Below, piece after piece: positions 1 to 64,000 of a stretch of DNA of 64,000 bases (positions are counted from its first letter, which is position 1; each line of letters starts with the position of its first letter). The translations under genes were made by a program, and so were the position numbers. Origin of the DNA: the human T2T-CHM13v2.0 reference genome, Homo sapiens. The notes beneath the pieces were generated by a model. That model ran no database searches. It was not told the origin of the DNA and worked only from the letters and a program-made list of their open reading frames with translations. Location: NCBI RefSeq assembly GCF_009914755.1, contig NC_060928.1, one strand, 5' to 3'.

Positions 1-484
1 ACCTGATATTGGGACTTATAGAAAAAAAAAACTAGAAATGCGGATTCATGTATAAAATCTCCTGGTTTCAATGCTGTCAATTTTTTAAATACGCAATGTG
101 CAGTCCTCTTTTCCTCAGTGAATCAAAGTTCACTGGCCATATTTGGATCCTAAGATACCAGTCATATACTCTGCTATACATTAAAGGAAGCCTTTTCTAG
201 GTTTTTGTTTGCTTGGTTGATTGGTTGTTTTTAATTTGTATTTCCAGTCAACATTAAATTTGAATCTTTGTTATGGTGAAGCAACAATAAAGAATGGGAA
301 ATTAAGGTAACCATTAATGAAGATAAACAAAAAATGTATTAGTTCATCATGAAAAACAGGTGCAGTGGGAAGAATTTCATGAACATTTTGGAGTGATGGG
401 TTCACTAATTTTTCCATCTATTTCAATATATTATACTCAGAAATTGGGGTTCTACTTTCCTAATTTTGAATTCCTGTGTTATTT

Positions 485-833
485 TAATCGTTATTACTGA
501 ATGTTTGTGCCCTCTACATTCGTATGTTTAAGACCTAATCCCTAATGTGATGGTATCTAGAGGCAAAGCTTTAGGGAGGTAATTAATTAGGTCATGAGGG
601 TGGAGCCCCTCTGAATGGAATTAGTGCCTTTATAAGAGACACAACAGAGATGGAATTCAGCAAGAAGGCGACTGTCTGCATACCAGGAAAAGGACCCTCA
701 CCAGATACTGAATCTACCAGTGCCCTGATCTTGGACTTTCCAACCTCCAGAACTATCAGAAACAAATTTCTGTTGTTTAAGCCATCCAGTTTATTATGTT
801 ATTTTGTTATGGCAGTGCAAACTGACTATAACA
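485..833. mobile_element. MaLR LTR (MLT1A-like)
   Basis: tgaatgtttgtgccc...aggaccctcaccagatactgaatctaccagtgccctgatcttggacttt...gcagtgcaaactgactataaca is typical of MLT1. Confidence 0.75.
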
Positions 834-1647
834 TTAATTGTGTAATTCAAAATCTTGGTCTCAGACTTTTTTTCAAAAATTTAAGTTCTATAGCTATAAG
901 CAATGAAAGATCTACTAGCATAGAAACATGACATACAGGAATTGGATTTGATTTTGTCAGGGCTCTCATAGTACCAAGTGACAGAAAAAAACTTTATCTC
1001 AAATTGACAAAAACAAGAAAGGAATTTTTAAATTTATGTCATACAAAATTACAAGAGTGAAATACAGTTGTATTTAAGAGCTTGAAGGTGGGCATTAACT
1101 CTTTTGTTCATCTCTCATTATTACTCTTTTCTGTACTGACTTAATTTGCAGGCTATGTTCATGTGATTGAAAAGATGGCTTGCCCACATCTTGAGACTCG
1201 ACAGTTATTCAGAACCTAAACCCAAAGGAAGTGATCATATTGCAGCTTCTCTGAGTGTTCATGCATCAGTAGAGCAATGCTAGTTGGTTCTGCTTATAGG
1301 AAGGGCCCCTTCCTTTGGATAAGGGACTGTGGTTCCATGATAACCCTGGTTTGAATTATAGGTTCACTTATTTAGCTGAGAATCATTAAACTCTTTATTC
1401 TTCATGTTAAGATACACCAAATTGCAATTGCAAAATTTCAAATTAAATTTGGTACATTATTTGAGCTTTTATTATTTTAAAAATTTCTCTCTTGAAGAAT
1501 ATATTTCAATGTCTTCCCATTTGCAAAAGTTGCTTTCAATCATTTCAGTAAAGCTAATATTTTCTGGTTCTTCATTTGTTAAATAATTTGAGCCAAGATT
1601 TCACCCAGCCTTTTAAACAAATCTAACCAAAATCTTGATGCTTTCTT

Positions 1648-1940
1648 ATATTAGTTTCCTAAGGCTGTTGTAACAAAGCACCATAAACTAACTGTTCAAA
1701 AAAAAAAACATAAATTCATTCTCTCACAGTTTAGGAAGGTAGAAGCCTAAAATCAGTGTGTTGACAAGATCATGCTTCCTTTAAAGGCTTTAGGAAGAGC
1801 CCTTCCTTGCCGCTCCCTACTTCTGGTGGTTGCTAGCAATCATTGGCATCCTTAAACTTGTAGCTGTATTTTGTGGCTGCATCATCCAACTTCTGCCTCC
1901 ATCTTCTGAGGCCATATTTCCTCTGTGTATGTATGTGCAT
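1648..1940. mobile_element. MaLR LTR fragment (MLT1B/C-like)
   Basis: tattagtttcctaaggctgttgtaacaaagcaccataaact...ctctcacagtt...gctagcaatcattggcatcc. Confidence 0.65.
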
Positions 1941-1957
1941 AGATTCCCGCCCCCCAA

Positions 1958-2200
1958 AATTTTTTTTTTCTTTTTGTGAGAGAGGTTCTCTGTTGCCCAG
2001 GCTGGAGTGCAGTGATGTGATCCTGACTGACTGCAACATTCCCTGCCCAGACTCCAGCGATATTCCCACCTCAGCCTCCTAAGTAGCTGGGACTACAGGT
2101 GTGTGCCACCATACCTGGCTAATATTTGTAGGTTTTATAGATACAGGGTCTCACCATGTTGCCCAGGCTAGTCTCGAACTCCTAAGATCAAGTGATCCAG
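1958..2200 (-). mobile_element. Alu (old, truncated)
   Basis: poly-T, then tgttgcccaggctggagtgcagtg...cctcagcctcctaagtagctgggactacagg...caagtgatcc. Confidence 0.9.
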
Positions 2201-2365
2201 TGAGTGTGGTTTTCCATGGTTTATGTTATTCATGCATCTAGAATATGCTTGCATGACTAACTCATTACAAGAAACCCTGATCATAAGCAGTTTTGAGCTT
2301 CCTAGCACTGAGGTGATTTGAATGATCTCCATTGGTAGATTGAGAATTGTAGATGAAGCCAGCAT

Positions 2366-2843
2366 TGAGAAAGATTTTTTGCTTGACCAAACATTACTCA
2401 GGCTCCTAAAATTTCTGGGCCCATCTGTGTACTTCCTTGTAAAATCTACTTTAAGCAAAGAACCTTGCTGAGTCTGCTTAGCAATAATCTTCCATGCTTG
2501 ATAATGTGATTCATTTCAATATCTGATCCGTTTTCTCGTCCCCCACAGTTTCCCAGGTGATGTCATATGGGCCTGTTCTCAGCAAGAATCTTGTTAAGTC
2601 AGCTTAACCAGAATCTCCCTGACCTCTGTTGTTTCCTCTCAGCAATTTTTCATTCACTGACCATCACTCTGCTTCTTGGCTATAAATTCCTATTTGCTCA
2701 TGCTGTATTTGGAGTTGAGCCCAATTTCTCTTTCCTAGCGTAAAATCTCATTGTAGTGATCCCTGTACCTATCTCAATAGTTATGAAGAAAGTCTTCCTT
2801 ACCATACTTTAATAAGTGTCATTGAATAATCTTTGTCTTTATC
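2366..2843 (+). mobile_element. ERV1 solo LTR (MER31-like)
   Basis: Starts tgagaaag...cttgaccaaac..tcaggctcc; TATA (ggctataaat); ends aataatctttgtctttatca. Confidence 0.55.
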
Positions 2844-4084
2844 ATTATACACCTGAAGAAAGTAGAACCACTAGTCATATGGTATGCAGATGTATATTTT
2901 ACATTCACTAAAATATAAGGCTAGTCATGTAGCTAGAATACGGCTACATGACTAGCTCATACTCTTGTATGAACCTACAGATTATTTTATTGGTTGTCTT
3001 TCTCACTGATTTGAAGTTCTTTATATATTTTAGAAACAAGCAGTTATAGTTTTTGCTAATATACTCTCTCTATCTCTGGCTTGCCTTTTAATTCTCTGAA
3101 TGGTTTCCTGTGATTATCAGTTCTTCAATGAAGTCAAATTTTCAATAATTTATGTATGACTGTGCTCTTTGTTATTGTTAATAAATATTTTCTGAATCCA
3201 AAATAGTAAAGATATTTTCTATTATCTCTTGGAAGTTTTATTGTTTTACCATCACAGTTAGATCTGTTGTCCATCTTGCATTGATTTTTGTGTATCCTAT
3301 AAGGAAGGCATCAACAATTTCTCCATAGGCATATCCAGTTGGCATCTTAATCCACTCAGTTTACCCAATCAAGGATTGATATTATTCAAAGCTGAGTTTC
3401 AGTGAGGTTTGTCTATTTTCAGTTCAATTTTACTGGTGAAGTATATTTTTTCATCAACTCAACAAATATCTTGGGAAATTTTCTAGTATCGCTCATCTTT
3501 GTCAGGTCTCTAGTCCAGTTTTTATATCCTAAGTCTGTGTGGGTCAGCTTCTCAGGCTCTTAGTTTGTGCTCTCGTTATTGCAAAATGCCTAGCATTTAA
3601 CAAAGGCACCCATGCTGGACTCGTCTTTAGGGGATAGTTTCTTCCCAGTCTTACAAATACTTTTTGACTTGCTAGCTCCACAGTGTCTTCAAAAGAATTT
3701 TTCAAGTCTTTAATCCCTATTTTCTAGTTTTGCTCACCATAAAACTTGGTTTAAATAATCTAGCCTACATTTTCTAAAAAGAACATCCTCCCCCCAAGAA
3801 AGGTTTTCAATGAATGACTGAATTATTTCATCCTTTTTATTTTCTATGACATACTACATAAATTTGAGAAAATCTATGCTCATAAAAGATAATTGTGGTT
3901 GCTTAGTGAGAAAGATCTGCAGAAGGGGCAACTGCAGTTTGGAGGCCATTTGTATTTCAGAAAGAGATGATGATGATGAGTCAATATAAACTATTAATAG
4001 TGGAGCTACCGAGCATTGGAGAAATTCAATGTATATTCCCTAGGTTGAAATTTCTATACTCATTGATAAATGGATGTGAAAAGT

Positions 4085-4518
4085 GTGTTAATTTCCTAGT
4101 GCTGCTTTAATAAAGTATCATAAGCCAAGTGGCTTAAAACAACTGTTACTTGCTTTCTTACAATTCTGGAAGCTAGAAATTCAAAATAAAGTGTCGATAG
4201 GTCCATGATCTCTGAATAATCTAGTAAATAATCTGTCTCATGTCTTTCTTTTAACTCCTGCTGCTGCCAGAAATCTTGGGTATTTATTGGTTTGTAGATG
4301 CATCACTCCAATCTCTGCTTCTGTTGTCACATGACATTCTCCCCTATGTTTCTGTCTGTGTCTCTTCTTATAAGAGTAATAGTTATATTGGATTAAGGGC
4401 CCATGTCACTCCAGTATGATTTCATCTTAACTAATTATATTTGAAATTAACCTATTTCCAAACAATGAGCTTCCAGAAAGACATGGCATTTTGAGGGGCA
4501 CTATCCAACCTAGAACAA
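4085..4518. mobile_element. MaLR LTR (MLT1C-like)
   Basis: tgtgttaatttcctagtgctgct...gtggcttaaaacaac...catcttaactaattatatttgaaattaacctatttccaaac. Confidence 0.7.
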
Positions 4519-4529
4519 GGATAAAAGAA

Positions 4530-5420
4530 TAAATCAATGGTGACTGTTAAGCTTTTAGTTTTGATGACAGTGGAGACTGTAAAGCTATGTATTGATGTGG
4601 ACAAGATTGATTAAAGATCATGTTAGGGACTGGATTCAGATTAAGAGCTATGCTAGGCCATGCCAGGTATGATATTTTAATTAGATACTTAAATACGGAG
4701 ATCAAGAAGGCAGTTGAGTACATAAGTTTTGAGTTCACAAAAGAAATAAGTCTGGAGATAGAGATTTGGAAGTCGTTAGCATAAGAATGTACTTAAAGCC
4801 AGGGAAGTGAACAGGATCAGCCAGGGTAAGGCTAATCTCTAGGGCACTCCAACCCTTAAGGATTTGGAAAAGGAGAAAATACAAGAAGGGAGACTGAGAA
4901 GTGTTTAGAGTATTAAAGAAGAAACCAAGGGTTTATTAGGTTAAGGATTTCAAATGAAAAGAAGAATGATGTTTCAAGGAAGTAAAGACGACACATTCTA
5001 CCAAATAACACTGAGAGGTTGGGTAAAATGAACACAAATTAGCAATATGAAAATTATTGGTAACCTTGAAAAGAAGTGGTTTCAGTGAGGGATGAAATTT
5101 TGATTGGAGTGGGTTAATAATAGAATAAGATATGAGATATGGAAACAACCCTATGGTTACTTTAGTATGACAATTGATATAATCTAAATAATTGGGAGAG
5201 GTTTGGAGGTACAGTGTTAAGGAAGCAGATTTTTTCTTTAATGATGGGAGATATTATAGTATAAGCAGGTCTTCCATGATGCTTATGTTGTAATAAGGGC
5301 CAGGGAAACACTGGAAATATAAGAAAGATGGGATAATTGCTAGACATGAGTCACTGCATAAACTCAGGAAGATATAATTGAATGTACAAGTGGAGGAGTT
5401 GGTATAGAAAGAGAGAAAAT
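4530..5420. mobile_element. L2 fragments
   Basis: gaaggcagttgagtacataagttttgagttcacaaaagaaataagtctggagatagagatttggaagtc... is L2 3'-type sequence. Confidence 0.6.
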
Positions 5421-6049
5421 CAATCACAATAAACAACTACTTCACAGTTAGAATTAATGGCTGTCAGAGTTTCACATCCCTTACTTTCTTCAGCGTTGCT
5501 GGCTAACACCACATTACCCAGTTCATTTTGATTTGTTAGAATGCTTTGGTGCTGTGGTATAAGCAATGTCAGCAATGTGGAGCAATAGGGATCATCTATC
5601 ATTTACTATACAGTACACTCATCATGTTACTAATATGTAATCAAATCTTCAGTAAAATTCTTTGCACTATTTTATCCATGTGGCAATTAAAGCTCTTACA
5701 ACATCACATAGCTACCTGTGGCAAGTTGTGTTTCAGGTTTCACATTTAAAGTTTTTTTCCCAGGGTCACCACAAAATTTAACATCCAATGCTGGATCATT
5801 TTGAAAGTGAAAGGCATAGCTATAATAATGACACTGGGAAAATAGGCATAACCCAAAACTTTCTATAGCAAATGGGGTATAAAAGCATCCTTTCTTTTCC
5901 TCCACTTTTTGATATCTTTTAATATTCAATTCAAAACATTCTATTCAATTTCAAAGCATTCTTCCAGGATTATTTTGAACATCAATAATAAATCAAAGTT
6001 AACATTAAAGAGGCCGATTAGGTTTGAAAAAAAGACAGAAGAACTGAAA

Positions 6050-6386
6050 TATGCTTAAGAATAATTTATTGAAATGACTGGAAAGGAAATAGATTCTTAA
6101 AGAAATAAAAATAAGCACAATTCCAGAAACAATTTGTATACATATGTTTGATATGTTTGTAGCATTTCCAAATGAGTATTGAACTTCTGTGGTACTAGTT
6201 GAATTAAGATTTGGAAAATGTAAATAGTTCATGAGTCAAATTTCAAATTAAATGAATGACATAATATATAAAATAAATAAAGGGACAAAGTTCATTTTTT
6301 CCATATAAACTCATTCAAACATACTTAATTTGGGGTAACGTGATACAAAGACGGAAAAGGCATCATATTTCCAGTCTCAGTCAATT
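6050..6386 (-). other. CSN2: CSN2 terminal 3' UTR exon
   Basis: Acceptor CAG at 6389-6387; AATAAA at 6070-6065; cleavage site approximate. Confidence 0.85.
6065..6070 (-). terminator. CSN2 polyadenylation signal AATAAA
   Basis: tttatt on + strand at the end of the last exon. Confidence 0.8.
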
Positions 6387-7143
6387 CTGTGGAATAGAGA
6401 GCAAATATATAATTAGTTATGTTATAACACGTAACTATTCAACTCTCTTCACTTTTAACTTTGGTGTGACTAATTCACAAAAGAAATTGTATTGCAAATG
6501 CATTCTGTTGCGGTTTGGAGGCATGTAAAGTTTGTTCACCAAACTTCACCAAAGTTCATCAAATATTAGTGAACTTGAAATTGTTTCAGTGAAATGTCTG
6601 GTATTTCATAATCCCAAAAGGCTTTATATCTTAGAATTGCAATGCTGTTCTCTCCTCTTTTTAACCTTTACACTTGGAGTAATTTTAACTCATGAATTAA
6701 AAGATAATTTTAAGTAAAGTAAATACAAATTTTATGAAGGCTAGGTTAGAAATAAAAATGCAAATAGGCTTTTGACAAAAGCTCAAATGTATTTCCATAA
6801 AAGTAAAATAAGTATATATTCTGTCTTTCCTAAAAATAGTGATAATCAAATGTAAGTATATAGGCCCTTGAAAGCAAGCCAGTCAAATCTGTCAATAGTA
6901 CATAAATAAAATTAAAGTTATTTGAAATGCAAAAGATAGATAGTTTCAGGTCAGTAAATGATAGTCAACCATTAAATTGATAATTAATAAAAAAAGTTCT
7001 TGTATGTATGAAATTTTCACTGTATTGGACTTCTCTAGGAGAATTAAATGTAAAAAGACATCATGTATAAAAATGATCAATTAAATCTCCAAACTCCCAA
7101 AACTTACCAAAAATAAGGAGGGAAAATTAACTTTGAAATCTTC

Positions 7144-7149
7144 TTAGAC
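7144..7149 (-). CDS. CSN2: CSN2 last codon (V) and TAA stop, within the 42-nt exon 7108-7149
   Basis: aag|GTC TAA GAAG...TTG|gtaagt. Confidence 0.93.
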   Translation of the reverse strand, partial: V

Positions 7150-7168
7150 CTTAAAAATAAACAGATAC

Positions 7169-7445
7169 AAATAAATAAATAACCTCTTAGTAAGAAAACT
7201 TGCCTTAAGAATGTTGTAAGTAGTGAAATAAGCATCTCCGTCTTTTGCCTTCATATATATTTACAGCAAAAACCAGATGTGAAGTAAGGCTTGTGTAAAA
7301 TAAATAAATAAATAAATAAATAAATAACCTCTTAGTAAGAAAACTTGCCTTAAGAATGTTGTAAGTAGTGAAATAAGCATCTCAGTCTTTTGCCTTCATA
7401 TATACTTATAGCAAAAACAAGATGTGAAGTAAGGCTTGTGTAAAA
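7169..7445. repeat. Two-copy direct tandem duplication (period 145 bp) with (TAAA)n at the junction
   Basis: aacctcttagtaagaaaacttgcc...gtaaggcttgtgtaaaa at 7181-7300 and 7326-7445, with few mismatches. Confidence 0.95.
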
Positions 7446-7746
7446 GAGATGTGCACAAGGAAAATGACAGAACATTTTTTAGCTTTTTTTTCCAAATTCA
7501 ATCATATTATTAAATTTAATTCCGGCTTTTGTAAGCCTTAATTACTTTATCTAAATCAGAATTCTCAACAGACTAATTAAACCAGAATTCATGCAATAGT
7601 TTTTTTCTCAACACTCAGTTTCCTCTACACAAAAAACTAGAACAATTATATCAGAATCTCTGGGTAAGCTTAGGCATTGGGATTTGTGGGGAAAAGTTCT
7701 CCAGGTGATTCTGTTGTATAGGTAAGCATTAAGAATCACTTATCTA

Positions 7747-7952
7747 TGAGAACACATGGACACAGGAAGGGGAACATCACACACCTGGACCTGTCGTGGG
7801 GTGGGGGTAGGGGGTAGGGATAGCATTAGGAGATATACCTAATGTTAAATGACGAGTTAATGGGTGCAGCACACCAACATGGCACATGTATACATATGTA
7901 ACTAACCTGCATGTTGTGCACATGTACCCTAAAACTTAAAGTATAATAATAA
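7747..7952 (+). mobile_element. Severely 5'-truncated L1PA (3' UTR only) with 16-bp TSD
   Basis: L1 3' UTR ...gggatagcattaggagatatacctaatg...aaaacttaaagtataat; TSD aagaatcacttatcta at 7731-7746 and 7953-7968. Confidence 0.95.
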
Positions 7953-8067
7953 AAGAATCACTTATCTAAACTGTTTTTTTAATTCATTTACTCTACATTT
8001 ATTCTTTTATTCTACCATCACATACACATCTTGAATGAAACAGCAAAGCCAGTAAATTTGGACTTAC

Positions 8068-8598
8068 ACTAATGGGGTTATGAACTGGGGCAAGTGGCTG
8101 AGTCACAGGGTAGATCTGGTGGGTGGGGTTAAGTAGAAGTTCTTGGTTGAGCAGAAGGGCTTGAACAGGCACAGCTCTCTGAGGGTAGGGCACCACTTGC
8201 TGGGGGATAGGCAGGACTTTGGGCTGAGGAACAGACCACAGGGGCTGAGGGGGAAGTGCAAGAGTCTGAGGAATAGGCTGAGGGACCTGCTGCATCAAGG
8301 GCTGGAGCAGAGGCAGAGGAAGATGCAGATTTTCAAGATCAGTGAGTTTTGGGATTTGAGGGTCAAAAAAGGGTATCGTTGGAGATTTAAGGACAGGCAT
8401 CACTCTGCCCTTAGTGTAGACAGTGTCTTTAGCTTTAGGGACTTCCATTATTTCAGGCTGAGGGACAGGCAGCACCACAGCAGGCTGAGCAAGAGGCAGA
8501 ATGTTTTGTGGAAGAAAACCATAGGGGATAGGTTCAACGAATGGATAGATCAGAGGCTGTGGCTGGAAAGAGGGGTAGATTTTATCCTGGTGTTCATC
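8068..8598 (-). CDS. CSN2: CSN2 large Pro/Gln-rich exon (177 codons), including beta-casomorphin YPFVEPI at 8527-8547
   Basis: Lies within ORF 7999..8751; cag|GAT GAA CAC...AGT|gtaagt, 531 nt. Confidence 0.99.
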
Positions 8599-9702
8599 CT
8601 GGAAAGAAGGAAAAAGAATCTTTGAGTCCTTGATTAAGCTATAATTGCCATTCATAATGAATTCATTTCTCTCTTTTAGACAATGATAAATGAGTAAAAA
8701 GAGAGGAGAAAATATTTCACTTATTTTGGTTAAGAAAGTATCTTGAGTCATGCGAAGAAAAATGAGTAAACTGTTTGTTGAAAAATTTTAATCCACTCAC
8801 TTCATGGGTAACTCCACAGGCCAAAGTGAAATCAATGTTTGGATATTTCAGAAACACTTTTTTTAACATTTTCCTGAATTGCCTGGATAGCTGTAGCTGT
8901 ACACTTTGGTCTTCAGAGAGAATTTACTTTTCAACACAGTTGTGCCAATAGTAGACCAAATTGTTTTCATACAGTGAAAAGAGATCAGTTTAAAAAGACT
9001 TAGAGGGACAATTCCAAGGTTTATTTTTGTTTTGTTTTGGTTTGATGAAAAAGAAAATCAGTCTTAATTTGTGGCTAATCTCAGGAAGTAATTTAACACC
9101 GGCCAAATTCTTACATTCCTTCCCTTGGGAGAAGATAGTCTCTTGAGTCTTTCAAGAGACATCAATTTTTTTGTTTAAATTTGATTTTAGAAATATTTTA
9201 TGTGACTCCAAACAATTCATTGGTACACAAAGCAATTGAAAATTATAATTGGGTAAACATATCACCATAAATGTAATTTAATGAAATACAGGATTTTGTG
9301 TTGTCCATATGGGAATAAAGGCAATATGGGACAAATTTTACATAGGTTTTTTTACCAGCCGTATACACCTTTTCATTACCATATCCACCTTGGAAATAAG
9401 AGGATCATAGTTCCCAACCTGGAAATGTTCCCACCAATGTGTACTTGTTGAAAACAGATATACCATTAGTAATATCATTATGTATTTAGTCTGTATTCTA
9501 GAAATTAATTATGAGTTTAAAAATGCATGCATATCCTAGAAAATATATTGACTTTATCAATGTTTAATTTTTAAAGTGGTTGGTGGGTATATGGCATTTA
9601 TTTTATTATCATTCTTTAGAATCAACATACACATTATAAATATTTTTGTATGTATTATACTTTATAATAATTTTAAACATATACTTATCATTAACAAATT
9701 AC

Positions 9703-9747
9703 CTCTCCTTGCTGCTGGTCCTCATGTTTAACCTTCTCAACTTTCTG
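9703..9747 (-). CDS. CSN2: CSN2 exon QKVEKVKHEDQQQGE
   Basis: tag|CAG AAA...GAG|gtaatt, 45 nt. Confidence 0.96.
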
Positions 9748-9842
9748 CTAAAGATATATCATATATAAAGATATGTTACCATCTGTAAAGATTAAAAGGA
9801 GGAAATTTTGAAAATGTGTACATTTTAAATGTGAAAATTTAC

Positions 9843-9863
9843 CTTGTATTCTGTAATAGATTC
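9843..9863 (-). CDS. CSN2: CSN2 exon ESITEYK
   Basis: tag|GAA...AAG|gtaaat, 21 nt. Confidence 0.96.
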
Positions 9864-10846
9864 CTACAGAAAAATATAAAATAAAATTAGGTTTAGTTTT
9901 AACAATTCTTACTTTGCAATATAAATCAGGAAATAAAGGCCTTAATTCTTTGATAATATCATTAATAACTTTGTATAATCATTAAACTTATGTATTAAAC
10001 TGTTCTATATGAGCTTGTTATGTAAAAGAAAGTCAGATGAATGCAGTCAAGAAGGACATGGTACAAAAAAAAGCAATTAATAGATGCTAATTTCTCTCTA
10101 CCACCATGCTCATTCCCTGACAACAAATGATATCTAAAACCCCATCTGATTTTTAAAAAAAGAAATACTCATTGAAAATATATTCTAATAACAATTGATA
10201 CATTATGATCACTTCAAATGAATCATAAGAGTTAAACACTTCCCTTAAGGATCATATAACCTTTCTGAAGAGACAGAATCTATTGATGTACCATTTACTT
10301 ATCAAGTGATCACACACCCAAGAAGAGTGGTGTAAGAATAAATATCTACCTGACTCTCTCAGGTAAATTTAGGACTACACTAAATCTCGCTTATTTACTA
10401 AAGTGGCTATTGTAATTATAAAATGTGTCCTTTTTGCACGTCTGCCTACCTACTACTTAGCAAGCTCTTAACTATCACTGGCATCTCTAACTTTTCAGTT
10501 TGTACCACAGCTCCTAGTCAATGTCTGACCCATAGAAGGCTGTCAGTATATGCTTAAGGTGAATAAGTTCAGAGTAAAGAGAGTTCAAGGCAGAAAACAG
10601 GACAATATGGTTCATTAAAAAAAAAAGAAGCAAAATAACACAATTTCAAGTAGCAAGCCAATTTACAAAGTTCTAGAATGTTGTATTATCCAGATACTTA
10701 TTGTCCTTAAACACACATAAAAGAAATATGTACTAGAACTTATATGTCATTAACATAGCTGCATTAGCTTAACTGCCATGATGTAACACCATAGAAAAAT
10801 AGCACAGGATTTTACTGTTCTAAAATTGGGTAGAATGTTAACTTAC

Positions 10847-10873
10847 CTCACTGCTTGAAAGGCTTTCTATGGT
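10847..10873 (-). CDS. CSN2: CSN2 exon TIESLSSSE (phosphoserine cluster)
   Basis: cag|ACC...GAG|gtaagt, 27 nt. Confidence 0.97.
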
Positions 10874-10973
10874 CTGTGGGAAAAAAAAATTGACAACCAG
10901 CTAAATCTTCTAGATCATTAGAGAATTTTACTATTTTATGGTTCATAAATTTTCTCTAAAAAAATAATCTCAC

Positions 10974-11000
10974 CTCAGAGGATGCATTGGATTGTTCCTT
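10974..11000 (-). pseudogene. CSN2: Cryptic/skipped beta-casein exon (ancestral exon 3), KEQSNASSE
   Basis: cag|AAG GAA CAA TCC AAT GCA TCC TCT GAG|gtgag, 27 nt, phase 0. Not part of the 226-aa human protein. Polypyrimidine tract is interrupted by AAACA. Confidence 0.9.
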
Positions 11001-11738
11001 CTGAAAAGATGTTTAAAAATTCAACTTCTATAGCTAACTCATTGTTAAACATGCATCCTACTTAATTTTTACATCACTTATGCAGAGCTATCTCTTTCAC
11101 AAATTTGAGAAATAAAAAATGTTATATGACTTTTGAGGTTTAAAAGGTAATTACTTTAATGTCTTTTATATTTAGTAATCTATTAATATATTTTTATCTT
11201 ACATTTATTAAAGACAGAGTTTTTTATGGGTAAAAGAAGAGTCACTTTAATTTGTATTAAATATTTTTATTATATTATTATTAATATATTTATGATCATG
11301 ATTATGATTGTCTCTGTACTTCATCCCATGGATGTCTTTGTACAGACAGACACAGGATTTGACCCAGTGCCCTAGGCTGTAAGGTATATATACATTTTAT
11401 CACTGGAATAAGATATATTTATCTAGCTTGAGAATCTTTGGAGTTGTATTTATGCAATATTATATTTCGTTGCCATTTTTATGATTTTTTATTACTTATT
11501 GATTTGTTTGCTTTTTCTTTAGTGACTAGCAGCACATTGGTGCAGGAAGCATTTGGGGCACTATAGGAAACTGTTGAGACAGTGGGTAAATATAAATGAT
11601 TTTGATAGAAGCCAAGAGAATTCTCATGAAATTCTTCATTATTTATACAGTAAAAAATGTTGGTGATGTTATTCTCTACAAATAAGCATATAGTCCACTA
11701 TTTATTGATTGTTTAGGAATTTTTTCTTGTGCACATAC

Positions 11739-11789
11739 CTCCCTTGCAAGAGCAAGAGCCACCAGGCAGGCGAGGATGAGGACCTTCAT
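11739..11789 (-). CDS. CSN2: CSN2 exon 2 coding part: signal peptide MKVLILACLVALALA + RE (whole exon 11739-11801)
   Basis: ATG at 11789-11787, 17 codons, acceptor CAG at 11804-11802, donor GTATGT. Confidence 0.97.
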
Positions 11790-12131
11790 GGCTACTAAGT
11801 CCTGTGAATGTAGAAAAAATGGAATGGTGGAAGATTGGTCAATTGGATATACTTTCTTATGTAGGTAAGGTTACTTTTTATAAAACAAAAAAAAAAGAGA
11901 GATAATATATAACAAAAATATCTGCATTTAGAAAATAAATAGAATAAATACTAAATAGAAGTTATATCACATGAAGGAGGTCAAAATCCATTCTGGCTTG
12001 CGATTCTCATTTTTCAAATTCCAAACTTCATTGCCAGCTATTCAGATTTTTCAGCTAACAACTCTATCCCCACTTTTAAAAAAGTCCCATTTACAGTATT
12101 GAATTTTTCAAAAGGCATAAAGAAGTTATAA

Positions 12132-14564
<2,433 letters not shown>

Positions 14565-16200
14565 AAAGATTTATTCATTAACTTAAAAATATTTCTTTAG
14601 AATCTGTTCTTGCCAGACACTGTCTAGGGACCAGGACCGCAGCAATGAACAAAATATTACAGTCCTGATATTACTCCCTCATGGAGCCTCAGTTCTACTG
14701 GAAGAGACTGATCAAGAAAATGTGTACAAAAAAGTCACATTTTATTTTTACCTTTTTTCTTTTCACTAAACGGTTACCATGACTATTTTAGTTTATTTCT
14801 CCTCATTTCCAATAAGACTGAGGTTTTCATTTTAACACTTTCCTTATTTGTGTCACTATCCAGAGACTTTATTGGACTATTGAGTTTGTTTCTTCTCCGT
14901 TTATATTCATCTTCCCCACATAGCTAATAATGTCTGTTCTCCTTTATGCCACATGACTTTAGATATTGTACACTAGGCTTCTTCTCTTCTCTTTATTGAA
15001 ATGTACACACGATTCTCTTGATGATCCGCCAAGGGGTCAGAGCCTCTTGCCCACTGCTAAGCTTGGGACTACCTCTTCTTGTGAAATATATGTTAATATT
15101 TTTGACCAAAATATACTAAATCATCTCCTTGTTATGTGTTCTTACATTTTTTTGTAATTTATTTCAAAATAATGTTTGTGCCACAATATTACTCACCACT
15201 CAAATCTTCATTCTCAGATATTGAAACTCAATTTTTGAACTAAATTTTTGAACTAAAATACTTCATCAAAAAAGTCTTTAATTTATTTGAGAGATGTTCT
15301 TTTCAATATTTGAAGGTTGAACATAATTCTATTACAGAAAACAAATATTTTTTCTAGATTTTTTATGAATGTTAATTAAGTTTTTATTAATTTTACTTTG
15401 CCTAAGACCACTATAAGTTCCCAAATTTTTATGTCAGGGTTCAGAAACAGAATATAACACTCTATTATATATAATTACACATAGGGAAGATCCCACAGCA
15501 TTTTCTATATTTTATAAGTAATATAAACTTTACTAGTTTTATTACTAATCTACTAATATATATAATAATTTTATATACGAATGTATAATTACAATGCTAA
15601 TTTATATACTAATATACTAATATATACTAATACTAATTATACTAGTTTTTATACTCATTTCTATACTATAAATATACTACATACTGGTATACTTTTATAT
15701 ACTAATTTTTAAGCCAGAGCTTCATTATCAACTGGTACACTCTAAGCTACTTTTTCTTTTATATCATCTATTATCTTTGTTTATGGTTTCCAAGTCTTTT
15801 CTACCCCATTAAGAATTTTCTTACAAAGTAAACCACATTGTTTCTTTTTTACTTAATTCTGTATTTCTGTCTCATTTTAATATTGTTTTGAAATATTACA
15901 AACTAGATAATAAACTGGGAAGTTTGAGGCTCTAGACAAGTTTGATGAGTAAACTCTTCTAAAAACATTGTTTATAAACATTTAAAGTAGTAAATGCCCC
16001 CATACCATTCCCTCCATTTCTCAACTCAGTATGCTACTGCTGTAAACTACCTGCTGGACAAAGCTTTTCCAGTAATTATTTATCTACCCATACTATAATT
16101 GAAGTATAATTCTTTTTATAACTGTGATATGCTAAATCAAATTGGAAGATTAATTAAAAAAAATGAATCTCCTTTTAATATTAACTATGAACTAGCCTCA

Positions 16201-16203
<3 letters not shown>

Positions 16204-16240
<37 letters not shown>
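16204..16240. repeat. (TA)n microsatellite in CSN2 intron 1
   Basis: About 18 uninterrupted TA units. Confidence 0.95.
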
Positions 16241-16243
<3 letters not shown>

Positions 16244-16475
16244 TAAAATTAGCTATTATATTTTCTTAAACTCATGAAGGCTATATGTCATTACCAAATT
16301 CTTCTGGGCACTTCTATCTTTTTTAGCCTAAGTGTTAAAAATAATCTCAGTACTACCTTAAATACTTTTATTTCAAACACTATATTTTAAGTAACTACGT
16401 TCCTTCTATAGCTCAAGCTACTTTGAAATACATGGTTAGGAGAAGATACAACAAATTTGTATCTAAAATTCTTAC

Positions 16476-16523
16476 CGTTTTTCCAAGATTGAAGAGAAGT
16501 GAAGGTAGTGCTGGATGGATGAT
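16476..16523 (-). other. CSN2: CSN2 exon 1 (non-coding)
   Basis: Donor GTAAG at 16475-16471; TATATAAA about 25-30 nt upstream; TSS approximate. Confidence 0.85.
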
Positions 16524-16545
16524 GGTCCATCAGCTTCTGTGACTG

Positions 16546-16670
16546 TTTATATACTATATTTAATGACACACTAATTTTGTGATTTGAAATAAGATCAATA
16601 GCGAGCTTTAATTCCAAGAAGTCCACATGATTAGAAAATGATTTCTGCCTATTACATATCCCCAGAAATT
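16546..16670 (-). promoter_or_regulatory. CSN2 proximal promoter: TATA box and STAT5 GAS site(s)
   Basis: TATATAAA at 16553-16546; perfect GAS TTCCAAGAA at 16612-16620 (about -90); degenerate TCCCCAGAA at 16659-16667. Confidence 0.9.
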
Positions 16671-17269
16671 CTGGGCATCATTATAACAAGGGAACAATTC
16701 ACAAGTTGATAAAAGAAACCTGTCCAGGAAATGCAATTATTCAATAACAAAAGACAATGACTGGAGGACAGTGATACTCTGGCCCTGTCCCCAAGTTATT
16801 ATGGACATAATTAGGTCTCTTTAGGGCCTAGTGGGGCCTTGAGATTTCAGTTGTGGGAAAATTGTATGTGAACGCTAGATATACACAGGGCTTCACAAAG
16901 GCCACAGTTTCATGTGAACCTAAGCAGTTGTTAGTGCTTTATGCTGAAATGAAGAAACTGACAAGATAACAAGTCCATGATGGTAGCTTAGTTATGTGAG
17001 GCAAACTGTTTCTCCCAGGGCCACTTGATTTGGAAAAAAAAATAATTTAGTTAAAACAAATACTTTGTACACAAGATAAATAAACTTTCCTCTGTAATGG
17101 AATAACTTGAAGAGGGAATCTGGGTGGCTGGTATAGGCAAAATCTTCAGTAAATCTGTAATAAAAATTTTGCAAAGTATCACGGAGTTTTATTTACCTTT
17201 TAATATTGATTATCTCTTTTCAGGTCAAGCATAATTATGATAATATTAATGATGGGTTTTTTTGCTTAG

Positions 17270-17470
17270 TTCTAACCCTTTGCCAAGCACTAAGCAAAGA
17301 TATTATCTTGTATAATCTGCACAAGAACATCATGAGGTAGCTCTCCTCTTCATATTTAGGTTGAGAAAACAGAGATGCCAAAAGGTTAAGTAACTTGCTC
17401 AAAACCATATTGTTAATGGCAAAGATACCAGTTGGACTCAGATCTGTCTGACTACATGTGATTCTGTTTG
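17270..17470. mobile_element. MIR fragment
   Basis: tgccaagcactaagc...aacatcatgaggtag...ttgagaaaacagagatgccaaaaggttaagtaacttgctcaaaacc. Confidence 0.7.
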
Positions 17471-18989
17471 ATCACATGTGAGTCTCAGAGCCCATGTTTT
17501 AACCTTCTGATAATTTTTTATAAAATTTATCTATCAATGTAGCATTTGGTTGAAATATGTACAATTTAATTATGCCTGAATTGGAAAAGTAGGGCCTCTG
17601 TGCTGTGTGTGGCAGGGGAGCTTGCCATTAAGGAACTGCTCTTTTAGTTGAGCCTTAGAGAATGAGTAGAATTTTGCGAGATGATTAAATGGGGATAGAT
17701 ATTTTGGCTGAAGAAAACACAGGAACTGAAAGAGCAACATACCAGTTTGAGGATATTCAGAGGGCATACATTGCAAGTTACAATTGCAGAGGTTTGATAG
17801 AATCAGATCATGGATGACTGTGAATGTCAGGCATGCACTGTGACATAATTCAGTGGAAGCAAATATATTAGAGATTTGAAAGAAAAATGGATTGTAAAAT
17901 TTCTTGGATTTCATGACTTTATGACAACAAATCAGGTAACCTAGTAAAGGAAGTTGTTATGTTATGTTATTGCAGTAGCCTAAGACAGACATTATGATGA
18001 TCTCAAGTAGGGAAATGGTCCTGGGCATCTTAGGCAATAAAAAGACAAACTTCTCATTAAAATACGAGAAATGTGAAAAATTGGGGAAATGAATTAATAT
18101 ATTATGCCTGAGTGACTGAAAAGTTAGCCATGTTATAAATCAAAATATGAAACCAGGCTGAAATTAGAAATGAAACACTGAGTAAAACCTTGTACGTGGT
18201 AAATTTGAAGGTGTCCAGAAGATGTTTTAAATTAAATGTGATACTCAAGAAATAATCATGAGTATAATTTTTAAAGGTAATTTCTCCCTTCAAAGGAGTA
18301 AGTGAAGGTCTCTAGGGAAAGAGTATCAAGTGAGAAAAGAAATTGTACAAAACAAAATTCAAGTATCCTTTCTTTTACAGGGGCTGGTATAGCAAAAGGA
18401 AATAGGAAAAAAAAAAACCTGCGATATCAAGAATAAGAGAGTACAGAATCCACTTCCTCTCCTTGATATCCTGCATTGCTAGAGGAAGCAAGTGAGGTCA
18501 ACAGTGAAATGCTACACAGCTGATTGAGATACACTCCAAATGGTTAAGAAGTAAGTAATTTGTGAGGAATTAAAAGTAACATATGTGTACTGCCCTTCTG
18601 AGAAACTTAGAAGAGGAGATAAGGAGAACTGTAAGATTGTGACTAGGTGTACAGGGATAATCAGAACCACGGGAAGGTATTTTTAGGGTAAGGAAGACTT
18701 GTAGCTTACAAGAAAGAGGCCAATAAGGAAAGAGTTGAAACATACCAAAGAAGTGGGAGTAAATTAATGGAACAAGTTCCTGTACAGTCATGGAGAAAAG
18801 AATAAGACCTATAAAAAATGTACCAGTTTTCCTAAGAAAACAAAAAGGAATAAGAAGATAAGTAGATATAATACATGTTTGAGATAAAAGGTAGAGAAGT
18901 TGAAGTTAAATGGTCTTAATGTTCTAGTGAGGTGAAAGGGGGAGTTCTCAACTGAAATTGAAGGACATGGTTATACATAGTTGAATCTT

Positions 18990-19392
18990 TAAGTCAACTA
19001 AGCCAGATACAGAAGGACGAATATTACACAATGTTATTTATATGTGGAATCTTGTTTTAAAAATTGAATATATAGAAACAAAGAGTAGAAGGATGGGTAT
19101 CAGGGGTTCAGGGTGGAAGATAGATAAGGAGATGTAGGTCAAAGGAAACAAAGCTGCAGTTATGTAGGATGAATAAGTTTAGACATGTAATGTACAGTGT
19201 GAGGATGATAATCATTAATATTTTATTGTATAATAAAAATTTGCTGAAAGTAGATTTTAGATGTTCTTACCACAAGATAAAAAGAGTAACCTATGTGAGG
19301 TGATGGACATATTAATTTGCTTGACTACAGTAATCATTTCACTATATAAGTATCAAAACATCATGTTGTACATCTTAAATATATGTAATTTT
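18990..19392 (+). mobile_element. L1MA 3' end fragment
   Basis: agccagatacagaaggac...gagatgtaggtcaaagga...tatcaaaacatcatgttgtacatcttaaatatatgtaatttt. Confidence 0.75.
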
Positions 19393-20914
19393 GAAAGAGC
19401 AGAAATTTTTGGTTAATGTGAAAATGAAAATGAATAACAAATCCACGAGCAATAATTATGACTTATATGAGATTATATATCAGATTTTTTTATCTAAGTA
19501 GTTGTATGGCAAGATGGCGGAGATTTAGTATCAATAGGTTAAGAGAATTGTTAGGATAGGGTTGGGATTATTAGTGTTTGTGTTAAAAATGGCAAACCAT
19601 CAGGTATTGTTTAAGCTAACATACTAAAAAGAGGGCTTGAATGACTAGAGATGGCAAGAAAGGCAAAGACCTGGCCTAAGAAGATACCAATTTTGAGAAG
19701 TACAAAAACAGAGATTTTTTCATTTGGGAATTTCAGCATTAGAAAGAAGAGAATTTCTGTATGATGACTAGATCCAAGGAATAGCCATACATTCAGAATG
19801 CTGAAAATAGGTGAACATAAAGTTTGTTAGAGGAAAATGTATTTCATATTAAATATCTATGTTTGCAGGCATTTCCTAAATTATCCAGAATGAAATGAAA
19901 AATAAAAGATACATTTGACCTCAAGGAGGTCAAAACCTTCGTGGGAAAACAGACATAAAAATCTACTTGTTACGACATGTAAGGAATATGCTAATAAAGC
20001 AGTAAGAAGGTGCAATTGACAGAAGGAGAATACTTAGTTCATTTTAGTTGATTCATGGGAGAGGAAAATAGAATCTCCATGAGGCCATGAGTCCTGAGCA
20101 GAATCTTGAAGCCAGATAAAGCAGTTAATCGAGGAGGATAGAGAATTCTAGCTAAAAATAGTTAAAGACTGTAGTCTTGGATATGAGAAACAAGTAACTA
20201 GAACTAAATCAAGTAGTGAACCTGGATAATGAAGTTCAAGGAAGAGAGAGGATGAAAATGTGAACACAAAAAGAGAAAGCAATCAGACGACGATGGACAA
20301 AGCATGCTTTGCTCCTTAGGAATGTGAATTTTATTCTGCAGATGGAGGGATCTATTGAAGAATTTAAGATGGACAGTAACATTTAGAGAATGGCTATTTT
20401 TAGAGAACAAATGATACAGGTACACATTTATTAAAATGAAACTGACCAAGTTTGAGCTCACGTTCTTTGTTTTTGTTTTGGTTTTCCAGTAGGTAAATAT
20501 TGATTGCTAATGTTTATGAAAGTACAGAAAATTGAGGCAAAAAAGAATACTGAATCCCAGAAAAGAGCAGGGTCTTGGTCAAAGTACGAAAGTAGAGACT
20601 GAGGTAGGCTTCAAAATACTTGAGTTGTGCCCATTTACAAAATAAGTCTACAAATTTCCTTGCCTCTTTAGTGATTGCTATTCATAAGTGTTTGGCTGAC
20701 TGTGTTGGATGTTACTCATTCTTATAATTTTTATTTTTTCTATTTACTGCCTATGACAGATATATTCAGGACTTAAGCACAAATAGATGCCCTTCTAAAT
20801 TAAATAAGCTGAGTATAGACCTACATAACTATTTTTCTTTATAATATACCTTGCATTAATATCATCCTAGATCTATGAATGAGGGGGACACTCCTGATTG
20901 TCACATATATTTCA

Positions 20915-21245
20915 TATTTCTCAGAAAACCCAGGTCAATGTCTACTATACATTTGAATTGTTCAGCTGATATTCATTTTATGTTCATACTGAGCCAGGAG
21001 GAAGCCAGGAAAAGAAATGATGAAATTACTCCAGCGTCCTAAGTCCAAATAGGAAAGGCCCTAGCTACCCAATGTGGCTTTGTGGTTTAGCTCTGAGTTG
21101 CCAAGGCCACAGGCAACAAAGTTAAGGTTTCTAAGAAAGTAATACAAAAACAAGCATGCCTTGTCCATTCTATATATCATTTGTTTTTTCTTAGAAAAAT
21201 GCTTTATGCATTGTGCAATAAATATAACATATCCTTGTAATGCTC
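20915..21245. promoter_or_regulatory. Distal beta-casein enhancer (BCE-like), about -4.4 to -4.7 kb
   Basis: GAS motifs TTCTCAGAA 20918-20926, TTCTAAGAA 21129-21137, TTCTTAGAA 21188-21196 and C/EBP motif TTGTGCAAT 21211-21219. The distance agrees with the described human distal enhancer. Confidence 0.8.
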
Positions 21246-21492
21246 ATCAATTTTTAGTCACACTAATCAGTATAATTACAGACTTGATTAGCCCAGAAAA
21301 GTGGGCAAAACTATGATTAAGGAAAGCACTAGAATAAGAGGCTTGCCTAAGAAAAAATTGAAAAGCCAGAGGTTTAAGATAAAACCAGGTGCTAAGAGCC
21401 CAGTAAGCATCAGAACCCAATGACAAATAAGCAAAATGTCATGTGGGGCAACCCAGGCTTTCACAATGAACAATTTAATAATTGTTATTTTC

Positions 21493-21779
21493 TGCTGGGC
21501 GCTGTGGCTCACGCCTGTAATCCCAGCACTTTGGGAGACCGAGGCGGGCGGATCACAAGGTCAGGAGATCGAGACCATCCTGGCTAACACGGTGAAACCC
21601 CGTCTCTACTTAAAATACAAAAAATTAGCCGGGTGTGGTGGTGGGCGCCTGTAGTCCCAGCTGCTTGGGAGGCTGAGGCAGGAGAATGGAGTGAACCCTG
21701 GAGGCGGAGCTTGCAGTGAGCAGAGATCGCGCCACCTGAGCGACAGAGCGAGACTCTGTCACAAAAAAAAAAAAAAGAG
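21493..21779 (+). mobile_element. AluY with TSD
   Basis: AluY-type gagaccatcctggctaacacggtgaaacccc; TSD aattgttattttc at 21480-21492 and 21780-21792; small internal deletion near the 3' end. Confidence 0.93.
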
Positions 21780-21805
21780 AATTGTTATTTTCAGAGGTAA
21801 AATTA

Positions 21806-21953
21806 GGAGGGGGGAGGAATAGCATTAGGAGACATACCTAATGTAAATGACGAGTTAATGGGTGCAGCACACCAACAGGGCACATGTATACATATGTAAC
21901 AAACCTGCACGTTGTGCACATGTACCCTAGAACTTAAAGTATAATAAAAAAAA
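21806..21953 (+). mobile_element. L1PA 3' UTR stub
   Basis: atagcattaggagacatacctaatgtaaatgacgagttaatgggtgcagc...agaacttaaagtataataaaaaaaa. Confidence 0.9.
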
Positions 21954-22830
21954 GAATTGCACCCACTGAAATTTGATAAGACAGCGCTGAACGAGAAGCA
22001 GGATATATTCAATGCAAAGAGTTCTAGTACTATTTGTTAGCAACAGAATTTGTTCACCCAATGCTCTTTTCTATATTGGGTGACGAATATGAGATACGCA
22101 AGCATGAGATGTGGGTGAAGTGTAAAGATAATAACTGCAGCCATGTAAATAAAGCCTTGAAGAAAGCAAGCAGATATGAAGGCAGGATAAAGGGTAAAAT
22201 AAAAGGACATCAAATGTTCAAGGAATAATAACTGGAAGAGGATCTACATATTGTCTATGTAACATTCCAAGGTTATTTTAGAGAAGGAAAAACTTTAGAC
22301 CTGCAAAGTTCCATAACTTGGTCAAGATTTTATCTCTAATTTACAGAGACTTTATACTGGAAACCTCTTTCTTCTAATATTTGGAATACTATTTAAAAAC
22401 TTCATCAAAATATAGAAGGAAAAAGGAAAATAAAATAAATAAATCATGGGGATTTATATAATGATTCAAATTTATGAAAAATATGACATGTAATTAACAA
22501 ATCATTATATAAAGAGAAATAGTGTAGCATTTCTTATACAGATACAGTGTTTTAATTCCTTCAATGAGATTATTTGAATATAATCAATGACATCTTCTCT
22601 GAAATATGGCTACTAAAATTAATTAATAAAGGTAATCAAGAATCATGGAATAAGAAATATGAGCTTAGAGAATACGTTCATGAAGCAGGTATCATGAAAG
22701 CGTAAAGCCCATAACCCTAATTCATAGCACACACTTCTCATTTGATACTAACTGCTTTTATTTTCCATATAATCATAAAATTTCATTCAAGCTCAGGATA
22801 CATTTATGAAGCACGTACTATACTTTAAAC

Positions 22831-22884
22831 CAGAGTTTCTTAACCTTGGCACTATTGACATTTTAGATAGGTTAATTCTTTATT
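22831..22884 (+). mobile_element. MER20 DNA transposon, left part
   Basis: cagagtttcttaaccttggcactattgacattttagataggttaattctttatt matches the MER20 start. Confidence 0.8.
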
Positions 22885-22959
22885 TATATTTATTGAAATA
22901 TTTGCTTCATTGTGGTGCTCTGGAAGTGAACCTGCAATGTCTGTGAGGTATGCCTGTAA

Positions 22960-25900
22960 ATTTTTTTCCTTGATTTTTATTTATTTTCTTTTTCTTTTTT
23001 TTTCATCTTTTGTGTAAGTTTCAAGGGATACATGCACAAGTTTGTTATGTGGGCAAATTGCATGTTGTGGAGGATTTGTATACAGATAATTTGGTCACCA
23101 AGGTAATCAGCATAATACCCATTAGGAAGTTTTTCAATCCTCACTCTCCTCCCAACCTCTAGCCTCAAGTAAACCATAATGTCTATTTTTCCATTCTTTG
23201 TGTCCATGTGTTGCTGATGTTTAGCTCCCACTTAAAAAAGTGAGAACAAGTAGTATTTGGTTTTCTGTTACTGCATTAATTTGCTCAGGGTAGCCTCCAG
23301 TTCCATCCATGTTGCTGCTAAGAACATGATATCATTCTTCTTTATAGCTGCATAGTATTAATATTATATGGTGTATCTGCACAATATTTTCTTTATCCAG
23401 TCCACCACTGATGGGCTTCTAGGTTGATTCCATGTCTTTGCTATTATTAATATTGCTGCAATGAACATACATATGCATATGTCTTTATGGCAGAGTGATT
23501 TGTATTGCTTTGGGAATATAGCCAGTAATCAGACTACTGGATTAAATGGAGCTATATTTTAAGTTATTTAAGAACTCTCCAAAATGCTTTCCACAGGGTC
23601 TGAACTAATTTACATTCCTACCAGCAGAGTATAAGCATTCCATTTTCTCTACAACCTCACCAGCATCGGTTATTTTTTGGCTTTTTAACAATAGCCATTC
23701 TGACTGGTGTGAGATGATAACTTATTGTGGTTTTGATTTGCATTTCCCTAATGATTAGTAATGTTGAGCATTGTTTCATATGATTGCTGGCCACACGTGT
23801 GTCTTCTTTTGAGAAGTATCTGTTCATGTCCTTTGCCCATTTTTAATGGGATCGTTCATTTCTTCATGTTGATTGTTTAAGTTTCTTATAGATTCTAGAT
23901 ATTAGACCTTTGTTAAGTACAAAGTTTGTAAATATTTTATCCCATTCTGTAGGTTGTCTGTTTACTCAATAGTTTCTTCTGTGTGCAGAAGCGGTTTAGT
24001 TTCATTAAGTCCCACTTATCAATGTTTTTTGTTTGTTTCTTTGTTTTTTGCAATTGTTTTGGGAGATTTTTTGGAGTCTTTGCCAAGCCAATGTCCAGAG
24101 TGGTGTTTCCTATGTTTTCTTCTGGGGTTTTTAAAGTTTTAGATTTAGATTTTACATTTAAGTCTTTAATCCAACATGAGTTAATTTCTATACATGGTGA
24201 AAAGTAGGGTCCAGTTTCAGTCTTCTGCATATTGTTAGCCAGTTATCATTTAGTGACTAGAAAGTCCATTGATCAACCAGAAAGTCCTTTCCTCATTGCT
24301 TCTTACTGTCAGCTTTATCAAAGATCTGGTCGTTGTAGGTGTGTGGCTTTATTTCCAGCTTCTCTAACCTATTCAATTGGTCTACATGTCTGTTTTTGTA
24401 CCAGTACCATGATGTGTTGATTACTTTAGCCTTGTAGTATAGTTTGAAGTCACACAGTGTGATGCCTTCAGCTTTGTTCTTTTGGCTTAAAATTGCTTTG
24501 GTTATTCAGGTTCCTTATCATTCCAAATGAATTTTAGAATTTTTTTTCTAATTCTGTGAAAAATACCATTAGTAGTTTTATAGGAATAGCATCAAATCTG
24601 TAAATTGCTCTGGGCCATATGACCATTTTAACAATATTGATTCTTTCTACCTATGAGCGTGGAATGTTTTTCCATTTGTTTGTGTAGCCGCTGAGTTCTT
24701 TCAGCAATGTTTTGTAATTCTCATTGTAGAGATCTTTTACCTCCTTGGCTAGCTGTATTTCTCGGTATTATATTCATTTTGTGGCGACTGTGAATGGAAT
24801 TGCATCCTTGATTTGGCTCTCAGATTGGATGTTATTGGTGTACATAAATGCTACTGAGATTTACACATTGAGTTTGTATTCTGAAACTAACTCAAACAAA
24901 ATTTGCCGAAGTTGTTTATCATATCTGTAAGTCTTTGGGCAGAGACTATGGGGTTTTTCTAAGTATAGAATCATAACATCTGAGAAGAAAGATAATTTGA
25001 CTTCCTTTCTTCCTATTTGGATGCCTTATATTTCTTTTGTCTGCTTGCTCTGGATATGACTACCAATACTATGTTGAATAGGAGTGACAAGAGTAAATCT
25101 CCTTGTCTTGTTCTGGTTCGCAAGGAGAATGCTTCCAGTTTTTGGCCATTCATTATGATGTTGGCTGTGGGTTTGTCAGACATTGCTCTTATCATTTTGA
25201 GATATGTACCTTTGATACCTAGTTTGTTAAGGGTTTTTTAAATGAAAGGATATTGAATTTTATCTAACACTTTTTATGAGTCTATTGAAATGATTATATG
25301 GGTTATGTTTTTATTTCTGTTTATGTGAAGAATCACATTTATTGATTTGTTTATGTTGAACCAAACTTGCATCCCAATAATAAAGCCTACTTGATCATGG
25401 TGGATTAGCTTTTTGATGTGCTACTGTATTCACTTTGCTAGTATTTTATGGAGGACTTTTGCATCTATGTTCATCAGGGGTATTGGCATAAAGTTTTCTT
25501 TTTTATGTGTGTCTCTGCCTGGTTTTGGATGAAAATGATGCTGGCTTCATAGAATAAGTTATGAGCAAGTCCCTCTTTTTTAACTTTTTGGAATACTTTC
25601 AGTAGGACTGGTGCCAGCTCTTCTTTATATGTCTTGCAGAATTCAGTTGTAAATGCATCTGCTTCAGGGCTTTTTCTGGTTGGAAGATTTTTTATGACTT
25701 ACTCAATTTCAGAACTCATTATTGTTCTTTCGGGGTTTCAATTTCTTCCTGGCTCAATTATGGGAGAATATATTTTTCTAGGAATCTCTCCATTTCTTCT
25801 AATGTTTCTAATTTGTGTACTTACAAGTGTTCATAAAAGCTTCTGAGGGTTTTTTTTAATATTTCTATGGGGTTGGTGGCAATGTCGCCTTTGTCATTCC

Positions 25901-28900
25901 TGATTGTGTTTATTTGGATCTTCTCATTTTCTTTTTTCTTATTAGTCTAGCTAGAAGGCTATCAGTCTTATTAATTCTTTCAAAGAACCATCTCCTGGAT
26001 TCATTAATCTTTCATATGATGTTTCTCATCTCCATTTCATTCACTTAAGCTTTGATTTTGGTTATTTCTTTCTTCCGTTAGTTTTAGGGTTGGTTTGCTC
26101 TTGTTTGTCCAGGGCCTCTAGATGTGATGTTAAGTTGTTAATTTGAGATCTTTCTAACTTTTTGATGTGGGTGTTTAGCATTATAAACTTTCCTCAGCAC
26201 TGCATTATCTATGTCTCAGAGATTCTGGTATGTTTTATCTCCGTTTTCATTCATTTCAAATAATTTCTAGATTTCTGCTTTAATTTCTTTGTTGGCCTGA
26301 AAGTCATTCAGGAACAGGTTGTTTAATTTCTATTTAATTTTATAGTTTTGAGAGATCTTGTTATTGATATCTATTTTTATTACGCTGTGGTCTTAGAGTG
26401 TGGTTGATATGCGTGTTAGTCCATTCTTGCATTGCTGTTAAAATACTTGAGACTGGATAATTTATAAAGAAAAGAGGCTTAATAGGCTTATGGTTCTGCA
26501 GGCTGTACAGGAAGCATAGCACCGGCATCTGCTTCTGGGGAGGCCTCTGGAAGCTTACAATCATGGAGGAAGGCAAAGTGGGAGGTTGAACATCACACAG
26601 CAAGTCAGGAGCAATAGTGAAAGAGTGCAGGTGCTACGCACTTTTAAACTGCCAGATCTTATGAGAACTCGCTCAGTATTGACAGGACAGTACTAAAAGA
26701 GCTGATGCTAAAGCATTCATGAGAAATCTGCCCCCATGATTTAATCTCCTCCTTTCAAACCCCTCCTCCCACATTGAGGTTACATTCCAATGTGAGATTC
26801 AGTCAGAGACGCACATCCAAATTATATCAGTATGATTTAGGTTTTGGTTTTTTTATTTGAGAGAATTGTTTAATGGCTGAGAATGTAGTTGATTTTATAG
26901 TATGTGCCATGTGCACATGAGGAGAATGTATATTCTGTTGTTGTGTTTAGTATTCTCTAGATGTATTTTAGGTCCATTAGGTTAAGTGTCAAGTTTAGGT
27001 CTCGAATATTTTGTTAGTGTTCTACCCTCAATGATTTCTCCAATACTGTCAGTGGGGTATTGAATTTTCCCACGATTATTGTGTGGTTATTTAAGTCTCT
27101 TCAACAATCTTTAAGAACTTGTTTTATGAATTTGGGTGCTTCAGTGTTAGGGGCATATTTATTTAGTATATTTAAATCTTCTTGTTGAATTGAACACTTC
27201 ATTATTATGTAGTGCTCTTATTTGTCCTTCTTGATCATTGTTGATTTAAAGTCTGTTTTGTCTTAAATAAGGATAGCAATCCCTGTTTTTGTTTTGTTTT
27301 GTTTTGTTTCTGTTCCCTTAATACATCTTTCTCCATTCCTTTACTTTGAGCCTATGAGTGTCCCTGCATATGAGATGAGTCTCTTGAAGATATCATGCAG
27401 TTGAGTCTTCCTTCCTTATTCAACTTGCCATTTTTTGCCTTTTAAGTGGGGTGTTTAGACCATTTACATTCAAGGTTAATATTGATAGAAGCAGATTTAT
27501 AATGTCATAGTGTTATTAGCTGGTTGTTATATAGACTTGATTGTGTATTTGCTTTATACTGTTGATGGTCTATGTATTTGAAAGTTTTGTGTGTGTGTGT
27601 GTGTGTGTGCCCAGTGACAGTCTTTCATTTCCAAGTTTAGCACTCCCTTTAAGGACCTTTTGTGAGGCAGATCTGATAGTAAAAAATTCCCTCAGTATTT
27701 ATTTGTCTGAAGTATTTTATTTCTCTTTTGCTTATGAAGCTTAGTTTGGCTGGATATAAATTTTTTATTGGAATTTCTTTTCTTTAAGGGCGATGAATAT
27801 AGGCCCCCAATCTCTTCTGGCTTGTAGAGTTTTTGCTGAAAAGTCTGCTATTAGCCTGATGGAGTTCCTTTTGCAGGTGAACTGCTCTTTCTCTCTTGCT
27901 GCCTTTAATATTTTTTCTTTTGCTTTGATCTTAAAGATCCCGATGAGTATGTGTCTTGGGGATGGTCGTCTCATGTAGTATATCATAGGGGTTCTCTGAA
28001 TTACCTAAATTTGCATCTTGACCTCTCTAGCGAGGTTCACACATTCAAATATGTGACCACATATTCAAATATATTTTCCAAGTTGTTTGCTCTCTCTCCC
28101 TTTCTTTCAGAGACACCAATGAGTTATAGATTTGGTCTCCTTACATAATCCCATATTTCTCAGAGATTGTGTTTATTATTTTAATTTTTTTCTTTATTTT
28201 TGTCCGACTGAGTTAATTCAAAGAAACTGTCTCTAAGCTCTGAGATTCATTCCTCAGCTTAATGTATTCTGTTGTTAATATTTCTGTTTGTTTGTATTAT
28301 GAAATTCTTGTAAGTGAGCTTTCCAGCTCTACCAACTCAGTTGGCTTCATTCTTAAAATGACTATTTTGCCTTTCATCTCTTGAATCATTTCACTGGATT
28401 CTTTAGATTCCTTAGAATGGGTTTCAACTTTCTCCTAAATTTTTATGATCTTTATTGCCATCCAGATTCTGGATTCTATGTCTATCATTTCAATCATTTC
28501 ATTCTGGCTAACAGCTATTGCTGGGGAGCTAGTGTGATCATTCAGAGATTAGAAGACACTGTGGCTTTTGGAGTTGCCAGAGTTCTTGTAGTGGTTCTTT
28601 CTCAACTGTGTGGGCTGATGTTCTCTTAACTGTGGTGTAATTTGAGTACAGTCAGTTGCCTTCACTTCCAGATCCTTTCAGAGGATAGAGGCTTTGTGCA
28701 GGCTCTTTATTTGTGGCTGAATTCTTGTCTTTGATTTCACAGGGAGGAATATTAGTAAAGTATTTTTGGTGTTGGAGTTTGGGCTGTGATTTAGTAGATG
28801 GCGCTTAAGCATAATGGCCAGTAGGTCGGCTCCTGCTCATCTAGGTGGCTCCTTTGTATTTCCTTGCATTTTCAGCCATGTTCCCACTCAGTGCTCTGAG

Positions 28901-29878
28901 ACTATGAGCTCCTTTCCCACTTGAAGGCTGGCTGCAGATGTCAGCACTGGACTCCCTGGCTGTAAACAACAGCCCCATGGTGAGCTCAGGCTTTATGTTC
29001 TCTACCCAGCTTGGGGGTAGATAGGGTGGAGACCTCGGCAGTGCCGATGGCAGAAGGTTTTTCATTTGTGTCTTGGGGCTTCACCTCTGAAAACACAGGG
29101 CTACTGCCAGTCAGAATGATGAGCCTGGAATGGGACAGCTGTGTTGTAGGCCCTAGCTGGGGGGTTCTGCCTGGTGATGAGCAGAAAGGTAGAGAGGACT
29201 CATAGGGAAGAGAGACTGGACTCCTCTCCATATGATAGCTGTAGTATTCTGGAGGTGCCAGTAAAGCAGTCAGGCTCTTTGTCCCTTCCCCAACCCAAGG
29301 ACAGCAAGGAAGGTACTCATGCACTAGCAACAGCAGAAGGCTAGAAGTTGCCTCTGGGAGCTCCAACCCAGAGAGAGAGCTGCTATCAATGGAAACATTC
29401 AGCTAGGGATTGGGTGGCTGCACTGTAGGACCACGCCTGGGCCCTTCCTGGGGAAGAGCAGAGACTTGGGGGCTCACAGGGAACAGAGACTGGGCTTCTC
29501 TCTGTATGGCATTTACAGTGTGTTGGAGGTTTCATCAAAGGGCTTATGGTCTCTATTGTTTCCCCAGCCAGAAGGCAGCAAGGGTGCTACAACTGCAGCG
29601 GCATTGGCAGAGAGGCTGAGGGTTGTCTCTGGGAATTCCTCCCCAGAGAAACACAGAGCTGCCACCAACTGAAGTGCTCTTGTAGGGGTAGGGCAGTCTT
29701 GCTGAAGGCCCAGCTCAGGAGGCCCTGACCAATAGGAATAGCAGGGGCAGGGACCCACATAGAAAAATGTCCTGCCCACTTTTCTGTAAGTCAACTGCAC
29801 TGTGATGGAGGCCTGCAGTACTTCCTGGGCTCCCTCCTCAGCCAGATGACAGTAGTGGTTAGGGTTACAGAGGTGGCT
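22960..29878 (-). mobile_element. Near-full-length old L1 (L1PA15/16-like), degenerate
   Basis: Poly-T tail at ~22960-23010; ORF2 remnants (25013-25195 [16 protein letters not shown]); ORF1 remnant (27765-27986 PSPRHILI...KEKILKAAREK); GC-richer 5' UTR at ~28600-29870. Confidence 0.9.
26412..26829. mobile_element. MST-type MaLR solo LTR nested in the L1
   Basis: gtgttagtccattcttgcattgct...ggttctgcaggctgtacaggaagcat...catccaaattatatca; near-TSD atatg/gtatg. Confidence 0.85.
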
Positions 29879-30050
29879 TAGGATGATTCTTTATTGCGGG
29901 GGCTGTGCTGTTCATTGTAGGATGTTTAGTGCATCTCTGACCTCCCACCCATCAGATGCTATTAGCACCAACCAACCAGCATATAGAACCAAAAATGTTG
30001 AGAAGATTCCAATGTGCTATGAAGAGGCATGAAAAGCCCCAGATTGTGTT
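29879..30050 (+). mobile_element. MER20, right part
   Basis: ggatgattctttattgcgggggctgtgctgttcattgtaggatgtttagtgcatctctgacctcccacccatcagatgctattagcacc continues the MER20 consensus. Confidence 0.8.
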
Positions 30051-30789
30051 AGATGATGCAAAAGATTACACTATAAAACACAGATGAAAAGGCCACATTC
30101 CCCGCTAATGAGTACATCATAATCATAAGATAACACATATCTAGATTGTGTCATATATGTAATTTTGTTACTCCACAATCTTATCATTATCCTTCCTAGT
30201 CTCCTACGCTTTAAACCCTCTTTAAAATTCTGAAGAGAAAATTATTTGATCCCACCAGAACCAAGGACCTTCCAATGATCTTGTCCATATTTGAATACCT
30301 TTAGACCACTTATATGCATTGCCCTTTTCCTACTTTGAACTTCATGGTAATAATTATTATCATGCTCTTGCACATATACCCAAATGCCTTACTCGTCTCT
30401 GACTTTACTGGCTTAACTAAATCATCTTCCAGATTAACCCAAATTATACCTTCTGAACCAGAGAAAATGGCTGAGAAAAAGTATTCAAACATGACCACTG
30501 TTCTGACTATAAATTAAAGGTCATTAGCATGTAATAATTCCTAAAGAAGATAGGCAGTCACATTAAATATTGACTTCCATGTTCCTAGACCATTATTTCA
30601 TCCTTAAAGCAGCAATAGCATTTCCCTTGGCTTCATGTTTAGTAGTAGAGGACCTTGCTTCCCATTTTACTGAGAAAATACAAATACTCAAAGTAAGATT
30701 TTTAAAATTTGCATCACCATATCTTTCCCCACCTACATCTTTTTCCATGTTCTCCCTCAATTACATGGCTCACTCTTACTCTGTTCTTT

Positions 30790-32075
30790 CTTTCTTTGGC
30801 TTTTATTATAATTTTTATTGACACATAATAATCATATATATTTATGGGGTACACTGTGATTTCAATAAATGTATACAATGTGTAATAATCAAATCAGGGT
30901 AATTAGCATATCCATCACCTCAAAAATATTTCAATGGAAACATTCAAAATTATCTTTTTTAACTATTAGAAAATATACAGTAAGTTGTTGTTAATTATAG
31001 TACTCCTATTATGCTACAGAATATTAGAACTCATTTCCTCTACCTTGCTATAATTTTATGTTGGGTAATCAATGCTGAGCTATTACCTTCATCCTCCCTA
31101 CCCTTCTAAGTCTCTAGTAAGCATTACTCTACTTTCTACTTCTGTGAGATCAACTTTTTTAGCTTCTGCATGAGTTAGAACATGCAATATTTGTCTTTCT
31201 GTGTCTGGCTTATTTCGTATAACATAACATCCTTGAAGATCATCCATGTTGTCCCAAAGGACAAGATTTCATTTGTTTTTCTGGCAGAATAGTACTCTAT
31301 TATGTACATGTACAATATTTTCTTTTTCCATTCATTTCTTGATGGAAACTTAGGTTGATTCCATATCTTGGCCATTGTGAATAGTGCTGCAATGAACATG
31401 GGAATGTAGATACCGCTTCAACATAATGAATTTCTTTCCTTTGGAATATACATAGTAGTGAAATTGCTGGATCATATGCTACTTCTACTTTTAGTTTTTT
31501 GAAATATGTTTATATTGTTTTCCAAAATGTCTGTACTAATTTATATTCCTGCCAGAGACATTTGAACAAGAGCAACTCCATCTTGAACAGGAGCTGGGTA
31601 AAATAAGGCTGAAACCTACTGAGCTGCATTCTCAGATGGTCAGGCATTCCAAGTCACAGGATGAGATAGTAAGTCAGCACAAAATACAGGTCATAAAAAC
31701 CTTGCTGATAAAAAATGGGCAACCAGCAGCCCTCACAGCTGCTCTGTATATGGAGTAGCCATTCTTTTATTAATCTACTTTCTTAATAAACTTGCTTTCA
31801 CTTTACTCTGTGGACTCACCCTGAATTCTTTCTTGTGCAAGATACATGAACCCTCTCTTGGGGTCTGGATTGGGACCCCTTTCCAGTAACATTCCCACTA
31901 ACAGTGGATAAGAGTTCACCTTTCTCTGCTTTCTCATTTATTACTTTTTGATAATAGCCTTTCTAACCAGGGTGAGATATTTCATTGTGATTTTAATAAA
32001 CATTTCCCTAATGATTTGTGAGGCAGAGCACTTTTTCACATACCTGTTGACCATTTGTATGTATTCCTTTGAAAT
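30790..32075 (-). mobile_element. L1MA 3' fragment
   Basis: ORF 31175-31399 ([17 protein letters not shown]) is the ORF2 C-terminus; L1MA-type 3' UTR. Confidence 0.85.
31550..31891 (+). mobile_element. MER41 solo LTR, internally deleted, nested in L1MA
   Basis: tgccagagacatttgaacaagagcaactccatcttgaacaggagctgggtaaaataaggctg...gggtctggattgggacccctttccagtaaca; 4-bp TSD ttcc. Confidence 0.85.
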
Positions 32076-32361
32076 AATTTATTTAGTTCATTCTTTTTAC
32101 TTAAATTCGGGTTTAAAATTTGCATCACCGTATCTTTCTCTACCTAATAATTTTAAGTTTTTAATTTATTGTCAGAAAAGTTAAGAAACAATATTTTTAA
32201 GTCAAAGATGTTATGCATATTGGACAGATTATCTAGAGCCTGAGATAAAAACCTGTCCTTTCTTCTTCTTTCCCCTTCTTTGCTCACAATCTATCCTATG
32301 GATTAGAGTTCATGTTCACTTCTCTCACTTTTGCCTCTAATTTCTAACCTTGCTTGGAAGT

Positions 32362-32682
32362 AGAGGGTGGTACCTGTGGCCTGCAGGCCAAATCTGGCCA
32401 GAGATCATTTATTAAAATATATTTAAATGCCTGAAAAAATTATAAAGAAAATATTTTATAGCATGTGAATAGTACATGGAAATTCATATTTCAGTGGCTA
32501 GAAATGAAATTTCATTGACACATAGTCACACCTAATTTTTTATACATTGTTTATAATGGCTTGGACATTTTGCTACCAAAACAAAGATAAGCAGTTGCAA
32601 CAGACACTATATGACGAGAAGATCTGAAATATTTATTCCCTGGCCCTTTACAGAAAAAAAAAACTGTTTTTTGACCCTGCTC
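32362..32682. mobile_element. MER58-like hAT transposon
   Basis: gtggcctgcaggccaaatctggcc...gcagttgcaacagacactata...aaatatttattccctggccctttacagaaaa. Confidence 0.7.
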
Positions 32683-34231
32683 TAAGACAAAGCCAGATTT
32701 ATTAAACTGAGATTTATTGACGAATTCCACTGCAGAATTAGCATAAAAACTATTAACTACTTCACTCTTTCATAAAAATCTACATTTTTTCCAAAGAGGA
32801 AATCTATTGTGTTCATCAGAGCTGCATAAAAGTCTGTGAATATACATCAGTCTAAGAACTTTTCTCCCAATTGGGAAGAGGTAAGACATTGGCAATAATG
32901 GTATATGTATGTACTAATGTAAATTATTATTTGTAGATGTGTATCTACTCTTTTTAGTAAATGTTTTAGTTGAAAATATAAATGATTTTTTCTTTGATAG
33001 TGTCATTTTGGTACATAAACAGTAGGAATACATTTAAAACATTAATACTTTGTATTAATGATGGTGAAAATTTTTTTGGTTTAATGCCATGAATAATTCA
33101 GTTAAGCGAGGTTTATTCTTGCATGGCATCACTAGTCATCTATCTTCCCTAATTATTTTAAGTAACAGAAACCTTGCCATTGAGTGGGTTGCGTTATTGT
33201 AAGCAAGTGTTTGCCAAACTTGCCATTTCAAAAATTTACCATTTCATTCCCCACTTACGCTATATTTAATGATTTTTAATTAGTACTATTCAGTATGTTT
33301 TAAATAGAAAGTTTATGTAATCATAATCCAATCACAGGTTTGTTATGCAAGTATATGTACATTTTAAAAATAATTATTAATATAAGCATACAATGCAACT
33401 TCATGTACTGCATAAAATCATCTTGTACTTTTATTTGTTCATTCACATACAGAATATTTATTAAACATGTACTACATGGGGGATATTATTCCAAGGCACT
33501 GCAGATACAAGAGTGTACAAACTGAGGAATTTTCTGACATTACAAATAGCAATGTACATTATTTTTAAAAATTGTCTTTATGGTGAAGAGAAAAGATACT
33601 CTTTAGCAAAACATAGGGAACAGTGGGTTTAATTCTTCTTTGGTTTCTCTAGGGAAACCCCAAGAGAAAACCTATCTCAAAACCTATCTGTAATATTTTT
33701 TGTATGATTTATAGGCTAGATCCCTTCTCAGTTGTACTGAATTTTTTCCATTAAGATTTCTCTGCCAAATGTAAGGTGTTTATCATATTTATCATCTTTT
33801 TTTCTGGAAGCAATTAACATTCAAGAGCTAAAAAAAGAGAATTTATTGATTTTCCTTGATAAAAGTCCTTCCCTTTTACTTGTTACTCTAATAATTATGT
33901 TCTTAATATAAGAGAAATCTAAAGTCGTCATGACACTCGATAAGTAATACTGAGGTCTCGATATCCTCCAGACCCTGGTTTTGTCTGTCTTTCTTTTTTA
34001 AAATTCATTCTGAAGCATTCTAGCAGCACATCTAATAAGGCAAGATTTATTTCAAAATCAAAGAATTAATTAATAGAGACTAGTGCTTATTCCTATTATT
34101 TTGTGGTACTGTGTAACACTGCTAATTTTCAGCTAAATCAAACTTGCAATTAGGAAAAAGTAGTGCAAAAGTTATTACACACAAAATCCAAGTCATTTAG
34201 GGGGCTGAATGTGGCTGTCAGAACTATAGTG

Positions 34232-35646
34232 CATCAAGGAAAAGAGTCAAATTCTGTAAAATGTATAAAAGGTTTATATTGAGCCAAATATGAGCGACCA
34301 AGGCCCGTGACACAGCCCCAAGAGGTCCTGAGAATACGTGCCCAAGGTGGTTGGGTAACAGCTTGATTTTGTACACTTCAGTGGGACAGAAGTTACAGTC
34401 AGACATTGATCAATACATGTAAGGTGTACATTGGTTTGGTCCTGAAAGGCTGGATGACTTGAAGTAGAGGAGCTTCCAGGTCATAAGAGGATTCAAAGAT
34501 ATTCTGATTGGCATTTGGTTGAAAGAGTTATGTTATTATCTACATACCTGGAATGAACAAATAGGAGTGTCTGGGTTAAGATAAGGGGTTGTGAAAACAA
34601 CATTCTGCAGGTAGCAGTCTTTGGAGAGAATAGATGGCAAGTGTCTCTAATAATACCAAAAAAGGTGAAAGACTCTCAGTCTCTCCTGGATCAAAAAAGA
34701 CCTGAAAAGGTAAGGGGATTCTCTGCAGAGTGTAGATTTTCCCCCACAAGAGACAACTTTACAGGAGAATTTCAAAATATTCAAAGAAATATATTTTTGA
34801 GTAAAAATACTTTGATTTTTTTTAAGGAAAATGGATGTGCTGTGTTCAAGAATAGGCCAACTCAAACAGGTAGTCCAACATGAGTCAGCGAGTTTGGAGC
34901 ACAGGCACACAACTCTAACCATTATGTAACCTGTTTGTGTAAGCTCATACTTGGCTCTGAGCCACTATTTTCTTTAAGGAGTATAACTGTCCTGCCAGAA
35001 ATGGGGAGAGAGAGAGAGTAAAGCTGCTGATGCTGTGAAGAGTGCTGCTGCTGCTAATGTGCCTGCATGCATAAGACAGCCAGCCAACTTGGAGGCAGAC
35101 AGGAGAGATCAAGGAAGTGTCATGCACTCCAGAGAGTGCAGCTGCAGTTGTGGCGGCAGCAGAAGCTGCAGAGCTGCTGCTGGAACAGGAGAGAGAGAGT
35201 AAAACTGCTGATACTGTGCACAGGGCTCTCAGAGAGAGAGAATAAGGCCATGTCCCAGCTACCTACCCTCCCCCAGGTGTTCTTTCAGCTACCCACTACC
35301 CCTCCAACCACTCCCCTCGGACCTCAGCTCGGGCTATAACCTGACAGATTTCTTTCAGGCCTGTTATTATACCTGATGTGATGCTATTCTAGAGTCAGAT
35401 TGGAATTTGGTATTTTATTGTTACAGACTGCTTTGTCAGTCTTGAGATCTCTGTTTTAATCGTAATGCAGGTCAGTTTTGCCTGAATTCCAGAAGGACAG
35501 GAGTGTAATGGGGTATGTCTGACCGACCCATTTTCCTATTATGGCCAGAATTACTTTTTCAGGTTTACTTTGGAATGCCCTTGACCTAAAGGAGGGATCC
35601 ATTCAGTTGGTTGGGGGGACTCTTAGAATTTTATTTTTGGTTTACA
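34232..35646 (-). mobile_element. MER4-family ERV1 solo LTR, interrupted by a second LTR
   Basis: gaaaagagtcaaattctgtaaaatgtataaaaggtttatattgagccaaatatgagcgaccaaggcccgtgacacagccccaagaggtcctgagaa...ttttatttttggtttaca; TSD agtg. Confidence 0.75.
34821..35346 (+). mobile_element. LTR18-like (ERVL) solo LTR nested in MER4
   Basis: taaggaaaatggatgtgctgtgttcaagaataggcc...catgagtcagcgagtttggagcacaggcacac...cggacctcagctcgggctataacctgaca; gattt flanks both sides. Confidence 0.7.
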
Positions 35647-36149
35647 AGTGTCAGCAGGTAATGTTTTTATTTTTTACTTCACATTTTTTCCCTACTCCTT
35701 GTCAATATATATCTGAGCTCTGTCTCCAGGCTTATACCAATTGATGGCAATTGCCTTTACCTGGTCACTTTCTCAATATTGAAGTAGTAAATCAGTTGTT
35801 GGTAGGCCACTGACACAAGAAACACCTGGAGTAGACAGACGTAGCAGGATGCACCTGCACCCCAGAAAGGGATATTCCAGGAGGGACCCAAAACACTGTT
35901 CTGGGGCACAGCCTAAGGGCTTCCTATGGAGAAATTAGTATTCACACTTTAACTCTCCTTCAATTTGGAGTAATCTGAGACTCAGAGGCCATATATGGCT
36001 AGCAACTGTAACCTTAGAAAGGCTATACATTTTAGCTCTACCAGAATATTTTTTGCTTATTTATCTGCCTGCCCCCCTATGGACATTAAAAGCTCTGATA
36101 ATGAAGGTTTTAACTTATTTAATTCTTAATAAATTCCTATATTGGGTAA

Positions 36150-36468
<319 letters not shown>

Positions 36469-36619
36469 TAGGCCTTTATTTCTAAGTAGGAGTGGTTTCC
36501 AGTAACTGTCAGAAGTATTTTGAAAAGTGTTTTGTTGCAAACACTGACGTGTCAGTGAAGTAAACTTGCTTCTTATTTTCCTTCCAAAAGGAATTTAAGA
36601 AATAATTTGGGTTGATTAT

Positions 36620-37366
36620 TGTGAAATGGGAGTGTTCCCAGACCCCCCCTTGCAAGACCTGTGACAGGTGTGTCTGTTCAGCCACCACGCCTGCTCAAAC
36701 CTCTTACAGAAGGGGAAGCATGCAGATGGGCAGGTACAACAGCCAGAGCAAGCGCTTTAGGGCTCCAGCCCCATGGTAGCATCTACGGGTGGGTGCCCAT
36801 GACTCCCAAAGCCCAGGTGGGTGTGTATTACAGTGCACTCTTTTAGCTTTGCCATCTGTAGATGGCTTAAGTGTTAACCTCCTCAGTGCCCTCTTGGTAC
36901 CCTGGTCCTTGTCCGGCACCCAAGAAGAATCAGGTTGCACACAGATGAATAAGGGGGTTTTATTGAATGGTGGAGGTGGTTCTCAGTGGGATGGGTGAGG
37001 AGCTGGAAAAGGGATGGGGAGTGGGAAGATGATCTTCCCCTAGAGTTTGGCCATCCAGTGGCTGATCTCCTCTCTGATCATCCCCAGCCGAATTCCTCTC
37101 AGCGTTCACGTGCTGTTTCTTTGCCATGCCATTCTGCCATTCTTCTGCTCTTCTGTTCCTCTACTCATCTGCTTCTGGAGCTTGGGGTCTGGGGTTTATA
37201 TGGATACAGGATAGGGGGGCATGGTGGGCCAAAAGGCAACTTTTGGGCATAAAAACAGGAATGCCTGTTCTCATTTAGGGCTATGGGTTTCCAGGCTTGA
37301 GGGTGGGGCCTTTGCAGAGGAACCACTCTCTTCTACCTAGTATTTCCCTGTCTCCTGTTTGTATCA
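36620..37366 (-). mobile_element. ERV1 solo LTR (LTR1/LTR27/MER52 group)
   Basis: Minus strand starts tgatacaaacaggagacagggaaatactaggtagaagagagtggttcctctgcaaaggccccaccctcaagcctgg. Confidence 0.7.
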
Positions 37367-38438
37367 GTAGTTTTTCATTTAAATAAAATTAATTTGATTT
37401 TATCTAGTGCTTTGGGGTCTGTGTGTTTTTGTAACATAAGTATTTTTTATTCTTAACAGAAAGTTGACCTGACTAAAGAAGGAAAGCAGTACCTAAACCA
37501 GCTTGCAAAATTAAACCATAAGTTCTATTTATGGGATCAAGTCTGAGGACAAATAATGTATTTTAAAATCTATTATGTGGGTTTTCAAACTTATAGTACA
37601 CAAAGAATCACCTGGAGATAGTGTTAAAATGCAGGTCTGGTGTATCACCAAGATTCTGAGTCAGCAAGTTTGGCAAGAGGGATTCACAATTTGAGTTTTA
37701 ACAGGCACCAGTTGATGCTGATTCTGATGGTCTCATGTGGCACCCTCAGAGGAACAATAGAGTAAGTTTTACAACTTATTTGAACTTTACAAATGATTTT
37801 CTGATATTCATTTCTACGTAAGTTGAATTATCTAATCAGCTGCAAACAGCTGATAATTATCCACTGCAGATAATTATTTAATTATTTATAGAAGAAAGTA
37901 AAAGAACTATATAAATGATGATTTATAGAAAAATCATTTGAAATAATGAGTTTAATTTTATTATGTGAGTTGTTATTCATTAGAGAACTTGTAAATTTGT
38001 GATAAAAGAAATATTCCTATATTTCTTCATAACAGTGTGAACAAAATAAACAGAGGAAAACACACAGGTGGTCTCTATTAGTTTATAGTAGCTTTTGAGC
38101 TACTATAAACATATTCATATAAAAAACAAATGCAAAGTTTCACTTTTTAGTTTTTACTCCCTTATCTATGGTGATGAATTTTCCCTGCCTTTCACATACA
38201 AATGAAATACGAATCAAAGTGAACTGATATTTAAACACAGGACATTAACTATAGAAATACCTACTGTTAACTCACTTTAAAGATGTTATGAACTAAAAAT
38301 AGCAGCTTAATGTATCATTTACCTATAATTTTGTCTCCATTCTGTTTAATCATAATTGTGGCTAAGTGTATTTTTATACTCAATCTTGAATTATAAAATT
38401 AAGATAGAAACTATTCTCTCACTTTCTTTTTCTTCAAG

Positions 38439-41400
38439 AGAGCTGATACATCCAAAGAGGTAAGACACTTTCATTCACTGGAAAACTGGATAATAAAACA
38501 TGTATTGAACTTTTAATAGTTTCTTAATTTTTCAAAGAAATGTCATGGGTAAAGAAGAAAATTCTATGTAAGTATTTTCCTGATGATGTTGTGGAGTCTA
38601 AACATGTTTTATTCTCCTGGAAGAATCAATACTTACTTCTGAAATATGTGCATATTATGTATGGCTAATGTTGCACATTGATTGCATTTATTTACAGTAC
38701 ACTGACAAAAGTCTCAAATGTCTTGTAGAATTTAGATGGAAATTCGTAATACCAGTCTGAGGAAGATAATTATTCTCTGAGAACTTAGGTTAACATTGCC
38801 TGGTGAATAATTCCATTGGCCTAAAAAATGGTTCAATTTCAATTCTATTAAGTATAATATATAACCTACCATGCATAGATGCTGGCAATCACATACCTAA
38901 TAGAGTAAGTTCCCACCTTCTCATTTTTGGATGGTGATAAAGTCATTAAACTGGCTATCATATGTAAGATAGAAAATTTTATTTATTTTAACATATTTCT
39001 TAATGGGTGTATGCTTGATGTCTCATATTATTTTGAACTGTCATATCAATGTGATAGGATTTTTAAAATTATCCTTACTAATACAATAAATATATTGTTA
39101 AATATGGCACTGTATTAGTCAGGGTTCTCCACAGGGACAGAACTATAGGATATGTGTATATATGAAAGGGAGTTTATTAGGGAGAATTGACTCACACAAT
39201 CACAAGGTGAAGTCCTATGATATGCCATCTGCAAGCTGAGGGGCAAGGAAGCCAGCAGTGGCTCTGTCTCAGTGGCTTCAAAAGCCACAAAAGTAGGGAA
39301 GCTGATGGTGCAGCCTTCAGTCTGTGACCAAAGGCCCAAGAGCCCCTGGCAAACCACTGGAGTAAGTCCAACAGTCCAAAGGCTGAAGAACCTGGAGTCC
39401 GATATTCAAGGACAGGAAGCATTCAACATGGGAGAAAGATGAAAGCTGGAAGACTCAGCCATCCAGATTAGTTCACCTTCTTCCCCCTGCTTTTGCTAGC
39501 TAAGAGGCAACCAACTGGATGGTGCCCATTCACACTGAGGGTGGGTCTTCCTCTCCCAGTCCACTGACCCAAATGTTAATCTCCTCTGGCAAAATCCTCA
39601 CAGATGCACCCAGAAACAGTACTTTGCATCCTTCAATTCATTCAAGTTGACACTTAATATTAACCATCACAAGCACCCAATACAAAGATGCACAAAGAAG
39701 GAAGGTAGCTACTCGTGTTAACAGAAGAGAGTATTAAAGAATGTAGGAGTAGTGGCATGGAGAATCTCCACCTCCCCATAATACCCAAGGGTGGACAAAG
39801 TAGTAGCTAAAGGTATTATTTTTAAGAAGACTTCAGCCCAGTTTGGACTGATTGCCTGTAATCAGTGTTCCCACATGTATAATAAAACCACAAACTCTAA
39901 CAAACAGTGAAAATGTAAATGCTTTATCTTTTTTTTTAATCTTCTTTTAACCATTTGTGTTTTAGAAAAGGGACAATATCACTAATAGTTCAAGTGATTA
40001 TGTACATTATATAGAAGATACTAACAACTTTAACAATCTAAGCTTTTAAGAACAACAATTGTGAAACCTTTGCATGGTCATTGTCTGAATTCCCTGCAAT
40101 TTTCTATCTTCTTTTGTGTGTATCCAGGGGAGGTATCACTAATATAATACATATTTATAGTATCAGCTGTATCCAGCATACCCAACGTATTATCCTTATT
40201 CCTATCCATATGCTTACAATGCATCTTAGTAAACACAGGACATAATTACAAAGGTAAGCTAAGTCTAGTGACATGTTTTTACGATCCAGAAATATCAATG
40301 CTGACAGTTAAAAGAGGAAAAACAAGCACAAAGCATAAAACCAACAGCAGTTCCAGTCTAAAAATTGTAGTCTTCTGAAACCCCTTGAGATGTATTCATT
40401 TATTTAAGTGCTTCTGAGATAAAGCCTCTGTCCCACTATGGTTAAAAAAGTCTGGGCTCTGTGGAGAAGAGACCCTATCTTGGCCCTGACAACTACTGTT
40501 GTTAACTGTTGTTGTTTTTAAACCTCAGTTTTATCATCAACAAAATATGTATTAATATAATACTTAAGAACTTTAGAGAATTGGTGACGCTTCTGAAAGA
40601 TATGTGACATAAAATCTCTTGATCAGAAAAATGTATAGTTTTGATTGCAGGGTTTTCTGCCACTAAATCTGTCCCTGGATGTGGTTTAAATTTTGTGCCC
40701 CAAAATGTAATCTTTGGAAAAGCTGCATAAGCACCATCTGTAACACGTGAGAAATTTACATGTTATGGCCTAAGTAACTCTAATAAGCAATTGCCACGGG
40801 AACTAACGTAATACTAACAAGGGAATATAAAAATATTATCAATTTCCATTTTAGAAAGTGAGTTTTATCTTTCTGTGTACAAAATTAGTTGTTCCGAATT
40901 CTATGAGAGATTAAATATTTCACTACAAAATAAAGCAAACTTTTGGAGATAAAAGAGGACTGTTCTGAAATTCAACGTTGAAACGGTTCATAAGATTGCA
41001 ATTATTTTTCAGAGCATTTGGGAGATTGTATTCCAATAGGATTCCCTGTATCCATTAATGATATGGGAAGGAGACTGAACTTGATCCCCTAGGCATTAGA
41101 TAATAGCTAATGACATTTAATCGAGAAAGGATATATTACAAAATTATTTTGGGAAGTTAAATATGAATGCAATACTTAAGCTGTATGTAAGTCAGAGAAT
41201 AAAAGATGATGACGGAAAAACAAAAGAAATTTACATTAGAATTGCAGACAGTGGATAATAACTTTTGTTTATTCAGATACTCATTTAATGAGTATTTAAT
41301 TGTCTCCTGTGTGTCAAATGCTATTTTGGGTGCTGCATTATATTAACTAAAATTATCTATAAATATCTACTCTGCACCAGGCCAGAACCTACATGTATTT

Positions 41401-41660
41401 ACAGGAAGAAACATTTTACAGGCAATCTGTTATTTTCTTTTTCTGTACATATTTCAGTGGCAAATCCAGTTTCTACATGTGTATTTTCATCCCTGATGCC
41501 ACATCACGCTACCACCAGTTCTTGCAAAATTGACAGAAAGGCAATGTGAAATAAAACAAAGGCCATAATACTTGCCTTCTTAGTTGACCTTTGATTAGAT
41601 AGTTCTAATATCAAACTGCTAAACTGGTTTTACTGCTGTTCCGAGTAATAAAAAACTATT
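38439..41660 (+). pseudogene. Histatin/statherin/histatherin-like SCPP pseudogene: exon relics at 38439-38459, 38538-38567, 40128-40253 and ~41457-41660
   Basis: aag|RADTSKE|gtaag; aag|KCHG*RRKFY|gtaagt; cag|GRYH*YNTYL*YQLYPAYPTYYPYSYPYAYNAS*|gtaagc. The last exon resembles STATH exon 6 and has an AATAAA near 41646. Introns align with STATH introns. Confidence 0.88.
39111..39671. mobile_element. MLT2-type (ERVL) solo LTR inside the pseudogene intron
   Basis: tgtattagtcagggttctcc...gagaattgactcacacaatcacaaggtgaagtcc...ttcaagttgacacttaatattaaccatcaca; near-TSD ggcac/agcac. Confidence 0.85.
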
Positions 41661-44079
41661 CTTTTCATAAAAGTAATGGATATCAGCACATTTTTATGTA
41701 TGTGCTCTTTATTTCTATTTTTGTGTATTTCAGACATAAAACATTTCTTTCGTCACTTTGTTTTTCAAGTTTCAGTAGAACTGACCGAAGCACCTTGTAT
41801 CAGAGGTCCTGCGAAGTCACATATTTCTCATTTGGTCTGTCATCTTATATCTAACCAACATATGGACTTCAAGCGCAGCTAGATTATTGCACGTATTTAC
41901 TCTAACATTTGATTTGCTCCTGGATTCCTTTGTCACAGCACATATGCTAAGCCTCCAAAGTCCTCACTTTTCTTATCTCAGTCCCTGCAGACCAGAAGAT
42001 AACCCCCATGTCACTCCATAGCTTTAGGCAAGAATTCAGAACACAACAATGTTCTCCATGAGTTTGTCAGCAATTACTTTCCTTCATTTATACATTGAGT
42101 GACACTCGATGGCCTGACAAGGCCCTCTTTAGATACTGCACATGCAGCAAGGTCTAAGAGAGATGAAAGTTGGCCTTCAGGCAGTTTACACTGTAGTTGG
42201 GAGATAGAAACAACAAGTGAAAAAATAATACATAGTATCTCAAGTAATCATAAGTGTGCTAAAGATGAAGAAGGCAGGACTAAGGCAAAGAGGCAATTTA
42301 AAATAGGATGGTCAAGAAAAGCTTCTCTGGCACAGTGGCATTTTAGAAAACATATGAAGTGCTTATGTTCATAAGTTAGCATGAAAAAAAAAATCCAGCA
42401 GAAGAAATAGCAGGGCTGCATTCTACTGTGGTAGAAATACATTTATTGCGTTTGGGAAAACTCTAATGAAAACAGCATGAATAGAGAAGGAAAGATGTGG
42501 ATTAAAATAAACTATATTACAGAAAAGAGGTGAGGAGATGATTGAAGCGCCATAGGTCAAAGATAGCCTTTGGATTGAGATAAATGCCATTGGATCAGGC
42601 ATTGATCTGATTTATATTTTGGAAGGGAGGCAAGGGTTGAAGCATAGATCCCTTACTTTGGCATTACAGAACCCTGCTGGCCCTTAATAGTTTTACATCC
42701 TTTTGTTCTACCTGTTCATTCTTTTTTTCCATATTCTCCTAACCTACAACTTAATATTTATGATTTAGTACATACTTTCAATAACTCAAACAACTCCAGT
42801 GAAGTCTGAATTTGATTAATTATATTTGCTAAAATCTCAATCCTACTAATTGTTAAATCTTCTTACACTGCATCTCTACCAAGAAAACGCAAATGTACAA
42901 AGAAAAGAATTTATTTTATGTTTTATAAATGTGGCATACAATGTTGCTAAGCAAATAATATTCTTGTATTTAGTTTTATAGCTCTCACCCTTTCCCTTCA
43001 ATAAAATGTCCAAATGTATCATTAAGTTTTCTGAAATATCCAACTCATCTTACCTTGTAGTCAGTTCCAGAAAACAATCTACTCTGAATTAAAAACTGAG
43101 CCCATTTGATCTAACCCATTTAAGCTCTCTACTTTCACTTGTTTATAAATTAATCTATACTTGACCAGATTTGTAACTCTCTGCAACATCTTGATCATTG
43201 ACATGATTCTAATGTTTTTCCAGAGATATATTCCTGTTGTTCCTGGTTTTGTATTTCCTCCTTTATACTTGGAGAATTTTAAAAATTAAGATGTTCTTTT
43301 TCATGAAGATTATGATGATGAAAATTATAATAATGATAGAATCTAATATTTGCATTTGAGTCATTTTAATTTACAATGTGATTTTTATATACTCTCCTTT
43401 AAGTTTCACGTATTACTGTAACATTTTATAAATAAGAAAATTTTAGTTTAAAGACATAAAGCAAACTAAGCAACCTATAAGGTCACTGCAACATGGTAAT
43501 TAACATTTCCTTCCTGATGTTTCATCCTCTTGGCTTCCACAACATACAAACAGCCGAGAAATACCTCTTCTGCTATTCTTTTCCATCACAGATTTTTTTC
43601 ATAGACTTTCTATTTTCTCTTACACATTACATCAGTGCTCAGCAGGATATCTGTCCTCAGCCTATTCTCTTCTGACTCTACACATCTTGATTGTATAAGC
43701 TGTAATAATCTCATAGTTTGATTACAATCAATAAGATGATAAGTGCCCAATCTGCAACTCCATTGTTGACCTTCTTCTCCCAATTTTAGACTCATGTTTT
43801 CCTGGGTTTCTCTGTCTTAGCCTTTATCCTTGTCTGATTCACAAATTATACTGTAAACTCCTTAAGAACAAGAGTAAAGCTTCTCATGTCATGTCTCCAG
43901 AATAAACAACATTCTATCTATCTAGTAGATTATCATATGTTGTTCAGCATTTGTCAATCATATATGTCATTTTAGTAATTCAAACAGGAACATAATATAA
44001 CATTTTTAGTTAAATAAATAAATATCATGGATATTGGTCATAAATGGTTTCATGTTTCCATCATAAGAGAATTGCAGAA

Positions 44080-44190
44080 TAAGGAGAAGGAGGAGCAGCA
44101 ACTGGAGCAGCAGGAAGACAAGGAGGATGAAGAGGAAGAGGAGAAGGAGACGGCAGTAAAGAAGATAGAGAAGCAAGATTGAGGAGAGCC
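44080..44190. repeat. GA-rich low-complexity tract
   Basis: (GGA/GAA/GCA)-type triplet-like run. Confidence 0.8.
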
Positions 44191-44907
44191 CAGCATAAAC
44201 ATCACTACAAATACCCATTCATGGGTTGTATCCTTAAGCAAAAATTGTATTGCCTCACCTGTGATAAAGCAGTAGTTCTTTGTTGATGTTTCCTTTGTAA
44301 CGAAAGGTCATGACATTTTCAAAGAGAACAGTGTTTGGCATAGAGGATAAGATATCTGTTTTCTTTAATTATAAAATATGAAGTCATGTTCTGGTTCATC
44401 AGTCTTCTAAATTGGTCTGCTCTTCCTGGAGGGTGGGACCATAACTAACACGAGAAGGTCACTCCTTTGTTTCTAGTCTGCTATCCTTGTTTGACCTATC
44501 ATACATAATCCCCACACTTCCTAACTTGGGGAAGCAGAAAATGATGGGTGGACTAATGCCTACATGTTGGTATTCCAACATAACATGTAGATGAGTTAAG
44601 TTTAACTGTAATTTTAAAGTGTGTATATTAAGATGTATCAATATTTCTTACCATGTAGTTTGCTGTTTGTTAGTGCCTTTGGGCTATTAGTTTGCTTTAT
44701 GTTCACTAGAACATGAATACCTTAGATCTACTAGAACAGTACCTAGTATTGTTGGATAAATGAAGTGGTGAAGAAAACCAGAGGTAAGAAAGGAGAAGAG
44801 AGGGAGAAGAAAGAAAGAAGAAAAGAAGAAAATCATTTGACTTTCCCCAAGTAATCGAAGCAGTTTATTTTTAAAATCAGATATAGTTCAGTAGTTACTG
44901 AACCATG

Positions 44908-45208
44908 GGCCAGGCACAATGGCTCATGACTGCAATCCCAGCACTACTTGGAGGCTAAGGCAGAAGGATTTTTGTGGTCAAAAGTTCAAGACCAGCATGG
45001 GCAACATAGCAAGACCAAGTCTCCACCAAAAACAATTTAAATTAAATTAACCAAGAGTGATAACACATGTCTGTAGTCCCAGCTAAACATGAGGCTGAGG
45101 TTGTAGGACCACTTGAGCCCAGGAGTTCCAGGCATCTGTGAACTATGATCTCACCAATGCACTCAAGACTGTGCTATGCAGCAAGACCCCATCTCTGGAA
45201 AAATAAAA
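44908..45208 (+). mobile_element. AluJ with TSD
   Basis: Degenerate dimer; TSD tagttactgaacc at 44892-44904 and 45209-45221. Confidence 0.88.
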
Positions 45209-45561
45209 TAGTTACTGAACCCTATGTAACTTTTTTCCACTCAGAATGTAAAGAGATTGTGTTTGTTTTACACATGAGAAGAAACTTTGTATCTATAATG
45301 CTTATAAATCTCATGACAAAAGAATAAGAATAATATCTATCTAATTTAATTTGAATTATTTATTTGCCTTAAGAAATGATTTATATTTTCTTGTATATTA
45401 CCCAGAGAGTAATCATAATTTCCAGTAAGGCTGTTCCAATACAGCATAAAAATTTACCTAATAAATACTTCCTTAAAAAATCTGATACAAAATTAAACCA
45501 CAAATTATCTTTACTGGTTAAAGCCTAAGGATAACTAATGCATTCAAGAGACAAATATGTG

Positions 45562-45704
45562 GTTGTTTTTTTTTTTATGTTTTTGTGGAGATACGGGTCT
45601 CACTATGTTGCCTAGGCTATTCTTGAACTTCTATGCTCAAGCAATCCTCCTGCCTCGGCCTCCCAAAGTGCTGGGATTACAGACATGAGCCACTGAGACC
45701 AGCC
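45562..45704 (-). mobile_element. Alu monomer (FLAM/left-arm-like)
   Basis: ggagatacgggtctcactatgttgcctaggct...ctcccaaagtgctgggattacagacatgagccact. Confidence 0.85.
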
Positions 45705-46730
45705 TTGTTTCAAACTTCACAGTACCCAAAGAATCACCTGGAGATAATGTTAAAATGCAAACGCCTTAGGACAACCCCAAGATTCTGACTCAGCAAGTTT
45801 GCGAAGGTGGACTAAGAATTTACATTTCCACAGGCTCCAGCTGATGCTGTCTGTGATGTTCCCATATGGCACACTCTGAGGAACAATGCACTAGGCTGTA
45901 TAACTTACCTCAACTTTATATATAAGTTTTTGATATTCGTTTCTTAGTACATTGAGTTATCCAACCAGCAGTGAGTAGGGTAATTTTTACACAAATTTTC
46001 CTAGGAATGTAATGAAAACATTTTTTCCTTCACTCTAGTGTAATCATGTCAACACATGGCTGCTATGGAAAAATATGTAGCCTTAAAAACTCCAGGAAAT
46101 TAAATTGAATTTCCAAATACATATATTCAGTCATATGTGAGATATGTATCAGTGAGCACTTAGAGTCATTTCACCATAAATATAATAATTTTTTATCATA
46201 TAGTACCCAAAAGATTACTGAATTTGGCAAATGTTTACGTTCACTTTGTAACTTAAAATATTCTAAAGTCAATAGAAGATGGTAAAAGTATGAGATAAAT
46301 AATGATTTGAAGAAAAACTCTTGAAGTATATGAAGACTGTAATTTTATTATGCCAGTTACCACGAGTTATCAGAGAACATGTAAAATCTTGATAACATGG
46401 TAAGTATTATTTGTGTCATAGAGTTGTTCCACCTTGGACACATACTTGTGGAAACATCTTTATCACTGCAATTATTTCTATGCCTGGTTTCCTCCAGCAT
46501 GCTTTTCTGTCATCTGACTCACTCAGCGCTAGACTAACAGTGGGATTAACATGCAGTGGGTACAGTTGTTTCCTGGTTACTTTGTCTTCACAATCATCTA
46601 TTGCAAAATCACTTTGTTACGGTTATTTTTATCATTTGTAGAGACAGATTTTGGGCATTACTTTTAGTTTCCATAATGTGATCTCATAATTGCCATTATT
46701 TAACAAAAACAAATGGGGGACTTCAGAGTG

Positions 46731-46738
46731 TTTAAATA
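46731..46738 (+). promoter_or_regulatory. STATH TATA-like box TTTAAATA
   Basis: About 25-30 nt upstream of exon 1. Confidence 0.65.
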
Positions 46739-46759
46739 CATTGGCCCTCTAGGGTAGCA

Positions 46760-46820
46760 CATCATCTCTTGAAGCTTCACTTCAACTTCACTACTTCTGT
46801 AGTCTCATCTTGAGTAAAAG
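46760..46820 (+). other. STATH: STATH exon 1 (non-coding)
   Basis: ...cttcacttcaacttcactacttctgtagtctcatcttgagtaaaag|gtaata; TSS approximate. Confidence 0.8.
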
Positions 46821-47721
46821 GTAATATGTTCATGTATAATCGAATATGTTGTCTTAATCTAGAGTGTTGCTTCCTAAAATCTTTTGAAAACTAATTATAA
46901 AAATGTGTATTTATGTAATGATAATTTCTCATAAAGAAACAATTGAGAGAAATGATGACCTTCTTAGGATCTGAAGGTAAGTTGAGAATCTGAATAACTA
47001 TACATTGAAATCAGCAATCATCATGCAAAGTAAATAATGTGGAATATGGAGGCATATTCCAACTTCTCTCCTGATGGAACTTCTGAAAAGCTTTTTATTT
47101 CCTTGTCTACGTACTGGCATCTACTCTGCTACTTACTACTTTTACCTTTATTCGAAGTTCATATTTTAAGAAAATAGCATACGTTCTCTTTTTTGCAAAT
47201 GTATATATTGTTTCACAAGTTTAACTTTTAAAAATTTACTTTTTTCCCATAAGTAAACATTTCTCACTACCTTTTCATTGACCTTTCCATCATTTTAAAC
47301 AGTTATGTCATTCTGCATAATAAAAAATGTTGTATAACAGTCATGCTTTACTGCCTTACTGTTTTATATTACTTAAGTTGTTTTCATTCAGTTGTGATAT
47401 GGCAGAAAACAAAGATTTTACTATTTCATATTTTTATTATTTTTCATTGGGGAAATATTTTTTTAAAACCATGACATATATATTTATATATCTATGTCTA
47501 TATATCCATCTTTCAGTTTATCAAGGTTAGTAAAACAAAACTACTCTTCTATGAGCATTTTTTGATTCCATACTTTCAATAAAATTTACAGGTATAAAAT
47601 ACACTAAAGTTTTTATGCTTTTTGCATCATAAAATGACTGATGGGTAGGTTTATCTATCAGGTGATAGAAAAACCCCAAAGTACATATTATTTTTACACT
47701 TACTCTAATACCAGAAATTTC

Positions 47722-48040
<319 letters not shown>

Positions 48041-49232
48041 AGAAATTTCAGTTTGAATAACTGAGGCAAATCAGTGAATAAGTAACAAAGCAAATGCCAT
48101 AAATCATGAGTTCTGCTTTATGTTTTGGAGATTTGGGGTTATTAATAACAGTAATTTTTTTTATAATTAGGTAAAAAATATTCTTGTAATGTTTTATCAC
48201 AAGTTATTGGTAAAAGAGATTAAAATAATGAAGACCATTACCTTTATATGAATTACTCTATAGTTTTCAATAAACAGGTAAAAATGTCATTTATTTGTAA
48301 CTCTTGTGGCAATTATGTGTTTCACTGAAAATGTCTTTATTTAGATGTTTATAATTTACAAATAAATAATCTAACGTTTTTTGTTTAATAACAAAGGAAC
48401 TGGGTTAACTGGCTTATACTGTTTATGATAACATATCACAGTCCCAGATAAGGTTAATTTTGTTGAATGAGATTATTTAAAATATTAAGTCATCTTCACC
48501 AATTCAACTTCTCAGAGGAGGTACGAATATTTTCTCTGTGACTTCTTATCAGTTTGATTGTTCTCTACCCAGTATCATTAATGTTCTAATCTGAAGGTGA
48601 CCCCATTTTTGCAACTCTCAAGACAGAAATCTGGCTCATTTTCAGTAACATTATAAAGCGATTGCCCATTGCTGGTCATTCTAACATCCAAACATCTCTT
48701 TACACTGTACCTTAAATATCATCCCTAATGTCATTATTTAAGGCGCCCCATAATATCCAGTTCTATCTTCCCTACATTTTGAACTGTTCCAGTTTTATCT
48801 TCTGATAAACTGCTCCAGTTTTATCTTCCCTACATTTTGAACTGTTTGCACTTTCAATATGGTATCCTCCCTCTTTTTCATTTTCTTGCAGTCACCCAAC
48901 ACCTCTTTACTCATCCCGCATAATCCAACTCAAGCTTTACTTTCTTCTTTACCTTCATACCCCTATTCTCTTGGTCTGCGTAAGGTGTTGATTTGTGTGT
49001 TACTCTAATGCCTTAGCATTTCCATATCAATACACTCACTTTTACTTATCAGTGTCTCCAACAAGTCTCCAAGTTTCATGATGTCAGGCAATGGGTTTTA
49101 ATTGTCTTTCTATCTGGAGTGTGTCTCCCAGTGCTTTGGAGCGTAGTATAATCAATAAACTTTTGATGGGCGAATGCAAGAAAAAATGTGATACTGAATT
49201 TCCACATATGTTTTCAGAGAACCCAGCCAACT

Positions 49233-49283
49233 ATGAAGTTCCTTGTCTTTGCCTTCATCTTGGCTCTCATGGTTTCCATGATT
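49233..49283 (+). CDS. STATH: STATH exon 2 coding part MKFLVFAFILALMVSMI (whole exon 49218-49283)
   Basis: cag|agaacccagccaactATG...ATT|gtaagt. Confidence 0.97.
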
Positions 49284-50461
49284 GTAAGTATATCAGGACA
49301 TTTGAAGAATATGTTCTCAGTACCTATCCCAAGAGTCTCTCTATTCCTTGTGTTCTGGCATATATTGGTGTTTACTTGAATACAGCTTTATATGTTTAAA
49401 TGTTTCCATATGAACTTTTTTTTGTACTAACCTACATAAGCTATATAAGGATTTAGAATAAATAGTCATTATTCATCTACAGACACTAAAGTATATTTAG
49501 CTTAGTGTGAAATAAAAGAAAGTTTTACTGAACTTCTTAAATATGTGGAACTGAGAGCTTCTAAAAGTATCTTTAAACATGTAATGCTCTAGACAATCTG
49601 AAGTTAGAAATCTCAGGAATGAACTAGGTGCACTTGAGTGGAATTCAAGTATTAGAAGATGTCAAAGTAGAAATTTTCAAGTCATTCCTTGCAAAAACTA
49701 ACTTAAAATTAGTATACAATTATTTAGCACACACTTTCTAAAATAAAGCTGCTTATTTTTAACTATAAAACAAAACTTCAGATCTATGACATGTTATGAG
49801 TTCCCAGCTTTTATTGTCATTTACTACTATGTATCACTAGGTAAAGCACTTGACTTCTCTGGAGCTCTTTCTTCTACTCTACTTCCTTCTATTTCTCCTG
49901 TCCCTTTTCTATGACATTAGTAGGAAACTGGCCATGAAAGAATAAAAATAGTTCAACTTACCTGGTAAATTCTAACAGATATTTCAAAAACTAATTTGAT
50001 TATAAAATCACAGTATACCACATTATTTGTTATAAAAGGATAGGTGTCTAAAAAATAAAAAATAAAAATGTAAGGAAAACAGAGAAAAACATAATGCTTG
50101 TCTCTGTCAGTAAATAAAAGTTATGTGTAAGTAGCCTTTGAGCTGCTGAAAACATATTCTTATGAAAAAATACAAAGTTTCACTTTTCATTCACCAATGA
50201 TAACCATTTACTCCCTTTTACACACAAAACAAGTATAAATCCAAATAAATTTATATTTGAATATAGCACACTAATTACAGAAAAGCATACTCTTAACTCA
50301 TTTTAAAGATGTCATGAAGCAAAAATAACTAATTTAGTGTCTATCGATGATTTGCCTACATCCTGTTTACTCACAACTGTAGCTGCTGAGTTCATTTTTG
50401 TACTCAATCTGGAATTATAACATTAAGATACTAACTATTGTCTAATTTTCTGTTTTCTAAG

Positions 50462-50482
50462 GGAGCTGATTCATCTGAAGAG
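50462..50482 (+). CDS. STATH: STATH exon 3 GADSSEE
   Basis: aag|GGA GCT GAT TCA TCT GAA GAG|gtgagt. Confidence 0.97.
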
Positions 50483-50574
50483 GTGAGTCATTTTCATTCA
50501 CTGGAAAACTTGTTTTCAGTTTTGTCCTCCCTACATTTGTATTGAATTATTAAACTTTTCTTCATTTTTCACAG

Positions 50575-50604
50575 AAATTTTTGCGTAGAATTGGAAGATT
50601 CGGT
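50575..50604 (+). CDS. STATH: STATH exon 4 KFLRRIGRFG
   Basis: cag|AAA TTT...GGT|gtaagt. Confidence 0.97.
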
Positions 50605-51657
50605 GTAAGTGTTCTCTGATAATGCTGTGTAGTCCAAATAAATTGTGTTCTCTGATTACTTATTCTTCTAGAAGAACCAATACTTATTTCTCAAATATGT
50701 GTAGTAGTTGCAAAAGTGTGCTTTGTTTTCCTCTATTTATGATACACAGGTAACAGTCACAAATGTATTGTGTCCTAACAACATTTAAGTTGAAACTCAT
50801 AGTGCCAACCTGAAGAAACCAGTTACTCCCTGAGCCCTCAAGTATCATCTCCTAAGTAATCACTTTGACCTAAAAAATAGTTGAAATTCTAATTCTGTTA
50901 ATTATAATATATGCCTCATGGAGCATAAAGGCTGATAATTACACATAAAATATGGTAAGTTTGCACCTTCTGATTTTTTTTGACGGTGATAAACTCATTA
51001 AATTAAACAGGTCATGATAAATGAGATAGCAAATTTCATTTATTTAACATTTTTCTTAATGTATGTATCTTGATGTCCCAGTATGTTGACATATAATGTC
51101 AATGTGATAGGGTTGCAAAAGATCCCCTAACTAATATAGTGAATACATGGATTAAAATAACACCAAATAAAAAGATACTCTAAAAGGGATGATGGTTATT
51201 TGTGTTAACAGAAGGAAGAAGTATTAAGGAATGTAGGAATCGTAAGAGACAGTAAGCTCATTAAAAGAGTGACTTGAAGAAACACCACATAAGCTGAATT
51301 TAGTAAATGTCTCCTTCCCATAATACTCAAAGGTGGGCAAAATGGTTGCTGGGAGGTAGTATTTTGAAGAAAATTTAAAACCTCTTTGGAGTGATAGCCT
51401 ATAATCGGTGTTCCTGCATGTGAAATAAAACCACAAAACTGTGAACATGCAGTACAAAGGTAAACACTCAATCATTTTTACCTGCTTTTAAAATGTGTTT
51501 ATAACCAAAAAGAAAAATCTAATTGAAAGTTTGGAAAAAAATCTTATAAGTAATATGTAAGTTCCTAAAACTTTAACAATCTAAGCTTCTAATAAAAACG
51601 CTTGCACTGTCATTATCTCAATTTTCTGCAATTTTCTTTCTCCTTGTGTGTATACAG

Positions 51658-51744
51658 TATGGGTATGGCCCTTATCAGCCAGTTCCAGAACAACCACTAT
51701 ACCCACAACCATACCAACCACAATACCAACAATATACCTTTTAA
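51658..51744 (+). CDS. STATH: STATH exon 5 coding part YGYGPYQPVPEQPLYPQPYQPQYQQYTF* (exon ends at 51777)
   Basis: cag|TAT GGG...TTT TAA...gag|gtaaga; total 62 aa, the statherin precursor. Confidence 0.98.
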   Translation, partial: YGYGPYQPVPEQPLYPQPYQPQYQQYTF

Positions 51745-52985
51745 TATCATCAGTAACTGCAGGACATGATTATTGAGGTAAGATGGGTTTAGTGACATTT
51801 TTTTTACTTTCTGTATCAGTGCTGACAGTTAAAAGAAGAAAAACAAAAACAAGACATTAAACCAACAGCAGTTCCAGTATAAGAAAGCAGCCAGCTGTAT
51901 AGCTCCTTGAAATGTATTAATTTATATAAATGCTTCTGAGATAAAGTCTCTGTCCTGCTATGGTTAGAAGGCAGTGTTATAGAGTGGGGGACACCAGGGT
52001 TTGTATGCTGGCCCTGACAACTACTAGTTTCATGACTTTGAACTACTCCTAATGCTCCTGAACCTCAGTTTTCTCGTCAAAAAATTGTGTATTATGATAA
52101 CACTTAAATGTGCTTTTTAGAATTGGTGACACTTTTGAAAGACATATCACATAAAATCTCTTGATCAGAAAGGTTTGTAGTTATAACTGCAGGGCTTCCC
52201 TGCCACTAAATCTGTACCTAGGTGTTGCTTAAAGTTTTCACTCCCAAAATGCAATCTTTGGAGAAGCTTCCATCTGGGAACCATCTGGGAACTTGTGAGA
52301 AATTTGCATTTTGTACCCTAAGTAACTCTACTGAGCAATTACTATAGAAATTATTAACATAATGCTAACAAGAAAATATGGAAATGTTATCAATTTCTTT
52401 TTAGAAAGTCAGTTTTACCTATCTCTACACAACATTAAATGTTCTAAATTCTATGAAAAAATAATATTTCAAAACAAAATAGAGCAAACTCTTGGAGATA
52501 AGGGAGGATTGTTCTACAAAGTTAAAATAGTCCAAAGGATTTCAATTATTTTTCAGTGCATTTGGGAGATTATATTCCAATTCAATTCTCTATTGCCATT
52601 AGTGATACAGGGAAGAGCCTGAACTTGATCCCCTAGGTTTTAGGTAATAGCTGATGACATTTAATCAAGAAAAGATGTATTGAAATATTATTTAGAGGAA
52701 ATGCATATAAATGAAATGTGTAGGCTATATTTAAGTAGAAGAATAAAATAGTATGATGATTGAAAAATAATTTAAATTGTAGATGCTGAATGATAATTTT
52801 TATTTATTCAGGAACCAATTTAATAATTGTTTAATTGTCTACTCTGTGTCAAATATTATTTTGGGCCCTGCATTTTATAAACTATAATTGTATATAATAT
52901 CTACTCTGTACCAGGCCAGAATATAAATGTGTTTACAGGGGTAAAAATTTTACAGATAATCTGTTATTTTTTTTTTTCTGTGCAG

Positions 52986-53250
52986 GCTTGATTGGCAAAT
53001 ACGACTTCTACATCCATATTCTCATCTTTCATACCATATCACACTACTACCACTTTTTGAAGAATCATCAAAGAGCAATGCAAATGAAAAACACTATAAT
53101 TTACTGTATACTCTTTGTTTCAGGATACTTGCCTTTTCAATTGTCACTTGATGATATAATTGCAATTTAAACTGTTAAGCTGTGTTCAGTACTGTTTCTG
53201 AATAATAGAAATCACTTCTCTAAAAGCAATAAATTTCAAGCACATTTTTA
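52986..53250 (+). other. STATH: STATH exon 6 (3' UTR) with AATAAA at 53228-53233
   Basis: Long polypyrimidine tract, tgcag|gcttgattggc; polyA signal; end approximate. Confidence 0.85.
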
Positions 53251-56200
53251 CATGTATGCTCCTTATTTTTCTCTTTTCTATTTATAGGAATAATGATTTC
53301 TTTCATCATCTTCTTTCCCAGTTTGACTAGCACAGATTGAAGCCCATAATGTCAGAGGTCCTTATTTATAATTTAGTCTGTCATATTTTATATGTTACAA
53401 ACATGGTACTCAAACTCACTTATTATTAGAGCTATTTATGCCAAGATTTGATTTGCCCATGGTTTCCTTTGCCACACCACAGTTGCTAAGCCTCCAAAGC
53501 ACTCACATTTTTTATCTCAGTCCCTGTAGGTCAGAAGATAACCACCATGTCACTCTACAGCAGTATGTAGGCACTCTGCATGTAAACCATCTAATGCCCT
53601 CCATTAGTTTTTCAGCAATGACTTTTATTCAAGAAATATTTATTGAATGACCCCAGCTGTCAGGTCCTCTTCTAGATGCTGCAGACAAAGAGAGACAAAA
53701 GTCCTGTCTTTGGAGAGTTTACATTGTAGTTGGGAGATGCAGATACAAAGTAAATAAATAGTACATATCTTAGGCAATGATAAGTGTGCTAAAGAAGTAT
53801 AAGCATGTCTAGGGCACAGAAACAAATTTAAACAGGATAGTCAACAAGAGACTCTCTGACATAGTGACATTTTATGAAAGATATGAACTAAGCATGAGAG
53901 CGAATATGGAGAAATAAATTTTCCAGCAGAAAATAGCAAATGCAAATTTATTGTGATAGAAACATGTTTGTTTCATTAGGGACAAATTCAAGGAGACCAA
54001 TATGGACAGAGAAGGCAAGTGGATCAAAATAAATTACGTCACAGCATAAGGGATACGCAGGTAACTAAAGCTTTGTGGCCCATGTTAAGTCTTTGATTTG
54101 AGATGGATGACATTGGAGAAAGACATAATCTTATTTATATTTTGGAATGGAATCAAGGGTTGAATCATAGATATCCACACTTGGGCCTTACAGAAATCTG
54201 TGGGTCCTTCCTATTTTTATGTCCTTTTATTCTATGTGTTCCTTTTAAAATTTATTTTATTTTCCTCTAAGCCAGTACTTCATATTTTTCATTCACTATA
54301 TACTTGCAATAACTCAAACAATTCCAGTGAACTTCTGGGTTTGGGTAACTCTACTTGCTAATATCTCAATCCTATAAATCCCTAAATTTTATATCATGTT
54401 TCTTTATCAAAACCTAGATATATAGAAAAAATGTGATTTTTTTGTTTTCTAAATTTGGAGTACAACATTGCTCACCAAGTTTTTTCCACGTATTTGATGC
54501 AATACCTCTCTCATTAACCTACAATAAATTGCCCCAATATTTGTTTTCTGAAGGAACCAACTCATCTCACTCAGTAGTCAATTTCAAAATAATAATATTG
54601 ATAATAATAATAACAACAACATACGTATTTGAAAGGAAAATTGAATTCATTAGGCATAAGTGTCTTAAACTTCTTACTCTCACTTTTAATAAATTAATCT
54701 ATATCTGATCAGATTTCTAATTCTCAAAGTCTTAAAGGTGAAGATGACTGTCATGTTTTCCAAAGATATTTTTTCATTATTCTTTGTTTTGCATTTTCTC
54801 CTTTATTCTCAGAGAAATTTTTGAAACTAAGATGTTCTTTCAAATGAATACTATCATGCTAAAAATAATAATAAAACAACCTAATATTTACCTTTAAATA
54901 ATGTATATTTTAAATTTCTCATATATATGAAATATATAAATATATAAATCATATTTCATATTATATATTAATATATGAAATATATATTTTCATTTAATTC
55001 ACTTTCAACTATTATTATAACATGGTCTGGGTAACTAAATTGTAGTTTAAAGAAACTACAGAATCCCCTATTTCACTACAAATTTTATTCATTGTGATTA
55101 ACATTTTCCCCTTGAAATTTCATCCCTTTTGTTTCCATTATGTACGTATATTTCTTGAAAATACTATACTATTCTTTTCCCTCTCAGAGATTTTCATGGG
55201 CTTTCTTTTTCTCTCACATACTACATCAGTGTTGTCTAGGGGATCTTTTCTCAACTTTCTTTTTTTCTGGTTGTACACTTCTTTCTTGTGTGACTTCTTT
55301 TCATAATTCATTTTCATAATTGATTAAAATCAATAAGCTGATAAGTCCAAAGTCTGCAGTTCATGTGTGGGAAGAAGAGTTCCTTCTTCTCTTAATTTAG
55401 ACTTATATAACAAACACTCCTCCAGACTGATGTGCAGTTGCCTTTAACCTTGTATGTTTTATAAATTGAACTGTAACCTCCTTAGAAGCAGAAAAGAGCA
55501 TTTACTTTGTATCACCAGTGTCTAGAATGTTTCATGTTATATAGAATACAGTCCAATGTTGTTTCACATTTGTCATTTGAGGTATTTGTCCTCTTAGTAT
55601 GGAAACTGGAATATAAGATATTTTTATTTAAATAAACATCATAGATTTTTTCATAAACATTTCATACTTTCATCATAGTAGAAATAGAAAAGAAGACACA
55701 AGAAGAATAGGAGGAAAGCCCAGCATAAATATGACTGGAAATACCTATTCATGGGTTGCATCCTTAAGACATCAATTTAATGACATGCTTGTGATAAAGC
55801 CTTCACTATTTTTTCACATTTCCCTTATAAATGAAAGGCATTGCATTTTCAAAGAGCATAGTGTTTTGTTATAAAGAATTAGATACCTGGTTTATTTAAT
55901 TATAAAATGTGAAGATGAAGACATGTCTGATCCATCACTCTTCCTACTGTTCCTGGAGGGAAGGTCACTCCTGTGTATCTAGTCCATTATGTTTGTTCAA
56001 ACTGTCATACACAATTCCCACACTCCCTAACTTGGGGAAACAGGAAACGATGTGTGAAATAATGCCTATATTTTGGTGTTCCAACATAAAATATAGATGA
56101 CTTAAGTTTGATTGTAGTTGTAAAATGTTATATTAAAATATATATCAGTATTTTTACCGGGTAGCTTGTTGTTTGTCAGTGCCTTTGGACTATTAGTTTG

Positions 56201-56639
56201 CTTTATGTTCACTAGAACATGAATATTATAGAAGTACTAAAACAGTGCCTTACATTGTTGTTTAAATGGTTAGTGAAGAAATAAAGAGTGAAAAAAGTAG
56301 AGAAAGACAGGAAGGAAAGAAGAAAGGGGAGAAATCATTTGACAACTCAAGCATATCCAAAGCAGTGTTTACCCTTCAAAGTCAGACATATTTCAAGTTA
56401 CTGAACTATGTATCTCTTTCCCATTAAAAAGTGATGAGAGTTTGTATTATTTTGAGCACAAGAAGAGACCTTGTATCTCCAGTGCTTAGAATAAATCTAT
56501 TTTAAATTGAGTTATTTATTTGCCTTAAGAAATAATTTATGTTTTTGTATTTATCCAGAGAATAACCATTATTTCCAATAGGACTGTTCAATTATAACAT
56601 AGAAGCTTTACCTTATAAATATTTTCCTAATAAATCTGA

Positions 56640-58785
56640 CACATTAAGCCACAAGTTCTATTTGTGGGATGAAGTCTAAGGACAAATAATGCATTTGTGA
56701 GTTAATTATGTGTTTTTTCAAACTTTACAGTACAGAAAGTATCACCTAGAGATACTGTTAAAATGCAAGTTTCTGGTGTACCCCCAAGATTCTGATTCAG
56801 CAAGTTTGGAAAGTGAGACTAAGAATTTTCATTATAATAGGCTCCAGCTGATGCTGATTCTCATGGTTCCATGTGGCACACACAGAAACAATGGATTAGG
56901 CTTTATAATTTATCTTCAATTTACAAATGAGTTTTTAATATTGAGTTCTAAGTGTTTGAATTATCCAACCAGTCACAAGTTGGTTAGTTTTTGAAGAAAT
57001 TTATCTAGGAACTTAGTGAAAGTTCTTTTCTTTTTTCCTCCTTTCTGTCTAGTGCAATCATGGCAATACATGGCTTCCATGGAGAAATATGAGCCTTTAA
57101 AAACTCCAGGGAAGTAAATTGAATTTCCAAACATAAGTATCCAGTTATTATGTATGATGTATATTATTATACTAAACACCTAGAACTATTTGACTTTAAC
57201 TATAAGAATTATTTTATTACATACTAGTAATCAAGAGATTACAGAATTTTGGCAAATATTTACATCTACTTTATGACTTAAAATATTTTAAAGTCAATGG
57301 AAGAAATTAAAAGTACAATATTAATCATAATTTTTAGAAAAACTTATAAAAATATATAATGACTCCAATTATGTCAGTTATCACTATTTCTTAGAAAATA
57401 GATTAAATTTTGGAAGGATTTTAATATCATTTTTGTCAGAGTTGTTTCATCTTGGACATATATTTGTTGAAATAAAATAGAATGTTGTCCACGCAAACAT
57501 ATTACATATGTAATCATTTCTATGCTTGGTTACTGTAGCATGATTTTTTCCCTCATTTTATTCTCACATGTCTAAACTAATTAACATGTGATGGATCCAT
57601 TTGTTTCCTGGTTACTTTGTCATCACAATCTTTATTGTAAAATCATCCAGTCGAGTTCATTCTCACTATTTTGTAGGAATTTCTTTTTGGCATTTGTTGC
57701 TCAGCAACCACAGGGCATGTTTATAGAGGTAAGATGAGTCTAGTGATGTTTGTTTACTTTTCAAAAATATCAATGCTGACACTTAAAAAGAAAAAACACA
57801 GAAACAAGCCATAAAACAGTTCTAGCTTTAGAAATGTAGCCTGGGATAGCTCCTTGAAATGTATTCATTTATATAAATGCTTCTGAGGGAAATCTTCTGT
57901 CCTGTTATGATTAAAAGGCTGGGCTCTGGGGAGGGGAACCCCTGTGTTTGTATCCTGCTCCTGACAACTACTATTTTCATGATCTTGAAGTATTACTAAT
58001 CCTTTCCAAAGTTCAATTTCCTCATCAACACAATAGGTATTATGATAATACTTGTACTCTTTGTAGTACTAGTAAGACTATTGAAGGACATATTACATAA
58101 AAGCCCTTGATCAGAAAGGTGCATAATCGTGACTGCAGGCTTCACTGCCACTAAAGCTATCTCTGGACGTTGTTTAAGTTTCCCTCCTAAAATGCAATCT
58201 TTGGACAAGCTACACAAGCACTATCTGGGATCTTGTAAGAAATGTAGAGTCTAAACCACATCTAAACCAAATGAATCAGAATCTGCGTTTTAATAATATC
58301 CCTATGTGATGTATAACGTAATAACTTTCAGAATTTTTGTCTTAATTCTAGTAAGTAGTTAGGATAAAAACCACTAATATAATGTCAAAAAACAGAGAGG
58401 AAAATGTTATCAATTTCCTTTTTAGAAAGTCAATGCAATTTTACCTATTTATATGCAACACAAAATGTTTTAAATTTCTAGGAAAAAATGGTATTTCTAG
58501 AAAAATTAGTTTTTCACTATAAAACAAAGTAAACTTTAAAAAATATGAACACTGTCCTGTGATTTACTTTTGAAATCATCCATAGGATTTCAATTATTTT
58601 TCAATGCAGTTGTAGGTTTTATTCCAATCGAATTCTCTGTTGCCAATAATGATATGGGAAAGAGCCTGAACTTGATACTCTAGGCATTAGGTAATAGCTG
58701 ATGATATTTGATCAAGAAAGGATATATTTAAAATATTATTTTGGAACAACAAATGTGAATGAAATATGTAGGCTATATTTAAGGA
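56640..58785 (+). pseudogene. Third, heavily deleted STATH-like unit: upstream region fused to the exon 5 3' end and intron 5
   Basis: 56640-57690 resembles 45490-46660; 57701-57734 tcagcaaccacagggcatgtttatagag|gtaaga resembles STATH 51750-51783; similarity to STATH intron 5 continues to ~58785. Confidence 0.8.
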
Positions 58786-60611
58786 AGGGACTGAAATAGG
58801 TTATAGAAAGACTTAAAAGAAACATGGAAAAGGAGTCTTTGTAAAGGAAATTAATAGATTTAATGATGGATTGAATGAAAGACCAAATCAGCAAAGGAGG
58901 AAAAACAAATGGGTGCAACGTGTCAGGATTCGATTAGCAAATAAGAGTGCAGAGCATTTTTCTGCCTTTCAAAAAAGAGATAATGGTTGGCTGTTATTTA
59001 TGTATTTGTTTCTTTTTTTTCCCAAGGAATTTTGTCGTGTATATGGTTTGTTTGGTTTATGTGGAAGATGTTGAAGAAATTAATTTGGCTATGCTAACTT
59101 AGAACAAGAATTTTAAAAGCATTTAAACTAAAAATCCAAGCTGGTTAAATTGTAGAACTGAACTACTACATTCCTCAAGAGTTTTTTGTCTATTTTTGGA
59201 GATAGGTGGATAAAATACAGGGAATCTTCAGACAGAATATCATGTAACTAAAATGTCAACTGATTGGACGAGTATTTAGGCATATGATAACAGCAGGAAT
59301 ATGGCAGTTAGGATAAGAGAGCATGCAGTGAGATAATAAGGAAGGCCATTGGAAATCTACCAAAATAATTTAGGATGAGAGGTCAGAGCTTGAACTAAAA
59401 AAAGTGGTAGAGATAGCAGCAATTTATTGTAAATTCTGATCAGATATTTTAGAATAATTTTTGCAGTTTTTTAATATGCATAACTTTAACCAAGGCACAA
59501 GTTTTAGGCAAGAACCTTTTATCACGTCAAATACAAACATACATTGAGAGACTTTATTCAGTTGAAAGACCATTAAAATAGGAAGAAAGATCTGATCTCA
59601 AAAATGTGCGAGTATGTCAAAATCAAACATAAAAAGAATTTTCTCTTATAGAATAGAGAGAGGTGGTAAGCAAAGATTAGTAGAGCCTTTAAGGAGAATT
59701 TGGGGAAGCAAGGGAAAAAAACCAGTGGAATCTGATAAGAAAAGTATTCCACTGTGGTCTGCCGAGTCTCAGGATAAGCTAATTAAGGGGCACATTCCAA
59801 TTTTTAGTGCTTGCTCAGGCTTGAAGAGCAGCAGAATTTCGAGGCCTGTAGGAAGGAAAGAAGCCAGAATAATATTTGGTCAAGACAAAGCAAAGAGTAA
59901 GAAATGGGTAGTTATGAATACTTAATCAATCACTCAGGAATATGTCTGGAAAGCATAAGAGAATTAGGAATGATTAATCCGTAGTTCAAATTTAATAAAA
60001 AGAATGTTTTTCCTTTACCTACGGGGTTGGAAGTAAGTCCTATTTGTTCTGTACTCATGATGATTCTTCCTATTCAAAAAAATCCCTTTCCCCATCTAAC
60101 AACATATTAAGCCACATACAATATTTCCAGTGTCTAAAAAGCATGTTTTATAGAATAATTTGAAAGAAAAGTGAATTATTTGTATTGTCTTTTTTATTAT
60201 ACTTATCTTAAAAGTAACTTGACAAAAATTGTCAAAAATAAATTCCAATCTTCAATCTACAAAGAGTTGCATGTAGCATAGAGAGTTATTTTTGGGACCA
60301 AAATCATTTTTAAGGGAGAAGAAGGAGAGTGCTAGGGTTCAGATTCTGAACCCAGAGTCAGAAAGTGAGAGGAAGCCACTGAATGCTGTGAGATGGGTGT
60401 AGTGTATGCTTTCTCCTGAATTGCCTTTTGACACGCCACCTTACACACTTAGCATGTAAAAGACTGGAAATCTGACAAATTAAATTAGATGTCTTGTTGT
60501 ATCCTTGTCTCAGTGTCCATTAACTGCACCATCCTCTTGCTCAGATTAAAAGCCTAAGGATATAATTGATTGCTTTTCCATCTCTGGCAGAGAGCTGTTC
60601 ACTTTTTTAAA

Positions 60612-63600
60612 AACTTTTTTTTTATTTCCATAGGTTTTGAGGGAACAGGTGGTATTTGCTTACATGAGTAAAATATTTAGTGGTGATTTGTGAGATTTTG
60701 GTGCACCCATCAACCAAGCAACATTCACTGAACCCAACGTATACTCCTTTATCCCTCACACCCTTCCCACCCTTTCCCCCAAGTCCTCAAAGTCCATTGT
60801 AACATTCTTATGCCTTTTCATCCTCATGGCGTAGCTTCCACTTATGAGTGAGAAAATACGATGTTTAGTTTTCTATTTGTGCATTACTTTGCTTAGAATA
60901 ATAGTCTCCAGTTCCAACCAGGTTGCTGTAAATGCCATTGATTCGCTCCGCTTTATGGCTGAGTAGTATTCCATCATATATATATATATGTATATATATG
61001 TATATATGTATATTTATGTATATATATATGTATATATATGTATAGTATTCCATCATATATATCCATTCGTTGATGGACATCTGGACTGGTTCCATATTTT
61101 TGCAGTTGCAAATTGTGCTGCTATAAACACGCATGTGCAAGTATCTTTTTCGTCTAATGGTTTCTTTTCCTCTGGTTAGATATCTAGTAGTGGGATTGCT
61201 AGGTCAAATAGTAGTTCTACTTTTAGTTCTTTAAGGAATCTTCACGCTATTTCCCTTAGTGGTTGTACTAGTTCGCATTCCCACCAGCAGTGTAGAACGG
61301 TTCTCTGTTCACCACATCCATGCCAACATCAACTATTTTTCGATTTTTTATTATGGTCATTCTTGCAGGAGTAAGGTGGTATTGCATTGTGATTTTGATT
61401 AACATTTCCCTGATAATTAATGACGTTCAGAATTTTTCATATGTTTGTTAGCCATTTGTATCTCTTCTTTTGAGAATTGTCTATTTATGTCCTTAGCCCA
61501 CTTTTTGATGACATTGTTTGTATTTTTCTTGCTAATTGGTTTGAGTTCATTGTAGATTCTGGATATTAGTCCTTTGTTGCATGTATAGATTGTGAAGATA
61601 TTCTCCCACTCTGTGGGTTGTCTGTTTACTCTGCTGACTGTTCCTTTTGCTGTGCAGAAACTCTTCAGTTTAATTAAGTCCCACCTATTAACTTGCTTTT
61701 GTTGCATTTGCTTTGAAGTTCCTAGTCATGAACTCTTTGCCTAAGCCAATGTGTAGAAGGGTTTTTCTGATGCTATCTTCTAGAATTCAGATCCTAGATT
61801 TTAAGTTCTTGATCCATCTTGAGTTGACTTTTGTATAAGGTGAGAGATGAGGATCCAGTTTCATTCTCCTACATGTGGCTTGTCAATTAACCCAGCACCA
61901 TTTGTTGAATAAGGTGTCCTTTTCCCACTTTATGTTTTTGTTTGCTTTGTCAAAATTCAGTTAGATGTTAAGTATTTGGCTTTATTTCTGGATTCTCTAT
62001 TCCGTTCCATTGGTCTAACTGCCTATTTTTATACCACGATCATGCTGTTTGGGCGACTATGGCCTTACAGAATAGTTTAAAGTCAGGCAATGTGATGATG
62101 TGATGCCTCCAGATTTTTTTTTCTTAGTATTGCTTTGGCTATGCAGGCTCTTTTTTGTTTCCATATGAATTTTAGAATTGTTTGTTCTAGTTCTGTGAAG
62201 AATTATGGTGGTATTTTGATGGGAATTGCATTGAATTTGTAGGTTGATTTTGGCAGTATGGTCATTTCCACAATATTGATTCTACCCATCCATGAGCACG
62301 GGATGTGTTTCTATTTGTTTGTCTCGTCTGTGATTTCCTTCACCAGTGTTTTGTAGTTTTTCATTGTAGAGATCTTTCACCTCCTTGGTTAGGTATATTC
62401 CTAAGTATTTAATTTTTCTTGCAGCTATTGTTAAAGGGGTTGTATTCTGGATGTGATTTTCAGCTTGATCACTGTTGGTGTATAGCAGAGCTACTGATTT
62501 GTGTATGTTAATTTTGTATCTGGTAACTTCGCTGAATTCATTTATCAGTTCTAGGAGCTTTTTGGAGGAGTCTTGGGGTTTTCTAGGTATACAATTATAC
62601 TATTTGCAAGCAGTGACAGTTTGACTTCCTCTTTAATGATTTGGATGTCCTTTATTTCTTTCTTTTGTCTGATTGCCCTAGCTAGGACTTCCAGTACCAT
62701 GTTGAATAGAAGTGGTGAGAGTAGGCGTCCTTGTCTTGTTCCACTTCTCAGAGGAAATGCTTTCAACTTATCCCTGTTCAGTGTTATGTTGGTTGTGGGT
62801 TTGTCATAGATGGCTTTTATTACATTGAGGTATGTCCCTTGTGTGCTGACTTTGCTGAGAGTTTTAATCATAAATTGATGCTTGATTTTGTCAAAGGCTT
62901 TTTCTGTGTCTATTGAGATATCATGTGATTTTTGTTTTTAATTCTGTTTATGTGGTGTAGCACATCTATTAACTTCCATATTTTAAACCACCCCTGCAGC
63001 CCTTGTATAAAACCCTCTTGATCATAGTGCATCATCTTTCTGATATGCTATTGGATTCAGTTAGCTAGTATTTTGTTAAGGATTTTTGCATCTGTGTTCT
63101 TCGGGGATATTGGTCTGTAGTTTTTGCTGTTTTTGCTATATCCTTTCCTGGCTTTGGTATTAGGATGATACTGGCTTCATAGAATGATTTAGGGAGGATT
63201 CTCTCTTTTCTGTCTTGTGTAATTGTGTCAATGGAATTGGTACCAATTCTTTGAATGTCTGATAGATTCAGCTATGAATCCATCAAGTCCTGGACTTTTT
63301 TTTTGTTGAAATTTTTTATTACCATCTCGCTGTTTGTTATTGGTCTGTTTAGGGTTTCTAATTCTTCCTTATTTAAGCTAGTAGGGTTGCATATTTCCAG
63401 GAATTTATCCATCTCCTCTAGTTTTTCTAGTTTATGTGCATGAAGGTGTTCAGAGTAGCCTTGAATGTTCTTTTGTATTTCTGTGGTGTCGGTTGTAATA
63501 TCTCCCATTTAATTTCTAATTGAGCTTATTTGGATTTTCCCTCTTCTTTTCAAGTTTAAACTTGCTAATGGTCTATCAATTTTATTTATCTTTTCAAAGA

Positions 63601-64000
63601 ACCAGATTTTTGTTTCATTTATCTTTTTTTTTCTCCTTGTCTCCATTTCACTTAGTTCTTCTCCCATCTTGGTTATTTCTTTTCTTCTGCTGGGGTTGGA
63701 TTTGGTTTGTTCTCTTTTCTCTAGTTCCTTGAGGTGTCTATTTGTGCTCTTTCAAAACTTTTTGTTCTAGGCATTTAGGGCTATGAACTTTCCTCTTAGC
63801 ACTACGTTTGCTACATCCCAGAGGTTTTGATAGATTGTGTCTTTATTATCATTTGGTTCAAAACATTTTACATTTTCATCTTGATTTCATTGTTTACCCA
63901 GTGATCATTCAGGAGCAAGTTATCTAATTTCAATGTATTTGCATGGTCTTGAAGTTTCCTTTGGGAGTTGATTTCCAATTTTATTTTGCTTTGGTCAGAG
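60612..64000 (-). mobile_element. L1PB-type element (3' UTR plus ORF2), running off the window end; (TA)-rich expansion at ~60975-61045
   Basis: ORF2 remnants at 61417-61707, 62551-62871 and 63272-63508; L1PB-type 3' UTR ggtgatttgtgagattttggtgcacccatca. Confidence 0.92.

What the first reader, a model, noticed from the sequence alone, without database searches (positions are those of the whole stretch)
37505..58785. STATH is the sole survivor of an ancient head-to-tail triplication
The same anchor (aaattaaacca...agtctaaggacaaataatg, then a MER5A-like relic caaagaatcacctggagata..gttaaaatgc...aagattctga.tcagcaagtttg) recurs at ~37505, ~45490 and ~56640. The intron-5 block occurs three times (40254-41200, 51778-52740, 57729-58785), and 41760-45480 parallels 53300-56630, including shared L2 relics. 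Copies are visibly diverged with many indels, so the event is old. This is a birth-and-death record of salivary SCPP genes.
Basis: seen in the sequence. Interest (0 to 1): 0.75.

Follow-up and report, generated by a model that had tools for sequence, protein, structure and literature searches.

The report
Dead statherin/histatin gene copies flanking STATH
Human STATH is flanked by two decayed tandem copies of its own gene unit that belong to the same old array as the histatin genes, and their leftover exons suggest the family's founder combined a histatin-like middle with a statherin-like tail.

Summary
Self-alignment shows three head-to-tail collinear units: A 37506-45488, B 45488-56640 (STATH) and C1 56640-58822 (truncated). 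K2P distances are 0.22-0.36. The diagonals survive repeat masking, and the intron-5 block occurs nowhere else in the genome.

Downstream sequence of the same chromosome shows the array continues with a 3' fragment (C2), the HTN3 unit, another relic (E) and the HTN1 unit. STATH is therefore not the sole survivor. In trees STATH and HTN3/HTN1 group together, and relics A, C1 and E fall outside them.

A, C2 and E share one full-length Alu at the same site with the same target duplication, while STATH keeps the empty site. The relics are therefore a true lineage, and their split is of primate age, not deep-mammalian.

A is an unprocessed pseudogene. Exons 1-2 are deleted. Exon 3-5 relics remain, with in-frame stops in the exon 4 and 5 relics. 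Its exon-3 relic is exon 2 of the predicted lncRNA LOC105377269.

The exon-4 relics of A and E are histatin-type (5-6 of 30 differences from HTN, against 14-17 of 30 for STATH). Their exon-5 relics are Tyr/Pro-rich like statherin's. This implies a histatherin-like founder, with statherin's exon 4 as the derived state.

The parts
37506..45488 (+). Unit A: unprocessed (intron-bearing) pseudogene relic of a STATH/HTN-type unit, 7983 bp, the leftmost unit of the array
   Evidence: Collinear HSPs to unit B. No unit-type homology upstream of 37506.
37506..37840 (+). The same anchor opens units B, C1, HTN3 and HTN1.
   Evidence: Five-way alignment. K2P A-C1 0.217, A-B 0.295, B-C1 0.270.
37629..37761 (+). 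Exon 1 of the predicted lncRNA LOC105377269, inside the anchor, with donor GTAAGT
   Evidence: Hub annotation; splice site read.
38005..38048 (+). Deletion junction in A. The equivalent of B 46395-50077 (about 3.7 kb, holding STATH exons 1 and 2, i.e. promoter-proximal exon and signal peptide) is missing.
   Evidence: HSPs 37888-38005~46272-46395 and 38048-39110~50077-51163.
38439..38459 (+). Exon-3 relic of A, 21 nt, AG and GT intact, reads RADTSKE. It is also exon 2 of LOC105377269.
   Evidence: Alignments; translation; splice sites.
38538..38567 (+). Exon-4 relic of A, 30 nt, AG and GT intact, reads KCHG*RRKFY with an in-frame TAA. It is histatin-type.
   Evidence: It differs at 5-6 of 30 nt from HTN1/HTN3 and at 14 of 30 from STATH.
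39111..39673 (+). About 560 bp present only in A (B and HTN3 are contiguous here); nature unknown
   Evidence: HSP boundaries.
40128..40253 (+). Exon-5 relic of A. It has in-frame stops (GRYH*...) and then a Tyr/Pro-rich reading like statherin's tail; donor GT intact.
40254..41406 (+). Intron-5 block of A
   Evidence: The genome-wide search finds it only in the array.
41451..41826 (+). Exon-6 (3' UTR) relic of A; acceptor AG lost (reads cat)
44068..44230 (+). Exon 3 of LOC105377269; equivalent to B 55680-55760; acceptor AG present; no AATAAA or ATTAAA found in 44068-44300
44893..45226 (+). Full-length Alu (body 44908-45209, plus orientation, A-rich tail) with target-site duplications at 44893-44907 and 45210-45226. 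Shared at the identical site by relics C2 and E, absent from STATH.
   Evidence: Alignment; coordinates. Rfam Metazoa_SRP match at 44909-45025, E 9.5e-4, 21.7 bits, below the gathering score of 70. About 300-bp matches to other Alus.
45488..56640 (+). Unit B: the STATH unit, 11153 bp
   Evidence: Hub annotation; HSPs.
45568..45705 (+). Partial Alu-like insertion specific to unit B; absent from A, C1, HTN3 and HTN1
47725..48040 (+). Alu specific to the STATH unit; HTN3 and HTN1 are contiguous across this point
50575..50604 (+). STATH exon 4 (KFLRRIGRFG), the outlier of the family
   Evidence: It differs at 14-17 of 30 nt from every other unit, against 24-30% in the flanking introns. Fisher p = 1.3e-4 against HTN3 and 0.02 against A.
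56396..56410 (+). Empty target site of the relic-specific Alu: a single copy of AGTTACTGAACTATG
56640..58822 (+). Unit C1: a truncated relic made of the anchor and upstream region (56640-57694) joined directly to the intron-5 block
57694..57728 (+). Deletion junction in C1 (B 46659-51750 missing, i.e. exons 1-4 and the coding part of exon 5), then a relic of the last ~29 nt of exon 5 with donor GT
57729..58822 (+). Intron-5 block of C1. Unit homology stops at 58822, and L1-like sequence follows from about 60.8 kb.

Best explanation
The region 37506-58822 is the left end of a tandem array of STATH/HTN-type gene units built by repeated unequal crossing-over.

Order along the chromosome: A (dead), STATH, C1 (dead fragment), about 13 kb of L1-rich DNA, C2 (3' fragment), HTN3, E (dead), HTN1.

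Shown here:
- The units are collinear paralogues.
- STATH and HTN3/HTN1 are each other's closest relatives, and the relics branch outside them.
- A and E/C2 share a derived Alu insertion that STATH lacks.
- HTN3 and HTN1 arose by a much later segmental duplication that carried the 3' part of relic E/C2 with it.

Inferred history:
1. A first duplication gave a 'relic-type' unit and a 'gene-type' unit.
2. An Alu then landed in the relic-type unit.
3. The pair (or more) was duplicated again in early primates.
4. The relic-type copies died independently. A lost exons 1-2 by a 3.7-kb deletion and gained stop codons. C1 lost exons 1-5. E lost its 5' end and the exon-4 donor.

The relics have no protein function today. 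A's anchor and exon-3 relic are reused as exons of a predicted lncRNA.

Because the relics are outgroups to the STATH/HTN split, they show the direction of change. The founder gene most likely had a histatin-type basic exon 4 and a statherin-type Tyr/Pro-rich exon 5. Statherin rewrote exon 4, and the histatins shortened and rewrote exon 5.
For: Collinearity and controls.

Extent of the array:
- Alignment against 80 kb of downstream sequence (L005-L012) finds C2, the HTN3 unit, E and the HTN1 unit.
- The stretch 71980-87730 matches 97231-110116 at 85-92% in its listed HSPs.

Distances, K2P:
- HTN3-HTN1: 0.07-0.11.
- C2-E: 0.11 in three blocks, 0.20 in the gappy block P6.
- Deep pairs: mostly 0.27-0.37.

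Trees:
- Block P3 gives {B,D,F}|{A,E} with UFBoot 100.
- Block P1 gives {B,D,F}|{A,C1} with 91.
- Rooted on the CSN1S2-like region: ((B,(D,F))84,C1) and ((A,(C2,E))51,B).

Shared Alu: same site and same target-site duplication in A, C2 and E, with a single-copy empty site in B.

Exon relics:
- Exon 3: A reads RADTSKE and E reads RADVSEE.
- Exon 4: A reads KCHG*RRKFY and E reads KYHECKRKFL, against HTN3 RHHGYKRKFH, HTN1 RHHGYRRKFH and STATH KFLRRIGRFG.
- Exon-4 differences: A or E against HTN, 5-6 of 30. STATH against all others, 14-17 of 30.
- Exon 5: the A and E relics are long and Tyr/Pro-rich, while the HTN genes carry deletions.

Conversion check: identity between HTN3 and STATH dips only in the windows that hold exon 4 (0.68-0.70) and exon 5 (0.59-0.64). 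No long conversion tract is visible.

No disabling lesion is shared by A and E.
Against: - The intron-5 block (P4) gives a conflicting grouping, {A,B} with UFBoot 85. Block P5 supports the main split only at 58. The outgroup-rooted A+(C2,E) clade has only 51.
- Internal branches are short (about 0.05, against 0.15-0.2 for terminal branches), so the deep splits were close in time and their order is only partly resolved.
- A constant-rate reading conflicts with the Alu bound. The deep K of about 0.29 is three times the HTN3-HTN1 K of about 0.09, which would place the deep splits before primates. Either rates were faster earlier, or HTN3 and HTN1 were homogenised.
- C1 and C2 overlap by about 200 bp at 82.7% identity, so whether they are one broken unit or two units is unresolved.
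- The exons are tiny (21, 30 and about 126 nt). A short, exon-limited gene conversion cannot be excluded.
- No formal ancestral-state computation was made.
- No non-human genome could be examined.
Confidence: 0.8

Rival explanations
1. One reading: one ancient head-to-tail triplication of a STATH unit, of which STATH alone survives.
For: Inside the window there are exactly three units, and only STATH is a gene (hub annotation).
Against: - The array continues outside the window with C2, HTN3, E and HTN1.
- HTN3 and HTN1 are closer to STATH than A, C1 or E are.
- The STATH-HTN distance (0.26-0.32) is about the same as the A-STATH distance (0.27-0.36).
Confidence: 0.05
2. The off-diagonals are chance, or clusters of interspersed repeats (MER5A, L2, Alu) in similar order, and not a duplication.
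For:
- Several Alus lie in the units.
Against: - 13 of 13 HSPs remain collinear after masking everything that hits outside the array.
- One HSP runs 5373 columns.
- There were 0 hits to each of 5 shuffles.
- The genome-wide search finds the intron-5 block only in this array, 11 of 11 matches.
- Small exons with their splice sites align in register.
Confidence: 0.01
3. The split between relic-type and gene-type units is much older, predating the split of primates from cattle, and unit A is the dead human orthologue of bovine histatherin (HSTN). HSTN also lies between CSN2 and STATH.
For: - Cow gene order is CSN2, HSTN, STATH, CSN1S2, by coordinates in the supplement of PMC12457735. A holds the same position in human.
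- The relics have the mixed histatin/statherin make-up that the name histatherin denotes (the meaning of the name is recalled).
- No Alu is shared between A and B.
Against: - K for A-B (0.27-0.36) is only about 1.2 times K for A-C2/E (0.28-0.38). The A-C2/E split is itself bounded to primates by the shared Alu.
- PMC12457735 (passages) prefers an artiodactyl-specific duplication for HSTN.
- No bovine sequence could be compared here.
Confidence: 0.2
4. The histatin-type exon 4 in relics A and E comes from gene conversion with the HTN genes, so it says nothing about the founder.
For: - E lies next to HTN1, and tandem paralogues do convert.
- The intron-5 block shows a discordant tree.
Against: - A lies about 45 kb from HTN3, next to STATH, and still has the histatin type.
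- A and E differ from HTN at 5-6 of 30 sites and from each other at 7 of 30. That is a neutral-level, old divergence and not a recent copy.
- The flanking introns show no raised A-HTN or E-HTN identity beyond the exon windows.
Confidence: 0.1

Closest known systems
STATH / HTN3 / HTN1 gene family (salivary P/Q-rich SCPP genes, 4q13)
   Same: - Same unit: anchor, 21-nt exon 3, 30-nt exon 4, exon 5, intron-5 block and 3' UTR exon, collinear throughout.
- Same array and same orientation.
   Different: - A, C1 and E lack exons 1-2 (C1 lacks exons 1-5).
- They carry stop codons or lost splice sites.
- They are not annotated as family members in the hub table.
- They branch outside the STATH+HTN pair.
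Bovine histatherin (HSTN)
   Same: - Position between CSN2 and STATH.
- Mixed histatin-like and statherin-like character, which for HSTN is recalled and not checked against sequence.
   Different: - HSTN is an expressed gene in cow (PMC4219721, passages), whereas the human units are dead.
- Orthology is untested.
- The Alu bound and the K ratios argue that most of the human duplications happened within primates.
CSN1S2AP / CSN1S2BP, the duplicated casein pseudogenes of the same cluster
   Same: - Unprocessed pseudogenes left by tandem duplication in the SCPP cluster.
- STATH exon 2 and pieces of the unit still align weakly to them: 119879-119996 and 138819-142657 at 60-68%.
   Different: - They are a different and much more diverged subfamily.
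- They are annotated and transcribed, while the STATH/HTN relics are unannotated apart from one lncRNA model.

Membership tests
STATH/HTN gene-unit family | Collinear homology of introns and flanks with STATH, HTN3 and HTN1 | tested here: met
   K2P of 0.24-0.41 to all other units in every shared block; 0.49-0.51 for A in the poorly aligned block P1.
STATH/HTN gene-unit family | Micro-exons of 21 nt (exon 3) and 30 nt (exon 4) in register, with AG/GT | tested here: met
   A has both exons with AG and GT. E has both exons but has lost the exon-4 donor. C1 has neither exon.
STATH/HTN gene-unit family | Exon 1 and the signal-peptide exon 2 present, with an open reading frame (needed for a working gene) | tested here: not met
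   The equivalents of B 46395-50077 (in A) and B 46659-51750 (in C1) are deleted, and E starts at B 49952. There are stops in A's exon 4 and exon 5 relics. These are relics, not genes.
Unprocessed (duplicated) pseudogene, as opposed to a retrocopy | Introns and flanks retained, tandem position, no poly-A-tailed intronless copy | tested here: met
   Intron homology runs over several kb. All copies lie in the one array.
Orthologue of bovine HSTN | Syntenic position between CSN2 and STATH | tested here: met
   Cow coordinates in the supplement of PMC12457735 compared with the window layout.
Orthologue of bovine HSTN | Unit A groups with cow HSTN, and human STATH with cow STATH, in a tree | not testable with these tools
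   No non-human mammalian genome or HSTN sequence is on hand.
Alu (dimeric 7SL-derived primate SINE) for 44908-45209 | About 300 bp, two 7SL-like arms with an A-rich linker, an A-rich tail and flanking target-site duplication | tested here: met
   Sequence and target-site duplication. About 300-bp matches to other Alus. A weak Metazoa_SRP match at E 9.5e-4, below the gathering score. The subfamily was not determined.
   No repeat library is available. The genome search with 37590-37700 found only the three window copies.

The most novel reading that the evidence does not exclude
The unannotated relics are fossils of a lost third kind of primate salivary gene, histatherin-like: an acidic Ser-x-Glu start, a basic histatin-type exon 4 and a Tyr/Pro tail. 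Rooting the family on them reverses the textbook direction 'histatins evolved from statherin'. On this reading the basic histatin segment is the old state. Statherin's exon 4, part of its enamel-binding N-terminal region, is a primate novelty made by replacing about half of its 30 bases. Intact relic-type genes may still exist in strepsirrhines, tarsiers or New World monkeys. Unit A may be the dead orthologue of bovine HSTN.
Probability: 0.5. Interest if true: 0.6.

Novelty: new member of a known kind. Interest (0 to 1): 0.45.

Why it matters
The latest study of this locus (PMC12457735, sections and passages read) says the coding sequences are too short to resolve how STATH and the histatins arose. 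It repeats that the histatins derive from statherin.

The relics add several kilobases of neutral paralogous sequence per unit, a discrete marker (the shared Alu) and two outgroups. Together these make three things directly testable: the order of duplications, their age, and the direction of the extreme coding divergence between statherin and the histatins.

The relics also explain one lncRNA model, LOC105377269, as transcription through a dead gene that reuses its exon 3. Beyond this family the finding is ordinary, because decayed tandem duplicates are common.

Tried and rejected
- **Dating by K alone.** The deep K of about 0.29 against 0.09 for HTN3-HTN1 would give 90 My or more at a constant rate. 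I rejected this as a date once the shared Alu bounded the A-E split to primates.
- **Simple alternating model.** I considered three copies of a two-unit module (relic + gene). It fits A-STATH and E-HTN1, but C1 and C2 overlap by about 200 bp, so C1 may be an extra unit. This is left open.
- **Compensated frameshift in STATH exon 4.** I checked this by eye on the alignment. It gains only about 3 matches for 2 gaps, so it is not supported.
- **Repeat identity of the anchor.** The genome search found only the window copies, which says nothing either way.
- **Papers not held.** Sabatini et al. 1993 and Kawasaki et al. 2011 are not in the library. What I say of them is recalled, or taken from citations in PMC12457735.
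- **Literature search for the relics.** The terms 'statherin pseudogene', 'histatin pseudogene', 'STATH pseudogene' and 'LOC105377269' had 0 occurrences each. Searches listed no paper describing the relics. Subscription papers (Sabatini 1993, Rijnkels 2003, Kawasaki 2011, de Sousa-Pereira 2013) could not be checked and may mention them.
- **Supplement of PMC12457735.** It was searched by terms only. It lists no extra statherin-like gene for marmoset or cow beyond HSTN. The appendix figures were not seen.
- **Protein-database searches.** These were not used. The relic exons are under 30 residues each, and a spliced protein would have been a joined sequence.

Full report
**Coordinates.** All places are window places. 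Places above 64000 lie outside the window, in loci L005-L012, which are the next 80 kb of the same chromosome. L005 starts at 64001 and each locus holds 10 kb.

**Observation.** A self-comparison of the window, and a more sensitive one of 36-64 kb, show three head-to-tail units: A 37506-45488, B 45488-56640 (the STATH unit) and C1 56640-58822.

- A-B is collinear over almost all of A. The longest HSP is 39771-44907 against 51313-56410, with 5373 columns at 68.6%.
- A-C1 and B-C1 share the 5' anchor and the intron-5 block.
- I masked all 2176 of 21501 bases that hit anything outside the array. After that, 13 of 13 remaining plus-strand HSPs lie on the three diagonals. Five shuffles gave 0 hits each, and the reversed sequence gave 2.
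- A genome-wide search with 40000-41400 returned 11 matches, all within the 70-kb array on chromosome 4.

The labels MER5A and L2 could not be tested.

**The array is larger than the window.** A search of the window's genome with STATH exons 3-4 found four places: STATH, unit A, HTN3, and an unannotated place between HTN3 and HTN1. Alignment against the fetched downstream sequence gives this layout:

| Unit | Extent | Content |
|---|---|---|
| A | 37506-45488 | relic |
| B | 45488-56640 | STATH |
| C1 | 56640-58822 | truncated relic |
| (spacer) | about 13 kb | L1-rich DNA |
| C2 | 71980-78089 | 3' part of a unit |
| D | 78089-87730 | HTN3 unit |
| E | 94617-99912 | relic with exon 3-5 equivalents |
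| F | 100136-110434 | HTN1 unit |

The stretch 71980-87730 matches 97231-110116 at 85-92% in its listed HSPs. The young HTN3/HTN1 duplication therefore carried the 3' part of the neighbouring relic with it.

**Anatomy of the relics.**

- *Unit A* lacks the equivalent of B 46395-50077, which holds STATH exons 1 and 2.
  - Its exon-3 relic is 38439-38459, with AG and GT intact, and reads RADTSKE.
  - Its exon-4 relic is 38538-38567, with AG and GT intact, and reads KCHG*RRKFY.
  - Its exon-5 relic is 40128-40253, with early stops and then a Tyr/Pro-rich reading.
  - Its exon-6 relic is 41451-41826 and has lost its acceptor.
- *The predicted lncRNA LOC105377269* starts in A's anchor, uses the exon-3 relic as its exon 2, and ends at 44068-44230. 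All its introns are GT-AG.
- *Unit C1* joins B-equivalent 46659 directly to 51750. It keeps only the last ~29 nt of exon 5, its donor and the intron-5 block.
- *Relic E* keeps exon 3 (RADVSEE), exon 4 (KYHECKRKFL, donor lost) and an open exon 5 (ERSNQHQPYPDYWPYPAYPPYYLYPYP*). It has no exons 1-2.
- No lesion is shared by A and E, so they seem to have died separately.

**Relationships.** K2P distances on MAFFT blocks:

| Pair | K2P |
|---|---|
| HTN3-HTN1 | 0.07-0.11 |
| C2-E | 0.11 (0.20 in one gappy block) |
| STATH-HTN | 0.26-0.32 |
| A-STATH | 0.27-0.36 (0.49 in one poorly aligned block) |
| A-E/C2 | 0.28-0.38 |

Maximum-likelihood trees:

| Block | Result | UFBoot |
|---|---|---|
| Exon 3-5 block (P3) | {STATH,HTN3,HTN1} split from {A,E} | 100 |
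| Anchor block (P1) | {STATH,HTN3,HTN1} split from {A,C1} | 91 |
| 3' UTR block (P5) | agrees weakly | 58 |
| Intron-5 block (P4) | disagrees, grouping {A,STATH} | 85 |

Weak matches of unit pieces to the CSN1S2-like region served as an outgroup. With it, C1 falls outside STATH+HTN (support 84) and A groups with C2/E (support 51).

The clearest marker is discrete. A full-length Alu with the same target-site duplication sits at the same site in A (44908-45209), C2 and E, while STATH keeps one copy of the target as an empty site at 56396-56410. The element gives a weak SRP-RNA match. The relics therefore share a derived insertion and form a lineage of their own.

**Age.** Dimeric Alus are confined to primates; this is established knowledge that I recall and did not test here. 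It follows that the A-E split, and with it probably the STATH-HTN split of similar K, happened in primates. It happened before the marmoset lineage left, because PMC12457735 reports an HTN3-like gene and STATH in marmoset (passages; supplement). A constant-rate reading of K would give a much older date, and I set it aside. The first split, between relic-type and gene-type units, predates the Alu. It has K only about 1.2 times larger, and its age is open.

**Direction of coding change.**

- *Exon 4.* The relics A and E differ from HTN3/HTN1 at 5-6 of 30 bases. That is at or below the intron level of 25-29%. STATH differs from every other unit at 14-17 of 30, against 24-30% in its introns. Fisher p is 1.3e-4 against HTN3, 1.7e-4 against HTN1, 0.02 against A and 0.03 against E.
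- *Conversion check.* Sliding windows show the STATH-HTN dip only where exons 4 and 5 lie, with no long conversion tract.
- *Exon 5.* A and E differ from each other at the neutral level (36 of 126). They share the long Tyr/Pro-rich form with STATH, while the HTN genes carry deletions.

Since the relics branch outside STATH+HTN, the simplest reading is that the histatin-type exon 4 and the statherin-type exon 5 are both old. Statherin's exon 4 and the histatins' exon 5 would then be the derived states. This is inference from shared states on the tree. No formal ancestral-state computation stands behind it.

**Literature.**

- PMC12457735 (abstract, section 9 and passages) lists STATH, HTN3 and HTN1 as the family. 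It mentions no flanking relics. It says the short coding sequences cannot resolve the deep history, and it repeats that STATH gave rise to the histatins.
- Its preprint version (passages) calls the two cow genes histatin-like.
- Four exact phrases for such pseudogenes, and the lncRNA name, had no occurrence in the library.
- The older subscription papers were not available, so prior description there cannot be excluded.

**Verdict.** The feature is real, and it is a new (unannotated) set of members of a known kind: unprocessed pseudogene relics in a tandem gene family. The added value is that the relics root the STATH/histatin family.

Noticed in passing
L008:617-5912 (extended window 94617-99912): Relic E between HTN3 and HTN1. 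Its exon 3, 4 and 5 equivalents are all open (44 codons, then a stop at the usual place), but exons 1-2 are missing and the exon-4 donor is lost.
   Followed up: yes
L005:7980-10000 and L006:1-4089 (71980-78089): C2, a 3' unit fragment that matches relic E's 3' part at about 83-92% and forms part of the HTN3/HTN1 segmental duplication. Its first ~180 bp also match the end of C1 (58621-58799) at 82.7%, so it is unclear whether C1 and C2 are one unit or two.
   Followed up: partly
L008:5755-6084 and L008:7452-7781 (99755-100084 and 101452-101781): A 330-bp direct duplication at 97.6% identity around the start of HTN1. It is much younger than anything else in the array.
   Followed up: no
L007:4159-4747 (88159-88747): A tandem-repeat tract with a period of about 40 bp, downstream of HTN3.
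   Followed up: no
L010:5879-5996 and L012:4819-8657 (119879-119996; 138819-142657): STATH exon 2 aligns at 68% to a place inside CSN1S2AP. Pieces of the unit's 3' end, promoter region and intron 1 align collinearly at 60-67% to a region beyond it. This fits the published derivation of STATH from a CSN1S2-like gene.
   Followed up: partly
window 7154-7300 and 7297-7445: A tandem duplication of about 147 bp at 94% identity, inside the CSN2 gene span.
   Followed up: no
window 7746-7952, 14330-14535, 21808-21957: Three copies of a 150-207 bp element at about 93% identity to one another, unusually similar for this window. The family is not identified.
   Followed up: no
window 12156-14348, 23199-26392, 61067-63996: Three long L1-like fragments, 68-74% alike, in mixed orientation. 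The last one lies just beyond the end of C1.
   Followed up: no
window 39111-39673: About 560 bp present in unit A only, with no match elsewhere in the 144 kb examined.
   Followed up: no
window 54882-54987: A local palindrome in the STATH unit's 3' spacer. It gave the only minus-strand self-hits left after masking.
   Followed up: no

What the first reader, a model, noticed from the sequence alone, without database searches (positions are those of the whole stretch)
38439..41660. Decayed histatin/statherin chimera (candidate human histatherin, HSTN, pseudogene) between CSN2 and STATH
Seen: four exon relics with intact AG/GT sites, with the same phase-0 sizes as STATH exons 3 and 4 (21 and 30 nt). 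Exon 3-like reads RADTSKE. Exon 4-like reads K-C-H-G-*-R-R-K-F-Y, which resembles histatin (KRHHGYRRKFH) rather than statherin (KFLRRIGRFG); TGT and TAA are each one substitution from CGT (R) and TAT (Y). Exon 5-like is Tyr/Pro/Gln-rich like statherin, with stops TAA and TAG where Gln codons CAA and CAG would fit. Known (recalled): cattle have a milk gene, histatherin, in this interval with a basic/His N-terminus and a YQPY-type C-terminus. Inference: this is a lost antimicrobial or mineral-binding peptide gene, possibly near the ancestor of both STATH and HTN. Its mature peptide can be reconstructed as roughly DTSKE-KRHGYRRKFY-GRYHQYNTYLQYQLYPAYPTYYPYSYPYA.
Basis: partly seen in the sequence, partly recalled or inferred. 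Interest (0 to 1): 0.9.

Follow-up and report, generated by a model that had tools for sequence, protein, structure and literature searches.

The report
Decayed histatin/statherin-family gene copy
Between the human beta-casein and statherin genes lies the dead remnant of an old extra copy of the statherin/histatin saliva-peptide gene, whose build (histatin-like front, statherin-like tail) helps show what the ancestor of these genes looked like.

Summary
Window 37506-44991 is a 7.5 kb tandem copy of the STATH/HTN gene unit, collinear with STATH through introns and 3' flank at about 70% identity.

It is an unprocessed pseudogene:
- About 3.7 kb holding the proximal promoter, exon 1, intron 1 and the signal-peptide exon 2 is missing.
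- Exon 4 carries one stop and exon 5 carries two.
- Exon sizes (21 and 30 nt) and the AG/GT sites of exons 3-5 are kept.
- Relic exon 3 is exactly exon 2 of the predicted lncRNA LOC105377269.

Exon 4 is histatin-type: 25 of 30 nt match HTN1 and 16 of 30 match STATH. Exon 5 is Tyr/Pro-rich, like statherin.

The human cluster holds two more relics, outside the finding. One lies between HTN3 and HTN1 and has the same build. The other lies between STATH and HTN3 and has no coding exons left. Intron trees put the finding with the HTN3-HTN1 relic, apart from STATH+HTN.

All old lineages are about equally distant (K2P 0.28-0.36, against 0.10 for HTN1/HTN3). That is far older than anthropoids.

The position matches bovine HSTN, but no cow sequence could be obtained, so orthology is untested. 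I found no paper describing the relic.

The parts
37506..37840 (+). Retained 5' flank block of the gene unit, about 1 kb upstream of where the start site would be. It holds exon 1 of lncRNA LOC105377269 (37629-37761).
   Evidence: It matches the blocks upstream of STATH (45708-45969, 76.7%), relic C (56643-56972, 79.9%), HTN3 (78089-78411) and HTN1 (100145-100454). In the whole genome only the local cluster copies match over more than 60 bases. The GTAAGT donor at 37762 is specific to this copy.
38006..38086 (+). Junction of an internal deletion. The counterpart of STATH 46396-50129 is missing: proximal promoter, exon 1, intron 1, exon 2 with start codon and signal peptide, and most of intron 2.
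   Evidence: Collinear matches stop at 38005 and resume at 38087. Short-word blastn with STATH exons 1 and 2 found only chance-level hits of 10-16 nt (E 0.009 or worse) anywhere in 16524-46700. The same queries found the HTN3 and HTN1 exons at 88-90% identity.
38439..38459 (+). Exon 3 relic: 21 nt, phase 0, RADTSKE, with AG and GT kept. It is identical in span to exon 2 of LOC105377269.
   Evidence: Identical bases: 17/21 to STATH, 16/21 to relic E, 14/21 to HTN1. The lncRNA exon coordinates come from the hub annotation.
38538..38567 (+). Exon 4 relic: 30 nt, phase 0, KCHG*RRKFY, histatin-type, with AG and GT kept. The stop TAA stands where HTN1/HTN3 have TAT.
   Evidence: Identical bases: 25/30 to HTN1, 24/30 to HTN3, 23/30 to relic E, 16/30 to STATH.
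39103..39673 (+). Copy-specific interspersed repeat of 571 bp (TG...CA ends, LTR-like) inserted in intron 4.
   Evidence: It is absent at the aligned site in STATH, HTN3, relic E and HTN1. Genome search gave 5109 first-look candidates, of which 40 were scored: the window's own copy plus 39 others, full length at 82-86% identity.
40128..40253 (+). Exon 5 relic. It holds 33 codons plus the terminal stop, is Tyr/Pro-rich, has in-frame stops at codons 5 (TAA) and 11 (TAG), and keeps AG and GTAAGC.
   Evidence: translation; alignment. There is no gap against relic E over 105 nt (73/105 identical). Against STATH 50/99 are identical, with a 6 nt gap.
41451..41826 (+). Exon 6-like 3' UTR relic. The aligned acceptor CAG has become CAT, with an AG 7 nt downstream. 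AATAAA lies at 41647-41652. The end coordinate is approximate.
   Evidence: Six-copy alignment and reading.
41827..44991 (+). 3' flank of the unit. It holds exon 3 of LOC105377269 (44068-44230).
   Evidence: Collinear with the STATH 3' flank up to 56410 (64.8-74.5%) and with relic C 73694-77127 (73.8% over 3518 columns).

Best explanation
This is an unprocessed (tandem-duplication) pseudogene of the statherin/histatin gene family.

Origin and death. A complete gene unit once stood here: 5' flank, six exons, introns and 3' flank. It died by an internal deletion of about 3.7 kb that removed the proximal promoter, exon 1, the start codon and the signal-peptide exon 2. It also carries one stop in exon 4 and two in exon 5. 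It cannot make a secreted peptide today.

Residual activity. What remains is RNA-level. A donor site that arose in its retained 5' flank, together with the still-working splice sites of relic exon 3, is used in the predicted lncRNA LOC105377269.

Build. The dead gene combined an acidic Ser-x-Glu exon 3, a basic histatin-type exon 4 and a Tyr/Pro-rich statherin-like exon 5. This is the 'histatherin' build.

Relatives. The same build is seen in a second, unannotated relic between HTN3 and HTN1. On intron trees the two relics group together, apart from STATH+HTN3+HTN1.

Age. The old lineages split at about the same time, roughly three times deeper than the HTN1/HTN3 split. That is long before anthropoid primates and near the placental radiation.

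Inferred, not shown. The mixed build is the ancestral state of the family. Statherin is then a copy whose exon 4 diverged fast, and histatins are copies whose exon 5 diverged and shortened. While alive, the gene would have encoded a small secreted mineral-binding and/or antimicrobial peptide.
For: Paralogy including introns:
- Searches give collinear matches of 1-3.7 kb at 65-75% identity with E down to 0.
- One search found six matching places in the whole genome: the query itself and five matches at four other cluster copies (HTN1, relic E, STATH, and HTN3 in two pieces).

Lesions:
- Exons 1 and 2 are missing although both flanks of the gap are retained.
- Stops are shown.

Build:
- Exon 4 identical bases: 25/30 HTN1, 24/30 HTN3, 23/30 relic E, 16/30 STATH.
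- Exon 5 aligns to relic E without gaps (73/105) and is Tyr/Pro-rich like STATH exon 5.

Tree:
- Concatenated 2406 columns give ((A,E),(B,(D,F))) with UFBoot 100.
- With exon columns removed (2229 columns) the two alternative topologies are rejected, p-AU 0.026 and 0.019.

Distances:
- K2P is 0.308-0.320 from A to each other lineage.
- STATH-HTN is 0.300-0.306 and HTN1-HTN3 is 0.099.

No recent conversion: no 100-column window of A exceeds 84% identity to any copy.

STATH exon 4 is derived: 13-16 of 30 identical to the others, against a background of 73-75.5% (binomial P 0.0002-0.011).

lncRNA use of relic exon 3: hub annotation. The donor specific to this copy is shown.
Against: - One of the three alignment segments (40522-41406) weakly prefers A with STATH (UFBoot 72; not significant). 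The copies may therefore be mosaics.
- The tree is unrooted, so 'ancestral build' depends on the root not lying on the STATH or HTN branch.
- Evidence that the copy was ever under selection is weak. P for no indel in 156 coding bp is 0.04-0.09. P that all 12 splice bases are unchanged is 0.14-0.17.
- Dating rests on one local calibration (HTN1/HTN3) and on lineage path lengths that I recall and did not compute.
- No other species was examined.
- The lncRNA is a predicted model, and no expression data were seen.
Confidence: 0.88

Rival explanations
1. Strict orthologue of bovine histatherin (HSTN). The gene existed in the common ancestor of primates and cattle, stayed alive in ruminants and died in the primate line.
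For: - Same position: cow order CSN1S1-CSN2-HSTN-STATH-CSN1S2 (supplement table of PMC12457735), and the relic lies between human CSN2 and STATH.
- The depth of the split (ML root-to-tip about 0.16-0.17) is near the human-to-boreoeutherian path length as I recall it (about 0.17).
Against: - No cow sequence was seen, so neither the build nor the grouping was tested.
- The date range also allows a split on the primate stem.
- Five roughly equidistant old lineages exist in human, so position alone does not give one-to-one orthology.
- PMC12457735 (passages) argues that HSTN is an artiodactyl-specific duplicate of cow STATH.
Confidence: 0.4
2. Lineage-specific duplicate made on the primate (or euarchontan) stem. 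It is unrelated one-to-one to cow HSTN, which arose independently.
For: - If the HTN1/HTN3 split were as young as the ape/Old World monkey split, the local rate would be about 1.5 times average. The old burst would then fall on the primate stem (plus recalled path lengths).
- PMC12457735 favours independent origins.
Against: - It requires the histatin-type exon 4 combined with a Tyr/Pro tail to arise twice, or to be ancestral anyway.
- The recent literature itself reports STATH-like and HTN-like sequences scattered over mammals.
Confidence: 0.45
3. Recent chimera. A recombination or gene conversion between an HTN copy (exon 4) and STATH (exon 5) built the mixed gene.
For: Exon 4 resembles HTN and exon 5 resembles STATH. 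Part of intron 5 (40521-41090) is somewhat closer to STATH, at 0.79-0.82.
Against: - No window exceeds 84% identity to any copy.
- Exon 4 identity to HTN1 (25/30) is not above the intron background (P 0.19).
- Relic E has the same build independently.
Confidence: 0.04
4. Still a coding gene or micropeptide source.
For: Splice sites of exons 3-5 are intact, and exon 3 is spliced in a predicted RNA (hub annotation).
Against: There is no start codon or signal-peptide exon, and three in-frame stops lie within 65 codons.
Confidence: 0.02

Closest known systems
Bovine histatherin (HSTN), a milk and saliva peptide gene between CSN2 and STATH
   Same: Same position in the casein/SCPP cluster. Papers describe it as mixing histatin and statherin features, which is the build seen here.
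   Different: HSTN is intact and expressed in lactating udder (PMC4219721 passages). The human copy lacks exons 1-2 and has three stops. Sequence likeness to HSTN was not tested.
Human STATH (statherin), the neighbouring gene at window 46761-53367
   Same: Collinear gene unit with the same exon sizes and phases. Exon 3 is 17/21 identical. Both have a Tyr/Pro/Gln-rich exon 5.
   Different: Exon 4 is unlike (16/30). STATH is intact. Intron distance is K2P 0.32.
Human HTN1 and HTN3 (histatins)
   Same: Exon 4 is 24-25/30 identical, reading H-G-Y/stop-R/K-R-K-F. Intron distance is about the same as to STATH.
   Different: Histatin exon 5 is shorter and His-rich, not Tyr/Pro-rich. Histatins group with STATH, not with this relic, on intron trees.
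Relic E, an unannotated second relic between HTN3 and HTN1 (chr4 73378722-73381400; extended window coordinates 94722-97400)
   Same: Same build: exon 3 RADVSEE, exon 4 KYHECKRKFL, exon 5 ERSNQHQPYPDYWPYPAYPPYYLYPYP*. It also lacks exons 1-2 and is sister to the finding on the tree.
   Different: Its exon 4 donor is lost (GT to TC). It has only one premature stop in exon 5. Its 3' part is a younger copy of relic C's tail (85-90% identical).
CSN1S2AP (human casein alpha-S2-like pseudogene in the same cluster)
   Same: An unprocessed pseudogene of a secretory calcium-binding phosphoprotein gene that is alive in other mammals (hub annotation; Table 1 passage of PMC12457735).
   Different: It belongs to a different subfamily, is annotated and is transcribed. 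It was not examined here.

Membership tests
STATH/HTN/HSTN gene family (SCPP cluster, 4q13) | Collinear homology of the whole gene unit, introns included, to family members | tested here: met
   1-3.7 kb collinear matches to STATH, HTN3 and HTN1 at 65-77% identity.
STATH/HTN/HSTN gene family (SCPP cluster, 4q13) | Phase-0 mini-exons of 21 and 30 nt followed by a larger last coding exon | tested here: met
STATH/HTN/HSTN gene family (SCPP cluster, 4q13) | 5' UTR exon 1 and signal-peptide exon 2 | tested here: not met
   none found in 16524-46700, while the HTN controls were found. Read as loss by deletion, because both flanks of the gap are kept.
Unprocessed pseudogene | Introns retained, tandem position, disabling lesions | tested here: met
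   Introns and flanks are aligned. There are 3 in-frame stops and exons 1-2 are lost.
Orthologue of bovine HSTN | Conserved position between CSN2 and STATH | tested here: met
   Cow coordinates in the supplement table of PMC12457735, compared with the hub annotation of the window.
Orthologue of bovine HSTN | Groups with HSTN, not with primate STATH/HTN, in a sequence tree | not testable with these tools
   No cow genome or protein is held. Protein search failed: query too short; no candidate.
Orthologue of bovine HSTN | Duplication older than the primate-ruminant split | tested here: inconclusive
   The depth is 3.2-3.4 times that of HTN1/HTN3. The range runs from the primate stem to before the placental radiation, and the calibration is partly recalled.

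The most novel reading that the evidence does not exclude
The 'histatherin' build (acidic Ser-x-Glu exon 3, basic histatin-type exon 4, Tyr/Pro-rich exon 5) is the ancestral state of the whole statherin/histatin family.

The human cluster is the wreck of an array in which histatherin-type and statherin-type genes alternated: relic A-STATH, relic C-HTN3, relic E-HTN1. That array was laid down about the time of the placental radiation.

On this reading, bovine HSTN is the surviving orthologue. It is neither a chimera nor an artiodactyl novelty. Statherin and the histatins each arose by fast divergence of a single exon.
Probability: 0.4. Interest if true: 0.7.

Novelty: new member of a known kind. 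Interest (0 to 1): 0.55.

Why it matters
The origin of statherin, the histatins and bovine histatherin is openly unresolved. PMC12457735 (passages) states that the coding sequences are too short to choose between deep ancestry with repeated loss and independent lineage-specific duplication.

The relics described here carry kilobases of alignable intron and flank. That gives the statistical power the 50-60 codon genes lack.

They already show three things within one genome:
- The histatin-type basic motif is not a primate invention laid on a statherin copy.
- Statherin's exon 4 is the odd one out.
- The family's old splits are about three times deeper than the HTN1/HTN3 split.

For genome annotation, this adds up to three unannotated pseudogenes and explains the odd 21 nt exon of LOC105377269.

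Tried and rejected
1. Dating by the copy-specific repeat at 39103-39673. I recalled it as an old mammal-wide LTR. The genome search scored 40 of 5109 first-look candidates: the window's own copy plus 39 others at 82-86% identity. It is therefore a younger family and gives no useful lower bound. I withdrew the family name.

2. Fetching bovine HSTN through the protein database.
- One search used the whole exon 5 relic read with X at stops (42 aa). No candidate shared three words. Only proteins of 23-74 residues were searched.
- This says nothing about relatives.

4. Papers not held:
- Kawasaki 2011, by DOI.
- A PMC id that I recalled for the cattle genome paper.
- Rijnkels 2003, Sabatini 1993, de Sousa-Pereira 2013 and Molenaar 2008 were not looked up. 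They did not appear in the full-text searches.
- Any of these could already mention a human relic.

5. Lemay 2009 (PMC2688934) does not mention HSTN or STATH.

Those files may hold HSTN peptide sequences.

7. Literature searches for the relic:
- 'histatherin': 12 papers.
- HSTN/STATH/CSN2/pseudogene.
- statherin/histatin/casein/pseudogene/SCPP.
- LOC105377269: 0 papers.
- Pseudogene phrases.
- Guessed symbols: only unrelated hits.
- None described a human relic.

8. Selection tests (no indel in coding parts, splice sites kept) were not significant.

9. A copy of relic E's head after HTN1, expected from a simple unequal crossover, was sought. It was not found in extended coordinates 110000-134000.
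Full report
**What is there.**
The window is human chr4 (hub note; confirmed).
- Exon 3-like, 38439-38459: AG | 21 nt | GTAAGA, reading RADTSKE.
- Exon 4-like, 38538-38567: AG | 30 nt | GTAAGT, reading KCHG*RRKFY.
- Exon 5-like, 40128-40253: AG | 126 nt | GTAAGC, reading GRYH*YNTYL*YQLYPAYPTYYPYSYPYAYNAS*.
- Exon 6-like, about 41451-41826. At the aligned acceptor it reads CAT where STATH has CAG, and the next AG lies 7 nt downstream. So 3 of the 4 relic exons keep both splice sites.

**Not chance, and larger than the stated span.**
- blastn of 34000-46000 against 46001-56000 gives a collinear series through introns and 3' flank:
  - 38087-39102 with 50130-51156 (70.5%, E 7e-124);
  - 39771-43357 with 51313-54895 (70.4% over 3717 columns, E 0.0);
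  - 43386-44071 with 54981-55683 (64.8%);
  - 44155-44433 with 55686-55960 (74.0%).
- With the neighbouring genome added, the unit runs from a 5' flank block at 37506-37840 to about 44991.
- That 5' block recurs about 1 kb upstream of STATH, HTN3 and HTN1 and in one further relic. Elsewhere in the genome only 50-60 base matches are found.

**How it is broken.**
- Between 38005 and 38087 the counterpart of STATH 46396-50129 is missing. The HTN3 counterpart, extended coordinates 78854-82437, is missing too.
- The missing stretch holds the proximal promoter, exon 1, intron 1, exon 2 (start codon and signal peptide MKFLVFAFILALMVSMI in STATH) and most of intron 2.
- Short-word blastn with STATH exons 1 and 2 plus 20 flanking bases found nothing better than 10-16 nt chance hits (E 0.009 or worse) in 16524-46700. 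The same queries found the HTN3 and HTN1 exons at 88.7-90.1% identity.
- Both sides of the gap are present, so this is an internal deletion of a once complete unit. It is not a partial duplication.
- Three in-frame stops are added to this.
  - TAA in exon 4 stands where HTN1 and HTN3 have TAT.
  - TAA in exon 5 stands where relic E has CAA.
  - TAG in exon 5 stands where relic E has GAC and STATH has GAA.
- A 571 bp repeat specific to this copy sits in intron 4 at 39103-39673.

**What kind of gene it was.**
- Exon 3 identical bases: 17/21 to STATH, 16/21 to relic E, 14/21 to HTN1, 13/21 to HTN3.
- Exon 4 identical bases: 25/30 to HTN1 (RHHGYRRKFH), 24/30 to HTN3 (RHHGYKRKFH), 23/30 to relic E, but 16/30 to STATH (KFLRRIGRFG).
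- Exon 5 aligns without a gap to relic E (73/105). It aligns to STATH with one 6 nt gap (50/99). HTN1 and HTN3 are shorter and His-rich there.
- In one search the exon 5 columns were set one base late. Its exon 5 translations are therefore out of frame; searches give the right frame.
- So the copy joins a histatin-type exon 4 to a statherin-like tail.
- Exon 3 keeps a Ser-x-Glu motif (S-K-E). In secretory calcium-binding phosphoproteins this is the Golgi casein kinase site (established knowledge, not tested here).

**More relics (outside the finding).**
I labelled the units A (the finding), B (STATH), C, D (HTN3), E and F (HTN1). Coordinates continue the window numbering.
- C lies at 56633-58822 and 71980-77495. 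It has a 5' flank and everything after exon 5, but no exons 1-5.
- E lies at 94722-97400 (chr4 73378722-73381400).
  - Exon 3 reads RADVSEE.
  - Exon 4 reads KYHECKRKFL, with its donor changed from GT to TC.
  - Exon 5 reads ERSNQHQPYPDYWPYPAYPPYYLYPYP*.
  - It has no exons 1-2.
- From about 97400 onwards E continues as a younger copy of C's tail (85-90% identical). That copy belongs to the same block duplication that made HTN1 from HTN3: 73413-94612 with 97400-115442, at 84-91%.
- The hub's list of nearest genes names nothing between STATH and HTN3 or between HTN3 and HTN1.

**Relationships.**
- Three segments shared by A, B, D, E and F were aligned (2406 columns). K2P distances:

| Pair | K2P |
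|---|---|
| A-B | 0.320 |
| A-D | 0.317 |
| A-E | 0.308 |
| A-F | 0.314 |
| B-D | 0.300 |
| B-F | 0.306 |
| B-E | 0.344 |
| D-E | 0.337 |
| E-F | 0.340 |
| D-F | 0.099 |

- ML gives ((A,E),(B,(D,F))) with UFBoot 100 for the A,E | B,D,F split. Segment 1 gives 99 and segment 2 gives 89. Segment 3 (40522-41406) instead gives A,B | D,F,E at 72.
- With exon columns removed (2229 columns) the two alternative topologies are rejected at p-AU 0.026 and 0.019. Segment 3 alone rejects nothing.
- With C included, all old lineages remain about equidistant (0.28-0.36). In the 3 kb tail C is nearer to A (0.294) than B is (0.359).
- No 100-column window of A is more than 84% identical to any copy, so there is no recent conversion tract.

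**Direction of change (inference).**
- Histatin-type exon 4 occurs in A, E and D/F. Tyr/Pro-rich exon 5 occurs in A, E and B.
- STATH exon 4 is 13-16/30 identical to the others, against an intron background of 73-75.5% (binomial P 0.0002-0.011). A's exon 4 is at background.
- Unless the root lies on the STATH branch (for exon 4) or on the HTN branch (for exon 5), parsimony makes the mixed build ancestral. Statherin exon 4 and histatin exon 5 are then the derived parts.
- 'Chimera' then describes how the gene looks, not an event.

**Age.**
- ML root-to-tip depth of the old lineages is about 0.16-0.17 substitutions per site. For HTN1 and HTN3 it is about 0.05. The ratio is 3.2-3.4.
- My recalled values for the human path length are about 0.033 to the ape/Old World monkey ancestor and 0.055 to the anthropoid ancestor. 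The local depth of 0.05 fits between them, so the local rate is near average.
- The old burst (0.16-0.17) then falls near my recalled path length to the boreoeutherian ancestor (about 0.17).
- The range runs from the primate stem to before the placental radiation. These reference values are recalled, not computed.
- What is robust: the A, STATH, HTN and E lineages split about three times deeper than the catarrhine-stem event, well before anthropoids.

**Was it ever a working gene?**
- Both flanks of the deletion, the kept exon sizes and 6 of 6 kept splice sites at exons 3-5 suggest so.
- The tests are weak, however. P for no indel in 156 bp is 0.04-0.09, from 34-45 gap events per roughly 2200 aligned bases in the three comparisons involving A. 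P that all 12 splice bases stay unchanged is 0.14-0.17.

**Present-day activity.**
- By the hub annotation, exon 2 of LOC105377269 (38439-38459) is exactly relic exon 3.
- Its exon 1 (37629-37761) lies in the retained 5' flank. It ends at a GTAAGT donor that only this copy has.
- Its exon 3 (44068-44230) lies in the 3' flank.
- This is a predicted model, and I saw no expression data.

**Comparison with what is known.**
- Cattle have HSTN (58 aa) between CSN2 and STATH (accession table in the supplement of PMC12457735). It is expressed in lactating udder (PMC4219721 passages).
- It is described as a 6 kDa antimicrobial chimera of histatin and statherin (PMC10074679 passage).
- PMC12457735 (passages) argues that HSTN is an artiodactyl-specific duplicate of cow STATH. 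It says the short coding sequences cannot resolve deep ancestry from independent origin. Its preprint (PMC10888740 passages) says STATH evolved within primates.
- Neither text mentions a human relic. Six full-text searches found no paper that does.
- Rijnkels 2003, Kawasaki 2011, Sabatini 1993 and de Sousa-Pereira 2013 could not be read. Prior description cannot be excluded.

**Verdict.**
- The object is an old unprocessed pseudogene of the statherin/histatin family with the histatherin build, at the HSTN position.
- Orthology to HSTN is plausible (about 0.4) but untested.
- The finding is a new member of a known kind. Its value is that it, with relics C and E, gives kilobases of neutral sequence with which the disputed history of statherin, histatins and histatherin can be settled.

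Noticed in passing
L010:722-3400 (chr4 73378722-73381400; extended window coordinates 94722-97400): Second relic (E) with the histatherin build, lying between HTN3 and HTN1. Exon 3 reads RADVSEE. Exon 4 reads KYHECKRKFL with its donor GT changed to TC. Exon 5 is open for 27 codons. Exons 1-2 are absent. The hub's list of nearest genes names nothing there.
   Followed up: yes
window 56633-58822 and L008/L009 (extended coordinates 71980-77495): Third relic (C), between STATH and HTN3. Its 5' flank block joins directly to sequence that follows exon 5, so exons 1-5 are deleted. It is split by about 13 kb of interspersed repeats.
   Followed up: partly
extended coordinates 73413-94612 and 97400-115442 (L009-L012): Block duplication of about 20 kb at 84-91% identity that made HTN1 from HTN3. 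Its left edge falls at homologous points inside relics C and E, as unequal crossing-over between them would give. The second copy of relic E's head that this model predicts after HTN1 was not found.
   Followed up: partly
window 46761-46820 and 49218-49283, compared with HTN3 and HTN1: STATH exons 1 and 2 (5' UTR and signal peptide) are 88.7-90.1% identical to those of HTN3 and HTN1. Introns are about 73-75% identical and STATH exon 4 is 43% identical. Constraint therefore differs very unevenly between exons.
   Followed up: partly
window 39103-39673: LTR-like repeat of 571 bp (TG...CA ends) with similar 5-base flanks (GGCAC / AGCAC). Genome search gave 5109 first-look candidates; of the 40 scored, one is the window's own copy and the other 39 are 82-86% identical. 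The family was not named.
   Followed up: partly
L008-L009 (extended coordinates 88162-88747): Block of tandem repeats downstream of HTN3 that matches itself at many offsets (70-78% identity).
   Followed up: no
window 40521-41090: In this part of intron 5 the relic is closer to STATH (0.79-0.82) than to HTN3, HTN1 or relic E (0.65-0.78), against the overall tree. This may be an old conversion tract or a mosaic.
   Followed up: partly
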